From Phaeosaccion multiseriatum (taxonomy: Eukaryota > Protista > Ochrophyta, other classes): DNA of 64,000 nucleotides. The stretch covers positions 1,240,001 to 1,304,000 of the forward strand of contig OZ218963.1 in NCBI GenBank assembly GCA_965112735.1. The letters run 5' to 3'. The translations under genes and the position numbers were made by a program. Of this stretch, positions 1 to 64,000 are shown in pieces (positions within the stretch are counted from its first letter, which is position 1; every line of letters starts with the position of its first letter). The notes under the pieces are model-generated. The model was not told the origin of the DNA and made no database searches. It was given only the letters and a program-made list of their open reading frames with translations.

Positions 1-2511
1 CGAGCTGAGGTGCTGCCCCAGATAGGTCCATGTCTTTTCGTAATCAACAACGAGGACGGAGTTGAGTCCCTCCTCCACGCTCAGGCCCTGCAGCTCCGCC
101 ACCTTCGTGCTGATGCCGGAGTAAAGCTTCCACTTCTCGTCTCTGAACCTGTTTGTGTGGGAAGACAAAAGCATGATCAATAACAACAAACAACAACAAC
201 AACAACAACAACAGCAACAACAACAACAGCCGTGAAGAACAGCCCTGTGCCGAGCCCGAAAGGACCCTCCACGCACCCAGGGGTGGGCGTGCCAGATTGG
301 ACCCCGCCCCCCCCCCACCCACCCCCAATGAGACTCACTTATAGCAAAGGAGCGGCTCGGCCCCCGCCTCGCTGCTGTTAAAAGTAAAGTTCGCAAAGTG
401 TGCCCCCTCGTTGGTTCCGTTGCTCCACACGGGCACTTCAGTGACATAGGTGCGATTGGCCTCGAAGTCGTAGTGTTCGCCGAAGCCAATGACTTGTGCG
501 TACAGCGGCAAGATATTGGCAGGAACTTCACAATCATCATCACTGTCATTGTCCTCCTCCTCGCTGCTGCCCCCTGCTGTGGCATGGATCCATCGGACTT
601 TGTCGCGGACGGTTACGTCGCTACCGTGGAGTGCCCATGTTTCCATGACCCCAACGACGGAAACCTCCGTGCCGCCGATGTGTGTGGCCACACTCGACAG
701 CGTGTGAACGTATGTGCTGATGTTGTACCTGATAGGCGGTGAGGAAGAGAGAGAGAGTACAAGTTAAGTAAGTGAGCCAGAAATCGCTGAGTCAGCTCGG
801 GAGGGGCTTAGGCTCAGCACAAAATGTTACCCTACCCTACTCTGTGACCCCCTGCCTGTCTGCCTGTCTGCCTGTCTGCCTGCCTGCCTGCCTGCCTGCC
901 TGCCCTTGTGCCTGCCTGCCTGCCGATACGCCTACTGCTCATGAGCAAGTCCATACGCCTACTGCTCATGCTCACACTCACCATTGATACGCCTACTGCT
1001 CATGCTCACACTCACCATTGATACGCCTACTGCTCATGCTCACACTCACCATTGATAGCCTACTGCTCATGCTCACACTCACCATTGATACGCCTACTGC
1101 TCATGCTCACACTCACCATTGATACGCCTACTGCTCATGCTCACACTCACCATTGATACGGCTACTGCTCATGCTCACACTCACTCACCATTGATAGCCT
1201 ACTGCTCATGCTCACACTCACTCACCATTGATACGGCTCGTTGTCGAACTTGTAACAGAGAAACAAATCAAGTCCTGCGGCCGTCACGTCGAGGATGAAG
1301 GAGGCGCTCGCATTGGCACGCACAAAGCGCGAGTAAGAGCCGCTCTCTGAGGGAAGGGAAGGGCAGGGGAGAGGAATGAGCAGAGAGGGCCCGGCTGTGG
1401 TCAGGTGACGGGGCATTGAGGAAGTGTAACCGTCGAAGTGTAACCGTCGAAGTGTAACCGTCGAAGTGTAACATGTCGTGCGTTGTTGATGTTGTTTCTT
1501 CGTGCTGTTGTGTGGCTGTTGTTTTGTTGTTGGTAGAGAGTGGAGCTGTGTATGCTACTTTCCCCCTCCCTCCTCCTCCCTCCCCCTCCCTCCCCCTCCC
1601 TCCTCCTCCTCACTCCTCCTCACCTGCGTTCTGCAATAGAGCGTCCTGGCTGCCGTCATCGGACATCTGACAGAAGGAGCTGTTGGTCGTCCACTGAGGA
1701 GAAGAGGAGGGCGAAGGAGACAACGAGCGAACGCGACGGGGGGGGGCGAATAGGGAGAGAGGAAGAGGGAGGGAGGGAGGGAGGGAGGAGGGAGTGAGGG
1801 ATGAAAACATACAAGAACGTGCGGGGGGTACTTCGAGGGGGCGCTGGGGGGGGGGGAAGGGGAAGGGAAGGGGAAGGGGGAGGGGGAAGGGGAAGGGGAA
1901 GGGAAGGGGAAGGAGAGGGAAGGGAAGGGGAAGGGAAGGGGAAGGGAAGGGGAAGGGAAGGGGAAGGGAAGGGGAAGGGGAAGGGGAAAGGGCGAGTTCT
2001 TCCCCACTCCCATCTCCCACGGACCGTCACACAGAGAGACGTATGCCCTGTTGCTGCACTGACGTTGTGTCTCCGCCACAGCCGTTCCTCAGCGGATAGG
2101 AGGTGTCGGTGTCAGTCTAACACAAGAGGGCGTCTTGTTTCGGACACGGGTGGTACTGCATGGAGCTGATCAAGTCTGTGCTCTCATCCATGCACTGCCA
2201 TCCCCCCGTCCATTCATTGCCATCCATCCATCCATCCATCCATCCATCCATCCACTGCCATCCATCCACGTACCTTGATGAGGTCTGTGCTCCCATCGGC
2301 GATGATGCCGTCCCCCTCGACCACCCACTCTTTGGCCTGCTCTGCCACCGTGTGTGAGGTGTTGCCCACTCGGACAGTGGCATTGTGTAGCATCTTGACC
2401 TCGAGCACAGACACCCCGGGGTAGTGCCGCCAAGGCTCTTGGTCGTGCTGCGCGTGGTGGTAGTGGTGGTGGTGGTGGTGATAAGAATGGTGGTGGTGGT
2501 GGTGGTGATGA

Positions 2512-2545
<34 letters not shown>

Positions 2546-5500
2546 GGTGGTGGTGGTGGTGGTGGTGGTGATAAGAAGATGGTGGTGGTGGTGGTGGTGG
2601 TGGTGGTGGCGGTGCCGGGATGGCGCGGATAAGAGTCGGTGGATTAGGTTTGTTTTCCTGGCGAGAAGAAGAATGGTGATTATCTTTGCAGTGGGCGGAT
2701 CGAGTTCGTACAAGTACGTTGAGAATGACTGCTTTGAGCACGTTAACGAATGACTGCTTTGAGTACGTTAATGAAAGAGAAGGCGTTCTTGTGCTCAACA
2801 GAGGCATTACAGCAAAAGTAGAGGAGGAGGGCGGCACTCACTCCTTCGGCCTATCTTCTCATTCCTACCTTGTAGCATGAGGCGACCCAGTGGCCGCTCA
2901 TGGACGGCAGAAAGGTGAATGAGCCTACCAGGCTGCTACCCAGAGTCACGTCAGCCTCATAGACTACAGCAGGAGAGGGAACAATTGAGAAAGAGGGGCG
3001 AAAAGGGGGGTTGAGTCGATAGGCCTCCATAGGCCTCCATAGGCGCCCATGCGCCTCGATAGGTCTCTCGCCATGCCGATGTGGAGGCCGTCTGAGAAGG
3101 GCGCATAAGACGGCACAAGCTCCCTCCCTCCCTCCCTCCCTCCCTCTCTCCGTCCCTCCCTCCGTCCCTCCCTCCCTCTCTCTCCCCCTCCCCCCCTACC
3201 TCTCTCCCTCCCTCCCTCCTTCCCTCCCTCCCTCGCTCCCTCCCTCTCTCCCTCCCTCCCTCCCTCCCTCCCTCTCCCCCTCCCCCCCTACCTCTCTCCC
3301 TCCCTTCCTCCTTCCCTCCCTCCCTCTCTCCCTCCCTCTCTCCCTCCCTCCCTCCCTCCCTCCCTCCCTCCCTCCCTCCCTCCCTCCCTCTCTCCTTCCC
3401 TCCCTCCCTCCTTCCCTCCCTCCCTCCCTCCCTCCTTCCCTCCCTCCCTCCCTCCCTTCCTTCCTACCTACCTGTATCTGAGGCGGAGCAATCGGACGTG
3501 CCGTTGAGAATCCACCGAACTGCCATCAGCGGGAGAGGCGGGAGAGGCAAGAGGAGGACAACAGGAAGACAACAGGAAGACAACAGGAGGACAATGGGAG
3601 GACAATGGGAGGACAATGGGCGGAGAGGATGATACCAGTAGGCGGTCAGACGAATGCTCTTTTCGCTTTTGTTTCGTGTACCTTGTTGTGCTCACGTGTC
3701 GTGAATTGCAACCCTGACTCATCTGGTCAGTCAGTCAGTCAGTCAGTCAGTGAGTCAGTCAGTCAGTCAGTCAGTCAGTCAGTCAGTCAGTTAGTCGGTC
3801 AGTCAGTCAGCTCAGCTCAGCTCAGTCAGTCAGTCAGTCAGTCAGTCAGTCAGTCAGTCAAAGCAATACCTTGATCTCCGCTCCTGAGGTGCCCTCCACC
3901 GAATAAAAAGGGTTTGCGGTAGTCCGTGACAGCGATGTCGTCATCCCCGAAGCGATTGGCCGTTACAGTCTCCAGCAGTGCCACGTCAATACTCAGTGAG
4001 CCCCCGTAGTACATGGCCGGCTCGTTGGTGAAAGAGAAGCACAGCCGAGGCGAGGTGCCAGAGAGAGCTTCTGCAAAGGTGAAGGTGTTGGTGAACGCAG
4101 CCCCTAGGGCGGCCACTCCTGTGGTCGAGTTGGCCTCCTCGAAGGCCGAGTACTTGTTCGTGTTGTCACAGTCAGTACCAGTGGTGATCCAGTGCACGGT
4201 GTCGTCGTCCTCATTCTCATGGTCGTCGCCAGCCCGTAGGCCGTAACCGAAGAAGGTTAGTCTCTCAGCCACCCCTGCCACAGCAAGGTCGTTGCTGCCG
4301 ACGCTGCTTACAAAGCCGGCAATGTGCTTGAGCTCGAGACTCATGCTGGGGTACAGTTGGAATTCTTCGTTGCCGAAGCTGTTGGCGGAGAGGAGGGGAG
4401 GGGAGGAGTGGGAGGATGTGTGCATGAGAGGATGCATTCATTGACTTGATAGGAATCACCTTACAAACTGAAACTGAAAGTGTGTACCACGTAGTATTAT
4501 GTATGTACATGAGACGATGGGAGGTGAAGAGGCTGACAGCAGAGACAACAAACACACGCTTACCCACACACGCACACACATACACACACATACACACCTA
4601 CATACACACATATGCACGCACATACACACACACATACAAACACATACACACACATGCACACACACACACACACAGTGACCGTACCGGTAGCATAGACTGA
4701 CGTTGGTCCTATTGCTGGAGGAGACAGCGCCAGCCAGTGCAAACGTCCCTTCGGTGAGGGCGAAGTCCACATCGAGTTGCCCGTCCATTTCGCTGTAAGG
4801 CAGGCCTCCACGGTACCCATCCGGGCTGAGCATTGGTGCTACAGTTTGTGCACTGAGGCAGTCGACACTTGTGACGGTGTCGCCGCCGCCCCCCGAGGTG
4901 TCAACAACCGCCCAGCGTACCTTAGAGACGCCATACGTTAACAATACGTAAGCAAGCGTAAGTAGGGTTAGTAAGGAAGCGCACATACGAGTGCGGCAGA
5001 GACATTGCGCATTTGACTGAGTGACTGTGTGACTGTGTCCGTCCTCCTGCCTGCCTGCTTCACGGGACGGGACAGGTGCGTGACATGAAGGATGAGAAGC
5101 TAAGCGAAGCGTCCAAGGGGAACCAAACGCGTTCGCAATCCCCTTCACCTTGCCTTTCCTTCCTTCCTTCCTTCGTTCCTTCCTTCCTTCCCTCGAAGAA
5201 AAAGGCGAAACTTCTCTCCACCCACCTCATCGCTCTGCTTCAATCCGAAACCGTCGAGGCTGAGTTCCTTCACGTAATTCGCAACCGCCACGCCCTTGCT
5301 CCCCTGCGTGGCTCCCGTCACCTCATACACCTGCTTAACGTCCACACTCATGCCGGTGTATAACTTTGCCTCCCCCCCCCCCTTGCCCGAGAAGAGATAG
5401 CAGAGCCGCAATGGGCCGGCAGTGTGACTGCTGCTCGTGAAGGTCATCTCGATGGAGCTGTTACGCAAATTGAGTTGGGCTTTCTCGGCAGCGGCGGCGT

Positions 5501-5794
5501 CTGTTTCATAGTCAAAGAGCGTTACAGAAGAGGTGATGCTTGCATTCACTGCAAGTCCTCCCCTGCGAGCCGAAACCTGATACATGTGCAGAGGAGGGCA
5601 CACGATTCGATCGCCTCTCGCGTTAGAACAGAGTCAGTAGGACAGAAAGGAAGGAGAGGAGGGGGGGTGGAACACTGAGACAAGTCGCACCCCCACACCA
5701 CACCCCCCTCGCCTCAAGCAAGAAGAATCTGACCCCCTTGGTCGATGGACGTAGAGACCCTTGGTGCATGCACCACTCCTCCTCCCCCTCCACA

Positions 5795-5826
<32 letters not shown>

Positions 5827-6226
5827 CACACACACCCACACACCTCGTCAAAGACAAAGTCTCCACTGCACTCTGCGTCCTCAGTGGCGTTGGCGGTGGC
5901 CCAATACACGATGTCTCCGTCCTCCAGGCCGTACCCGGTGAACAAGAAGGTTTTCTCTTGGTCTACGACCGCGACATTGATGTCACCAACCAATACCGAC
6001 ACTTCAAGCACTGAGGGAAGGAAGGGAGTGAGGGGAGAGGGAGGAAGCGAAAGACGGACCGAGAGAGAGGCGGTGTAGTAGCAGCGGTGGAGTGGGAGTG
6101 GGGGCGGGGAGATCAGACGTGCAGGCAGACAGGCAGACAGACAGACAGGCAGACAGACAGACAGACAGACAGGCAGACAGACAGGCAGACAGACAGACAG
6201 ATAGACAGGCAGACAGACAGATAGAC

Positions 6227-6325
<99 letters not shown>

Positions 6326-6362
6326 TAGACAGACAGAATGACAGGCAGACAGATAGACAGGC

Positions 6363-6403
<41 letters not shown>

Positions 6404-7314
6404 GGCAAGCAAGAAGGCAGTCGGAGGGATGCAGGGCAGGGCTCCCAGAAACAACGGCAGGCACGCGGTATGAAACCGTCAAACCGTCTGAGAGGGCGGG
6501 AGGACATCAACACCCCGAGACGCCAACGTGGACGGTCATGTAGTCTTACGCAGCCTTACGTAGTGGTACCTGGTCTTGCAACTCACCTTTCTTATCCACG
6601 ACGGACGAGGCTACAGACGCAGAGTCTATGCGGTACCCGGTGGGAGTTACGGTGGTGACATTGAAGGCCCCCGTCTGCCCAACCTGTTGATTCATGTTGA
6701 TTCATGTGTAAACGAAGCAGTGAAAGCAGTGGTCGATCATCGATTAGAAGTATTAGATCAGTGCAGCAATGGAGAGCGAAGTGGGATGGGGTGGGGTGAG
6801 GTGGGGTGAGGTGGGGTACACGTGATCCATTTCCCTTCAACTTCAACTTCAACTTCAGCTTCAACTTCAGCTTCAGCTCACTTACCTCAGCCGGGGCGAC
6901 GAGCGGCCACAACGTGAGGGCAACTTGCGCACCCGCTGCAATGTCCTCAGAGGACTGCGCAGATGACGACGACGTATTTCGTCTCGCAATGGCAATGCAA
7001 TGCCCCGCCCCGCCTACCGAGCAGCCCAGACCCGTGTAGTTGGTGAAAACCTCCAACTCATCTCGGACAGATGCCTCTTCCGCACTCATGTCACCACCAC
7101 CCTCGCCGCCTGCTACGGTTCGGAGGGTTGAATAGAAGGCGTCTGAATGGGATAGGCCGACACTTGAAGGAATCTCTACCACCACCATGCCGAGTGGAGG
7201 GATGGGGTTGGCGAGGGTGAAGTTGAGGTACAAGCGCGTTGACAGGTTGGCGACGGTGTGTTCTAGCCCCGAAGAAGTGTCCAGGAAAGTTCCTGTGTTT
7301 GTGCGTGTGTGTGT

Positions 7315-7345
<31 letters not shown>

Positions 7346-7592
7346 TGTGTGTGTGTGTGTGAGTGTGAGTGTGCGCGTGAGTGCCTCGGGGGTCAGGGTA
7401 AATTAGCGTCAGGGGGGGTCAATGTATCACCTCTGTCAGGGGGACACATCAGGAGGGCTCCAGGACACAAAGTTGATAGTAGGACAGCCGATCGACTCAG
7501 AGCTTTCTCTTGACAACAAGGAGGAGGCCCTTGAAGCACACACACCCACACAAAACGAAAGACTCCGAATGGCAATGATACTTCACATGCGT

Positions 7593-7632
<40 letters not shown>

Positions 7633-10600
7633 CACACGCACGCACGGGCAAGCGTAACCGTCGCACCGCCAGACTCTTGACAGGCGTCATGAATGGCCTC
7701 CATCCTCCCCCCTCCCCCTTCTTCCTTCCCTCTCTCCCTTCCTCCTGACCTGGCACGATGTCGAAGCCCTCCCGACTCGGCCGATCCTCGCTGTGGAAGT
7801 CCGCGGACGCCTCATCAATGGACACGTGTCCATCGGTCTGCAGCGTCTTGAGCACTCGAACCCCGTCCTTGAGCCCCTCGTGGAGCGGCAGCTGAACGCC
7901 CGAGATGGACAAGTTCACCTGCGTACCGGCAGGCCACGCACTGCTGTTGAAGCCGTCGGCCGCGGAGGCCAGCCCTGCTGGTTTTAGACTGACGTTGACC
8001 GCCAGCCCGGCTCCATTGCAGGTTGCTTCGACGAGCGAGAGCGACGCATTCACACCCACGGAACTGAATGACTGATCCACTACTTGACATGCATCACTAA
8101 GTACTGTCGTGAAGTTGACAGGAAGGAGAATATACACAAAGCCCCTTGCAGGTAGGCTGTGTTGCGGGGTGAAGCTAATGTGGGCGGTGGTGAAGTTGCC
8201 GGCGACGAGAGAGTCCAGCCGCATGGAAGCCGCACGAACATGCCCAGGAGTGATGGGGGAGAGTGCGCTGGAAGTGCTGACGACCGACGCCCCGGCTGTG
8301 TTGACGGCATACACGCTGAACGTGTACGAGTGTCCGGTCACTAGGCCCGAGGTGATGTTCGTCGCTGAAGCCGCTGGTGACCCCGTGACGTTCCACTGGC
8401 CGGTGTCGCCGTGCCCTTCGTCGTCTGTACCCTCCCATATCACCACATAGCGGGTTATGACACTGTTGCGAGCGTTTGGGGCGTCCCAAGAGACTTGTGC
8501 CTGATTCAATATCTCAGCCCCGGAAACCGCCACCACGTTTGTAGGTTGGGTGGGTTCATCGTACACAGTCACCCCGCTGCCGCCCGCCGTGTTGACGCTC
8601 TCAAAGGCTGTAAAGTTGTTGGAAGAGGTACCCCAAACCTCCGTGGCGGTGAGGCTAGGTTTCCCGGCTGCCGTGTAATTGGAGCAAGTCAAGAAGGCTG
8701 AGCCTTCCATGTCCATCGCACTGTCGGTCCCAAACCCGACCGTCAGTGTTTGGGAGGCATTGGAAAGCGATGGCGTGGCTTGTGCGAGGAGCCCGCAGCC
8801 TCCGTACGACACTTGTACAGTGCTCAGTTCCAGCCGCACCTCCAACCCACCTACTTGAGTCAGACCGGTGTTGTTGGTCTCCAGGAGTGCGACTTTTAGC
8901 TCGTACATTGTCATCGCCTCGAGGTGGTCCTGCCCCAGCTCCCTCCCCGTCGATGTGAGGGATACGTCAATGGCTCCGTATATGCCTGGGGTGACAAGAC
9001 ACGACAACGCGACGGAGGAGGAAAGAGCAGGTCAAACGGAAGTACCAAGAGGAAGAGCGAGTGGAAGAGAGACAGGGCGAGACAGAGGGAGTGACAGTGG
9101 GAAAGACACAGGGCGAGCGAGACCAGAGAGCAACACAAACCAGCCCAAAGCAAAGCAAGAGAGCAAGAGCCAGGCAGGGAGCGACAGAGCAAGAGTGTAA
9201 GACTTGAGGCAAGGACAGGAGCACGGACGCACGCACACACGCACGCACACACGCACGCACACACGCATGCAACACCCACCCCTCGCCCCAGTTAGAAACC
9301 ACGCTCTACCCTCACGCTCCCTGCTACCTCCTCACTCACCCGTGGTGGACGAGACGGTCTGCGACCAGTTGCCCTGCACAGCAGTGTTATACCCGGCTAC
9401 GCGCACCCAGTAGGTGGTGCTCTGGTTGAGGCCCTGCAGCGACACCCTCGTCTCCAGCTCGTCCGTCACATTCGCACTCCACTTGCTTGCAGCGTCCGTC
9501 AACTCCGACTCCAGCGAAGCCTCAGACGTGGCGTACTCCACCACCCACCCATCCACCTCTGGCGAGCCCTCGTCCACCCACGCCAGCTCCAGCACCTCCG
9601 GTTGAGTGCGAGACACTTGCACGTTGGACGGCGTCAGCGGCACCGCGTACACTCGGATGGATGAGCTGTCGAAGACCGTCATGTTGTTGGCCGAAGAGCC
9701 GTACACCTCCGCCGCAGAGAGCATGGGCTTGCCGCCGGAGGTGAGGTTTGTGCACAGCAGGTATGCGTACTCCAGCATGGACGAGTCATCGGCGAAGGCC
9801 ACGGTGAGGGAGCTGTTGTAACTGCCGCCGCTCGACGTGGACAGGCCGCAGTCCCCATGGTCCAGGCTGTCTTGGCTCAGGGTGAGCAGCACTGACAGCC
9901 CGCCCACCTGCACCAGGCCGCTGGTATTGCTCGTCAGCCCCACTCCGATCTGGTGTGCGCGGTCCTCCTCCACGTGGTCCTGCCCCAGCTCCCTCCCCGT
10001 CGATGTGAGGGATACGTCAATGGCTCCGTATATGCCTGGGGTGACAAGACACGACGACGCGACGGAGGAGGAAAGAGCAGGTCAAACGGAAGTACCAAGA
10101 GGAAGAGCGAGTGGAAGAGAGACAGGGCGAGACAGAGGGAGTGACAGTGGAAGAGACAGGGAGAGGCAAAGCATAAGACCAAGAGCCAGGCAGGGAGCGA
10201 CAGAGCAAGAGTGTAAGACTGAGGCAAGGACAGGAGCACGGACGCACGAACGCACCCACGCACACACGCATGCCACACCCACCCCTCGCCCCAGTTAGAA
10301 ACCACGCTCTACCCTCACGCTCCCTGCTACCTCGTCACTCACCCGTGGTGGACGAGATGGTCTGCGACCAGTTGCCCTGCACAGCAGTGTTATACCCGGC
10401 TACGCGCACCCAGTAGGTGGTGCTCTGGTTGAGGCCCTGCAGCGACACCCTCGTCTCCAGCTCGTCCGTCACATTCGCACTCCACTTGCTTGCAGCGTCC
10501 GTCAACTCCGACTCCAGCGAAGCCTCAGACGTGGCGTACTCCACCACCCACCCATCCACCTCTGGCGAGCCCTCGTCCACCCACGCCAGCTCCAGCACCT

Positions 10601-13600
10601 CCGGTTGAGTGCGAGACACTTGCACGCTGGACGGCGTCAGCGGCACCGCGTACACTCGGATGGATGAGCTGTCGAAGGCCGTCATGTTGTTGGCCGAAGA
10701 GCCGTACACCTCCGCCGCAGAGAGCATGGGCTTGCCGCCGGAGGTGAGGTTTGTGCACAGCAGGTATGCGTACTCCAGCATGGACGAGTCATCGGCGAAG
10801 GCCACGGTGAGGGAGCTGCCGTAACTGCCGCCGCTCGACGTGGACAGGCCGCAGTCCCCATGGTCCAGGCTGTCTTGGCTCAGGGTGAGCAGCACCGACA
10901 GCCCGCCCACCTGCACCAGGCCGCTGGTATTGCTCGTCAGCCCCACTCCGATCTGGTGTGCGCGGTCCTCCTCCACGTGGTCCTGCCCCAGCTCCCTCCC
11001 CGTCGATGTGAGGGATACGTCAATGGCCCCGTATATGCCTGGGGTGACAAGACACGACGACGCGACGGAGGAGGAAAGAGCAGGTCAAACGGAAGAGGAA
11101 GAGCGAGTGGAAGAGACAGGGCGAGACAGAGGGAGTGACAGTGGGAAAGAGACAGGGAGAGGCAAAGCATAAGACCAAGAGCCAGGCAGGGAGCGACAGA
11201 GCAAGAGTGTAAGACTGAGGCAAGGAGAGGAGCACGGACGCACGAACGCACCCACGCACACACGCATGCCACACCCACCCCTCGCCCCAGTTAGAAACCA
11301 CGCTCTACCCTCACGCTCCCTGCTACCTCGTCACTCACCCGTGGTGGACGAGATGGTCTGCGACCAGTTGCCCTGCACAGCAGTGTTATACCCGGCTACG
11401 CGCACCCAGTAGGTGGTGCTCTGGTTGAGGCCCTGCAGCGACACCCTCGTCTCCAGCTCGTCCGTCACATTCGCACTCCACTTGCTTGCAGCGTCCGTCA
11501 ACTCCGACTCCAGCGAAGCCTCAGACGTGGCGTACTCCACCACCCACCCATCCACCTCTGGCGAGCCCTCGTCCACCCACGCCAGCTCCAGCACCTCCGG
11601 TTGAGTGCGAGACACTTGCACGTTGGACGGCGTCAGCGGCACCGCGTACACTCGGATGGATGAGCTGTCGAAGGCCGTCATGTTGTTGGCCGAAGAGCCG
11701 TACACCTCCGCCGCAGAGAGCATGGGCTTGCCGCCGGAGGTGAGGTTTGTGCACAGCAGGTATGCGTACTCCAGCATGGACGAGTCATCGGCGAAGGCCA
11801 CGGTGAGGGAGCTGCCGTAACTGCCGCCGCTCGACGTGGACAGGCCGCAGTCCCCATGGTCCAGGCTGTCTTGGCTCAGGGTGAGCAGCACCGACAGCCC
11901 GCCCACCTGCACCAGGCCGCTGGTATTGCTCGTCAGCCCCACTCCGATCTGGTGTGCGCGGTCCTCCTCCACGTGGTCCTGCCCCAGCTCCCTCCCCGTC
12001 GATGTGAGGGATACGTCAATGGCCCCGTATATGCCTGGGGTGACAAGACACGACGACGCGACGGAGGAGGAAAGAGCAGGTCAAACGGAAGAGGAAGAGC
12101 GAGTGGAAGAGACAGGGCGAGACAGAGGGAGTGACAGTGGGAAAGAGACAGGGAGAGGCAAAGCATAAGACCAAGAGCCAGGCAGGGAGCGACAGAGCAA
12201 GAGTGTAAGACTGAGGCAAGGAGAGGAGCACACGCGCACGCACATGCGCACGCACACACGCACGCACACACGCACGCACGCAGACACGCACGCCACACCC
12301 ACCCCTCGCCCCAGTTAGAAACCACGCTCTACCCTCACGCTCCCTGCTGCCTCCTCACTCACCCGTGGTGGACGAGACGGTCTGCGACCAGTTGCCCTGC
12401 ACAGCAGTGTTATACCCGGCTACGCGCACCCAGTAGGTGGTGCTCTGGTTGAGGCCCTGCAGCGACACCCTCGTCTCCAGCTCGTCCGTCACATTCGCAC
12501 TCCACTTGCTTGCAGCGTCCGTCAACTCCGACTCCAGCGAAGCCTCAGACGTGGCGTACTCCACCACCCACCCATCCACCTCTGGCGAGCCCTCGTCCAC
12601 CCACGCCAGCTCCAGCACCTCCGGTTGAGTGCGAGACACTTGCACGCTGGACGGCGTCAGCGGCACCGCGTACACTCGGATGGATGAGCTGTCGAAGGCC
12701 GTCATGTTGTTGGCCGAAGAGCCGTACACCTCCGCCGCAGAGAGCATGGGCTTGCCGCCGGAGGTGAGGTTTGTGCACAGCAGGTATGCGTACTCCAGCA
12801 TGGACGAGTCATCGGCGAAGGCCACGGTGAGGGAGCTGCCGTAACTGCCGCCGCTCGACGTGGACAGGCCGCAGTCCCCATGGTCCAGGCTGTCTTGGCT
12901 CAGGGTGAGCAGCACCGACAGCCCGCCCACCTGCACCAGGCCGCTGGTATTGCTCGTCAGCCCCACTCCGATCTGGTGTGCGCGGTCCTCCTCCACGTGG
13001 TCCTGCCCCAGCTCCCTCCCCGTCGATGTGAGGGATACGTCAATGGCTCCGTATATGCCTGGGGTGACAAGACACAACGACGCGACGGAGGAGGAAAGAG
13101 CAGGTCAAACGGAAGTACCAAGAGGAAGAGCGAGTGGAAGAGACAGGGCGAGACAGAGGGAGTGACAGTGGGAAAGAGGCAGGGAGAGGCAAAGCATAAG
13201 ACCAAGAGCCAGGCAGGGAGCGACAGAGCAAGAGTGTAAGACTGAGGCAAGGAGAGGAGCACACGCGCACGCACATGCGCACACACACACGCACGCACAC
13301 ACGCGCGCACGCACGCACGCCACACCCACCCCTCGCCCCAGTTAGAAACCACGCTCTACCCTCACGCTCCCTGCTACCTCCTCACTCACCCGTGGTGGAC
13401 GAGACGGTCTGCGACCAGTTGCCCTGCACAGCAGTGTTATACCCGGCTACGCGCACCCAGTAGGTGGTGCTCTGGTTGAGGCCCTGCAGCGACACCCTCG
13501 TCTCCAGCTCGTCCGTCACATTCGCACTCCACTTGCTTGCAGCGTCCGTCAACTCCGACTCCAGCGAAGCCTCAGACGTGGCGTACTCCACCACCCACCC

Positions 13601-14608
13601 ATCCACCTCTGGCGAGCCCTCGTCCACCCACGCCAGCTCCAGCACCTCCGGTTGAGTGCGAGACACTTGCACGCTGGACGGCGTCAGCGGCACCGCGTAC
13701 ACTCGGATGGATGAGCTGTCGAAGGCCGTCATGTTGTTGGCCGAAGAGCCGTACACCTCCGCCGCAGAGAGCATGGGCTTGCCGCCGGAGGTGAGGTTTG
13801 TGCACAGCAGGTATGCGTACTCCAGCATGGACGAGTCATCGGCGAAGGCCACGGTGAGGGAGCTGCCGTAACTGCCGCCGCTCGACGTGGACAGGCCGCA
13901 GTCCCCATGGTCCAGGCTGTCTTGGCTCAGGGTGAGCAGCACCGACAGCCCGCCCACCTGCACCAGGCCGCTGGTATTGCTCGTCAGCCCCACTCCGATC
14001 TGGTGTGCGCGGTCCTCCTCCACGTGGTCCTGCCCCAGCTCCCTCCCCGTCGATGTGAGGGATACGTCAATGGCCCCATATATTCCTTGGCGGGGGCAGA
14101 AGGATTTTGTCACAGCGAAGGACGTTAGCATACTAGGGCAAGGGCATTGAAGAGAGGAAGCCACAACACGGGTTTTGCTCTGCGTGCTATCATACCCTCC
14201 ACGCTAAGATTTGACCGCACGCCCTTTTTGCTCACCCGTAGACCTCGATATAGACTCAGATGAGCTTCCTGTGCCGTTTACATTAAATCCAGCCACTTTG
14301 ATGAAGTATGTCGTGCTCTGATTTAAGCCCGTCAAGATCTTGCTCTTTTGGGCAGCAGAAGCCGACCATTTATCCTCGCGAGTCTCGCTTGCATCCGGCG
14401 ATGCCTGTGAAGTGCTGTACTCCACAGTCCAGCCCTCTGCGCTCGGCGATCCGTCATCTACCCACCCGACCTCTAGCGTCGCCGGCTGGGCCGACAAGAC
14501 GTCCAGCTCGGTGGGCGGCAAGGGCAGACCACTCTGGGCCGAGCTCTGCTCCACGCGGACGAGGAGCAACAGGGCCAAAACGAGTGTCTGGGCCAGCAGC
14601 AGCATCAT
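1..14608 (-). CDS. Giant secreted/cell-surface protein: signal peptide, 7 fibronectin type III domains and Ig-like repeats (3' end outside window; >=2,634 aa in window)
   Basis: Signal peptide MMLLLAQTLVLALLLLVRVEQSSAQ. FN3 motifs (P..P..V.V...LELAW...GWVVEY...GLNQSTTYWVRVAGYN...G.WS). Many N-x-S/T sequons. Phase-consistent GT-AG exons: 14608-14236, 14085-13390, 13058-12363, 12034-11339, 11038-10343, 10035-9340, 8985-7750, 7292-6886, 6683-6587, 6010-5844, 5576-5226, 4920-4685, 4378-3870, 3519-3472, 2963-2869, 2447-2274, 1693-1624, 1346-1226, 728-339, 148-<1. Confidence 0.85.
925..1236. repeat. 33-38-bp intronic minisatellite (consensus gatacgcctactgctcatgctcacactcaccatt); each unit carries a copy of the exon end and 5' splice site
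   Basis: About 8 copies of ctcaccattg (minus strand CAATG|GTGAGT). The last copy, at 1221-1230, is the real exon/intron junction. Confidence 0.9.
3120..3460. repeat. Intronic (CCCT)n/(GAGG)n microsatellite
   Basis: Directly visible ~340-bp imperfect tetranucleotide tract next to the donor at 3471. Confidence 0.95.
3726..3859. repeat. Intronic (GTCA)n microsatellite
   Basis: Directly visible tetranucleotide tract next to the donor at 3869. Confidence 0.95.
6121..6410. repeat. Intronic (GACA)n microsatellite
   Basis: Directly visible ~290-bp tract. It produces the spurious CLSV-repeat ORFs. Confidence 0.95.
8924..14085 (-). repeat. Tandem array of five ~1.0-kb exon+intron units (696-bp exon plus 300-354-bp intron), plus the first ~60 nt of a sixth, divergent exon
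   Basis: Exon starts at 14085, 13058, 12034, 11038, 10035 and 8985 (periods 1027, 1024, 996, 1003, 1050). The translated cassettes differ at only a handful of residues. Introns differ mainly in (CACG/CA)n length and small indels. Confidence 0.97.
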
Positions 14609-14993
14609 GGCTGTATTAAGCTCACATGCTTCCTTCTATTCACCGTACACATCCTCTATTAAATCACCATCATGTGTGAAGAAATGTATCGAGTCAACCG
14701 CCAATGGATGGCACCCGACGCGAAAACACAAACACAAACTGGCACTTCGGATTGTAGTCACTTTTTCGACCTTTTCTTCCCTTCCTTCCATGATCCGGCT
14801 GGCTGCATGGTTCAATAATGTGATAATCAAGTCCAGGGCCGAAGAGTGATGCAGGGAGTAGAAAGTGAGAGGATAGATACATACGAGAGGCATTTCTTGG
14901 TTTTGGAGCAACTATATTAACAGCAAGCACCCGGCCACTCCTTCCTTGCAGAGAGAGGAGGGTCGGTCACGGCCAGCGGGAAAGTACAGTAGC

Positions 14994-15543
14994 CTATGCT
15001 TTGAGTGCGTACCGCCGGACGGGGAAGTTGGCCGCTCGCTTGGCTGCGCGAGTCGTCTTGAGGCCGGCCTGCTTCTTGGTGAGTTGCCTGCGAATGGCAC
15101 GGGTCTTCTTCGCCCTCAAGTCGAGGGGAATGTACTTGGCCTTGGCATACTGCTCCCGGAGCTGTGTGGGGTGGGGTAGTGTCGGGCGGGCAAACACACA
15201 TTGGGGTCGGAGGCGGTGTAGGGTGAGGAGAGGGCGCGACGAGAAGTGTACTACATTCCTTCTACTTTGCGGACCCGCATAATGAACATCGCCCTAACAG
15301 GAGAGTGGAAGACAAAGCTGCTGCCACACACTAAACTAAGGCATTGGTTGCGCTGGCTGCTGCTGCTTCTCGCCCCTCTCAAACCTCTTGTCACCGCCAC
15401 TGACCTTCTCCTTTTGCGTCTGGTTGTAGACGGTGAGGACGCGGGCGATGGACTTGCGCACCACCTTGATCTTCGCCAACTTGGAGGCGGCACCGGCGGT
15501 CACCTTGGCCACGCGCAGCTGTGTGTGTGTGCGTGTGTGTGTG

Positions 15544-15588
<45 letters not shown>

Positions 15589-17033
15589 GCGTGTGCATAT
15601 ACGATACGTCGATGGAGTGGGGGTGCGGGGTGCATGATGGAGAAGGAGCAAGTGGTCATGCATAGCATTGGATGATAGAAGAGCAAGTGGCCATGCATTG
15701 CAATGGATGATAGAAGGAAGGGCATTGCAATTGCGCGGGGGAGAGCCGCGTCGCGCCACGTGGATGAGCACCTTACGTAAGCACCTTTTACGAAGCAGCA
15801 TTGGCAAAAAGACCCAAGGAAGGGGAGGGCAGAGAGGGAGAAGAGAGAGACTATGGCAGGAGAAGAAGATGCGACAAACAAGCCTCCGCCGCAGGAGCAG
15901 CGTCAATACCAGTGCCGAACCACCAAGCCTCCCCCGCTTGCGACAACCAACGCACGCACCTGCGAGAGCTCGAGCCTGAGGTCCTCAAGCTGCCTGCTCA
16001 GGTCAGCCTTGCTCTTAGTGCGGAGCTCGTGCGCCTTGACCTTGACTGTAAGCGAGAAGGGGGGAAGAGAAGACGGGGTGGAGCAGATGAAGGGGCGGCT
16101 GGGTGAGTGAGAGGGAGGGGCGGGGGGAGGCTTCGACCTTCGAGTCACAAAAGAGGGTAGAATAGAAGGAAGACCAGGAGACTGTCTGCGGAGACCGGAC
16201 GCGTAGGAAAAATACCGCCTGCCGCAGATACGTCTCGAATCTTCTTGGTCCTTCCTGACTGTGTAAGGACTGGACTGCCATGCCAGAGCTCTCCCAAACG
16301 CCCCATCATCATCATCCTCCTCCTCCTCCTCCTCCTTAGCCCTCTTCGCTCCGCTCGCCCTCTCCTCGTCGTCATCCACACTCCTCTGGCCCATAAAACA
16401 AGCGTTAACGACAGCCGCCAAGGTGACCAAAAGCTCTGTGCTGCTCAGCCAGGGGTTCTTCACACAAATCGCTCCGGAAGGTCAGGCCACAAAGCGAAGA
16501 GGGGCCGGAGGCCACGGAATGCGGCTGCAGTATACCAAATCGCTGTCCAATTAAGGGACTCCGCCTCCATTGCTGACAGTTGTGCTGCTGCGGCTCCTTC
16601 TCACCACATGTCCGTCATGCTCAGATCCTGCCCTCAAGCGTTTGCGGGGCTATCATAGCAGCAGCAGTAGCAGTAGCAGCAGTATGGTTCGCCCTCAACA
16701 TATACGAGCCCGGGCTGTCACTGAATACCAACCCCACCTCTCGCCCCCCCCAAGTGGCCTGTGCTTCCCAAGCTTCCCCCACGCAGGCCATTATTGTTGG
16801 CTGAGAAATGTGGAAGCGTATGATCCACCGTACGGGATCTGATGTTAGCATTGCAGTCAGCCAGCTCCCAAGGCATCCTTTCGCCGTGGACGGTACGACA
16901 GCGGCAGGCAGCAGCAGCAAAATGCCAGCCCACAGGAGAGACCTTGCTGCCAATGCCAACATTCTTGCCTTCCGACTCGCGCAAGGTGAGAGAAGCCGGA
17001 GAAACCGAAAGAGCACTTCTGTCCACCACGAGG

Positions 17034-17070
<37 letters not shown>

Positions 17071-17227
17071 ATATGCTGCTGCTGCTGCTGCTCTCCTGCA
17101 GCTGCTGATAACACCTTGGCTCTCTCCCCCTCCTTCCATCTCCCTTCTTCACCCTCACACATCTGCAAGCTACGTCAAGTATCACACAGCGCTTCCGAAG
17201 CCGCTTGCCCCCTCCATACTCACCCAT
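14994..17227 (-). CDS. RPL35: 60S ribosomal protein L35 (uL29), 123 aa
   Basis: Exons 17227-17224 (ATGG|GTGAGT), 16045-15960, 15518-15405 and 15161-14994 give [63 protein letters not shown]...[19 protein letters not shown]...[10 protein letters not shown]. Sequence and length (372 nt) are typical of uL29. Confidence 0.96.
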
Positions 17228-17417
17228 GTTCTCCGTGTTAATCTGCTCACTTTAAGCCTCCTCCGCCAGTCCCTGGTCAGCCACCAAATCGAAACTTAGA
17301 ACTTAATGAGACTTACGTAAGGAAGGGTTTCCGATCGACGTGTTTTGCTGCTGGCTGCCGGCGGCTATCGCCCGACCCTCTAGCCACCCCCTTGTTTGGG
17401 GTCTGCAGGTAGTGAGG
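17228..17417. promoter_or_regulatory. Probable bidirectional promoter region for RPL35/LSM5 (190 bp between ATGs)
   Basis: Divergent start codons at 17227 (-) and 17418 (+). Contains the palindrome CTTACGTAAG (17312-17321). Confidence 0.6.
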
Positions 17418-17988
17418 ATGGCGGGCAGATTGCTGCCGCTGGAGCTGATAGACAAGTGTATTGGATCCAGGCTTTGGATCATCATGAAAGGAGACAAGGA
17501 GGTGGTGGGGACGCTGCGAGGCTTCGATGATTTTGTCAACATGTGAGTGGGATCTCAACTCTCTTCAGAGGGAGGAAGGTGGATGGGGCGAGTGGGTGCA
17601 GGCAAAGCTTTGGAGGGTCTTGAAGCAAGATGGGTGCTTAGCCCATCATCTGCTTGGTTCAATTGAACGAACGTCCCACGACAAGCCTACTATCAACCGC
17701 TGTTCTCTTCCTCGCGCCACCTCGTTTCGAAGTCAACTCACGCGGCGGCCTCCTTCTGTACTTGTTCTGCACCCACCCCCCTCCTCCAATCGACTCTTGT
17801 GACCAAGCAGGGTTCTAGAGGACGTTACGGAGTACGAGATTGGGGTAGACGGGAGCAAGCGGAAGGTCCAGCTGGACCAGATTTTGCTCAATGGGAATAA
17901 CATTGTGTTACTAGTACCTGGGTCTGGGCCAGAAGAGGAGTCTGCACCAGCGCCTTCAGTAGAGCAGCAGGATGGAGCAGGCGTATAG
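17418..17988 (+). CDS. LSM5: U6 snRNA-associated Sm-like protein LSm5
   Basis: Exons 17418-17542 and 17811-17988: [51 protein letters not shown]...[18 protein letters not shown], the diagnostic LSm5 Sm1/Sm2 sequence. Confidence 0.96.
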
Positions 17989-18257
17989 GGGCGAGCCAAA
18001 GCATCGATCCCATGTGGGCCACTGCTACTCTGTTCTCACGAGGATGATGCAAACCTGACAAATATCAAATACTACTTTGAAGTACTTCTTTGGGGGAGGG
18101 AGACAACTCCGACAAACTCAATTTAACGTAACAAGACGACGAGAGAAGAGCTTGTGGTGCACACTGAAAGGGGGGGCATTTGCTGCCTAGCAGTTGTGCT
18201 GGTGCTGTATGGCACCGCGGTGCTCTTTTGAATGACTCTCTCTCTCTGCCTGCCTGT

Positions 18258-21173
18258 TCACCTTCTCAACTTGTCCCTCGCCCTGCTCTTGCTGCTGCTA
18301 CTACCGCTTGTTCTCGCACGTGACGCCCCTCCTCCCGCTGTTGTTGCACTGGCTCCCCCGAGACTAAATGCGGCCCCAAACCCACCGGCAGCAGCGGGGG
18401 GGGGTGCGAACCCACCCGCTGCGCTGAAGGATCCGCTCCCCACCGCAGGGGGCCCAGCTGCCAAGGACGGAGTAAAGGAAGTAGGAGCAGCAGCAGCAGC
18501 AGCAGCTGGTGTGCTGCCACCGCCCCCGAACGAGAAAGTCGAAGGAGCAGCGGGAGGACCTGCCGCCGAGGCTCCTCCTCCACCACCGAAAGAAAAAGTC
18601 TCAGAGGAGGGTGGTGGTGCTGGTGCCGCAGCCCCTGTTGGTGCACTGTTCCCGAAGGAGAAGGCCGCGGCACTTGGTGCTGCTGGTGCCGCTGGTACTG
18701 CTGGTGCTGCTGGTACCGCTGGTACTGCTGGTACTGCTGCTGTCGTTGATGTTGAATTGGGTGTGCTGGTGACACCTTGGCCAAAGCTGAACGTCGTTGG
18801 TGCAGGTGGGGCTGCTGGTTTTGATACATCAGGTGCAGGTGGTACTGCTGCTGCTGCTGCTGTTGCTGCTGCTGGTGATGGTGCGAACCCGCCAAACGAA
18901 AACGCTGCTGCTGGCCCCGCTCCTCCTGATGACCCCGTTGCTGGTCCGGCTGCTTCGCCTTTCGTGGAAAGGACACTGGAAGATGACGCCGTGGCTTCTC
19001 CGAAGACGACTGGAGTAGGTGGCTCTGCCCCTGCCCCTGCTGCAGGATGATTCGCAGAGTTGGTCGAGCTCACCGGCGCAGCAGCTCCGAAAGTGAAGCC
19101 AGCAGCAGGAGCAGGTGCAGTGGAAAGTGAAGGAACAGCAGCAGAAGGATCTGCCGAGGCTGCGACGGTTACAACGGGTGCCGTGACCGAGGCGGCCGCA
19201 GGGGCTTGGGCTGGTGGAGGTGGTGCTTGTCCTCCGCTGGCAAAGGATGACACGGTAGCGGAAGGAGGGGCAGCTGTTGTTGAAGCAGCAGAGGCGGCAT
19301 CTTCCGCGAGCGGCTTTAAGTCCTGCTGGGAGAGAGACTGAAACTGCTGCTGCTGCTCCTGCTGCTCCTGCTGCTCCTCCTCCTCTTCCTCTTGATGGGT
19401 GGCCGGAATGGCTGGCGAGTAGCGGTACCTCTGATCCGGAGCTTGGGAGGCCGAGGACAGAATAGCCCATACTCGTTTTTCTGCCTCTTGGCTCTCCATT
19501 CCCCCGCTGGCACCCACATCATAGCTCCCCCTTTTGTGGTGCAAGTACTGCGGCTGACGCTGATGCTGCTGCTGCTGCTGCTGCTGTGGCTGCTGTCCTT
19601 CCTGCCGCCTATCAGTGGCAGCTGTGATCGCAGCGACGGCGGCGTCCGCGGTGGGTCTAAAGGCCGAGGAAGATGACCCTCCCCAGAGGACTGTGGGCAC
19701 CGCAGACGGTCGTGGCGGTGGTGGGGCGTGAGAGTTCCGACGCGCCCGCTTTGAGTGTCCCTCGTCCCCCTCCTCCTCGTCCTCCTCGTCGTCCTCCTCG
19801 TCGTCCTCTGCGCCCTTCCTGCCCACGTGAGATTGAGGAAGAGGCCGCTTGGATCCCTTCTTCTTCGACGCCATTTCGCCCCCGTCCCCCGCCTTCTCCT
19901 CCTCCTCCTCCTCGTCGTCGTCGTCCTCGTCGTCTTCCATAAAGTACCTCCCCCCTGTGCTGCCGCCGCTACTGTGCCGCCTGGTCTGCGCCGTCTTCAT
20001 CTGAGAACCATCACCACCATCACTGTCTGCGCTGCCGCTTGCGTCTTCTTCCTCCATACTATCATCGCTGTCGCTACCCCCGTGAATGTAGTCTTCTTCT
20101 ATGATTTCCTCAATGTCGATCTCCTCCTCCCCTCTCCGAATCTTGCCAGCCCTCTGGTGTTCGGTGTCGGAGTCACGTCTGCCTTTTCGCTTGCCCAAAG
20201 CCGAAGCAGGAGATGGTTCTGCCACTTCTTCCGCCACTGAGCCCAGCTGGTGCTGCTTCTTCGTCGGCGGAGATATATCTTGCTCATGATGTTGTTGTTG
20301 TTCTTGTTGTTGTTTTTGTCGCTGCTGCTGCTGCTGCTCATCCCCTCGCCGACGCTTCCCCAAATTTCCTCCTGGCTGGGGCTGTTGCTGCTGCTGCTGC
20401 TGGAAAGAAGGATGACACTGCCGCTCTTGCCGTGGCTCCTGCTTCCAGGTTTCACTCAGTGGCGACTTTTGGCGGCGCGGCTGCTGCTGCTGCTGCTGCT
20501 GCGGCTGGCGCCTACCCACTCCAGGTGTTGCTGCTGCTGCCGCTGTCCCGGGACCATCCCCTTCGCTTCTATGGTCCTTCCTTCGCCGGGCACCCACGCC
20601 CTCGCGGCCATCGCTCTTCCAAGACCTCTCTTTGTACTCCCCAGCCACCACAGATGGCGCTTGCCCTCCTCCTCCTCCACCTGCTCCAAAGGCTGCCGCT
20701 GCTGCTGCTGCTCGCCTGCTTTCCCTTCTCCTCCTCCGTACTGCCGCTTCCTCCCTCCTCATCCTGCGAGCGTGAATCTGGCCCAGAATTGCCGCTATTC
20801 CGGTGAAGGGGAGCAATGCCAACACGCTGTCGAAGGCCAAGCTCATCAAGATACTCGACACGCACACGCCCACCCGCATAAACGGTGGCAACTTCTCCCA
20901 GCCCTGCAAAATCTTTGAGGAGTCGAACCCGGCTCTCGGAGTGCCACTGCTCCCGCCACCATCCTCATCGAAGTCTTCATCATCCCGATTGTCGAAGGGA
21001 ATGGCCAGACCGACCCAAATGGCCGCCCCAAGCGCCGCCGCCTTGAGCACCAGGCTCACACCCACACCTGACCCGCCCAACAACAACGGCAGCCGAACCA
21101 GGAGGTTGGTGACTAGTATTGAGGCCATCAGTGGCAGCGGAAGCTGCAAGCGCGACAAGCGGATCTTCACCAT
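18258..21173 (-). CDS. Putative transmembrane FG-nucleoporin (POM121-like architecture), 971 aa, intronless
   Basis: Hydrophobic N-terminal segments at about aa 14-61 and 98-133. Basic NLS-like clusters (LGKRRRG, LGKRKGRR, SKKKGSKR, SKRARR). Six F(S/T)FG motifs plus VVFG/GGFG/FSLG in Ala/Pro/Ser/Thr spacers. Basic tail SRARDKLRR. Confidence 0.65.
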   Translation of the reverse strand: MVKIRLSRLQLPLPLMASILVTNLLVRLPLLLGGSGVGVSLVLKAAALGAAIWVGLAIPFDNRDDEDFDEDGGGSSGTPRAGFDSSKILQGWEKLPPFMRVGVCVSSILMSLAFDSVLALLPFTGIAAILGQIHARRMRREEAAVRRRRRESRRAAAAAAAFGAGGGGGGQAPSVVAGEYKERSWKSDGREGVGARRRKDHRSEGDGPGTAAAAATPGVGRRQPQQQQQQQPRRQKSPLSETWKQEPRQERQCHPSFQQQQQQQPQPGGNLGKRRRGDEQQQQQRQKQQQEQQQHHEQDISPPTKKQHQLGSVAEEVAEPSPASALGKRKGRRDSDTEHQRAGKIRRGEEEIDIEEIIEEDYIHGGSDSDDSMEEEDASGSADSDGGDGSQMKTAQTRRHSSGGSTGGRYFMEDDEDDDDEEEEEEKAGDGGEMASKKKGSKRPLPQSHVGRKGAEDDEEDDEEDEEEGDEGHSKRARRNSHAPPPPRPSAVPTVLWGGSSSSAFRPTADAAVAAITAATDRRQEGQQPQQQQQQQHQRQPQYLHHKRGSYDVGASGGMESQEAEKRVWAILSSASQAPDQRYRYSPAIPATHQEEEEEEQQEQQEQQQQFQSLSQQDLKPLAEDAASAASTTAAPPSATVSSFASGGQAPPPPAQAPAAASVTAPVVTVAASADPSAAVPSLSTAPAPAAGFTFGAAAPVSSTNSANHPAAGAGAEPPTPVVFGEATASSSSVLSTKGEAAGPATGSSGGAGPAAAFSFGGFAPSPAAATAAAAAVPPAPDVSKPAAPPAPTTFSFGQGVTSTPNSTSTTAAVPAVPAVPAAPAVPAAPAAPSAAAFSFGNSAPTGAAAPAPPPSSETFSFGGGGGASAAGPPAAPSTFSFGGGGSTPAAAAAAAPTSFTPSLAAGPPAVGSGSFSAAGGFAPPPAAAGGFGAAFSLGGASATTAGGGASRARTSGSSSSKSRARDKLRR

Positions 21174-21286
21174 CGTGGTGGTGGGGATGGGGGGAGGAGA
21201 GTCAGTTTTTCGATGTACAGGTGTCAGGACCCCGGCAGTTGAGGGAAAAGGGAAAATGAATAGGCATCGAGAAGGACAATATCTCG
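21174..21286. promoter_or_regulatory. Probable bidirectional promoter region (113 bp between ATGs)
   Basis: Divergent ATGs at 21173 (-) and 21287 (+). Confidence 0.55.
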
Positions 21287-24200
21287 ATGGCGAGTGGCTA
21301 TCGCGGAGAGCTAAACCTGCAGCTGGAGCGCCATGGCAAAGGCACGTATCATCAACCGCAGGGTGGTGGATTCATCGCATACGAGGGCACCTACGAAGAC
21401 GGGATCAAGAACGGGGTGGGGAAAGTTGTGTTGGGGAGCGCGACGCCAAGCAGCTGCATCGTATACGAGGGCGAGATTTCAAAAGGAGAAATTGAGGGCA
21501 ATGGCGTCAAGACCTGGCCTGACGGAAGACGGTGAGTGCGTGGCCCACCCTTGGGGGGAGGGGGAGGGCGAGGGTTACACAGCCGCCAACCTTCATTGCC
21601 ATGGAAAACCACACCAACCCTTTCTTCACATACCTCTTCCACGATGTGGCCAGGTATGAAGGGAGCTTCAAGAGGGGCGAGCATGACGGATTTGGTTCCT
21701 TCGTCCACCCCGTCACAGGACAGGAGTACCAAGGAGAGTGGAAAGACAACCGCTTTCACGGAATTGGCAGCCTAAAACTTCCCTTCGGAGGCGGCTCCTA
21801 CCAAGGAGGCTTTCGATGCCACAAGTAGGTTCGCCGAGGGGAGATAGTGCAAAGTTGCATAGGGGGGGGGAGGGCGGTGGGCGCACAAGAGAGAGGCTGG
21901 AGACTGGGGGCGGGGCGACCAAGCAACCCGTACCAGCCAATCGCAGCTTTCGGAGTGGCTCGTCCTCCCCTCTCCCCCCGTCCCTGAGCAATCAAAAATA
22001 GAAGGTCTTTCCCTACCAATTCATTACCATGTACGCCTGCGTCTCCTCTCTCTCTCTCTCTCTCCACGCGCCTCACCCCCACCCGACAGGTACCACGGAG
22101 AAGGCCGGCTGGTGCTGTTGCAGCAGTCGCAGCAGCAGCAGGGTCGACAGGGGGGGGAAGCCTCTTCTCGTTGTGCGCCGTCCTCGTCCTCATCCTCTTC
22201 TCTCAAGTCGCTACCAGTGGGCAGGGAGAGTGGTCCGGCCTATATCTTCAAGTATGAAGGCGACTGGTGCGACGGCCAGAAGCACGGCTTCGGAGAGGCG
22301 CGCTACCGTGGAGGGAGTCTTTACATCGGGCCTTTTAGTGAGGACAAGCGCGCTGGCCAGTGCGAGAGATACGAGTGTGCAGTTACCGGAATCACGTGGA
22401 CGGGAGCCTGGCTGACGGATCGGCCGGTGGGCAGTGCTTCGCTCGTGGAGGTTCAAGTCGACAACTCTCCGGCGATGCGAAGCTTAGATTCTATCATCGA
22501 AGAGGAGGAGGAGGAGGATGCTGCAGCGGCAGCGGTGGCCGCAGGAGCTAGCAAGAAGGGGAAAGGCAAGAGCACTCGCGCCTCTGTCAGTGGGGGCGCA
22601 GCAGCTTCTGCAACGAAAGGAAAGGGCAGGAAGGGCGTAGCAACGGAGACCACTACGTTTTCATGCTTTGGTGAGGAAAGGCTCACCATCGGTCTGAGGA
22701 AGGATGGCAGCGTCCCGCCGTTTTGGTGCATTTGCAGGGTAGGGGGTGGCGAGGACGGCGAGGGAGGCGGGGGAGGTAGGGATGAAACGGATGAAACGGC
22801 TGCGGAGGAAGGGAAGCACGAGGAGGGCGAGGCCGGGGAGGAGGGCGAAGAAGGCACGAGCTCGGCCATAGCTGTAGTACAGCGGCAGAGGGACCACGTG
22901 GCGGTGGAGACTGGACGGCGACTTGCGTTACGAGTTCACTTTGGCACCTTTACGCAACAAGAGCAGGAGCAGCAGCAGGAGGCCGAGAAGGGCACTTCCA
23001 AAGGAAAGGCAGCAGCAGAGGTGGCAGAGGAGGAGGTCAATGCACTGCCGGAGCCTGTACTCGAGCTATCAGAGCCCCTGATGGTCGAAATGACGCCTCC
23101 CACTGCAGAGGACATTGGGGAGGCCCTGCATCGATTCCCCTTGCTCGGCCTCGTGGCGCTGTTCCGCACGCACTCATGCATCCGTACGCGACATGCGCTG
23201 ACGACGGAGGCGATGCGCTCCGCCTCCTCCTCCTCCTCCTCCTTGTCTGGCGACGCTGGCGTTACAGAAAACGACGGCCTTCCAGAGGGCGTAACCGAGG
23301 ATGAGAATGAGCACAAGGAGGGTGGGAATGGCGCTGGTACTCTCGATGGTGAGGAGGGCAATGTCGACGGCGAAGATGGGGGCCGCAGAGCACCAAGCAC
23401 AGCGGAGGCGGTGTCGAAGATGGTGTGTAGTGTGGGAGGACAGCCCGCCCTCGTCTTTCGGGAAGCACGATCGTCTGTGTCTTCTTCTTCTTCGTCATCG
23501 CTCCATTTGCTGCCCGTCACCGTCAGCACTCCCCGCTTCTCCACTGTCACCAAATCGCTTGCTCCGGTGGTGGGTGCAGCTACGTCAAATCAAGAGCATG
23601 CCTGTGTTGAGTCTACTGGCGCTGGCAGGGCTGCTTTGAAGGCTGCTACCGCTGGTGCTGCTGCTCTTGCGCTCGACCCCACACTGCCGTTCGCCATTTT
23701 GCTGGACTTTTACTATCAGCTTCCTGCGCCCACGGCAGTGGGGCCAGTAGAGGAGGAGAAGGAGGAGGAGGAGGAGGAGGAGGAGGAGGAGGAGGAGGAG
23801 GAGGAGGAGGAGGAGGAGGAGGAGGAGGAGGAGGAGGAAGAGAAAGAAGAGGGACGTTATTCTGGCGCCGGTCCCGCTGGTGAGCAGCAGCAGTGGGAGG
23901 TACCGCTAGTGTCCTGTGGGCCTGTTCTGAACCTCAAACTCAAACTTGTCATGGAGATGGAGGAAATGAAGGTGGCGGGGAGAGAGTCGCTCGATGAGGG
24001 GATGACGACGGAGGAGGTGTCCGCCAAAGAGGAACGACGGAGCAGTACCGCGGAACGACGGAGCAGTACAGCGGAGGAGGAGAAGGGGGCTGAGGAAGAT
24101 GTGAAGGCGTGTTGTTTCCAGCAACCCCGGTGTGTCGGGCTCCGGGTCATCCTCGATGGAGGCAGTGAGGACATACGCTTCAGTACTACTAGTAGCAGCA

Positions 24201-25174
24201 CCACCGAAAGTGGTACAAGTGGCGCGTGTGGCGTTGTCACTCCTGCCAAGTGGCATAGCGTCGCTGTGGAAGTCAGACCCGAGGGGGGACGCATCACGCT
24301 TACAGTGAATGGCCACACGTTCCACCTCAACAGCTTTCGCCCTCTCCACGTCGACGGTACTGACCGCGTCGTGTCATCACGGGGCTTGTGCTTCGAACTG
24401 GCTCCGGGCTTCCGGGGTTTGGGTCCCGAGCCTGCCGCCGGAGCAGGAGGCAAGAGCGGTGGTGTACTGGCTCTAAAGAACTTTGCTGTGTATGATAGCA
24501 CGGGTCTTACGGGGCAAGGAGGAGGAGAAGGAGGAGGAGGAGGAGGAGGAGGAGATGGTGTCGCCGTGGCACGGGCAGTGACGCGGGTATATCGGACGTG
24601 GGAGACCGAGGTGGAAGCAGAAGCGGCAAGGAAAGAGGCAGAGGCAAAGGCCGCGGAAGCGGCTGCGGCCGAAGCAATTGCGGAGGAGGCGCGTCGACTT
24701 GAGGAAGAGGAAGGGGGGGGGGGGGAACGCGAACAAGAACAAGAGCAGAAAGGCAAAGGAGGAGGAGGAGGAGGAGGAGGAGGAGGAGGAGGAGGAGGAG
24801 GAGGAGGAGGAGGAGGAGGAGGAGGAGGAGGGGGAGGAGGAGGATGTGCAGAGCAAGGAGAATATGAGCAAGCAGCCCCCGAAGCCAAGGCGCCGGGTGT
24901 ACCCGAGGTGGTCGTCAAGACCTGGGCTGGGCAGGCCTGGGTCAGTGGCCTCGTCGTGCCTCTCTCCGGGTGGGAAGAGGCCTTGCGAGACGACCCGGCC
25001 AAGCAGCTCGTACTGAGCATCGAGGACGTTTCGAACGTTTCGCACGCTTCGGCGTTGGAAGGATTGGAGAAGGGGCCGGAAACCACCGTAGAGTTTTGCG
25101 AGGAGGGAGAGGTGGGCGTGTTCGAGCCGGTGCAGCGGCAGTATGTGCGGCTACAGCCCTCAGCAGCAGCTTGA
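21287..25174 (+). CDS. MORN-repeat protein (MORN1-like N-terminus) with a long acidic/low-complexity C-terminal region and a LamG/ConA-like segment, ~1,166 aa
   Basis: Exons 21287-21531, 21654-21824 and 22090-25174 are phase consistent. Repeated YxGxW/FxxGxxxGxG motifs: YEGTYEDGIKNGVG, YEGEISKGEIEGNG, YEGSFKRGEHDGFG, YQGEWKDNRFHGIG, YQGGFRCHKYHGEG, YEGDWCDGQKHGFG, YIGPFSEDKRAGQC. Confidence 0.88.
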
Positions 25175-25480
25175 GCACGTGTCTGTCTTTGCTATAGTAC
25201 ACTTCGATTATTGAGTAACGTCTCCAGTATCTGACTGAACTGAATTGAACTGAACTGAACTAAACATCCATATCCGTTGGTTATACACTTGACATGCGCC
25301 ATTCTCTCGACAAGGAGAGAGAGAGAGATGAAAGAGGAGAGAGGAGAGAGGTGTACGGACGAAACGACTTTACGACTCAGGCGCGCACGCATGCCCTCCA
25401 TGCATGCCCTCCATGGTGATGGGCAGAGGAGAGCCCCCCCCTCCTCCCCTTGCCCGCCGCCGGACCATGTGTTCGCTTCG

Positions 25481-28003
25481 CTATAACCCCTTGTTGTAGT
25501 ACAAGTAGGCGACTGGGTACTGGTGCTTCTGGGTCTTGAGGCCCTGGAACCGCGGTTCCAGTTGCTCCACCGGTAGGCGGTCCCTCTGAGGGAAGATGGC
25601 CAAGGCGGGTGAGACGGCGCTGACGAGGGCTGACGTCACCACTGCTGTCTCGGTGGCGATGCGCAGAATGGGGCTGCGCTTGAGGGCGGAGAGCTTTTCT
25701 AATTGCATCATGATCACCGGAGGCATGGCCATGATCGGAATGTTCCACAGCACTCGGGCCAGACCGCACTTCGCAATACCCGTCTGTTTTGCGTGGAGAG
25801 AGAGCAGCGAAAGAGGGAGGAGGAGGAGGAGGAGGAGGAGGAGGAGGAGGAGGAGGAGGAGAAGAAGAAGAAGGAGGAAGGGGGGCAAGGGGGTGGAAAG
25901 ACCTTCTTTAGGACCTGCCTCATACATGCATTCATTGGGATACAACAAGGCAGGGGTGAAGCAGAGAGAAGAAGCAAGGACTACGACATGAGAGGAGGAG
26001 GGGGAGGAGGAGGAGGGGGAGGAGGAGGAGGAGGAGGAGGAGAAGGAGGAGAAGGAGGAGGAGGAGGAGGAGGAGGAGGAGGAGGAGGAGGAGGAGGAGG
26101 AGCAGGAGGAGGAGCAGGAGGAGGAGGGGGAGGAGGAGGGGGAGGAGGAGGAGGAGGTGCTGACGTACGCTCCCGTGCCTCTCGGTCTTCCCTCTCCCCT
26201 CCCCTTTCATGTCTCTATTACTCACCTTGGCAGCTGTCACACTTTCGCCTCTGCGCTGCCCCTCTTCGTCGAACACATCTACCCCCTGGATGAGCTCTCC
26301 TCTGCGCATAAGGTATACATTGGCGCTACCTGTTTCGGGGCAAACAGAGGGGAAGAGAGATCATGGCACCAAAAAGGAGAGTGCTGAGAAGAAGGAGGAG
26401 GAGAAGAAGAAGAAGAAGAAGAAGAAGAAGAAGAAGAAGAAGAAGAAGAAGAAGAAGAAGAAGAAGAAGAAGAAGAAGAAGAAGAAGAAGAAGAAGAAGA
26501 AGAAGAAGAAGAAGAAGAAGAAGAAGAAGAAGAAGAAGAAGAAGAAGAAGAAGAAGAAGAAGAAGAAGAAGAAGAAGAAGAAGAGGAAGAGGGGGAACAT
26601 GATACGGGCAAGACAAAGTTCTGGAGCCGGGCCCTTCTAGCCCCACGTGCGAGGAGATGTCTTGGAAAGGAAGAGAGGCTTCTCTTCCCCCCCTACACAA
26701 GCCTTCCTCCTTGGGGCACAGAGTTGTCTGGTACTACACAAGCAGTCTCGTACTGTGTCTTGACACTCACCTGCCGCCGACGAGGCGAGAAACGGCAGCG
26801 TGGCTCGAATGACTCCGGCAGCTCGTCCCCCCGCCTTCCCACTCGCTGCTACTCGTTTGGTCATGTATGTTGCTGTCAGGCCTATGCTCATGGCTGTGGC
26901 TACTGCCCCGGCATAGCCCTGTAGTGGGTGGCGTCAAGGGGGGGTTAGAGAAAGTGTGTGCAAGCATACGTAGAGTAAGATGTGCATGCCTCGATAAGAT
27001 TACAGCTCGAGGATCAGTCGGAAAGAAAGGGCAGGGAGGGAAGACCAACGCTCCTCCCCCCCCCTCCTGGGCTCCCTCTGCACAACGAAACGAAACACTG
27101 TAGGGTATGTTCGATGCGCAATCTCACGATGTGGGTGCGTGCGTTGTTACCTGCAGAATGAGGTCGGTGGGGATGGGGTTCGAGGCGTTCCGATTGGCAA
27201 AATTGATGGCGGCGTTGTAGCTCTGATTGATAAAGTGGATCATGGCCGTGGCGGGGAATGAGCCGATGACCATGGGGGTCAGAGTCGCCGTAACAACAAC
27301 CATGTTGACGGGGATGAAGGCGCTAAAGCGGAAGAGTGGGAAGATGGGCTCGCCAGTGTCCGGATGAAGGGTAGCCTCCAGCGTCCGCCTTGCTTTCCAT
27401 AGCTCTTCGTCAGAGGGTGCGCTACTCTTATCTTCAGGAAGATCTCCCGCCTTGTAGCGCTCGAGAAGTTCTTTGGCTTGTTCACGCTGGAGAGAAAAAG
27501 CGGGGGCGGGCAGCGGGGAGCGGGGGGTGAAGGCTGGCCGAGTGAGTGACGGGGCAGAGATAGGCCGGGTAGGGGCAGGCGGGCAGGCGCAGAGGCAGCA
27601 CAAAGCCAATGCCATGGTTTGCGTCTTACAAGTGTGCGGAAATCGGAATAGAACGCTCCCCAAAGCTTTTTACTTGGGGCAGCACTTGGGGCAGCACCGG
27701 ATGGGTGGGGAGGAGGGAGAACGAGAATCAACTCCTGTCACGTTTGATAAGCTCTCCCTCACCACTGAGCCGGATCAAACACAGGCACGTCGCAATCTGT
27801 ATCCCCCCTCGTCTCTATCTCCCTCTCTCCAGAGTGTTGGTCTTCTTGTGCCTGCTTACCTCGGCTTTGCCGATGAGAAGAGTTCTCGGGTCGTTCACGC
27901 TATAGAAGTGAAGCGTGCGCCCCAGCCAAGTGTCGCCGTTGTACCTTGGCTTATCCAAGGAAAAGGGCGGGGTCTCCTGCGCCTTGCTCAGCTCGGCCCC
28001 CAT
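25481..28003 (-). CDS. SFXN: Sideroflexin (mitochondrial tricarboxylate/serine carrier family), ~344 aa
   Basis: Exons 28003-27860, 27486-27151, 26918-26771, 26329-26226 and 25783-25481. Family motifs PRYxxxTWLGR..HF...DPRTL, LHPDTGE, INQSYNAAINFANRN, LAIFPQ, C-terminal YNKGL. Confidence 0.93.
26401..26583. repeat. Pure (GAA)n tract, about 60 units, in sideroflexin intron 3
   Basis: Directly visible uninterrupted trinucleotide run. Confidence 0.97.
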
Positions 28004-28179
28004 ACTTACGCTGGAAATTTTGGAGAACAGGTAGCGAGATTGGAGGGTTGTGAAGATGTGAGCGTGTTGGTGCTCCAATTCTTGTTTAGCGCACCCGCGA
28101 TTCGTATTGAGCTGCGAAAGATCGCCTTTAGCTTTACGTCTACTTGGACAGCAGCGAATGATATGCAAGCAGGGTGACA
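28004..28179. promoter_or_regulatory. Probable bidirectional promoter region for sideroflexin/HECT (176 bp between ATGs)
   Basis: Divergent ATGs at 28003 (-) and 28180 (+). Confidence 0.55.
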
Positions 28180-31100
28180 ATGGGTAATGTGGATTCCATC
28201 GCAGCTGGGGCCGCCAGCAGCGAGAGGGCAAGATCACGGCCAGAGGAGGACTCGCAACAGCAAGCTCCGCCGGGGGGAGAGGATGGGAGGGGGGTGGCAG
28301 CAGAGAGAGACCGGCAGGGGGGTAAGGATGCTACCGAGGACAGGAGGTATAGAGAGGAGAGCTTTGGCGGACGCGAGGAAGATCAGTGGTGGCTCAAGGC
28401 CGGTATGGCCCTGTTTGACGAAGCCTTCGTCGATGAGAAGTTCTACTCTCTGCAGGCGATGGGAGGAGAGGCGGAGCAGCAGCTGGGCGGCCTGGGTATG
28501 GAGAATGACGACGACGGGGGTGATTATGATGAGAAAGAGGAGGAGATACAGCAGCTGCTACTTTACAGACGACACCCGCCTCAAGTAGGAGGAGGGCGGG
28601 AGGACGAGGCTTGGGTAAGTCGAAGTGCTGTGGAGGGCGGCGAGGAGGGAGGGAGAGACTCGATGAGCTATCTTGTGTTCTGTGGCGTACCCTTACATGC
28701 GATGCACTATCCCTGCAAAGGGGGCGTCCTTACATCCTAGTTTGCTTGTAACCCACCCTGTGTTCTCTCTTGGCCTCCAATCCCCTCACTCAGTACCAAA
28801 ACGAGGGCCAATCCTCCACTGCCTACCACCTTAGAGACTTACTGGTGGCTAGTGAGGCGTTGAATTGGTCGGACATGCAAGAAGATGGAGGAGGGCCTGA
28901 CACATCGTTTCGGAGGAGGAGAGGGAAGCAAAGTAGCAGCAGCGGCAGGCGCCTGCCTCTGTTGTTTCCGAACGGAATTTGCTCCCTGCCGCCTGGCAGC
29001 AGTGGGGAGGCCAGCCACAACAGCCGCCTTCGAAGCTGCCTCGGAGTGGCCTTCCTGTCCTCTCTACACAAAAGATCGCGGATATTCTGTCGGATCCATT
29101 TGGCGGTGTTGCGAGAGAGCATGCGCTGTGAAGGGAAGCGTCGCCAGGGAGAGGTGGAGAAGCGGGCAACGGGCGCCACCGGGACGACAGAGGAGGGTGA
29201 TGCCCGGACGAAAACGGCAATCACATCTTCCATGTCGAGATCAATGTCGAGGTCGTCGGATAGTAGGTATGTACGGAATCGCCAAGTTCGATATCAGGAA
29301 CAGCAGCAGCAGCAGCAGGTGAGGCGCGGGACTCTTCGAGGATATACTTTAAGCAGCAGCAGCAGTAGCGGAAGGGGGGGGGGGGGTGCTGCCGTAGGAG
29401 CTGGGGACTCCGGTGGTGCTACTGTGGGGGAACGAGAGACGTCTCTCCCCCAGATCCTGACGGCCACATCCATCCGGTGGATGCTTGCCACCGCGGAGAT
29501 GCTGCAAGGCACCAACCCCGAAATTGTGTCGGCAATGTGTGACACGGTTATCGAGCTGCTGGAGGACGCCGCACCCTTGGCGCTTGCCCCTCTTGCCGAC
29601 CCGGCCCATTCAGCGAGCATCGAGGGGGTGACGTTTCAGAGAATCCAGGGCTTTTGCGTCAAGCAGATTCAGCTAAGCCAGAGGCAACGGCAACGCCATC
29701 GACAGCTGAAGCTTCTCCGATTACAACAACAGAGCGAGGCAGGAGGAGGAGGGTTGCGGGGCCGGGATTCCGAGCTTGAGCTCGCCAGCACCGGCGGTAA
29801 TGCCTGTGTCTACGCTGTGAGTCTCTTGCTGGCTATGGCTGTCAGTGAAGGTTCTGTTGGGGGGTTGCTAGAGGTCACCCGGCTCCTATTGGAGACTCTT
29901 TTCGAGGAGCAGGAGGAGGAGGACGAGGACGAGGACGAGGACGAGAGCAAGGCGGGTGGTCGGACAGTAGGAGGGGCGCTCACCACTGGCTTGAGAGCGC
30001 TGTGCTTTCCTTTTCTTCAACGCCTTTCCGACTACCACGTCGCCCTCCACCTCTCTCTCCCATCTGCTTCGGCTTCTTCTACTACCCACGCGGATCTGCA
30101 ACAGCAAGAGGAGCAGGAGAAAAAGGATATGGTGATTTGGTTGAATGACGGGGACCAGGCGAAGACCGACTGCCTCACCGTGGTCAAGTGCCAAAAGCAC
30201 GCTCTCAACGATCGAGCCTCTTGGGGAGGCATTGCTACGGACGGGCGCTTCTTTTACGGCTGGGACCCATCGACAGGCTTGCTGAAGGTGGGTACGGGGC
30301 AGGGGAACACAGAAGTGGGACACATTTACGCGGCCAACCAAGAGATCGGTGCATTGGAGGACAGCCTGACAATCAATCACGCCGTGTTCGGCTACGGTTT
30401 CCGCGACTTGACGCTACCTCTGCGGGAGCTGGTGGACAAGAAGACGGTAGCTCACTTGTCCACCAAACTGCTGAGTCAGCTGGGGGTGCAATTGGGATCA
30501 CGAGATAGCGTGCACGTGGTGTTTCGAACCGTGGACTCGCATGGGGTGGAGGGGACCCACCGTCTCGCCGCCCTGGGGCCCGTGGGGAGCTCTGGGAAAC
30601 GCTCGTCTGTCATCAGACTGAGCGCGGACTCTGACGAAGAGGGGGAAGACGAGGAGGAAGAGGAGGAGCAGCAAGAGGAGGGACGCGGTGATGACGACCC
30701 CGAGCGTTTCGCGTACCTAACAATGACAGACGGAGACAGACCGGGAGGGGGGGGTGCCGCCAACGGAAGGGGAGGAGGGCAGCAGGGAGGGGGCAAGACA
30801 CTGAAGATTGTACGAGCGTTTTCTGGGCATTTCGTGGACGTGACGGAAACCCTCAGTGACGTCACAGAGGACAAGGCCGCCGTCAAGCTTCCCCCCCTGG
30901 ACAGCAAAGGCTGGATATTTGAGGGCGGGGTGGACCCTCTACTGGCAGCGATGGGCCCTTTGTCGGGACGTCATCACACAGAGGAGGAAGTGCCAACCGA
31001 GCGGCAGCTAATCGTGTGGTACCATCCTTCCGGACATAGCGGGCGCGGTGGTGGTGGTGGTGGTGGTGGTGGTGGTGGAGGAGGAGGAGGAGGAGGGGAG

Positions 31101-34100
31101 GCGTGCGCTGTGGAGGATGATCTTGAAGAAGAATTGGCCATCTTCAGCACCACTTCCTGTTGCGCCTCTGCCGGGGGAGGATCCTTCCCGAGTAGTGGTA
31201 GTGGTGGGGGTGGTGGTAGTGGTGGGGGTGGTGGTGGTGGTGGTGGTGGTGGTGGTGGTGGTGGTGGTGGTGGAGGGGCGTCTGGCAGTGGTGGGGCTGG
31301 ACTTGGGAGGGGACAGCTCCCCGTCATTCTCCCCCATACGCCCAACAGGTCGAGGTGCTTCCTAGGCTTTGTGCCGGGGCGGGGCGGCAATGGTGACCGT
31401 GACCGACTGTACCTCCAACTAGGCTCGGTCATGAGAGGGAACGAGTTTTTGGTCATCCGCCCCGACAACCTAGAGGTGGAGAGGACGATTGTCGCCGATT
31501 TCGACACTGGAGCTGCTGCGGTAGCGGCCCGGGTGTCGGAGCTAACTGGAGATGACGTTTCATCGTCAGCAGCAGTAGGAGGAGGGGGGGGCAATGGAGT
31601 CTCAGCTTCGGTGTTGACTCCGAACACTGCGGCGTCTTCTCCTTCTCAGCAGACTCCGTTGCCGTCACCACAAGGCGAGGCAGGGGAGGTGGCGGTCGTG
31701 GCGGCGGCGACAGGAGGGGCGCCTGCGAGCAGCGATGCGATTGAGGCCCCTGCCCCCGACGCCAGCAGCAGCGGTGCCAACAGCACCTACGTGGAGGCCA
31801 CTCTGTGCCCCCGGGGGATTCTCAAGAGAAGCTTTGGTCTCCACTCCGGTGCGCCGGTTCTCGAGTTGCCGGTCACCCTAGACGACGGGAGTGAAGGAAG
31901 GTGTGTGCGCTGCTCGTGATTCGCTTCCTTCTGCCTTCCTCCCTTGGTTTCTGTCCTTCTTCCTTCCTCTGCTTGCTTGCTTGCATGTTTTGCGTACTCT
32001 CCCGCCGTGAGACCCCTCATCTCCCTCCCTTCCCCCCTCCGCCCCCTCCACACGCGAAACGTTCCACCCCCCTCCCCTCTTTCCTTGTTACTTGTACACT
32101 TGATTTGTGCTTGCAGCGGTGTGGTGCCTCTTGTCCAAACGTGGGCCGATGGCCTCTGCCGGCAGGTGGTGCGATGTTGTGTGCACATTGACCCTTCCGA
32201 CGACGGCGATAGGGAGTGGAAGTGGAAGCTCCAATTCCTCGAAGAAGGCAAGTGGGCCTCCTGTCTGACGAATGCACTTGGTCTACCGCTAACCTCTCTA
32301 TCTGTCCCTCTCTCTCTACACCCATCTCTCTCTCTATCGATCTCCCTCTCTCTCTCCACCCATCTGTCTGTCCCTCTCTCTCTCTCCACCCATCTCTGTC
32401 TGTCTCTTTCTCTCTCTCTCCACCCATCTCGCTGTCTCTCTCTATCGATCTCCCTCTCTCTCTCCACCCATCTCTATCGATCTCCCTCTCTCTCTCTCCA
32501 CCTATCTCTGTCTCTCTCTATCGATCTCCCTCTCTCTCTCCACCCATCTCTATCGATCTCCCTCTCTCTCCCCCCACCCATATCTGTCTCTCTCTATCCC
32601 TCTCTCTATCGATCTCCCCTGTCTCTGTATGTGCTAACCCCCCCCCAACCTATTGCCCCTCGACTGTGCTGTGCAGACAAGCTCGCTTGGGTCACTTGCG
32701 CACACGGATCCTCCTTCGCAGCCGATGAGCAGCAGGCCAGGAGACCGCAGGCAGTGGGGTTGTCTTCTAAAGACGGTAGCCTAGTCACAGTGTATGCCCA
32801 CGCCTTTCGCTGGTGGTTCTCGTTGGGGGAAGGCGGCACACCGCATCAGGTCAGTCAGTATCAAGGGATGGCAGTGGATGTTCGAGGATGATGATCCAAT
32901 CCGGACTCTTTGGAATGTTGGTTCTTATTGTTAGATTGGCTTTACGGAGTAGTGATGCTTGCTTCTTGAGTGCCTGCCGACGCGGCGCATGATGGAGATT
33001 GCATGCTTTTTGGTCACAGATGTGCCTATTGTGTGCTGCTACTGGACCACCAACTGCTGCTGCTGTTGTGCTGCTACTTCGGCCTCTGCCGCGGACGCTA
33101 GACTCTCACCCCATCCCCATCCGTTACGTCCGTTACGTCCGTTACGTCTGTTACGTGTCCACCCAGGCTTCCCGACAGGTGTTGCGTATCAGACGACTTG
33201 ACCTCTTCCAGCGGGGCCCCGCCCTGCCCCCCCTGAGTTTCACTCCACCCCTGGCGTGTGACTGCCGCTGGGTCTACGCCCTGCTGCCTGTGGTGCTCTC
33301 TAAAGACGAGGCGGCGACCCGTGCAGGGCAAGGCATAGGCGTGAAGGGGAGGGGAGACTTCTCCAAGAACAGCAGAGGCAGTGGCATGGGCGGTGGCGTA
33401 GAGGTCGGGGAGGACGGGCAGGTTCATGTGACTGTCAATGCCGTTGTGGTGACTTTGGATCCGCAAGACTCACTGAGAGAAGTGACGCGCTTGGTGCTCG
33501 AACCGCCCGCTCCTTCCGCGCCGGTCCCTCCGGCGCAAACTGAGGTGGGGCAGCAGCAGCAGAGGGGAAAGGAGGAGGACGAGCAGCATCAGCAGCAGCA
33601 GCCGCTACAGCAGCAGCAGCCGCCACCACCTCAGGATGAAGGCATGACCTCTCTTCTCGGGATGATTCGGCGGTGCTCCGTTTACACAAATGGCGACCAG
33701 TTTATGCTTGTACAGGGTGATCCGTGCGCGGAGGAACGGAGGTGGCGGAAAAGGACGAGGGGCGACAGCGGCAGCGGCAGCGGCAGCGGCAGCAATGGTG
33801 GTGGTGTGTTTCGATTCACAGAGGCCCCTCTCAACGCCGGCAGCAGTGCCTCGTCCGCTTCTCATACGCCTCCAACTGGTATGGGGAGACGCAGCAATGG
33901 GGTGGGTGGTGGTGGTGGTGTGGGCGTGAGCGGGGAGGGAAACAGTCGTGGACAGGGGGGGGGGGGGGCGCTGGCGGCGGGAGACTGCGTGGAGCCGCCC
34001 CGTTTCACCTTTTTGAACTTTGATTTGCGATTTGGAGTCTGCTTGACCAGAATCGTGGACGACACCGCTATATGGGCGGGTATGCTCGGTGTGACGCTCT

Positions 34101-36372
34101 CTTATGATGCAATAACGAACACACTTCTCAATCTCTCGCTGGAGGTGGGTGCAGCAGCGGCGGATGGGGGGGGCATTAGCAGTAGCAGCAACAGCCTGAG
34201 CGCTAGTGGTCTTCGCAGCAGCCGAAGAGAGGAGGCGAAGAGCAGCAAGAGACTGAGCGGCACCAACGTGGGCGGCAGGGTCACTGATAGCGGTCGGCAA
34301 CAGGCCCCCCTCAGTCTTCGCGTGCGGCGATGGAGGAATCGAGGCATTGCCCCGAAGCACGTCGAAAGCGGTTCCTTTGGATGGTTCCGCATGCTCAGCG
34401 TGCTCGAGCAAAGGGACGTGGGAGCGGGAGAGAGCAATGGTGCCTCCCATGTCCTGGAGGAGGAGGAGGAGGAGGATGATGATGATGATGGTGGTGGTGG
34501 TGGTGGCAGTGGAGGAGGACATGAGCTGTTCAAGCACATTCACGGCCACCACCCCCACCACCCTCACCACCACCACCAGCAGCAGGAGGAGCAAACCTCT
34601 TTTCCGTCCGGCGACGGAGTTGCTCCAATTGGCGACGACTCGTACATGATCATGTTCCTCCTGGCACACCTTGATCGCATCGGCACGCACTTCATCTCCA
34701 CGAGAGGACATATGGGCGATGATGACTTTGTGCATCAGGGCGGAGGCGGAACGTCCTCCCGGAGTAGTAACGCCACTTGGCGGGAAGTTGGCAAAGGGGC
34801 GGCCCTGTCCTTCTCCTATGACGTCAGACCGCATACCTTTGAGCATCTTGTGGCCATTACGCTGCGCTGCAGGGAGATGGAGAGCAGGAGCAGAGACCGC
34901 CGTCGGAGGCGTCTCATCCGAGGCACCCTGAATGGGAGGGGCGCGGCTATAGAGAGGGGTGGAGGTGATGGCTATGTTGCTGATGGTATGTGGTCAGAGC
35001 GGTACACCTACCTCCTCTACGCGGCCCTCCGCCTGCTTCGCATCAATATGACGCAGCTCGTGCAGCGAGGCCTGGGGGTTGATGCCTTCGGTGGTGAGGC
35101 ACGCAAAGCCACGCTCTTGGGACTTCTTCTTGCCATCATCAAAGACGACCCAGGCGTGGACGGGGACTCTGACTCAGACGGAGGAGGAGGAGGTTCCGTG
35201 GGCGTGCCGGTGCAGCGGAGGATGAGCAGCAGGGGGGGCAGGAGGGGGGGCAATCAGGGGGGCAGCCAGGAGGTGGTGCGTGAAGCGCTTAGTCTCTTTG
35301 TATGTGGGCTCGACATATTTTACCCCACCCCTTTGGAGCAAAGCCGCTTGCTGCAGCAGTACTTGGATCGGCACCTGTCCGACTCGCTGCCTCAGGCGGA
35401 GGCCAACATTTTGCACCTGCTGGTGGAAAGGCTCACTAGCCTTGAGTACCTGACCTTCATCATTGACGAGCCAAGTAGATGTGAAGGGGGGGGGAGACGA
35501 GAAGCAGGAGGAGGAGGAGCAGGGGGAGAAGGTGGAGCAAGAGGAGGAGGAGGAGGAGGAGCGGGAGGAGGAGGAGGAACAGGAGCAGCAGGGTGGGGAG
35601 GGAGGAGAGGGAGACTGGAGGAAGGCCGCGACTGGGACGGAGAAGAGCGGCCGGGGGATGTTGAAGTTCGAGGGAGTGGAGAGGCGGTCGATGCGGGTGG
35701 AATCCCGGGTAGCAGCAGCAGCAGCAACAGCAGCAGCAGCGGCATGATAAGTAGAGGCATACGGCATCAAGGCCGTGATGGAAGCAGTATTAGCAACGAG
35801 GAGGTACTCATGGGCCTGGCGGACTCAATGATCATTGCGGCAGCGAGCAGTATCGGGGGTGACCGCAGAAGATGGCGAAAGGGGACTTCGGGTGGTGGTG
35901 TGCAGAGGAGGAAGCAAAACTCGTCCATTATGGCTGCACTTGGGATGATGCTGAAGCTTCTAATGAGCCGAGCCACCCTCAGCGCGCAAAAGGGGGAGCC
36001 TCTCCCGGGGGGCTTGGAGCCTTTCTGCGGAGTCCTGCTCCGAGAGTCAGCCCGTCTCATGCAGCAGGCCGTTACAGAAACGGAGCAGCAGGGCATGTCG
36101 GTGATGCTGCAGCAAGAGCTGCGGGAAGGCATGGTTGGTACGCTCCTGTCGCCGTGCATGAGCATGCTGTGGCTGCTTGCGAAGGAAGAGAGCACGCAGA
36201 GGAGAGGCACGGCGGCCTCCTCGCAGCCATCCGCTGGAAGGCCCACCCACCCGGTAAGTAAGACCCCATTTGTTTGTTTGTTTGTTTGTTTGTTTGTTTG
36301 TTTGTTTGTTTGTTTGTTTGTTTGTCTTTGTTTGTTCTTTTTTTTCTTTTTTTCTTTCTGCCTTTCGTTCTC

Positions 36373-36423
<51 letters not shown>

Positions 36424-39400
36424 CTTTCTCTCTGTGTTTGTGTGTTCGTTCGTTCGTTTGTTTGTTTGTTAGCCCTAATGGTGAAGGTGAAGAAGAAGTC
36501 GTCAAGTATGTATTCTGACCGTTACCGTTCTCATTCATGGCGGCCTCCTCTCTGCCGCCATGAACGCCCCGCATGTCTTTCATCTCTCTCTCTCCCTCTC
36601 TCTCTCCCTCTCTCTCTCCCTCTCTCTCTCCTGCCCTCCCCTCACACCAAGGTGCTTGCAATGCTGGCGTCTCTGTCCAAGTCCATTGTGGACATTGTGG
36701 CAACATTGGGTCAGTTGGTCAAGAGCTTGCCCGAAGCAGCTCGAACGGCGCAGGTGCAGACCTCGACCAAGAGAGAAGAGAAGAGCATGCTGTCCAGCGC
36801 TCACCCATATGCTTGCAACATACACCAGAAGAGGAAGGTATGTCGATGTGGTGTATATGCACACGCCCCCCATAGGGTGGTGGGGTTGAGGCGTGTGTGG
36901 GGAGGGGGGGGGGGGGGGGATAGTTGGAGGGCATTTGGGTGACGAGTGGATAGCATACCGTGGGGCATGTGGGTGAGATAATGCTGCAGGAGTAGGGCTG
37001 GTAAGAAGCAAGGGGAAGAGAGAGAGGGAGAGGGGGGGAGGAAGATTGACGCCTCTTGCCTCTTGTGCCTCTTGTGCTCCATCCATGCAACAACAAGAGC
37101 TATAGGGTTTTCGTGGCGCTCGCTCCTCACATACATACCCACCCACGCTGCCTTCTCTCATCTCTTGTTCATCTGCCCTCTCCTCCCTGCTCCCCTCTTT
37201 CGCGTCCCCCCGCACCTCAACTAACCCAACGTGTACAGGTGTGCATCCCCGGTGCTTCTGAGCTCTTGTTGAGTTTCAGTGCGTCGACCATTACGGAGCC
37301 ACAGTACGATTACGTCCAGTTTTTCGCCGACGAGGCTCTGACCAAGCCTCTGTTCAGACCGGGCGCCAAAAAGTGAGTTTCGTCGCTTCGGCTCGGTGGT
37401 TGGGTTGTTTTGTTTGTGTTGTTTGGCTCTGTTCTGCATGCCTTTCGAGGTTATTCGGAGTCTCTACAGCTTTTGCGTGTGTGTGTTGTGTGTATGCGTG
37501 CGTGAGAGAGAGAGGGAGTGAGGGGCTCGGCCGCGTAATCTCCACTACCCCACACGTCCTGTTACTTTTCTGTAACTGTAAAACTTCCTTCACACGTCTC
37601 CCAACCCCCCCCCCCCCCCCCAATGCTCCCATTTCGCACCCCTTGCGCCCCCACCCTTTTGACGCGGATACAATACATAGCCTGAGCTGCGACGAGAATA
37701 ACCCTGACCTCCAGCGCTTCAGTGGGCCTACGCACTGGCCAGGGAAGGCTCTTCCAGAGGTCGTCATTCCAGGAGACACCGTCTGGCTGCGGTGGCATAC
37801 AGGTCAGTGAGTGTGTGTGTATGTTTTTAATAGAACCACGGTTGTCCCCTCTCTCTCTTGTCTATCTCTACCCCTCTCCCTCTCTGTCTCTCTCTCTCCC
37901 TCCCTCCCTCCCTCTCCCTCTCCCTCCCTCCCTCCCTCTCCCTCTCCCTCCCCCAATTCTTCTCTCCCTCTCTCCCTCTCCCGCTCGTTAAGCTGATACT
38001 ACGTGTGCATGGATCTTATTGCTTTGGCTCACGCCCCTGCTGACCCCGTCTGGCCACACTCAGCGCACACACATGCACGTGTGACTATTAACAGGACATG
38101 AGGCGTGGTGTGGTGTGGTGTGGTGAGCGGGCTTATATCATCCCTCAATTCATTTCGAACCCTTCCCCACCGCACACGCACTTGATATGGAATGTCCTCT
38201 GCTTGCCTGCATGCAGACGGGAGCAACGTGGACTGGGGCTGGGAGCTGCACGCACGGGGCCGGGTCGCGCACCGAACCAGCAAGAAGCGCCTTCATTGGC
38301 TTGTGCAGCTTGAGTACCTAAGCGTGCTGCTTACCACTTGCCTGGTGGAAGAGAGGGTGGGGGGGATCCCTCTCTTGCCGGACGAGGAGGCGTATGGACA
38401 GTGGCTGACACACCCTCTGATTTCCCCCGGCCTGGGGCGAGGGCCAAGTAGCGCTGCTGCTGCTGCTGCCACACGGTTGGGGGACACGCAGCAGCAGGAG
38501 CAGCAGCAGCAGCAGCAGCAGCGGCAGCGGCAGGGAGGAGGAATGTTGTCTAGTGGTCTGTCTGAAGCAGAGGCAAAGGGAAGGGCAGGAGAGGCAGGCG
38601 GAGGGCTGGAGGAAGAGGAAGGGGTCGGAGAAGATGAGAAAGCCCGTTTCTCCTCATCAGCACTGCTCACGGAGCTCTGCAAAGGTGAGAAGAGGGGAGG
38701 AGAAGGGAGGGAGGGAGGGTGGGTGGGAGGGAGGGAGGGAGGGAGGGAGGGAGGGAGGGAGGGAGGGAGGGAGGGAGGGAGGGAGGGGGGGAGGGAGGGA
38801 GGGAGGGAGGGAGGGAGACGGAGAGGTCAAAGAGAAGAGCCCCCCCCCAAGCATGACAACAGACAGAGCCGAGTGCCCAACTTTGCCCAACTAGTCCCAC
38901 CTATGCACCCAACTATTGCCTATCCTCGACTCCTTGCGCGTGTCAGGTGCCTCATCGCCATCCTTGTCGGCGCCATTTCCCCCAGCGAGGAGAGCGGCTC
39001 AGGCCTTTGTGTGGAGGATGAAGCAGGCCGTCTTGGAGGACCAGGGTTCGCTCGTGTCAGTCAATGCGTCTGTATGGGCGTGCGCCGCAGCTCTGATTCA
39101 TCATTGCGGTCTGGCAGAGGAGGCCGTGGCGCTAGCGAAGGCGCTAAGCAGTGACGATGCCCTTGAACCAAGCAGTAGTGCTGCTCCTGCTCCTGCCCCT
39201 GCTGCTGCTGTGGCGCGACGCTCCGGCCGGGGGGGAGGGGGGCAACAAGAAGGGGGGGATGGTACTGGAAGGCCCCCCACCACACCTTCTCCTGCCTTGG
39301 TCTTGGCGTGGAGAGCCGCGCAGCAAATGCGCCACTGGTTCATGTCGCGGCAGGAGCGAAGCAGAGACGAGGACGCAGCAATGGTCGTGGGGAGGGCCAA

Positions 39401-42400
39401 GTTACTTCTGCTGGTGCCACCCTACGGCGCATCGGAAGCGCCAGGTGCAAGTAGTAGTAGTCGGAAGACGGGCAGGCGAGACAGTGGTGATGGTAACGTC
39501 CGTCACGATCAGATCGGTGGCGATGATGGCGATGATGATGACGAGGATGATGGGAATGGTCGCGGCGGGGGTGGGAGGGAGGGGAGAGTGCCGGAGGTTC
39601 GAGCGGAGTGGCGCCCCACCGCCCCCCTCTCTCTCCACAGCGGACTGCTTGTGGACATTGAGCCGGATGGCAATGAAAGCGCTCAAGAGAACGAGGACGG
39701 AATGTTCAGACAGCGGACTCTGAGTCGGGACTTTGCAGCACGAGAGGACGTGAATGTTAGCGTGTCGGAGATGCATGTGCCAACCACGTTGGATAGCACA
39801 TTGCGTAGGGTCGAGCACTGCTTCGACAATCCTCACGGCCGAGGGGAGGGCGCTAGTCAGAATGATGAGTGGAGTGGCCTGACTGGTGGTGAGAGCGAGG
39901 GGCATCACACTGCTCTCCAACTACCGCCTGCAGCACCGTATCAGGCCTCTGCCTCATCACCGAGCGGTGCGGTCGATGCTGATGCTGCAGATTCGCAGTC
40001 TGGCAGCAGGGCATGGGAGGCTCCAGACATGGTGTCTGTGAAGACTGCGAGTGAAGGCAGGCTTGTGAGAAGCAGCCAGGGCAGCCGAGGGCACAGCAGC
40101 GTGTGTAGACTTGTACTTGGCTTTCTCAAGGGCGAGGACGAGGGAGGAGGAGCACGGAAGGCACGCACGGGGATTGCTGTGGGAGGAAGTGTCGCAATGC
40201 ATGGATCAGGGGCGACAGCAGCAGCAGCAGCAGGTGGTGGTGGTGGAGGAGGAGGAGGAGGAGGAGGAGGAGGAGAAGCAGCAGCACCACCACCACCAGC
40301 AACAGCAGGAGGGCATCCATCGGCGGAGTCCTTGTCTGTGAACCCTGCGGTCCTCCACCGCCTCATGAAACGCCGCGAAGTCCGGGCCATAGCACGCCGC
40401 GATGGCTTCCGACTGGCGAGTGTGCTCCTTGCCAGGCTGCGCTCCCCGAGGCTGAAGGCCACCGTACTGCAAGCCGTCACCACAGGCCTGCTACAGTTCA
40501 TGGAGGGTGGTGAGTGAGGGAGGGTGGAGCGTGTTTGACTCTGTTTTGTGTGCCTGTCGTGTCCCCGTGATATACTCTCCTTCCCTCGCTTGAATCGTCA
40601 TCGTCATGACTCTCCCTTGGCTCACCTCCACCTCCCCCGGTGCTCACTCACACCACCACCACCACCACCACCACCACCACCACCGCAACCGATTCCTGGC
40701 CCACCTGTAGTTCTGACTCCCTTTTTGTCGCTCCTTCCTCCTCCTCTCCCCCCCCTTCCCCTCCTCTCGCTTCCTGCCTATCCATCATCCTATTTTAATT
40801 AAGGTGGAGTACACTTTCTATCCAAGCTCGACGGAGGTACTGCCCATTTAGCCAAGCAGGACTTACGCCGAGCCGTGTCCGCCTACCTCGCCCATTTAGT
40901 AGGGCTGCTGGAGCAGGAGGGAGGCGTTCAGCGTCAGGGAGGAGGTGCGAGAGTCATGATCGGCGCCATTCTCCAAGCTGTTGCCATGGACTATCGCCTC
41001 GCTGATCATGACATGCTGCATACAAGTGGGCTCCTTCGTCCGGTGGTGAGGTTACTGGACAGGGGCCGCGGTTGGCCGGAGGTACACAGAGCGGCGACTC
41101 TGCTGTTCAAGCACCTGCTTAAGTACTGCTTCCGGCCGGAGGAGGAGGAGGAGGAAGGGGAGGAAGTAGAGGGGGAGGGAGGACAGAAGACGACGGGAGG
41201 GAGGATGGCAGTAGAGGTGCGCAGGCGTAGGCCCCTGACACGCTTCCAGGAGGACCTGTTGAAGGCTGTACGCGGAAGGATGGCCAACGCTCTGGTGCAG
41301 GGGCTCGATGGCAGTCTATGCCCTCCTCCTCCACCGCCTCTGCTGCCCACGCCCTCCCCTCCTCTACGAGTTGATGGGCAAGAGCCGCCACACTCACGGG
41401 AGGGGGGCGAAGACGCGCAGGCGCACCAGAGCCGTGCCAAAGAAAAGAAGAGAACTTCTTTCTCGGAAGACTCTGTCCCTCTCGCTGTCCGGAAGAAGGG
41501 GGGCGTAGGCATTCCGCAGCCAGTGTCTGCCGCACCACCGCCTGCACCCCAGCGAGCGGGGGGAGGAAATTCCCTCGCTTGGGAGGGAAAGGTGAGAAAG
41601 GAAGTGCTTGCTTTTTCTGCTTGTTTCTTTTTCTGGATCTTGTTTTCTCACCTTTTGCATGGCTGATAAGCATGAGGAGGTGAGGAGGTAGGGGAAGGTA
41701 TTGCATGCATATACAATACCTCCTTCCTCTCTCCATCCTACTCTCTCTGGACACCTTCACCTGAGCATCCCTCCCACCGGCTCTACTCTTACCTCCCCTC
41801 GCCAGACCGTTCTCCAGGCCTCTCCTCTCGTTCTGGAGCCTGGCAGGCTTGGCATCATCGCACCCCCTGCTCCCTTCCAGAATCGATTCACCCTCAGTCT
41901 CTGGGTCAAGAGAGGGCCCACCAACTCGGAGTTTTCCCGTCTTTTCCTCCCTCCAAAGGCCGCGTTGAAGCGCATGAGCCGCGCACGTTCTCAGAGCGGT
42001 TCTCTCAAGGCTATGGAGGAGGCCTACAGGAGAGCAGAAGGAGCAGCAGGAAGGGCAAGTCAGGGAGGAGGGGGAGGAGGAGATGGCGGCAGCGGTGTTG
42101 GGCAGCGCAGGCAACGGAGCAAGAGCCTAGGGAGGATTGTGGGAAGGTCCGCGTCGTTATCGGAAGCGTTCGGCGCTCCAAGTAGCGGGCATGATGGAGG
42201 AGAGGGAACGGTTTCGTATCGTGTAGTTGGGGCCGCCGGGTGCGCCATTCGTCGGACACCAGACCTTGATTCGGAGAGCGTGGGCACCGTGGCGTGTGGC
42301 GAGACGGTTGAAGTGGGCCCTGCGGAGGAGGTGTATCGGTTTCATGACCTGGTGCTGAGTGCGAGGCGGCTACGGGTGGTCTCTCCTGTGAAGGGGTACT

Positions 42401-44575
42401 GCAGTCGGTGTAGCGCCGATGGGTATGTCATTCTCAAGGTGAGTGAGTGTGTGTTCGTGTCCTTCTCTCTCTCGTATGGTAGGACGGGCTTCGCATTGTG
42501 TATGTATCGTCAGCTCTCTCTACCCACCTCCTCCTCCTCCTCCTCCTCCTCCTCCTCCTCCTCCTCCTCCTCCTCCTCCTCCTCCTCCTCCTCCTCCTTC
42601 CTCTCTCTCGCTGCAATGTTCTTGTCATGTAGTGGTGTACGTGGTCGTTCTCAACCTGCCGCACCACCTGTTCTGCTATTCTCTTACGTATGCGTGCATG
42701 GGGATGTACGTAGCCGGACCCAAAACTACGTCCGGGGGCACTGGTGAGGAGAGGGGCCCACTGGAGTGGCGGCAACGAAGACGGAGGAAACGGGCAGCTG
42801 GGCACGGTCATTGGGATGGTTCCTTATGGAGGAGAGGAGGAGAAGGGGGTGAGAGTCAAGTGGCATCACCACCAACGAAGCAACGCATATGGAGGGTACG
42901 GTGGCTACGGAGGAACAGATACGTATGTGTACAGCTGGGGCCACGGTGGTCGTTACGAAGTGCATGCAGCTCCTGATGGGGAAGGAGGATTGTTGCTCTA
43001 CAAGGGATACGAAAGCGTCTTCCCTGCTGATACACCGCCGGGAAACAGGTCATATTCATGTGAGTTTGAGGACAATGGTCATCACCAAGGCGTTGAGAAG
43101 CAGCGGGGCGCGAGCGAGACTGCGGCGGGGGGGGTTGAGCGGCAGAGCACAGCCAGCAGCACAGCCGGGCGAGGGCATGAAATGGTGGCCCAGGCGCAAG
43201 CACGGCAGTTTGTGGCCAAGAGAGCCTTTCTGGCGCTCGAGATTGATGATGGCGGGTATGTTAGGTACACCACTTCGGCGGGAGGAGGAGGTGGAGGAGG
43301 AGGTGGAGGGGAGAGAAAGGGTGATGGATGGGGAGGAGGAGGAGGGTGGCCAAATGCCAGGGGGGGAGACGCGTCCAGAGGTACTGCTACTGATGTCACG
43401 CTCATCGCAGCCACCCCTCTGCTGGAGAATGAGTGGTCACACATCACGGTGGTGCAAGACAGCTTCGAGCTGAGTCTCTACGTGCACGGGGAGCTCAGCA
43501 GCACCGCTCGTCTGAGTGACATGGGAAGGGCCCTCTTGCCCCGTGCGAGTCGTGTGAGTGGAGGGGGGGGGGGTGGTGTTGGCGTTGGTGAGACGAGGGG
43601 GCGAGAGGAAACAGGAGCAGCGGTGGGTGTAGGTAGGGCGGTATCGCTAGCGTCGCACCACAGTGCTGCCGCTCCTACGCCTTCGGGACAAGCAGGAGGA
43701 GCAGCAGCAGGAGGAGGAGCAGCAGCAGCAGCAGCAGCTGGACGAGGGGGAGGAGGAGGAGGAGGAGGAGGAGGAGGAGGAGGAGGAGGAGGAGGAGGAG
43801 GAGGAGGAAGAGAAGGACGAGGAAGAAGAGGAAGGGGAGGAGTATCGGAGAAGGTGTTACAGGGGAGGGGGGTGACACCTTCTGCTGCCCGATCGAGAGG
43901 GGCGAGGGGAGCGGGGAGGAGTAGTAGGGTGGACGACCGAGTCGGCAGCCTGAAGACTGCGAATCAGCAAACGACAGAAGGAAGAAACCGGGGGGCACGT
44001 ATGAGGCCCGGCGGAGGGGGGCACGGTACGGACGTTACGGAAGGAGCGTTACGGAATGACAGGGAGGGGCGGCGCCATTCGTTGAACAAGGAGAGGAGGT
44101 GCGTGCCGTGCGTTTTTCACACAAGGCAATTTGTCTTTCATTCCGTTTGTACGAAACGGGCCTTCTCGCCTGCTACTCCCCTAGGGATGTTTTCGATGTA
44201 ATCTGCTGGTCTGCTGTTCCCTCATTCCACCCCCCCCCCGTCTGTGACGCCAATGAATGTATGTGTCTGGAAACAAAAACAAAGGTTTCAACACGGCTCC
44301 AAGGACGAGGATGTTCCGTCAACAGCACCGATACCTCCTGCCTTCTCCCTCGATTTGGAACTTTGCCCTACCTTCCTGGGACAACCGCCGGCTCGGGTCA
44401 CCCACCGGCGGGCAAGTCGTCTGGCTAGCCTCAAACAAGTGGTCACGTTCAACCGACCCTTGAAGCCCGCTGAAGTTGTCGCGCTGTCGAGGGTGAGGGA
44501 TGAAGAAGCAGCAGGGGGCAACATGCAGGAGGGCGGCTTTCAGCAGCAACCATACGGGGCCGGTGCTAGAGGTCC

Positions 44576-44618
<43 letters not shown>

Positions 44619-45265
44619 GAGGAGGAGGAGATGGAGATGGAGAAGTGGAGGAAGAAAGGCTGGAAGAGCCACCAAGTGGCGGAGTGCCTGGCGCTGGTGA
44701 ACCGCTGCTGTATGTCCGCTGCGGCCTGTGCTGGGCTGTTCCGTCCACATGAGGAGGAGAGCCCCTACACTACGGCTCAGGCACGCGCGCACGCACACAC
44801 AGACGCACATCAGACACCTGGTCTCCACTTGCTGCATGGCCCACGCGAGAGGGAGGGTGCGTATATGACTGAAGCTCTGCTCCGCCTCCTGCTACACGGT
44901 GGGCATGCCGGTAGTACTGTGTGGACGGCCACGATTAGTTTGTGTAGGACCGTGCTGCCCAAGCTGAGTTTGAAGGATGTCAACGCACATTTCCGACGCA
45001 TCGCACAGCAGGGGCCAATCCTCTTGTCTTGTTGTTCTTCTTGTTGCGATGGGTCGGGGAATATGGGAGATGATGGGTGCTTTGAGACCAAGGGCGGGGG
45101 CGGCAAGAGAGGAGGAGAGGACGAGGAGAGCAGCCATTCTGAAACGGGCGGTCTTGGCTTGGTGGAGTCCTGCGTGGTGTTTGTTGGAAACATTGCCAAT
45201 GTTTGGAACGCTCTGAGCACCGCTCCAACGCCCCCCCGTAAAAGGAGGAGGAAGAGTAGTGTTAG

Positions 45266-45300
<35 letters not shown>

Positions 45301-48300
45301 CAGAGGAGAAAGCTGCTGGATCGGCGTCTTCGGAGTCGAAGCCTGCCGCCCTCAGTCAGAGCGAGGACGAGTCAATGGGCGTGGGGGCCGTGGTGGGGGA
45401 GGGAGGAGGGGGGGGGAGAAAGGTTTCTGCAGGAGAAGGCGATTCCGGAGGACAAGAGGGCATGCGGCCCCGACCTCCTGCTCATGAGGCGTTCGCCATG
45501 GCGGCCGATGTTGCTTCTCTTTTGCGCGAGTTGCTGTGCTCAGACGGGGAGTGGGGCGAGGAGGTTCTGGAGGTGGTGCGGCGTGTGCTGGGGCAGGCGC
45601 CAGATGTACTGGCCTCTCTCCTGCAGCAGCAGATGGTGATACAGCAGCAGAAGCAGCAGCAGGAGGAGGTGGAGGTGGAGACGAAGGAAGGGCATGAGGA
45701 GCAAGTGAGGGACCTTCCTTCGAACGGTTCATGTCGGAAGCGAGGGATCAACAGCAGCAGCAGTAGCAGCAGCAGGAGCAGCGGCGGCGGCGGCAGCAGC
45801 ATCAACAGCACTAGCAGCACCAACTTGGATGCTTTGGTGGGCGTTCTTTGCGTCATTGGAGGGGAATTTAGCGGCCTTCGCCCGGGGAGCGAAGTACTGT
45901 GCCGCCTTCCCGGTGGGACCGATTCTGTAACCGATTCTGTAACTGCTGTCGGGAGCCGGGGGGCGGCGGCGGATGAGGAGCATTGGGGGGGAGGACGGAG
46001 AAATAATGGGGCAGGACTGTCGCCGCCGGCGAGGAGAGAGGGAAGGAGAGGAGGAGCAGGGGGACGGTCATCGCGCCCACCGCAGCAGCTGACCAGCAGT
46101 GAGACGAGGCTGCAGCGAGGCGTCGTCGTGTCTCGGGGGGTGTCATTATCGGAGGAAAGCGGGATGGTGGAGGAAACTGTCTGTGTGTCTGTGGACACTG
46201 TGGGCTCGACCTTGGGGTACGATGGCCTAGATGCATCCTCAGTGTCGTCGTCAGCAAGGGGAGGAGAATATCGGCGACCGTTTGCATCTGTATCTGCATC
46301 TGCATCTGAAGGCGACAACAGCGGCAGCGGCAGCAGCAGCGGTGCTGGCGGAGGCGGTGGAGGAGGAGGTGCTGCTGATGACTCTCTGGACGAAGGAGGA
46401 GGGGCGAGGGACGGCTTTGTCCTCACCCACCTCCCTATGGTGGATGTAACGCCACTACCCCTAGTCCTACCCTCTCGTGTGGCGGGTGCGTTGGCACGTG
46501 CTCAGGTGGCGCAGGAGCTTCTCCCTGTTCTGCAGTACCTCTTGCAACTCTCCCCTGGGGCAGGAGGAGGACGAGGAGGAGGAGGAGGAGGAGGAGAAGA
46601 GGGGCGAATGCCGTCGTGGCGCCGTCTTGGGCTTGTGATGGACATTCGCGCAAGGGTCGCCAAGAGCTTGTCGCTTCTTGTCGAGCATGAGTGCTTCGTG
46701 GCTGCCTATCTTCCTCTTCTGCCTTCGCTGTGTAGAGCGGCTTCTCGTCTACTACCGGGAAGTAGCAACAGCAGCAGCAGCAGCAGCACGGGTTTGTTGT
46801 CTTTGACCCCGTCTCTTTCCACGGAGAGTCCAAGGAGCAGGAGCAGCATGTGCGGCCCTGAGGGCGCCGAAGCTGATGGCGCTGCTGCTGTATCTACTAC
46901 TAGTCGTCGTACGAAGGCGAAGGAGCACAGTGAGGGGGCTGGGTCGGACAGCAGGGGTCAGCCAGGGCCAGGGCAAGGGAAGGTGGGGGCCGGCATCCAT
47001 ACACCGCAACTGCTCCAACCAGGAACCGTTTCCGAAACGTTCGAGAGTGCCCATCCCTACGCCAACAACGTGCAGGAGGGATGCTTGATTTGGTGCCGAG
47101 GGGCGACGCACTTATCCCTCTCTTTTAGTCCCCAGAGCCGGACGGAGGTGGCGTGTGACTACGTAACCTTTTATAAGGACGAGGATGCGTGGAGGCGAGG
47201 GCAGCCCTCACCTGGCGACTACTGGGGGCTGGAGAAGTACTCAGGGAGGGGGGGTAGTGAGAACTGGCCGGGCGTGGATGGCAGGCCTCCCTTGGTGATC
47301 CCCGCACACTCGGTCTACTTGCGATGGGTGACTGACTCGAGCAACACGGACTGGGGCTGGAAGTTGACGGTGACGGCGATGTTGGAAGGCGTGGAGCTGA
47401 GGCGTGCACCGGTGTCGCAGCTACAGCAGAGACTTCATCACATGTACCAAACGCTTTACGAACAGTTGCCTAACATGAGGGTCACCACCATCAGTAGCAG
47501 CACCAGCAGCACCAGCAGTAGCATCATGAGCAGAAGCAGCAACAGCCGAGCGGTGTTAGCTCCGTCGAAGGGCAGCGAGCAAGACCGAGCTACAGCTACT
47601 AGAGGGGACGGAGAGGAGGAGGTGAGGGAGACACTGGGGGCAAACAAGTGGTTCGCCGCAGCCTCTGACATTTACTCACCAAGCGATGGCAGCCCTATGC
47701 TTGACCAACGCGAACCTCTCGCGAAGTGGGGGGGGGCGGCGCCGTGGGACTGTTTCTCGGCAGCAGCCGATGCGGGGTGGTCGGAGCCGACGCCTGATTG
47801 GCCCCAACGCTTCAGTGTGTGCCCAGAAGGCGTGGTGCTGGGCTTCAGGCGGGCAAGGGGGGGCGGCAGTTGCAGCACTGCAACACCGCAACAGCAGCAC
47901 AGCAACACTGACGAGCAGCAGCATCAGCAGCACCAAGAAGGGGCGGTGGTACGGCTCCGAAAGAGATCACTCGTGCAAGCTTATGACGAGAGGCAAGGCT
48001 GGCTGAAGCTGAAGAGGGTCCAGGCGCTCATGCCCCTCGTTGCCTCGATTCCACAGACCTCGGTGAGCTTGGGGGAGGGAGGAACAGCAGCAGCAGCAGC
48101 AGCACCAGCACCAGCAGCACCAGCACACGACCCTGCGGGAGAAGAGGGTGAGCGTGCGGGAGGGCAGGCTCTGGGGACTCCTTTCATTTGGTGCTCTCCG
48201 CCTGCCTTACAGCTCCGTGAGCAGCGCAAGCCCCCAGGGGAGGAGAAGGCGGTAGGAGGGGGAGGATTCGCTGCAGTGGACGTGAGTGAGGACGGGCTCC

Positions 48301-51300
48301 GAGTGGCAGCGGCGGGGGAGAAGGCAGGGGTGGTGGTGGGCGATGTGGTGATGCGAATAGGTCAGTGGTACTGGGAGGTAGAGGTGCTTTCTGCTGCTGC
48401 GGACATGTGGATCGGGGTCACGGACTGCCCCATCACAGACCTGGGTGCGGAGTTCGGCGGGGCGGAGGCGGCCCAGCAGTCGGTAGTACAGCAGCAGCCG
48501 CAGCAGCACCAGCAGCAGCAACAGCAGCAGTCGGACCAGCAGCAGACACAACAAGAGCAGCAGCAAGGAGTGCAGCAGTCAACTCTGCGCCGATCGCTAG
48601 GGTCGACAGGCTCCAACCTGGCGAGTTCAGGAGGGGTGGATCAACAGCGAGGTTAGTGCTTTAGTGCTGGTTCAGTTTAGTCACACAGTCTCTCCGAATG
48701 ATGGGAGGGAAGCGCGTGAGAAGCCATGTTCTCTTGCTGAGTTGTGTCTGTTGTGTCGACTTCGACCTTGCTTTACAATGTGTCCCCCTTTCTTTCCTCT
48801 GCCTTTCTGGCTCCTTGTCTCTTTGCTTCGCTCTCCTTCTCGCGATGTCGTGCAGGAGGGCTGGCTCTCCACCCCAGGCTCTGGTGCTACCACAGCGGGG
48901 TAGACGGGACAAGCCTCCAGGGCGGGGGCGAGGAGGTGATGCGCCGAACGACCAGCCTCGTCTCCAGTGATGGGCATCGCAATGTCGGGTCCTCTGTCCT
49001 CTCTGGGCTTAATGCTGGGGACCGCCTTGGGCTTGCTTTGCATGTAGAGGCTGCAACACTTGCCGTGTACTGTAACGGATCACTGGCGGGCGCATTGGAG
49101 GAGCTACCCTTCTGTGCCCCGGGGGGCGACATGGCGTTTCGCCCCTTCGTGGGTCTTCGAGGAGGGGGGTTACGCTTAGTGCGAGTGCGTCCCTTTGTAC
49201 CCGCGCCGTCACCAGAGGCGAGACTGACGACCGATGTTGGGACGACGAGTGAAGACGAAGAGGAGGGCTTTGTGTGGGTGAAGCGGCGTGGGGAAGGAGA
49301 TGCCTTGCAACTGGTACGGGATGTGTCCGACGATCGGGGGTGGAGGCCTCCGACAACGACGAGGCCTTCGAGGGCGCCTGTGGATACAGTGGGCAGTCCA
49401 GAGAACGAGTCGAGGATGATGATGCAGCAATCTGCTGCTACGGAGTGCCTGTATCGATACCGCACGCTTCTTCTCTGTGCCGAGAGCTCCGAGCACGAGG
49501 TGGGGCGGCGGGCAGCAGCAGCAGGAGCAGGAGGAGCAGGAGGAGGAGGAGGAGCAGGAGGAGGACAGAGTGGCAGTGAAGACAGCGTTGGTCTTGGCCT
49601 CGGCCTTGATGAAGAGGGGGACGAGGCGGAACAGGTGGAGCAACGACAGGAGGAGGGGGATGAAGCAGAGGCAGTGGAAGCCATGCTTGCATACCGAACA
49701 GGAGGGGGTGGGCACGCGACCGCAGCTCTCGGCCTGGGTATGATCCTGTCAGCGTCGAGTCATTACGATCCTGAGTACGACCTTCGCGGCGCGGTGCCCA
49801 GCGACATGTTCCCACTTGCGATTCACACGCTCGGGGCTGGTTGGTCCAGGCATGCCGGAGCCGCAATGCTCACTATCATGGCGAGCTGGACGGACGATTT
49901 AGCTCCCCTGGAGATTGGAATGTTCAACGGGTTTGACGGCTTTTGGGCTTTCTTGCGGCTCACACACGCCATCGAGCGGCAACAGGGACGGGGTGTGAGT
50001 GGCGGCGGAGTGAGTGGTCACAGGGGCGGCGATGGTGTTACCACTGATATCGCCAGTGGTGGAGGGGCATTGGCCGTTTTACGCAGACAGATGGTCGGTG
50101 TCGTGACGGGTGGCAGGAGAGGAGCATCAACGGAGCCGGAAATGGCGACAGCGACGACTGCAGCGGTAGCGGAGCCTCAAGATTGGAATGGGGAAGAGCA
50201 GCGAGAAGGAGGGGCGAAGCAGTCGGCGAGACGGGGGGAGAGCGAACCCGAAAGCTTCTCTCGATGCCTGCTGCAGTACTCGCTCTCTTGTCTGCGTCAC
50301 AGCCTCGCCCACCTCCCGACCTCCAAGGCAAGTTTCAGTTTCACTGGTCAGTCATCCCAGGGGTGGTATGGTACTCGTACGTTCCACATTCCCCTTGGTA
50401 GAGGCCTTGGTTGAGTTGAGGAAGATCCATTCCACCTTCACTGAGAGAGGAAGTACTTTCACTTCGCCTCGACTCACCTCACCTCACCTCCCCCCCGTCC
50501 CCCCCTCCCCCTTCCTTCCATGCCCCTGCCAACGTATTGACACATTGCCCACCCTATATTGTATCATCTGCCAGGTTGTGGTGAGAGTGATTGAGACAGC
50601 GCATCCGTACGACAACAACATGAGTGTGTTTTGGCCGGTGGAGATGCCTGGAGTCAAGCGTATCAAGATTGTGTTCGACCCTCGCAGCCGCACAGAGACG
50701 AGCTGTGACTGGGTGCGCTTTTACCGCGGAATGAATCGGAGCGGTCAGTGGGGACTCAGCAGGTAAAGGCTGAGTGAGAATCAAATCAAATCCTCTCTGT
50801 CATTGACATGTTCCACACCCAGGAGCACTCCCTTGCTGCCCATGAAATGAGCTAGTTAGCTCTGCGCTGAAACTACGTGCAAAACACCCCCCTTCGTCCC
50901 CTGACTATTGGCCCTCTCCTCCCTCCCTCCTCCTGAATTTATTCTCACTCCTCGTGTTTCCTTCCCCCATGTACTCAGATACCATGGTCGCAACGGGGCA
51001 GAGAATTTCCCAGGCTGCAGGGGGAATGCACCTTTGTGGATTGAGTCCGACCATTTTGTGGCGCACTTCCACTCTGACCCCAGCACCGTGGATTGGGGGA
51101 TTCGATTCACCGTGTACGGCTACTTCCGAGACGATGCCTGGAGGGAAGATGAGGAGACGAAGGAGGGTCAGGAGGCGAGTGTTGGTGTGGGAGTGAGCTC
51201 AGCCAAGACTGTCTTGTCTGCTGCTACTGCTGCCACTACTACTACTGCTGCTGCTGCTGGCGTCTCTGCTATCGATGGAGAGGAGAGCACTTGTTGGGAG

Positions 51301-53374
51301 GGCAGCGAGGGAGTAGGGCACGGAGGGAGAGCGGGAGAGGGAGAGGGAGGCTCTGGAGCTACCTCGCTCGCGCCGCGGCTTGAAGGGGGGATCAGGGAGA
51401 GGCTGACGGACGTGGATCTGTCTTGCTGGCTGCTGGAGTTTCTAAGCACAGAAGCTTCTGGACGTGTTCCACATGTCCGAAGGCAGCTGCTCGGCGCGAG
51501 GGCCCTGTCGGTGATTCATGAGAGCCTGACTGTCCTGCCCGGAGCTCGACGAATAAGGGTGGTTCATCTTGTGTCAAGTATGCTTTACGAAGCGGCCCTA
51601 AGGACGAGCAGGGGAGCGCCGCTGTCCAGACACAAGGCGGTGAACACGGAAGAGAAAGACCAGCAACGCCTCTTGTCTCCTGCGCTCCTTCGGCTCTTGA
51701 CAATGATTCGGGTACAGACTGAGCAGCAGTGGGCAGTGGAGCAGCACAGGCATGAACACCAGCACCAGCACCAGCACCAGCAGCGGGATGCCCTGTCTCA
51801 CGCACCCTCACCCCTTCTCAGGAGGAGCACTTTGCTGAAAGCCTTGGTGTTGTGCTGTGTTCAAATGAGCCGATTCTTGTCTTCCCTCAGTCTTGGAAGG
51901 GGTGCTGGCGAGGGGCTGGGGTCGCAGCAGCACGGGAAGGAGGTTGAGGGTCAGGGTCAGGGTCAGGGTCAGGGTCAGGGTGGAATGTGTGGCCTGAGTC
52001 GGGTTCATCTTCATCTTGGCGAACTCCTTCCTCGCGGCGAGTGGTTCAGGGACGTCTCCATGGCAGCGGCAATGATGTCGGAGCTGAGCGCCGGCCGCCC
52101 TCCCCTGGACAAGCTCTTGGCCGATTTTGTTCCTTTGCTGCAGAGGCAATCGGCAAGATTCGTGCAGAGCTACCACCCCTTCACCGCGACTGCTGCTACT
52201 GCTGCTGCTGCTGCTGCTGCTGGTGGTGGTGGTGGTGGTGATGGTGGTGGTGGTGGTGGTGGTGGTGCCCGAGAGGAGACGAGCTTCAGCCCCACTCGAT
52301 TGACGATTCCCGACGCCGTTCGTCTGGAGGTTCGGTTTCACACGCAGACAGAGATGACACGAAATGACGTCATCACCATTTCCGGTGGAGGTGCAAGAGG
52401 AGGAGAAGGGGCAGCACCGGTCGCAGGAGGAGCAGAAGGGGCAGCGGTGGTGACGCAGCACTTTGTCGGGCAAGTGGGAGGCACGGAAGAAGAGGACAAC
52501 CTTCCTCTCTTCTCCGTAGGTGACGTCGTTGCGCGTGGGAAGGAGTGGGATTTTGGGGATGAGGACCTGGGTGGAGAGGGGGTGGGAGAGGTCATTGGTC
52601 TGGAGCCCTACAAAGGCAGAGAGCGAGGCGGTGCGAGAGTTCGATGGACTCGTGGATCACGAGGGGGGGGGGGGCGGTCTTTCAACGAGGAGAAGGAATG
52701 TAAGCAGGAGCAGCGTGCGTACTTGTACTCGGTGCAGGACCCTGCTCATCTGAGGGTGGTGGAAAGGGGAGGGCCCGACCGCAGTCGTAGACCTGTGTTT
52801 GTGGAGGGCAATAGCCTGGAGGTGGCAGTTCGGAGGATAGAGGACCAGCAGCAGGAAGAGGAGGGGCTTGGGGAGGGTACAAAAGCGAGGAAGGGTGTTG
52901 CTGAAGGCCGGAGAAGCCCGATGGAGGGGGGCTGTCTTCACTTCGACGGCGTTCAGGGCAATGTGGTCTTCCCTTTGGACGGTGGCGGTGCTGACTACTA
53001 CCATGATGATGCAACAAGAGAGGATACACAACAAGAGAATGGGGGGCTGCAACAAGGTAGCGAGAGGAGCCTACTCACGAGCAGAGAGAGGGATGATGAG
53101 TTGGACTTCCTGGGGAGCGACTTTACTGTGGAGGTATGGGCCAGGCTGGATGGGCCTGTCTCGACGAGTGGAGGAGGAGGACATGTTGCGAGCACACCTC
53201 CGAGACCAGTCTCGCCTGCTCGTGTTGGCAGGGACTTTTGCCTTCTCTCGCGGAGCTTTTGGGACGTTGCGGGGGACGAGTTGAAAGGAGAAGGGCCAGC
53301 TACGGAGGAAGCGAAGCGGCAGGAAGGAAGGGAAGGAGCACAACAGCGTGAGAGCTCTGCTCCTCCTTCTCCTC

Positions 53375-53419
<45 letters not shown>

Positions 53420-56400
53420 ATGCTGTGCCACACTACTACCGTGCTCGAGAAGAAGCGTGGTTGAGAGGCCGCGTGAGGCACCATCGTAGAGAGACTCCAG
53501 ACATTGCCGACGCCTCCAGCCTCCTTAGCCCGCTCAATGCCACAACTCGGGCAGCCTTGGGCTTGGGCAGACCGACGGGTGAGGAGTCTCGCCTGGCCGG
53601 CGTACGTGAAGAGCCAACTGTAGTTGTGGGAGCGCAAGAGGCAGCGTCTGAGGCACACAACGCGAGGCGTGACCGAAGCCTGCTTCAGCTCAAGGTGTGC
53701 GTGAATGGGGCGAGTGGTCGAGTGTCGGTGGATATGGGCAGCGCGGAAGGCAAGGGGCTGCGATTGGAGAGCAGCGACAAGGCCGTTCGGGAGAACACGT
53801 GGAACGCGATTGCGCTGGTCAAGGAGGGCCGCCAGGTTCGGCTACTGGTCAACGGTGTGATTTGCGGTGGCGGCGTGTTTGAAGGTGGTCCTCCGGCCAC
53901 ATCTTTTTCATCATCATCATCTTCTTCTTCTTCTGCCTCCACCGTGACGGAAAAGCAGCCAACCACGGCGGGAGAAGTGATGCATGGGCTCCCTCGCCCG
54001 CCACCTCTACGCCTTGGTTGCTGTGTGAGCTCGAGCGGTCAGGAGAGAGACTTTTGGAGAGGGGATATGTGTGAGCTGAGACTGTGGGCAGGGGCACGCC
54101 ACTCTGACTGCATCAAGGGAGATGTGCTCAAGCAGTGCGAGGAGGGGACTGCTCGTCCTTCCGAGGACACTGGCGGCGCTGCCCATGGCGCTGCCCAGGG
54201 TGGGCAGGGAGGGCTGCAGCCGCCGCCGGAAGCCCTGCTTATTGGAGCCGGACACGGCGAGGCGGTAAAGGGCAGGGGACGACCGGCGGTGCTTCTAGGC
54301 CGGTGGGCTGCTTTAGGCGAGGTCGGTAGTGATGAAGTGGTCTCTGTGGTCTCTGGCATCATCAGTCCAAGGGAGCGGATCTTGGGGAACGAAGCGCTGC
54401 TTCTCCCTGCCAAGGGAAGCCGGCTCGCCTTACCAGGCGTGCTCTCGTCGGGTTGCCGGTGGCGCCAAGCAGGTGATGCACTTGCCTCTGCGCTTGGCAG
54501 AAGGCAGCAAGAGGAGGCGGGGAGACAGAGGAGGGCAGCAAGAGGAGTGTGGGGCTTTAAGATGACCGTCATTCCGCATTTCCCAGAGGACCCTCTATCG
54601 GTCCCACGACTTGCCAAGCTCTTTGAAGAGCACCTGGCCAATATTTGGGGTGGTGGTGGTGGTGGTGGTGGTGGTGGTGGTGGTGGTGGAAGAGAGGAGG
54701 AAGGGGGCGCTGGTGAAGAGATCCCTGCAGCCCTGGGGAAGAATTTGGTTATGTACGTCAACGCACGAGCAGCAGCGCTGGGCTTGGATAAGAATGGTTT
54801 ATTGGAGGCAGGTTGGAACCGACTGAAACCGTCGAAGGAAGATCTGGTGGCGTGGCCGATGTTGGCTGCAGCGATGGACACGGAGGAGAAAGAGGACAAG
54901 AAGGAGAAGGAGGAGGACGAGGAGGAGGACAACGAGACAGCCGCCAGAGCGCAGGAAGATGATGACGATGGGGTGGAGGAGACCAAAACGAATCATCCTG
55001 AGGAGCAAGAGGAGAAGCGCGAGCCGGGTCACGCTGCTGCTGGAAGGGCCGACGTTTCGAAACGAGAGCTGTTGCCGTCGCCGGACCCCGTAGCATGGGC
55101 GGTGGTGGTGGCACCGAGAGCGCACCATTTGCAGGCATACGGGTGCCTCTTGTGCGAGCCTGATGTGAGCTCCTCCAAAGTGCTCTCTCTTGCCCCTGGA
55201 ATTCTCTGCGCCGTGCTTGATCCTCCTGCAACGCTTTCAGATGGCCGGGTGTGGGCGAGAGTTTCTGTGGCCGGCGTGGAGGGATGGGTGCGTACCCCTC
55301 TCTCCCCTCTTCATACGGTAGCAGAAGCAGTAGCACCAGCACCAGCAGCAGCAGCAGGAGGAGCAGCAGGAGCAGCAGGAGCAGGTCCTTTTCTAGAGGA
55401 AGGGGGCAGGAAGCGCTTCGCTATGTCAAGTCCTGACGCCACGACGCCGGTGTCCGTGCCACTTCCCCGCTTCCGCGAGCAGCAGGAGGCGGGGACACTC
55501 GTACTGTTGCAGTACGTCGACTTCCGGCTAGTCAGTGGTCGGGGGGGGGCTGACCACCAGCACGGGGGACAGCATCGACTTGCGCCCCCATCTCCCGCCG
55601 TGGGACCGCCGGAACAGCAGCAGTTGGTGATACAGCAGCAGCAGCAGCAGCAGCAGCAGCTCGAGCAGTACGATGACGCCTCGTCCTTGTCGCCTCCAGT
55701 GTTTTGGGTGGACGGAGACGAGGAGGAGAGAGGAGGCTGCTTCGGACCACTTCCACCCACTCCGGCGGCGGCGGCGGCGGCATCCTGCTTCAGGTCCGAA
55801 GAGGACGGCGATGAGAGGGAGGAAGAGGGAAAACAGGACAAGCCAAGGGTGGCGCAGATGGTTGGCTGTTCAGGCGCCCCAGTTTCCGTTTCGGTTTGTG
55901 CCTCCCCAGGAAGTCGCCACACCCCCGAACCAACTCCGCGCCAACATGACGTTACAGAAGGAGGCGCCCCTCTCCTCAGTAGCAGCATCAGCAGCAGCAG
56001 CAGGAGCAGTGGTGGTATTGTGGGGGCAAGTCGCATTCCTCAGCAAGTCTGCAACGACGATAGTGATTGCGAAGGTGTCTTTGGAGAAAGTGGAGGAGGA
56101 GACTTGGCATCACGGCGAATCGTTTTAAGCAAGACTGACGTGGGGGGGGGGCACTTCTATCATCCTCATCGTGGGGAGGACAAGGAGAGCAAGAGCGGCT
56201 TGGGCAGTCTGTTTACAGAGGGGCAACAGCAGTGCGTCGTGGTGACATTTAAGCTCACTGTTACCCGCCTCACGGACTCCTTCGTGGTGGCGACGAGAAC
56301 GAGCGGGCATTTGACAGAGCAGTACACTCACACTCGACCCTTGTCTTTGTCGACATCGAGGGCTTTAACAACAACAACAACAACGACGACGACGACGACG

Positions 56401-59400
56401 ACGACAACAACAACAGCAACAACAACAACTAGAGCAGCAGGAGCAGCAGCAGCAGCGCGGTGGTGCTTGTCCCCTGCCCGCTACCACCCCGCCGCCGCGA
56501 ATGGTGCGAATGGTGGAAGAGCCGTGGGGGATGGGAATGCCCCCCCCGGGGACGCCACCCCCGGGGATGCGCCCCTCCGGGATGGCTATACCCCCCCCGG
56601 GGATTTCCTCCCCGGGCTAGTGGATGGTGTGTCTTGTACGTTCTGCCCAGCGGATGGAAGACTTGTGGTGCACCTCAATCCGCTGGACGCCTTCCTTCCA
56701 GAGACGAGGCCGCTCACCCCCTCCCATGTGGCCTACTTGGGCCCGTTGGACCGGGGCAGCGCGGTCGTCTTGTCCGTGATTGACACCGGGGAGAGTGTGA
56801 CGTTTGTCGTTACAGAGCACGGTGGTCGGGGTAGAGCAGCGCGCGTGGCCGTCCCATGTACGGACACGTGGGGGCGAAGTAGGGTGGCGATTTGCCGTCT
56901 GCCGCTGGTGGAAGATGGGGCCACAGCGGCCGCGAGGTTGGCGGCGGTGCGCAAGTGGGAAGCAGATGCTTTTTCTGACGTGTCGGAAGAGCACGAGGGC
57001 GACGACGTGGATGAGGAGAGCGAAGAGGAGGGGGTGGAGGAGGGGCGGAGAGGCCTTGGCGAGACAGAGGATGGTGTGGATGGGGGAAGGGCTCACCACC
57101 ATCACCATGGAGGAAGGGGGGGGGGGCTCGCCTCAGAGGGCCGGCGGCCTTGCCTCGCGGAGGGAGAGAATGGGGAGAGAGAGGAGAGGGGCTGGCTGAG
57201 AATCGTCCACAAGGACCAGAGCGCGACGGTGCGGGCCGGAGTGAGCATCGACGACAGCGCTGTGCTCGGGTACGTCCTTCTGCATGGAGACAGCTACCGC
57301 TACCAACCACTACCAGTTTCCTTGTGTTGTCTTTTGCTTTGTTTTGTTGTGTGCTGGTTCCTTTTGGGTGTTTTGTCCTGTCGTTTTGCCTTTTTGTTTG
57401 GTGTGTCGTATAGCCAACTCAACTGCCTTGTCCTCGCTGCTCGCTCTCCCAAACGCATTCCTTCCTTCCTTCCTTCCTTCCTTCCTTCCTTCCCCCTCGC
57501 TGTCCCTTATTTCCCCTTACAGCTTTGTTCCGTGCGGAAGCATGCTCGCTTACAACCGCACCGCTGTGCACACAAGCCCAGGCCTCCCTGAGTGTGACCC
57601 GGTGACGCGCTTCCACGTGCTCGCCGGTCAAAACTCCCCTGAAGGCTGGGTGAGCGAGTGTGGCAGATACCGAAGCAATCCCTACCGAATCGCGGAGAGG
57701 GTCGTGGATTTGCAACTCTCTGAGCCAGAGGAATCTTGTTCCGAGGACGGTGATGGGCTTATGATGGACAGCAGCGGACGGGGAGAAGGAGGAGAAGGAG
57801 AAGGAGAAGGAGAAGGAGGACCAGGGGAAAGGGAAGGGGAAGGGGAAGGGGATGGTAAGGAGGGGGGTCGAGCTGTGTTGTGGTCGGAAGGAGCAAGCCG
57901 AAGGAGGGGGCTAGGAGGGAGTGGTGGGCCAATGGTCTCTCGACGCGCGAGCACACTCTTGGGTGCCACGAATGTCCACGTCGGCATCATTACACTACAT
58001 AGAGGAGGGGCAGCGGGAGTAGAGGGGACGGGGTCAACGGGTGTGGATGGAAGCATACAGGCATCATCTGCTGCTCCTGTTGCTGGCTATGCACCTGGCT
58101 GTACACCCGGTTGGGGGCCTCGTCCTCAGAGACAGAGCAGGCTGGAGAATGTGTTCAAGCTCCTGCAGGACTTCAATCGGCTCATGGACACGGCCATGCC
58201 ATGCATTGACTTCCGCCTGACGGACAAGCCGTGGAGTCTGGCCAGCCTCATTTCGGACAGGTGCGTGGGATCGAATCGATGATGATGATGATGATGATGA
58301 TGATGCTAATGATGGAAAGCAAGATTGCCTTACTGTCGGAAGAGTGCATACATAAGGAGGACCTCCCTCCCTCTCTCTGCTTGTGTTTTGTGTCTTGTCC
58401 ACCTTCTCCTGTTCGTCGTTTCGTGCGTCTTGAGCCCTGCCCCCAACCAACCAAAGCCCTTCCCTCTATTCCACCCCCCCCCCCTCACTGAACCTTGAAC
58501 TTCCCCCTCCTTATTACCTCCATGCCCTGCGCCACCTGTGCAATCTGCTCTATGCAGTCGGCACTTTATCTTCTCTGCTGTCAAGGCCGACCTGTGGGAT
58601 CCTACTCTGGCCAGCAGTCGCACGAGCAGCAGCGGCGGCAGCAGCGGCGGGGGCGGTGGGGGCGGTGCCGGAGGTGGTGAAGCAGTACAGAGTGGAGGAG
58701 GAGGAGGAGGAGGAGGAGTTGCGCAGGGGGCGGGGGGGCAGAGGGGAGGAGCAGGGGGGGCTGCGCTACATGGAGGAGGAGGAGGAGGAGGAGGGGGGGG
58801 CGGGGGGCAGCAACCGCCTCCAGCCTTCGACCTTAAGCTGAGCAGAGCCAAGGCGGCCAAGTTTTACGTCACAGGCGAGACTGATCGTGAGGGGCGCCAT
58901 ACCATCTTCTCGCAAGCGTTTCGAGCGATGCGCTTTCTCCCCGCGTCCTTCTTCCGCCAAGCCGTGCCCCAGAGACCTTTGTACACCACCATCTTCGTGG
59001 GAGAGCACGCGCATGATGCCGGAGGACCGTACAGGGAGTCATTTGCGCAGTGCTGCGCGGAGCTTCAGTCTTCAGCCCTACCCTTGCTCGTTCGATGCCC
59101 CAACGCGGTCAACAACGTCGGTATCAATCGCGACAAGTGGCTGCCTAACCCCTCCTGCGGGTGTGTGCCTTACCCTAAGGGAGGCAGCGGCATCGGCTCC
59201 TCCCCGGTTGGTGGCGTGCACAGGCCGCGGCGTCCCTCCTCCCACTCTCTCGCCAATCTCCACCTCCAGATGTACCGCTTCTTGGGACGTCTGATGGGCG
59301 TCGCGTGCCGTAGCGGTCAATACCTTGACCTCGACCTGCCAAGCTTGGTGTGGAAGCAGCTCGTGGGGGAAACCCTCACGCGGGAGGATCTTGAGGCGGT

Positions 59401-61470
59401 GGACATTCAGGCCACGCGGAGCATCGACAGCGTACGCCATTTGGAGGCACGCGGGGTGACGGAGGACATGTTTGAACACTTGTGCATTGGCAACTTCACC
59501 ACCCTTGGTCTAGACGGAAGAGAGGCGGAGCTCAAGCCGGGAGGGAGCGAGGTGCCCGTGACGTGGAGCACAAGGGGAGAGTATGCTGATTTGGCGGAGG
59601 CCTACCGCCTACAGGAGTGTAGAGTGCAGGTGAGCAGGAGGGGAGTTGTGGGTGGAGTGTGTGTCAGTGTTGCTGTTTGCTGTCACTCCGACGCGGCGGT
59701 GGCCGTGCGCAGACAGAATCACCACCCCTCCTCTCTTCTTTCTCCGTGCTCCTCCTTCCTCCTCTTCCTCCTTCCTCCTCCGCCTCCTCCTCCTCCTCCT
59801 CCTCTCCCCCTCCTCCTCCTCCCCCTCCTCCTCCTCCTCCTCCTCCTCCCCCTCCTCCTCCTCCTCCTCCTCCTCCTCCTCCTCCTCCTCCTCCTCCTCC
59901 TCCTCCTCCTCCTCCTCCTCCTCCTCCTCCTCCTCCTCCTCCTCCTCCTCCTCCTCCTCCTCCTCCTCCTCCTCCTCCTCTCACTGCCCCACCCTTTGCA
60001 CCACCTCCCAATCCCCAAACCCCAAGGTGGAAGCCATACGTATGGGCTTGGGTGACGTGGTCCCTCTCGAACTCCTCCACGTGGTGACCTGGAGGGAGCT
60101 GGAGGTGTATGTGTGTGGTAAGCCCGGCGTGGACGTGTACCTACTCATGACGAACACGGACTACTCGGGCTGCGGCCCTATGGACAAGCACATCCGCATG
60201 TTCTGGAAGGTAAGGAAGGGCGAGATAGAGACCTCGATGTGAGATATAGACCTCGATATAAGAGATGTAGACCTCGATAAGAGATGTAGACCTCGATGTG
60301 AGGTGTAGACCTCGATGTGGAGGTATAATATATCGAGACGACCTCTACAGAAGGGTATGAGGGCGAGGAGAAGCGAGACGAGGGAAGACGGCTTTTCTTC
60401 CATTGAGACACTTGGGCATTGCTGGATCTGGGGAGGCGGACGGTAGGGGGGAGGAGGGAGGAGGGAGCCTACGCCCTGAGGAGGGTACATAACATTACAT
60501 ACTCTTCCATACTCTCGGTGCAAGGGAAGGGAACAAGTGACGAGAATGTGTAGCGGTGTGTACTGAGAATCACAATTTCGTTTGTTGCCATCTTGCCATC
60601 CTTCGGTGCCGCTGCTACTCTGTGCTGCACTCACTCACCGCACACACAGGCTTTGCAAGGCTTTAGCGAGGTGGAGCGCTCCCTGTTCTTGCGCTTCACC
60701 TGGGGGCGGTCACGCCTGCCCATCAGCGCTGCGCATTTCCACCAGCGGTTCAAGGTACGAGAGGAGGCGGAGGGACTCACTCGGGTCAAGTAGAGGAGAG
60801 GAGACGGAGGGACCCACTTGGGTCAAGTAGAGGAGAGAAGACGGAGGGACTCACGGGGGTGAAGTCAGTGGCATGTATGGTAGGCAGAGAGAGAGAGTCT
60901 TTCTTTGCTGTACCTGACCTAACTGACTTCTACCTTTTGTCTTTTTTTGTCTTGGTGAGGTACGAAACGGACTCTTAGTCGTGGCATGCATTGTGTATGG
61001 GTAGAGACGATTGCACCGGGTAGTAGAGACGGTTGTAGGGATAGAGGGCGCGCCTTTGTTTGCGGTACACTTGAGGAGCATAACCGCTACACATTCTCTC
61101 TGTTGGTCGCATGAATTGTAGGTATAGAGAGAGAGAAAGAGCCTGGCTCTCTGTATCTTTTTGTTTTCTTTTTTTTTCACACTTGTTACCCAACCACTTC
61201 CCCGCGCAGGTGCAAGGCTTCCATTTGGGCAACGACATTGGCAACTTGAAGCATGACGACTTCTTGCCGGTGGCGCACACTTGCTTCTTTACCCTGGACC
61301 TTCCGCGGTACAGCAGCCAGGCCGTGTTGGAGGCCAAGCTGCGCTATGCCATCCACAACTGTCAGGCGATTGACGCGGACAATACAAGCGCGGGCAGGAG
61401 CGCCGCGAGGATGGGCTTTGAGAATGAGGATGGGGATGAGGGGGACGACGGAGAGCGACTTGCAGTGTAG
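28180..61470 (+). CDS. Giant HECT E3 ubiquitin ligase (HERC2-type HECT with CUB-like, MIB/HERC2, LamG, SPRY and SH3b-like modules), ~8,958 aa
   Basis: 22 phase-consistent exons totalling 26,877 nt: 28180-28614, 28794-31900, 32117-32247, 32677-32849, 33179-36253, 36652-36837, 37239-37372, 37681-37802, 38217-38684, 38947-40509, 40804-41591, 41806-42438, 42714-44098, 44285-48651, 48856-50327, 50575-50762, 50979-57269, 57523-58260, 58558-59629, 60027-60209, 60650-60754, 61210-61470. HECT motifs FVGEHAHDAGGPYRES, FLGRLMGVA, FLRFTWGRSRLP and LPVAHTCFFTLDLPRYSS (catalytic Cys at 61282-61284), followed by the large-HERC-like YAIHNCQAIDAD. Confidence 0.9.
32248..32676 (+). other. GC-AG intron (HECT intron 3)
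   Basis: GAAG|GCAAGT donor and gtgcag|AC acceptor, phase 1 on both sides. It removes a CT-rich minisatellite. Confidence 0.75.
50328..50574 (+). other. GC-AG intron (HECT intron 15)
   Basis: AAG|GCAAGT is the only phase-0 donor I found that joins to ctgccag|GTT and restores the CUB-like 'VIETAHPY' exon. Nearby GT donors are phase 1 or 2. Confidence 0.8.
59745..59982. repeat. Intronic (CCT)n tract within the HECT-domain region
   Basis: Directly visible. It lies between the donor at 59630 and the acceptor at 60026. Confidence 0.95.
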
Positions 61471-61810
61471 AGGAGCGGTGTAGTAGAGGAGGTCGATTTT
61501 GCAATGTAGAGGAGATCGACTTGCGGTGTAGAGGATATCGACTCGGTGTGTAGCGAGGAGAGAGGGAGAAAGCGAGAGATGGAGGGGAAGCAGAGAGAGA
61601 GAGCAAGAGAGAGACGGACAGAGAGAGCAAGAAAGGGAGAGAGCGCGCGCGAGGGAGCGAGAGAGAGAGCGAGTGAGGGAGGGAGAGAAGAGACGAGATC
61701 GACTTGCCGTATAGAGGAGATCGACTTGCCGTATAGAGGAGATCGACTTGCCGTATAGAGGAGATCGATAAGCAGTGTAGTGGATAGCAACTTGCGGTGT
61801 AGAGAGGAGA
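61451..61810 (+). repeat. ~22-bp 3'UTR minisatellite (gaggagatcgacttgc[cg]gt[ag]ta) seeded on the last codons and stop of the HECT gene
   Basis: The CDS end GAGCGACTTGCAGTGTAGAGG recurs in degenerate copies at 61485-61555 and 61695-61805, interrupted by a GA-rich tract. Confidence 0.8.
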
Positions 61811-62779
61811 GGGAGAGCAAGACAGAGAGGGAGAGAGACACACCCCATACGAGAACTGTATTTGGACAGGAGGTGAGATTTATTTTTACGGTCAGCATTT
61901 GTCAACGGGATAACAGAGTCTGGTCGAACGAAGGCACAAAAAGAATAGTAGTGGAAGGGACACACAAACATAGGAGGACAAAAAGAATAATTTGTTTGAG
62001 AGAGCTCTCTAGTCCCTGATGATGACGCTGTGATGACACAGAGAGGCACTTTGATTTGCCCCACGGGTTGGACACCTCTATTGGAGAAGGTCTCCAATGC
62101 CCCCGCGTCGGGCCCTTGTACTCGGGCCCTTGTAGTCATCTATCTCCAATGCCCCCGCGTCATGCCCATATGCCCTTTGTAGTCATCTATCTCTCCGAGT
62201 GGCAGCCCCAGACAGACAGACAGACAGACGGGCGGGCGTTTCTGCCTCTGCCTTGAGTGAGAGTGGCGGTGTGCATGTTGCGAGTGAGTGTGTGTGTGAG
62301 TGAGTGAGTGAGTGAGTGAGTGAGTGAGTGGGTGGGCGAGGTGTGAGTGAGTGAGTGAGTGAGTGGGTGGGTGAGGTGTGAGTGTGTGTGTGCATGTGCG
62401 TGTGGGCACGTGTGCAACAGCGCGTATGTAGTACATGGAGATGAGGGCGAGGTTAGCGAATATCTAAAGTACAATTTTTAGCCATTGATATTCTCCTTAA
62501 CATGAGAGCTAAGTAGGGGGGGGGGGGGGGGGTGTCGTAAAGCTGTGAGGCTCTTGCCTCGGGATGGAATACTTCGATAAGTCAACAAACAACGCGACGG
62601 CCCCCGACACGAGAAAGGAAGGAGGAACGGTACCGCTCCAAACGCCAAGGCCAAAGCCCACAGCCCAAAGGCCAAGACCACAGGCTCAAGGCCAAGGTGA
62701 CGGCCCGGCCACCCCTCTCCTCCCCACCGCCTACCGTACCCACCCCCCCCCCCACCTCCTCCACTACTACATCGTACCA

Positions 62780-63706
62780 CTACTTTTCACCCCCATGCTC
62801 TGGCCTGTGCGTGAATTCCCAATCCAGATGCACAAAGGCTCTCTCCACCGCCTCCAGCTTCTCAATGCGAAACTGTAGACTCTCTCCAATGTCGTGTGCT
62901 TCCCTCAGTGGCATACCCTCCGGCAGCACAATGTCGACCTCGACGAGAAACATCGGGCCGAAGTGATAGGCCCGTACTGTATCCACGTATTGAATGCGAT
63001 CGTCGTGGCTGATCACCATGTAGGTAATCTGTTGCAGGAAGTGGGCGTCGGCAGTTCGGCCGACGATGGTGTGTGTCTCGCTGACAGCGGTCCGCCCCCA
63101 AATGATGATGATGTAGCAGGCAATGGCGATGCCTCCGATGGGGTCAACGTACCAGAGGGCAGGCACCGTGCCGCTCACCACCAGACCACAGGCACCCACA
63201 ACGTTCATGAGCACGTCGTTCCAATGATCCTGACCACAGCAGAGAGCAGGAGAAGGCGTGGGTAGGAAAGACAAGAGGGGGAGAGAGAGGGACAGAGAGA
63301 GAGAGACAGAGAGAGACAGAGAGAGAGAGATTTTGAGTCGGCGCTGTTCTCTGCTAATCGGAGAGGGAGGGAGGAGTGGGCGCTCAGAGCAATCAAGAGG
63401 GTTTTGCTTTGCTTTGCTTTGCTCTGCTCTGCGCTGCCCTTCATCGCTTTGCTCTACTCTGCTTCACGTCGCTTCGCTTCGCTTTCTCTCTCGTCTCTCG
63501 TCTCTCTCTCTCACTCTCCCACCTTTACATACACATCCCCATATACCTGAGCAAAGGCTTGAACGGAGGAGCTGCCTGTGAGGCGCCCCACCTTGCGACA
63601 GTACACGAACAGCAGCAGCTTGGTGGCGATGATGCACGCCGTCATGACCTTCACCTTGAAGCTGAACGCCACGAACACCACGTCCCCTTGAAACCCCGTC
63701 GTGAGC
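62780..63706 (-). CDS. Cation diffusion facilitator, Mn-CDF/MTP8-11-like metal tolerance protein (3' part; 5' exons outside window)
   Basis: Exons 63706-63547 and 63229-62780: AFAQDHWNDV (DxxxD site), WYVDPIGGIAI, IVGRTA, VDTVRAYHFG, VEVDIVLP..MPLREAHDIGESLQ..IEKL..VERAFVHLDWEFTHRPEH. Confidence 0.92.
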
Positions 63707-64000
63707 CTAGTAAGTAGTGAGGGACCGATGAGGTGCACAAGCAATAGCAGGAGGAGAAGGGGGGTGGGGAATACGCATTGACTCGCTTACGCACACACTC
63801 GCCTATTACTCCTTCGCTCTCTCTCACTCTCTCTCTCTCTCTCTCTCTCAGTCCTTCTCACCCACTCTCGCTCTTCCTCACTCACTCTCTCACGAGCCTG
63901 CTCTCTCACATATTCATACTCACCCACACAAGTGCGCTCTGTCGCTCACTCACTCACTCACTCACTCACTCAATGACTGTCCCACACTCTCGCTCCACTA

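Follow-up and report, generated by a model that had tools for sequence, protein, structure and literature searches.

A five-copy array of near-identical, in-frame exon-intron cassettes in a secreted-protein gene of Phaeosaccion multiseriatum

How did five almost identical exons, each with its own intron, come to stand head to tail in one protist gene, and could their number serve to vary the encoded protein? The locus lies on the minus strand of a 64,000-nt stretch of Phaeosaccion multiseriatum DNA (the window), for which a sequence-only reading had proposed a giant surface protein with a stalk of adjustable length, varied by unequal crossover and/or by exon skipping. Exons of the window were located by motif scan and direct reading of the sequence, and protein searches were run singly, per exon or per open stretch. 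The five-cassette exon-intron array was confirmed as first described. The gene encodes a large multidomain protein that is secreted and belongs to a lineage-restricted family, “(X-FN3)n”, in which a domain here termed X precedes a fibronectin type III (FN3) domain.

Gene layout and the repeat unit

Exon 1 (14236–14608, minus strand, as are all features below) starts with ATG and encodes a signal peptide, with the hydrophobic core LLLAQTLVLALLLLV followed by ...SSAQS, and the first FN3 domain; it was read to end in phase 1 at ACG G/GTGAGC (slash, splice site). Intron 0 (14086–14235) forms the upstream edge of the repeat and is unrelated to introns 1–5, its ~48% identity to the other introns being at chance level. 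Then follow the five 696-nt cassette exons: exon 1 of the array at 13390–14085 (phase 1-1, X plus FN3), exon 2 at 12363–13058, encoding the same protein as copy 1, exon 3 at 11339–12034, which departs from copy 1 by S138N and V228I, exon 4 at 10343–11038, which differs from copy 3 at a single nucleotide, and exon 5 at 9340–10035, the most divergent copy (G74N, A121V and S138N), in which G74N creates an additional N-x-S sequon. The introns read as spliceosomal, GT-AG introns. Intron 1 (13059–13389, 331 nt, GTGAGT...CAG) holds a (GCAC)n-type microsatellite; intron 2 (12035–12362, 328 nt) is 98.5% identical to intron 1; intron 3 (11039–11338, 300 nt) is 99.7% identical to intron 4 (10036–10342, 307 nt); and intron 5 (8986–9339, 354 nt) is homologous to introns 1–4 apart from two private insertions. 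Microsatellites are dense throughout the genome of this species.

Beyond the array, exon 7 (7750–8985, 1236 nt, phase 1-1) encodes an older, diverged X domain (X′, with an amino acid identity of 56% by HMMER and 51% by tblastn), an FN3 domain and one more domain without a family. Its proposed donor, CCAG/GTCAGG at 7750/7749, was supported by a matching ...DI.PG motif in the homolog P0001. The open stretches further downstream were mostly blank in Pfam except for Calx-beta and Laminin_G_3.

The acceptor of the first cassette is AAG/GA and those of copies 2–5 are CAG/GC, while all donors read ...ACG G/GTGAGT; all junctions are therefore in phase 1, including the end of exon 1 and the start of exon 7 at 8985, and a Gly codon is rebuilt at every splice junction. 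Both the symmetric phase-1 character of the five exons and the frame compatibility of every donor with every later acceptor, as claimed in the sequence-only reading, were thus borne out. Pairwise, the exon copies differ at 1–8 of 696 nt (98.9–99.9% identity) and their proteins at 0–4 of 232 residues. Introns 1–5 share 94.7–99.7% pairwise identity over aligned columns, bar microsatellite-type indels, in agreement with the proposal that they had been duplicated together with the exons.

In total, the array comprises 5.06 copies of a ~1.0-kb unit, with five units of 996–1050 nt. At its 3′ edge, nucleotides 1–62 of exon 7 (8985–8924) match copies 2 and 5 at 100% identity, and similarity to the cassettes collapses past this point; position 8924, given as the array boundary before, is exactly where repeat homology ends. 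At the 5′ edge, copy-1-specific differences are confined to the first 11 nt of that copy. A genome search found the cassette DNA absent from the rest of the 67-Mb assembly, which consists of 22 contigs.

We scanned for hydrophobic segments in all minus-strand frames, over a span running from window position 15000 to a point 16 kb past the start of the window. No transmembrane anchor was found in these ~27 kb of the gene: the scan returned the signal peptide, whose core was the sole convincing hydrophobic segment, and low-complexity intron translations only. This leaves the “surface” assignment unproven. The array directly follows the signal peptide and one FN3 domain, with Calx-beta and Laminin_G_3 encoded in downstream exons, a distal-tip location that makes the term “stalk” doubtful for what is not an anchor-to-head segment. 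With no anchor found and the array at the N-terminal tip, a length-tuning role is not established, and the adhesion and virus-evasion roles suggested for the protein are speculation.

The X domain and the cassette fold

Each cassette encodes a ~133-aa two-Cys beta-sandwich, X, followed by FN3. The Pfam fn3 profile matched cassette residues 134–229 at 36.6 bits, above the curated gathering cut-off of 25, which places the domain in the FN3 family (PF00041); the same profile scored 34.8 bits (E 2e-8) in exon 1 and 42.2 bits in exon 7. Cassette residues 1–133 had no Pfam match, and none of 23 X domains matched Pfam (0/23). The Cys pair of X, C62 and C94, was invariant over 22–23 family members. 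These results upheld the predicted order of a ~130-aa domain with a Cys pair and an FN3 domain.

Structure prediction of one cassette and a homology search for X had both been suggested on the basis of the sequence. The cassette model (pLDDT 91.9, pTM 0.79) consisted of two beta-sandwiches and superposed on tandem FN3/Ig and cohesin-FN3 pairs; its FN3 part was a seven-strand sandwich resembling tandem FN3 structures, and X modelled alone reached a pLDDT of 91.2. The best Foldseek match of X was the cohesin-like 2jh2 (E 2.5e-4, TM 0.59). VIA-align produced a flat top list of unrelated beta-sandwiches (Z 9.1–8.0), with the transglutaminase C-terminal domain, cohesin, Calx-beta and intimin D0 as top matches. 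A profile search of PDB sequences with X gave nothing at E ≤ 1, and an ESM Atlas feature search returned the weak leads CARDB, DUF11 and NPCBM_assoc at 0.81–0.84 (guide value 0.9). Assignment of X to a named cohesin, Calx-beta or CARDB type was not supported, there being no profile match and no structural match clearly above background. X shares the Ig-like fold class, a likeness that does not by itself make it a member of any of these families.

Relatives of X proved scarce. An exhaustive search of 1.84 billion (1.84e9) representative proteins gave three matches, two of them credible; the third, P0002, was a low-complexity repeat and was regarded as spurious. A word-index protein search with the 231-aa cassette returned zero matches, and an exact 33-nt cassette pattern was absent from JGI metagenome contigs. 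X is a confidently folding two-Cys Ig-like module, without a Pfam family and with hardly any detectable relatives, and it merits a family definition of its own. Judging from Ig-like domain size, each unit presumably contributes roughly 8 nm, along with six N-glycosylation sequons. Several giant proteins of the Phaeosaccion multiseriatum genome are built from the X domain.

Origin of the array and alternative explanations

Variants are shared among the copies in a mosaic pattern. Sites 412 (copies 3 and 5) and 681 (copies 3 and 4) display all four combinations, as do sites 11 (copies 2 and 5) and 412, in violation of the four-gamete rule. Copies 2 and 3 have in common a 7-nt deletion at the 3′ end of the intron, and copies 3 and 4 share the exon and the 5′ part of the intron that come next, so that the shared-variant blocks are out of register with the exon and unit boundaries. 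Such a staggered register would be expected from crossovers inside introns, and the mosaic as a whole fits unequal crossover and gene conversion, consistent with the earlier proposal that these processes act on the array. The graded similarity, highest between introns 3 and 4, lower between introns 1 and 2, and with copy 5 farthest, fits successive rounds of duplication.

The unit has been expanded elsewhere in the family. A paralog on contig C3 contains four super-repeats of 1.64–1.70 kb, the leading ~1 kb of which is 94–100% identical; the sole predicted intron of this array sits within a cassette, not between cassettes. In the homolog P0001 (locus L010), from another organism (65% GC) and an independent metagenome assembly, a 633-nt in-frame X-FN3 unit is duplicated with ≤5 mismatches in 667 nt and is intronless. 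The expansions therefore do not depend on splicing, and these two further, independent cassette duplications point to DNA recombination rather than splicing as their driver.

We consider it probable that the array is a real and recent tandem amplification in an (X-FN3)n secreted-protein gene, made and reshuffled by unequal recombination and conversion. Unequal homologous recombination between misaligned repeats would have made the array and would reshuffle it still, with gene conversion acting alongside. Since a unit consists of a single frame-symmetric exon and the intron belonging to it, the reading frame survives every gain or loss, and each added unit would bring two folded beta-sandwich domains, the two-Cys Ig-like X and FN3, to the N-terminal distal end. 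We infer that strains or alleles differ in copy number and that this difference tunes the reach of the protein tip or its binding valency; given the N-terminal location of the array, valency may be tuned as readily as length. Exon skipping is permitted by the frame, is not needed for this model and is probably rare.

A less probable, though still substantial, alternative is that a neutral tandem duplication happened to be in frame and was tolerated, its copy number having no adaptive role. Recombination in repeat-rich genes commonly gives rise to tandem copies of symmetric exons as a by-product, the genome is microsatellite-dense and X has no known function. The coding differences among the copies (four silent and four replacement events) carry little information on selection and give no clear sign of it. 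However, near-identical copies of the two-domain unit have arisen in three independent expansions, in two organisms, which suggests something beyond a one-off accident, although recombination-prone repeats could yield three expansions without selection.

The same variants could, with lower probability, reflect an old array held uniform by concerted evolution through coding-biased gene conversion, with a copy number that is perhaps stable. Silent exon sites are far less variable than intron sites (1–2 of ~171 versus 23 of ~290; Fisher p about 0.0003–0.001), the mosaic suits conversion equally well as crossover, and in C3 the 94–100% identity of the coding tracts stands beside an adjoining intron that aligns at just 36–60%, a contrast typical of exon-limited conversion. 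On the other hand, the introns in the window are themselves 94.7–99.7% identical and align over their full length. Other repeats of the X-FN3 family within one gene are only 35–45% identical, so most have not been homogenised, and the sharp edge 62 nt into exon 7 resembles a duplication or crossover breakpoint.

Exon skipping, regulated or stochastic, that yields isoforms with 0–5 cassettes from a single allele appears improbable as the purpose of the array. In its favour, every junction between exon 1 and exon 7 has the same phase and rebuilds a Gly codon, and the five donors and five acceptors are near-identical, so any skip would stay in frame. Against it, a retained intron would introduce a stop after two codons (G/GT GAG TGA), truncating the protein after Gly-Glu. 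Since the copies are almost identical, skipping could alter cassette number only. The introns are short (300–354 nt) and the exons long (696 nt); in genes of this architecture splice sites are normally paired across the intron, nearest-neighbour splicing and intron retention usually prevail, and skipping is rare compared with retention. Identical splice sites mark no individual exon for regulation, the public collections searched yielded neither a protein nor a contig that matched, and the intronless L010 and the intra-cassette intron of C3 indicate that the family expands without such a splicing layout.

Still less credible is an assembly artefact, in which the true copy number would be lower or higher, the repeat having been mis-resolved or haplotypes stacked. 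Assemblers are prone to errors in arrays of 1-kb units that are 99% identical, and the five copies are known from one assembly. Each copy can nevertheless be told from the others by SNPs and microsatellite lengths of its own, the variants are arranged in an ordered mosaic and not as pairs of duplicated haplotypes, and the array, at just 5.2 kb, is within reach of single long reads in a 67-Mb assembly of only 22 contigs; comparable arrays also occur in the paralog and in the independent metagenome assembly. A mutually exclusive exon array was rejected because the copies are nearly identical (0–4 of 232 residues), and a mobile element or virus because the unit is confined to one gene and encodes ordinary extracellular domains.

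Comparison with known variable repeat proteins

As matters stand, a recent tandem duplication is well documented, its mechanism would be one known in kind, and its use for diversification is a proposal. Human LPA and bacterial surface proteins already provide examples of such duplications. Were the copy number variable, the gene would offer a clean protist case of a length- or valency-variable extracellular protein assembled from whole exon-intron units, and would bring a principle familiar from human LPA and from surface proteins of bacteria and yeast into the cell-surface biology of algae.

In the yeast FLO1 and ALS families, cell-surface adhesins contain in-frame coding repeats whose number is changed by recombination, altering adhesion. 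Those repeats are short, mostly unstructured, Ser/Thr-rich and contained within one exon, whereas each unit here carries 232 aa of folded domains and its own intron. Tandem exon duplications of the Dscam type (PMC8373072 for human cases) likewise place exons of compatible phase side by side, but Dscam-type exons are diverged and one is chosen per transcript. With copies that differ by 0–4 aa, the choice of one over another would add hardly any diversity, and only their number could vary.

The closer likeness is to the coding VNTR of kringle IV type 2 (KIV-2) in human LPA, also a tandem in-frame array in a secreted-protein gene. Both arrays consist of head-to-tail units of whole exons plus introns that preserve the frame, the units being near-identical with their introns included and built of folded modules. 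In LPA, two exons make up a unit that encodes one kringle; here the 1.0-kb unit has a single symmetric exon encoding two domains. The X and FN3 domains are unrelated to LPA kringles, the host is an alga-like protist and the array is known as five copies in one assembly.

The folded domains of Periscope Proteins stand in tandem and are encoded by DNA repeats with very high identity, which breaks the usual rule of <50% identity between adjacent domains, and gains or losses by intragenic recombination are proposed to vary the length of their extracellular rods (PMC8201768). We compared the array with SHIRT-repeat Sgo_0707, SasG and Rib/alpha-C. Here, too, tandem folded domains are encoded by highly identical DNA repeats. 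In SasG, two unlike modules alternate, as they do in the present array, so that identical domains are never direct neighbours. Unlike these bacterial proteins, (X-FN3)n is encoded by a eukaryotic gene with an intron per unit; Periscope repeats lie between a wall anchor and a head domain, whereas the array occupies the N-terminal tip of a protein in which no anchor was found. Strain-to-strain length variation defines Periscope Proteins, and a eukaryotic gene seen in one assembly can be said to work like the class, not to belong to it.

It is possible, though doubtful, that (X-FN3)n is a eukaryotic Periscope counterpart, in which selection keeps the cassette DNA identical and so allows frequent change of number by unequal recombination. 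Cassette number would then change within populations or even clonal cultures. This would tune the reach or binding valency of the distal, glycosylated end of a giant extracellular protein and thereby influence cell-cell and cell-surface contacts or those with grazers or viruses; the packaging of whole phase 1-1 exons would also permit occasional in-frame skipping. Judged by its sequence, the array is a new member of the LPA KIV-2 type of coding repeat that would work like the bacterial Periscope Proteins.

Organization of the cassette array

The array lies on the minus strand of a eukaryotic, microsatellite-dense window of ~59% GC. The gene starts with exon 1 (14608-14236), whose ATG at 14608 opens a classical signal peptide followed by an FN3 domain, and which ends in the phase-1 donor ACG G|GTGAGC. 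After the 150-nt intron 0, which is unrelated to introns 1-5, come five cassette exons of 696 nt (14085-13390, 13058-12363, 12034-11339, 11038-10343 and 10035-9340), each with AG directly before it and GTGAGT directly after, and then exon 7 (8985-7750; 1236 nt, phase 1-1), all on the minus strand. The cassette exons are likewise phase 1-1, because their two 5′ bases finish a Gly codon and the G at the 3′ end opens the next. They differ pairwise by 1-8 nt and 0-4 residues, and introns 1-5 (331, 328, 300, 307 and 354 nt) share 94.7-99.7% identity in the aligned columns, with differences mainly in microsatellite-like indels. Most unit-length differences stem from a (GCAC)n/(GCACACACGCAC)n microsatellite of copy-specific length (9221-9279, 12228-12293 and 13259-13329), no long version of which occurs in introns 3 and 4.

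The sequence-only reading had described five phase-1 exons with co-duplicated introns at 8924-14085; the minus-strand sequence and the exon and intron alignments bore out every detail, and the coordinates were exact. The first 62 nt of exon 7, where the repeat ends, match copies 2 and 5 perfectly before abrupt divergence, so that the array amounts to 5.06 units. No further occurrence of cassette DNA was found in the assembly (67.1 Mb, 22 contigs searched). The array is a tandem amplification, either recent or actively homogenised. Directly upstream (14997-16463, minus strand), open stretches resemble ribosomal protein L35/uL29 by eye; if this reading holds, only ~400 nt separate the end of that gene from the ATG at 14608.

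The X domain and its relatives

Pfam placed an FN3 domain at cassette residues 134-229 and found no match in residues 1-133 (the X domain), nor did any of the 23 X domains of the family match a Pfam model; a profile built from these 23 domains matched no PDB sequence. The AlphaFold2 model of one cassette, based on a 22-sequence family alignment, consisted of two confident beta-sandwiches (mean pLDDT 91.9, pTM 0.79; pLDDT 91.2 for X modelled alone) and could be superposed on FN3/Ig domains arranged in tandem as well as on a cohesin-FN3 pair from a clostridial protein. For X alone, Foldseek ranked cohesin-like modules best (E 2.5e-4, TM 0.59), and an exhaustive structural scan returned a flat list (Z 9.1-8.0) of unrelated Ig-like sandwiches, including transglutaminase C-terminal domains, cohesin, Calx-beta and intimin D0. 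The missing Pfam and PDB-sequence matches, together with this flat list, indicate that X, as modelled, adopts a common Ig-like fold and constitutes an undescribed family. C62 and C94 of X are invariant in the family alignment. Thus, the proposed pairing of an unassigned, two-cysteine, beta-rich domain with FN3 in each cassette was upheld by Pfam, the cysteines and the predicted fold. An NNFT sequon is kept in most family members (NNMT in the window's own cassettes), and the translation reads six N-x-S/T sequons per cassette. The predicted fold, cysteine pair and sequons fit a glycosylated, disulfide-bonded extracellular module. In copy 5 alone, an adjacent double substitution, GG>AA at 9815-9817 (G74N; SYGSS to SYNSS), creates a seventh N-glycosylation sequon.

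An exhaustive search with X among 1.84 billion representative proteins yielded only two credible relatives, P0001 and a 166-aa fragment; the same or a close species had no match among public proteins and metagenome contigs. P0001, the only long homologue, has 3015 aa and comes from an ENA metagenome assembly, where its gene lies on a eukaryotic contig of 514 kb (L010; ERZ28548061, contig_25368; 65% GC). It consists of (X-FN3)x5, a domain like the exon 7 tail (Y) and at least 10 TIG domains; after it comes a TIG/Reelin open frame of 6858 aa. Neighbouring genes on L010 encode myosin head, PH and S1 domains. Within the P. multiseriatum assembly, X occurs ~25 times in a gene on contig C3 (4.376-4.400 Mb) and ~12 times in one on contig C11 (1.049-1.065 Mb). 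X and FN3 alternate there with a ~690-nt period, and the majority of the cassettes adjoin within one open frame, intronless between, at 35-45% mutual identity.

Recombination and splicing as proposed sources of variation

No single tree fits the variable sites of the five units. Copies {3,5} go together at site 412 and copies {3,4} at site 681, with all four combinations present; site 799 groups {1,5}, in conflict with a 24-nt block common to {1,2}; site 11 groups {2,5}, a state also found in exon 7; sites 848 and 992 group {4,5}, and copies {2,3} have in common a 7-nt deletion close to the 3′ end of the intron. The shared-variant blocks are staggered: the intron 3′ end of unit n and the body of unit n+1 have a common history, a pattern that matches exactly what unequal crossovers breaking inside introns would produce. 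Intron identity is graded (99.7% for 3/4 and 98.5% for 1/2, with unit 5 most distant), which suggests several rounds of duplication. Variable columns are more frequent in introns (23/~290 ungapped) than in exons (9/696; p = 5e-7), and introns also exceed silent exon sites (p ~0.0003-0.001). This excess would reflect either better homogenisation of the coding part by conversion or faster mutation of the microsatellite-like introns.

Similar expansions arose elsewhere in the family. The P0001 gene carries an intronless tandem duplicate of a 633-nt (211-codon) X-FN3 unit (L010:10389-11688), in which no more than 5 of 667 nt are mismatched. The paralogous C3 gene contains four super-repeats of 1640-1699 nt (C3:4383455-4390117, plus strand), each comprising two cassettes with an intron within the second X. 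Neighbouring super-repeats are 94-100% identical over the initial ~1 kb of coding DNA and the intron aligns at 36-60% only, a pattern that looks like exon-biased homogenisation. Since introns mark every cassette boundary in only one of these three independent near-identical expansions of the same two-domain unit in two organisms, their common denominator is DNA-level repeat recombination, and phase 1-1 exon packaging is, judged from these sequences, unnecessary for them.

Exon skipping, the other proposed source of variation, is frame-compatible given the uniform phase, but the identical splice sites, short introns and long exons argue against skipping itself. On the minus strand, the donor of each cassette reads G|GT GAG TGA (13381-13389 and the equivalent place behind the other copies), so that a retained intron brings a stop after Gly-Glu; retention would yield either truncated secreted proteins of 1-5 cassettes or transcripts subject to mRNA decay. 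The original interpretation is supported in part: recombination-driven expansion stands on the mosaic variants and recurrent family expansions, and no support emerged for diversification through splicing, for a role as a stalk or for evasion of viruses.

The encoded protein and comparable repeats

Searches were run exon by exon or per open stretch rather than on the joined full-length protein. The gene extends on the minus strand at least ~27 kb downstream, beyond the window start, and encodes more repeats that are unassigned, as well as one Calx-beta and one Laminin_G_3 (ConA-like) domain. Its likely 3′ part (L007:394-1634 and L008:7406-9977, downstream stretches corresponding to window -8366 to -12594, minus strand) has the Calx-beta domain split by an intron and the Laminin_G_3/ConA-like domain; its last open stretch lacks a hydrophobic anchor. 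No transmembrane segment beyond the signal peptide was found in the ~27 kb scanned; of the suggested giant surface protein, the signal peptide thus supports secretion, but not surface anchoring. The array adds ten predicted beta-sandwich domains directly after the signal peptide and first FN3, and P0001 and the window gene alike have their (X-FN3)n block at the N-terminal, distal end.

Each added unit would contribute ~8 nm and one further X domain, giving longer reach or higher binding valency; the latter is conceivable because the array forms the distal tip, the likeness of X to binding modules being one of fold only. As two unlike folds alternate, identical domains are never direct neighbours, which may ease the misfolding of identical tandem domains discussed in PMC8201768. 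Unequal recombination changes copy number in human LPA KIV-2 (PMC11462820, PMC6314250) and, as proposed, in bacterial Periscope Proteins (PMC8201768), and by this analogy the copy number of the array is probably polymorphic. The array itself is a coding repeat whose units are whole exon-intron pairs, of the already known kind that works in the manner of LPA KIV-2 or the Periscope Proteins. A modest addition to this is the Ig-like domain family of X, undescribed and lineage-restricted, from which several giant proteins of the P. multiseriatum genome are built.

Follow-up and report, generated by a model that had tools for sequence, protein, structure and literature searches.

A candidate membrane-tethered FG nucleoporin with a POM121-like build and without detectable relatives

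In the 64-kb window, which is the whole stretch of DNA analysed, one long open reading frame (ORF) on the reverse strand most likely encodes a membrane-tethered nuclear-pore protein of POM121-like build without detectable relatives, as judged from the deduced protein. The chances appear evenly balanced that the gene is real, consists of one exon and specifies a lineage-specific FG nucleoporin of the pore membrane, which would be a functional analogue of POM121 and TtPom121 with a predicted localisation. A POM121-like architecture had been proposed in a preliminary description of the locus. Its linear layout of hydrophobic helices, NLS-like clusters, charged linker, FxFG domain and basic tail was recovered. 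Homology to POM121 was not detectable, and the putative anchor has two to four helices in place of the single transmembrane (TM) segment of POM121. Being a candidate without orthologues, the protein is put forward for its value as a credible lead.

Results

A single open reading frame of 971 codons

The ORF at 18258..21173 (-) runs uninterrupted from ATG to stop over 971 codons plus the stop codon and forms a single exon with its ATG at 21173 (context caccacgATGg). Alternative frames in the region reach 272 aa at most, the length of an antisense ORF at 18232-19050 (+). The long ORF might have arisen incidentally in GC-rich, low-complexity DNA, or the antisense ORF might be the actual gene, but both are highly improbable. 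The region is indeed GC-rich and carries CTG/CAG runs, and across the FG domain the codon-usage coding score scarcely differs from zero. This neutrality results from the different composition of the training exons, and the score is informative for the N-terminus only, where the non-repetitive sequence scores as coding. Moreover, with approximately 3.2% stops per random codon, 971 open codons are expected by chance with a probability of about 2e-14 (our own arithmetic), and the synonymous diversity at the FSFG motifs described below argues for translation in the ORF frame.

Rfam and tRNA scans of the 64-kb window gave no matches. A spliced ribosomal protein L35 gene is also present in the data and was searched exon by exon. 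The best named relatives of its exon 3 (residues 46-99) were stramenopile algae with only 70-74%, and the Toxoplasma and Plasmodium ribosome chains matched this exon more poorly than the top-ranked PDB chains. An apicomplexan origin, which poly-Q/A/S runs and giant low-complexity genes had suggested, was rejected on account of these poorer matches. One of the L35 searches used a reference that started within the translated, stop-free intron preceding exon 3. Full-length L35 was thereby admitted by the length window, and scoring was confined to exon 3.

Hydrophobic helices and putative topology of the N-terminus

Kyte-Doolittle means over 19 residues reached at least 1.5 only for segments starting at aa 11-42 and aa 95-117, with peaks of 1.95 and 2.12. 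AlphaFold2 (AF2) predicted helices at aa 13-31, 36-56/57, 85-93 and 97-158/163 with pLDDT values of 58-87. The N-terminal hydrophobic helices that had been noticed beforehand were thus confirmed by both the Kyte-Doolittle threshold and the AF2 helices at aa 13-31, 36-57 and 97-135, and such helices were found within aa 13-135 only.

Helices H1 (aa 13-31) and H2 (aa 36-57) are encoded at 21003..21137 (-), are separated by GGSG, show Kyte-Doolittle peaks of 1.87-1.95 and follow an N-terminal tail with K3, R5 and R8. An acidic loop (aa 58-96, DNRDDEDFDEDGGG..., 20886..21002 (-)) contains the short helix 85-93; between aa 61 and 98 there are ten D/E versus four K/R residues. It is followed by the long hydrophobic helix H3 (aa 97-135, 20769..20885 (-)), which has the Kyte-Doolittle peak of 2.12. 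In the AF2 model H3 lies inside the continuous helix 97-158/163 (pLDDT 70-87), and it could cross the membrane either once, in a long span, or twice, as a hairpin with short spans. The adjoining juxtamembrane segment RRMRREEAAVRRRRRESRR (aa 136-154, 20712..20768 (-)) is Arg-rich and also fits a bipartite NLS pattern. The distribution of charges flanking the hydrophobic helices is consistent with the positive-inside rule, which would put aa 136-154 on the cytoplasmic or nucleoplasmic side. Approximate Hessa-type sums were +3.4 kcal/mol (aa 15-33), +2.0 kcal/mol (aa 40-58) and +2.2 kcal/mol (aa 103-121). The putative anchor consists of two to four predicted helices, the TM hydrophobicity of which is only marginal on this scale (+2 to +3 kcal/mol).

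Only 114 bp separate the ATG of the ORF from that of a divergent MORN gene. This leaves little room for a promoter and a 5′ UTR, and transcription could consequently start inside the ORF, with translation from M99, M110 or M138. If the N-terminus were untranslated for this reason, or if it lay on the membrane instead of spanning it, the product would be a soluble or peripheral FG nucleoporin, which we regard as unlikely. An internal start is in keeping with the codon-usage score at aa 112-150, where it is ambiguous, but the same score is positive in the ORF frame for aa 12-92 and favours translation of this part. Positions -3 and +4 around the ATG at 21173 are occupied by A and G, respectively, and neither ATG, GTG nor TTG was found in the 69 open codons upstream of this ATG. 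A peripheral position would agree with the marginal insertion energies and with the charged residue present in each hydrophobic helix (one each in H1 and H2). In contrast, the helices are apolar on every face and not amphipathic, and the top hydrophobic moments are located elsewhere in the protein.

Basic clusters in a disordered, charged stalk

Residues 155-640 (19254..20711 (-)) form a disordered, charged stalk according to their composition, K/R clustering and pLDDT values below 50. A basic and Gln-rich part (to approx. residue 340) is followed by an acidic block (341-470) and then by a Gln-rich part. Only the Gln/Glu helices 272-298 and 598-610 exceed a pLDDT of 50 in the stalk, and about 80% of the residues of the whole protein have pLDDT values below 50. 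Approximately 33% of the stalk residues are charged as compared to 2.6% in the FG block.

Clusters of basic residues were found at aa 136-154 (the juxtamembrane segment), 196 (RRRK), ~273-274 (KRRR), 328-348 (KRKGRR...KIRR), 437-443 (KKK..KR) and ~475-476 (KRARR). Five K/R runs of at least three residues occur in aa 138-640, while 1.17 are expected and only 0.3% of shuffled sequences reach that number. Two matches to K-K/R-x-K/R and three to the bipartite pattern were obtained, which are NLS-type patterns at the motif level. Hence, both the basic NLS-like clusters and the disordered acidic/Gln-rich middle of the preliminary description stood up to analysis, the former at the motif level and with clustering beyond chance, the latter by composition and low pLDDT. 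A third feature assigned to this region did not. The peptide ESQEAEKRVWAILSSASQAP is present at aa 560-579 in the stalk and had been taken for a helix, but neither of the two AF2 runs covering it predicted a helix, and its pLDDT was below 50. As AF2 was supplied with a single sequence, this is weak negative evidence. The likeness of the peptide to the Nup153 'ARRILQSLEKMSSP' helix was not substantiated either, since it was not predicted to be helical and no Nup153 profile matched.

A low-charge FG domain followed by a basic tail

The FG domain comprises aa 641-950 (18324..19253 (-)) with spacers rich in Ala, Pro, Gly, Ser and Thr. It harbors FTFG at position 693, FSFG at 758, 795, 838, 860 and 880, FSLG at 936 and FG at 724 and 932. 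None of 100,000 shuffles of aa 640-971 reached six F[ST]FG motifs, the maximum being two, and the other five reading frames of the window contain zero to two FxFG each. The serines of the five FSFG motifs are encoded by TCG, AGC, TCC, TCT and TCG. Their codons thus derive from both families (TCN and AGC), which indicates that the motif is kept at the protein level. At the DNA level, only short repeats of 3-27 nt were detected in the FG region. The spacers are almost devoid of charge (8 charged residues in 310, 2.6%), and pLDDT values are below 50 throughout aa 616-965 except for single residues. An array of FG motifs in a disordered, low-complexity domain, the generic mark of FG nucleoporins, is present. 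The density of approximately one FG per 35 residues, with about ten FG-type motifs in all, is at the low end for FG nucleoporins. The protein ends in a basic tail, SRARTSGSSSSKSRARDKLRR (aa 951-971, 18261..18323 (-)), with 8 K/R in 21 residues. The succession of six F(S/T)FG motifs, FSLG and a basic tail was therefore as originally described.

The C-terminal third is rich in A, P, S, T and G and includes AVPAVPAAP runs. This composition, together with a basic n-region and a subsequent hydrophobic stretch at the N-terminus, might suggest an Ala/Pro/Ser/Thr-rich protein that is secreted or exposed on the surface, with the first helix as its signal peptide and with FG motifs unconnected to the nucleus. 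However, a 500-residue poly-Gln/acidic/basic stretch with clustered K/R is atypical of secreted proteins, the C-terminus is basic and not hydrophobic, and the FSFG motifs are regularly conserved, all of which makes such a protein very improbable.

Alternatively, the anchor might belong to a protein of the inner nuclear membrane or the ER that is not a stable part of the pore. The NLS and the long linker would then act in sorting to the inner membrane, and the FG motifs would be incidental or would help only in the transit of this protein itself. An inner-membrane sorting layout of this kind, in which the NLS is carried behind the TM region by a long unfolded linker, is known from Heh2. POM121 displays this sorting layout as well (PMC3069009), and about ten FG-type motifs are few. 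Nevertheless, we consider this explanation quite unlikely, because five FSFG and one FTFG conserved at the protein level in an uncharged domain constitute a nucleoporin signature, and an FG region of this size occurs in no identified inner-membrane protein (PMC3069009).

Searches for homologues

Pfam-A searches with the whole protein (E<=1) and with four pieces of it (E<=10) revealed no nucleoporin or other family at its cut-off, and aa 1-160 gave only sub-threshold matches to unrelated DUFs. The FG-repeat profiles in Pfam did not match, which is a weak negative given that these profiles are biased to GLFG and Nsp1-type repeats. A full HMMER search of 1.84 billion representative proteins returned no matches, not even the protein itself, indicating that the source proteome is absent from that collection. 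In agreement with this, an exact-sequence look-up did not find the sequence there. Two word searches, one using the entire protein and the other aa 1-150, yielded no relatives, and none of 600 pattern matches from a metagenome scan with aa 1-150 was confirmed.

PDB sequences were searched with the complete protein and, separately, with its last 140 aa, and no credible match emerged; DHX37 (low-complexity, E 0.013) and an esterase (E 0.25) were dismissed. Foldseek comparison of the aa 1-165 model, which is of low confidence, with the PDB produced no match at E<=0.001, and the two nuclear-pore entries that appeared at E 5-8 are noise (TM-scores 0.16-0.17). No match to the membrane domains of PNET1/TMEM209, NDC1, Pom33/TMEM33 or Pom34 was obtained by Pfam (aa 1-160) or by Foldseek with the low-confidence model. 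Deep homology to POM121, Nup153 or Nup1, which had been envisaged as one option, was thus not detectable in Pfam, PDB sequences or the 1.84 billion representatives. Without any homologue, nothing shows that the TM region or the layout is conserved.

Discussion

If the protein is a membrane-anchored FG nucleoporin, its N-terminal helices would insert into the ER and the outer nuclear membrane, either with H2 and H3 as spans or with four spans including an H3 hairpin. In both topologies the Arg-rich segment after H3 would set the 830-residue C-terminal part on the cytoplasmic/nucleoplasmic face. Importin alpha/beta might bind the NLS-like clusters, which are 60-340 residues away from the membrane on an unfolded linker, and could thereby move the protein to the nuclear side by way of the pore membrane, a route demonstrated for POM121. 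The highly charged stalk of approximately 500 residues would then keep the cohesive FxFG domain, which is nearly free of charge, inside the transport channel, where this domain and the basic tail could bind transport receptors. Stalk and FxFG domain together would correspond to a di-block 'tree' of the Forest model (di-block FG concept: PMC5222603).

No part of the nuclear pore is less conserved than its membrane proteins. Pore membrane anchors are evolutionarily plastic (PMC4758718), and for many protist lineages no such anchor is known (PMC4758718, PMC6062611). With a confidence somewhat short of even, we propose that the POM121-type layout of anchor, NLS cluster and FG domain evolved separately in vertebrates, in ciliates and in one more eukaryotic lineage, which current protein collections do not cover. 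On the weak evidence of a ribosomal protein, this lineage might be a stramenopile. A third unrelated protein of this kind would support the view that the layout is selected for function and not inherited, the likely functions being to bring the protein to the inner membrane under the guidance of importin and to display the FG domain. If true, a membrane-tethered, importin-addressable FG domain would be a recurrent, convergent way to seed or anchor pores from the inner nuclear membrane. The candidate would also offer a handle on the nuclear pore of a poorly sampled lineage.

Several known nucleoporins share part of this build. In Nup153 and Nup1, FxFG repeats end in a basic C-terminal tail, and both proteins use amphipathic helices, not TM segments. 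The candidate resembles them in its FxFG repeats followed by a basic tail and in its NLS-like motifs, but this is a resemblance only and not basket-specific, and a basket-type assignment cannot be derived from FxFG alone. Pfam did not match any of the other marks of Nup153/Nup1 in the candidate, namely the N-terminal pore-targeting region, the zinc fingers and the C-terminal motif. Furthermore, its FG spacers are nearly uncharged, whereas those of yeast Nup1, Nup2 and Nup60 are charged.

Vertebrate POM121, in which residues 35-55 form a TM segment, residues 266-513 contain five NLSs and the FG repeats are C-terminal (PMC3069009), is a close parallel and has its elements in the same order as the candidate: an N-terminal membrane anchor, an NLS-type cluster a few hundred residues further on and a long disordered C-terminal FG region. 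In the candidate, the NLS cluster between anchor and FG region was found at the motif level and the FG region is C-terminal, but no match to the family profile was obtained in Pfam or PDB sequences. Both proteins have S/T/P/A-type spacers in the FG region and a predicted topology in which most of the polypeptide lies on the side of the pore. POM121 differs by its single TM segment and a lumenal N-terminus of approximately 30 aa, as compared to three hydrophobic helices (two to four putative spans) and an acidic loop in the candidate.

POM121 is reported to be vertebrate-restricted (PMC2951903, PMC3069009), and the preliminary description had regarded the combination of TM, NLS and FG as defining it. 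This definition is too narrow, since Tetrahymena TtPom121 shares the layout, and two TM domains are predicted in another FG nucleoporin, Nup221 of Plasmodium berghei. Nup221 was proposed as pore anchor where NDC1, GP210 and POM121 are not detectable (PMC6062611). It is of Nup98/Nup100-like origin (PMC6062611), is far larger than the candidate and showed no sequence relation to it in the HMMER search. The trypanosome nucleoporin TbNup65 is a lineage-specific solution with its own TM anchor (PMC4758718), as is proposed for the candidate, but its TM segment is C-terminal and, as an RRM-containing orthologue of Nup35/Nup53, it does not belong to the FxFG proteins. The closest precedent outside animals is TtPom121 (TTHERM_00312730), which was not recovered by the HMMER search with the candidate either. 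It possesses one predicted TM segment, as opposed to two to four helices in the candidate, and combines this N-terminal TM and a likewise N-terminal NLS with C-terminal FG repeats; its localisation to the nuclear side of macronuclear pores was determined experimentally (PMC5450191).

Open reading frame and FG domain

On the minus strand, 971 codons are open from ATG to stop as a single ORF (18258-21173). The ATG at 21173 carries A at position -3 and G at +4, and the preceding 69 codons, although open, offer no alternative start. With other exons of the window as training set, a codon-usage log-odds score favoured the frame of this candidate at aa 12-92, was ambiguous at aa 112-150 and neutral across the FG domain (aa 641-950). 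The ATG of a divergent plus-strand gene (21287) lies 114 bp away, which leaves the transcription start of the candidate uncertain. Products shortened by in-frame starts at Met 99, 110 or 138 could occur, and a start at Met138 would yield a protein without any hydrophobic helix.

The FG domain is almost uncharged (8 charged residues in 310) and harbors one FTFG motif (aa 693), five FSFG motifs (aa 758, 795, 838, 860 and 880), two FG dipeptides (aa 724 and 932) and an FSLG motif (aa 936). It is followed by a basic tail, in which K/R account for 8 of the last 21 residues. Six F[ST]FG motifs were never obtained in 100,000 shuffles of aa 640-971, the most reached being two, and FxFG occurs 0-2 times in each of the remaining five frames across the 64-kb window. 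The FG array is thus more than chance. The FSFG motifs are spelled TTT-TCG-TTT-GGC, TTC-AGC-TTT-GGC, TTC-TCC-TTC-GGG, TTT-TCT-TTC-GGT and TTC-TCG-TTC-GGG, Ser therefore being taken from both codon families, and the repeats detected over the candidate region by Tandem Repeats Finder are all short (3-27 nt). The FSFG motif is maintained at the protein level, which argues that the frame is translated. Weighed against the neutral codon usage of the domain, this upkeep makes a spurious ORF a highly improbable explanation. The longest rival ORF in the vicinity, 272 aa in antisense orientation (18232-19050, plus strand), faces the FG domain. It has a Leu-rich start and an Ala/Gly/Pro-rich body and most likely results incidentally from the GCN-rich codons of the opposite strand.

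Charged stalk

A highly charged disordered stretch of about 500 residues, holding clustered NLS-type motifs, precedes the FG domain. Basic clusters are located at aa 136-154, 196-199, 273-277, 328-347, 437-443 and 475-479. Five runs of at least three K/R residues were counted in aa 138-640 compared to 1.17 expected, a number equalled in 0.3% of shuffles. D/E residues make up 49 of the 130 positions of an acidic block (aa 341-470), which has poly-Gln runs on both sides. The segment ESQEAEKRVWAILSSASQAP (aa 560-579), previously likened to a helix of Nup153, displayed no predicted helix in the AlphaFold2 single-sequence model, which is weak evidence, and no other observation spoke in favour of such a helix.

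Hydrophobic N-terminus and topology

Kyte-Doolittle means over 19 residues reached at least 1.5 only at window starts aa 11-42 and 95-117. AlphaFold2, run on the whole candidate without an alignment, predicted helices at aa 13-31, 36-56, 85-93, 97-158, 272-298 (Gln-rich) and 598-610 (Glu/Gln), with a pLDDT below 50 in about 80% of the residues. Folding of aa 1-165 alone resulted in the same helices (mean pLDDT 65.7). Simple sums on the Hessa biological hydrophobicity scale came to +2.0 to +3.4 kcal/mol for the most favourable 19-residue windows (40-58, 103-121 and 15-33). The three hydrophobic helices H1, H2 and H3 (aa 13-31, 36-57 and 97-135) are thus above the classical hydropathy threshold yet marginally hydrophobic, and each contains one charged residue (R27, K44 and D115, respectively).

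The charges around the helices are compatible with a membrane protein: the N-tail has three K/R and no acidic residues, the loop at aa 58-96 contains 10 D/E, and 11 of the 19 residues after H3 are Arg. The membrane may be crossed twice, by H2 and H3, or four times, with H3 as a hairpin. In either case the positive-inside rule would place the 830-residue C-terminal part in the cytoplasm or nucleoplasm, the side required of a nucleoporin. Against the FSFG array, a secreted Ala/Pro-rich protein appears very improbable. A soluble or peripheral FG Nup, arising by an internal start or from helices that do not span the membrane, is unlikely, albeit the most plausible of the alternatives.

Neighbouring genes and repeats

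The divergent plus-strand gene (21287-~60055), arranged head-to-head with the candidate, appears to be a single very large gene that takes up two thirds of the window. Its first exons (21287-21828) encode MORN repeats; further on are two MIB_HERC2 and Laminin_G_3 pairs (ORFs 42744-44201 and 50908-57591), a HECT domain (58538-60055) and long poly-Glu and poly-Gly runs. Downstream of the candidate stop, a 2-kb gap (16200-18257) contains short ORFs only, in which a (GCT)23 run at 17040-17107 gives rise to poly-Gln, poly-Ala and poly-Ser; Pfam searches of these ORFs gave no match. The gap may represent 3' UTR, promoter or a small gene. Beyond it lies a ribosomal protein L35 (uL29) gene (14997-16046, minus strand) with three recognisable exons, GT-AG introns and a (TG)38 microsatellite in intron 1 (15520-15595). 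Its exon 1 lacks an ATG and immediately follows a ...cttacag acceptor, which makes an upstream mini-exon the probable site of the start codon.

At ~9200-14200 on the minus strand, a ~1-kb unit occurs in five tandem copies spaced 996-1027 bp apart and 94-100% identical. A 213-aa exon encoding a fibronectin type III domain is present in every copy, and all copies belong to a larger minus-strand gene reaching about 7583. Their near-identity suggests that the array expanded recently or is at risk of assembly collapse. Simple repeats are found at 953-1221 (34-nt unit, 7.9 copies), 3120-3473 ((CTCC), 88 copies) and 6122-6404 ((CAGA)n, about 70 copies). The last, which translates as CLSV repeats in ORF lists, is probably intronic.

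Searches for relatives

Word searches with the whole candidate and with aa 1-150 and a metagenome scan with aa 1-150 revealed no relatives, and an exact-sequence look-up showed that the candidate is absent from the collection. No match above threshold came from Pfam searches with the whole candidate and four pieces, from PDB sequence searches or from a Foldseek search with the N-terminal model. A full HMMER search of 1.84 billion representatives (E<=0.001) returned no protein, not even the candidate itself. Likewise, the L35 gene had no identical protein among 15 billion, the top identity of exon 3 being 76%. Both results indicate that the source proteome and close relatives are absent from the collection. 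Missing homologues therefore mean none outside this unsampled lineage and are not proof of a single-species gene. Compared exon by exon rather than as a joined sequence, the spliced L35 model had its best named matches in Nannochloropsis oceanica (74% summed per-exon identity) and Tribonema (70%). This comparison gives a weak preference to stramenopiles over Toxoplasma and Plasmodium.

Proposed identity and comparison with known systems

The protein-level FSFG array in a near-uncharged domain, the NLS-bearing charged stretch and the N-terminal hydrophobic helices together point to an FG nucleoporin with its own membrane anchor, and the candidate is a credible lineage-specific one. Every sequence feature of the preliminary description (hydrophobic helices, basic clusters, acidic/Gln-rich middle, FG motifs and basic tail) was recovered. 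Its interpretation holds for the POM121-like order of parts; profile matches for membership in the POM121 and Nup153/Nup1 families were negative, and a basket location is not deducible from FxFG motifs alone.

Judging from motif content and precedents, the mechanism may be the same as that of POM121. The candidate would insert into the ER membrane, and its extralumenal domain would move to the nuclear side in an importin-dependent manner. The charged stalk would then display a cohesive FG block, in keeping with the di-block arrangement of the Forest model (PMC5222603). A protein of the inner membrane or ER without a stable place in the pore would leave the FG array to be accounted for and is considered unlikely.

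In POM121, a single TM (35-55) is followed by five NLSs (266-513) and C-terminal FG repeats; the NLSs bind importin alpha/beta and are required for pore targeting via the inner nuclear membrane (PMC3069009). POM121 itself is reported to be confined to vertebrates (PMC2951903, PMC3069009). The earlier view of the layout as defining for vertebrate POM121 is too narrow, as the architecture also occurs elsewhere. Tetrahymena TtPom121, which sits at macronuclear pores on their nuclear side, combines a TM and an NLS at the N-terminus with FG repeats at the C-terminus (PMC5450191). Two TM domains are predicted in the FG Nup Nup221 of P. berghei (PMC6062611), and Trypanosome Nup65 carries its TM at the C-terminal end (PMC4758718). 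These precedents, together with a candidate known from sequence alone, temper the significance of the finding. The linear order of parts closely resembles that of POM121. The candidate is most aptly regarded as another, unrelated case of a known architecture, its variation being an anchor that comprises several helices and an acidic loop.
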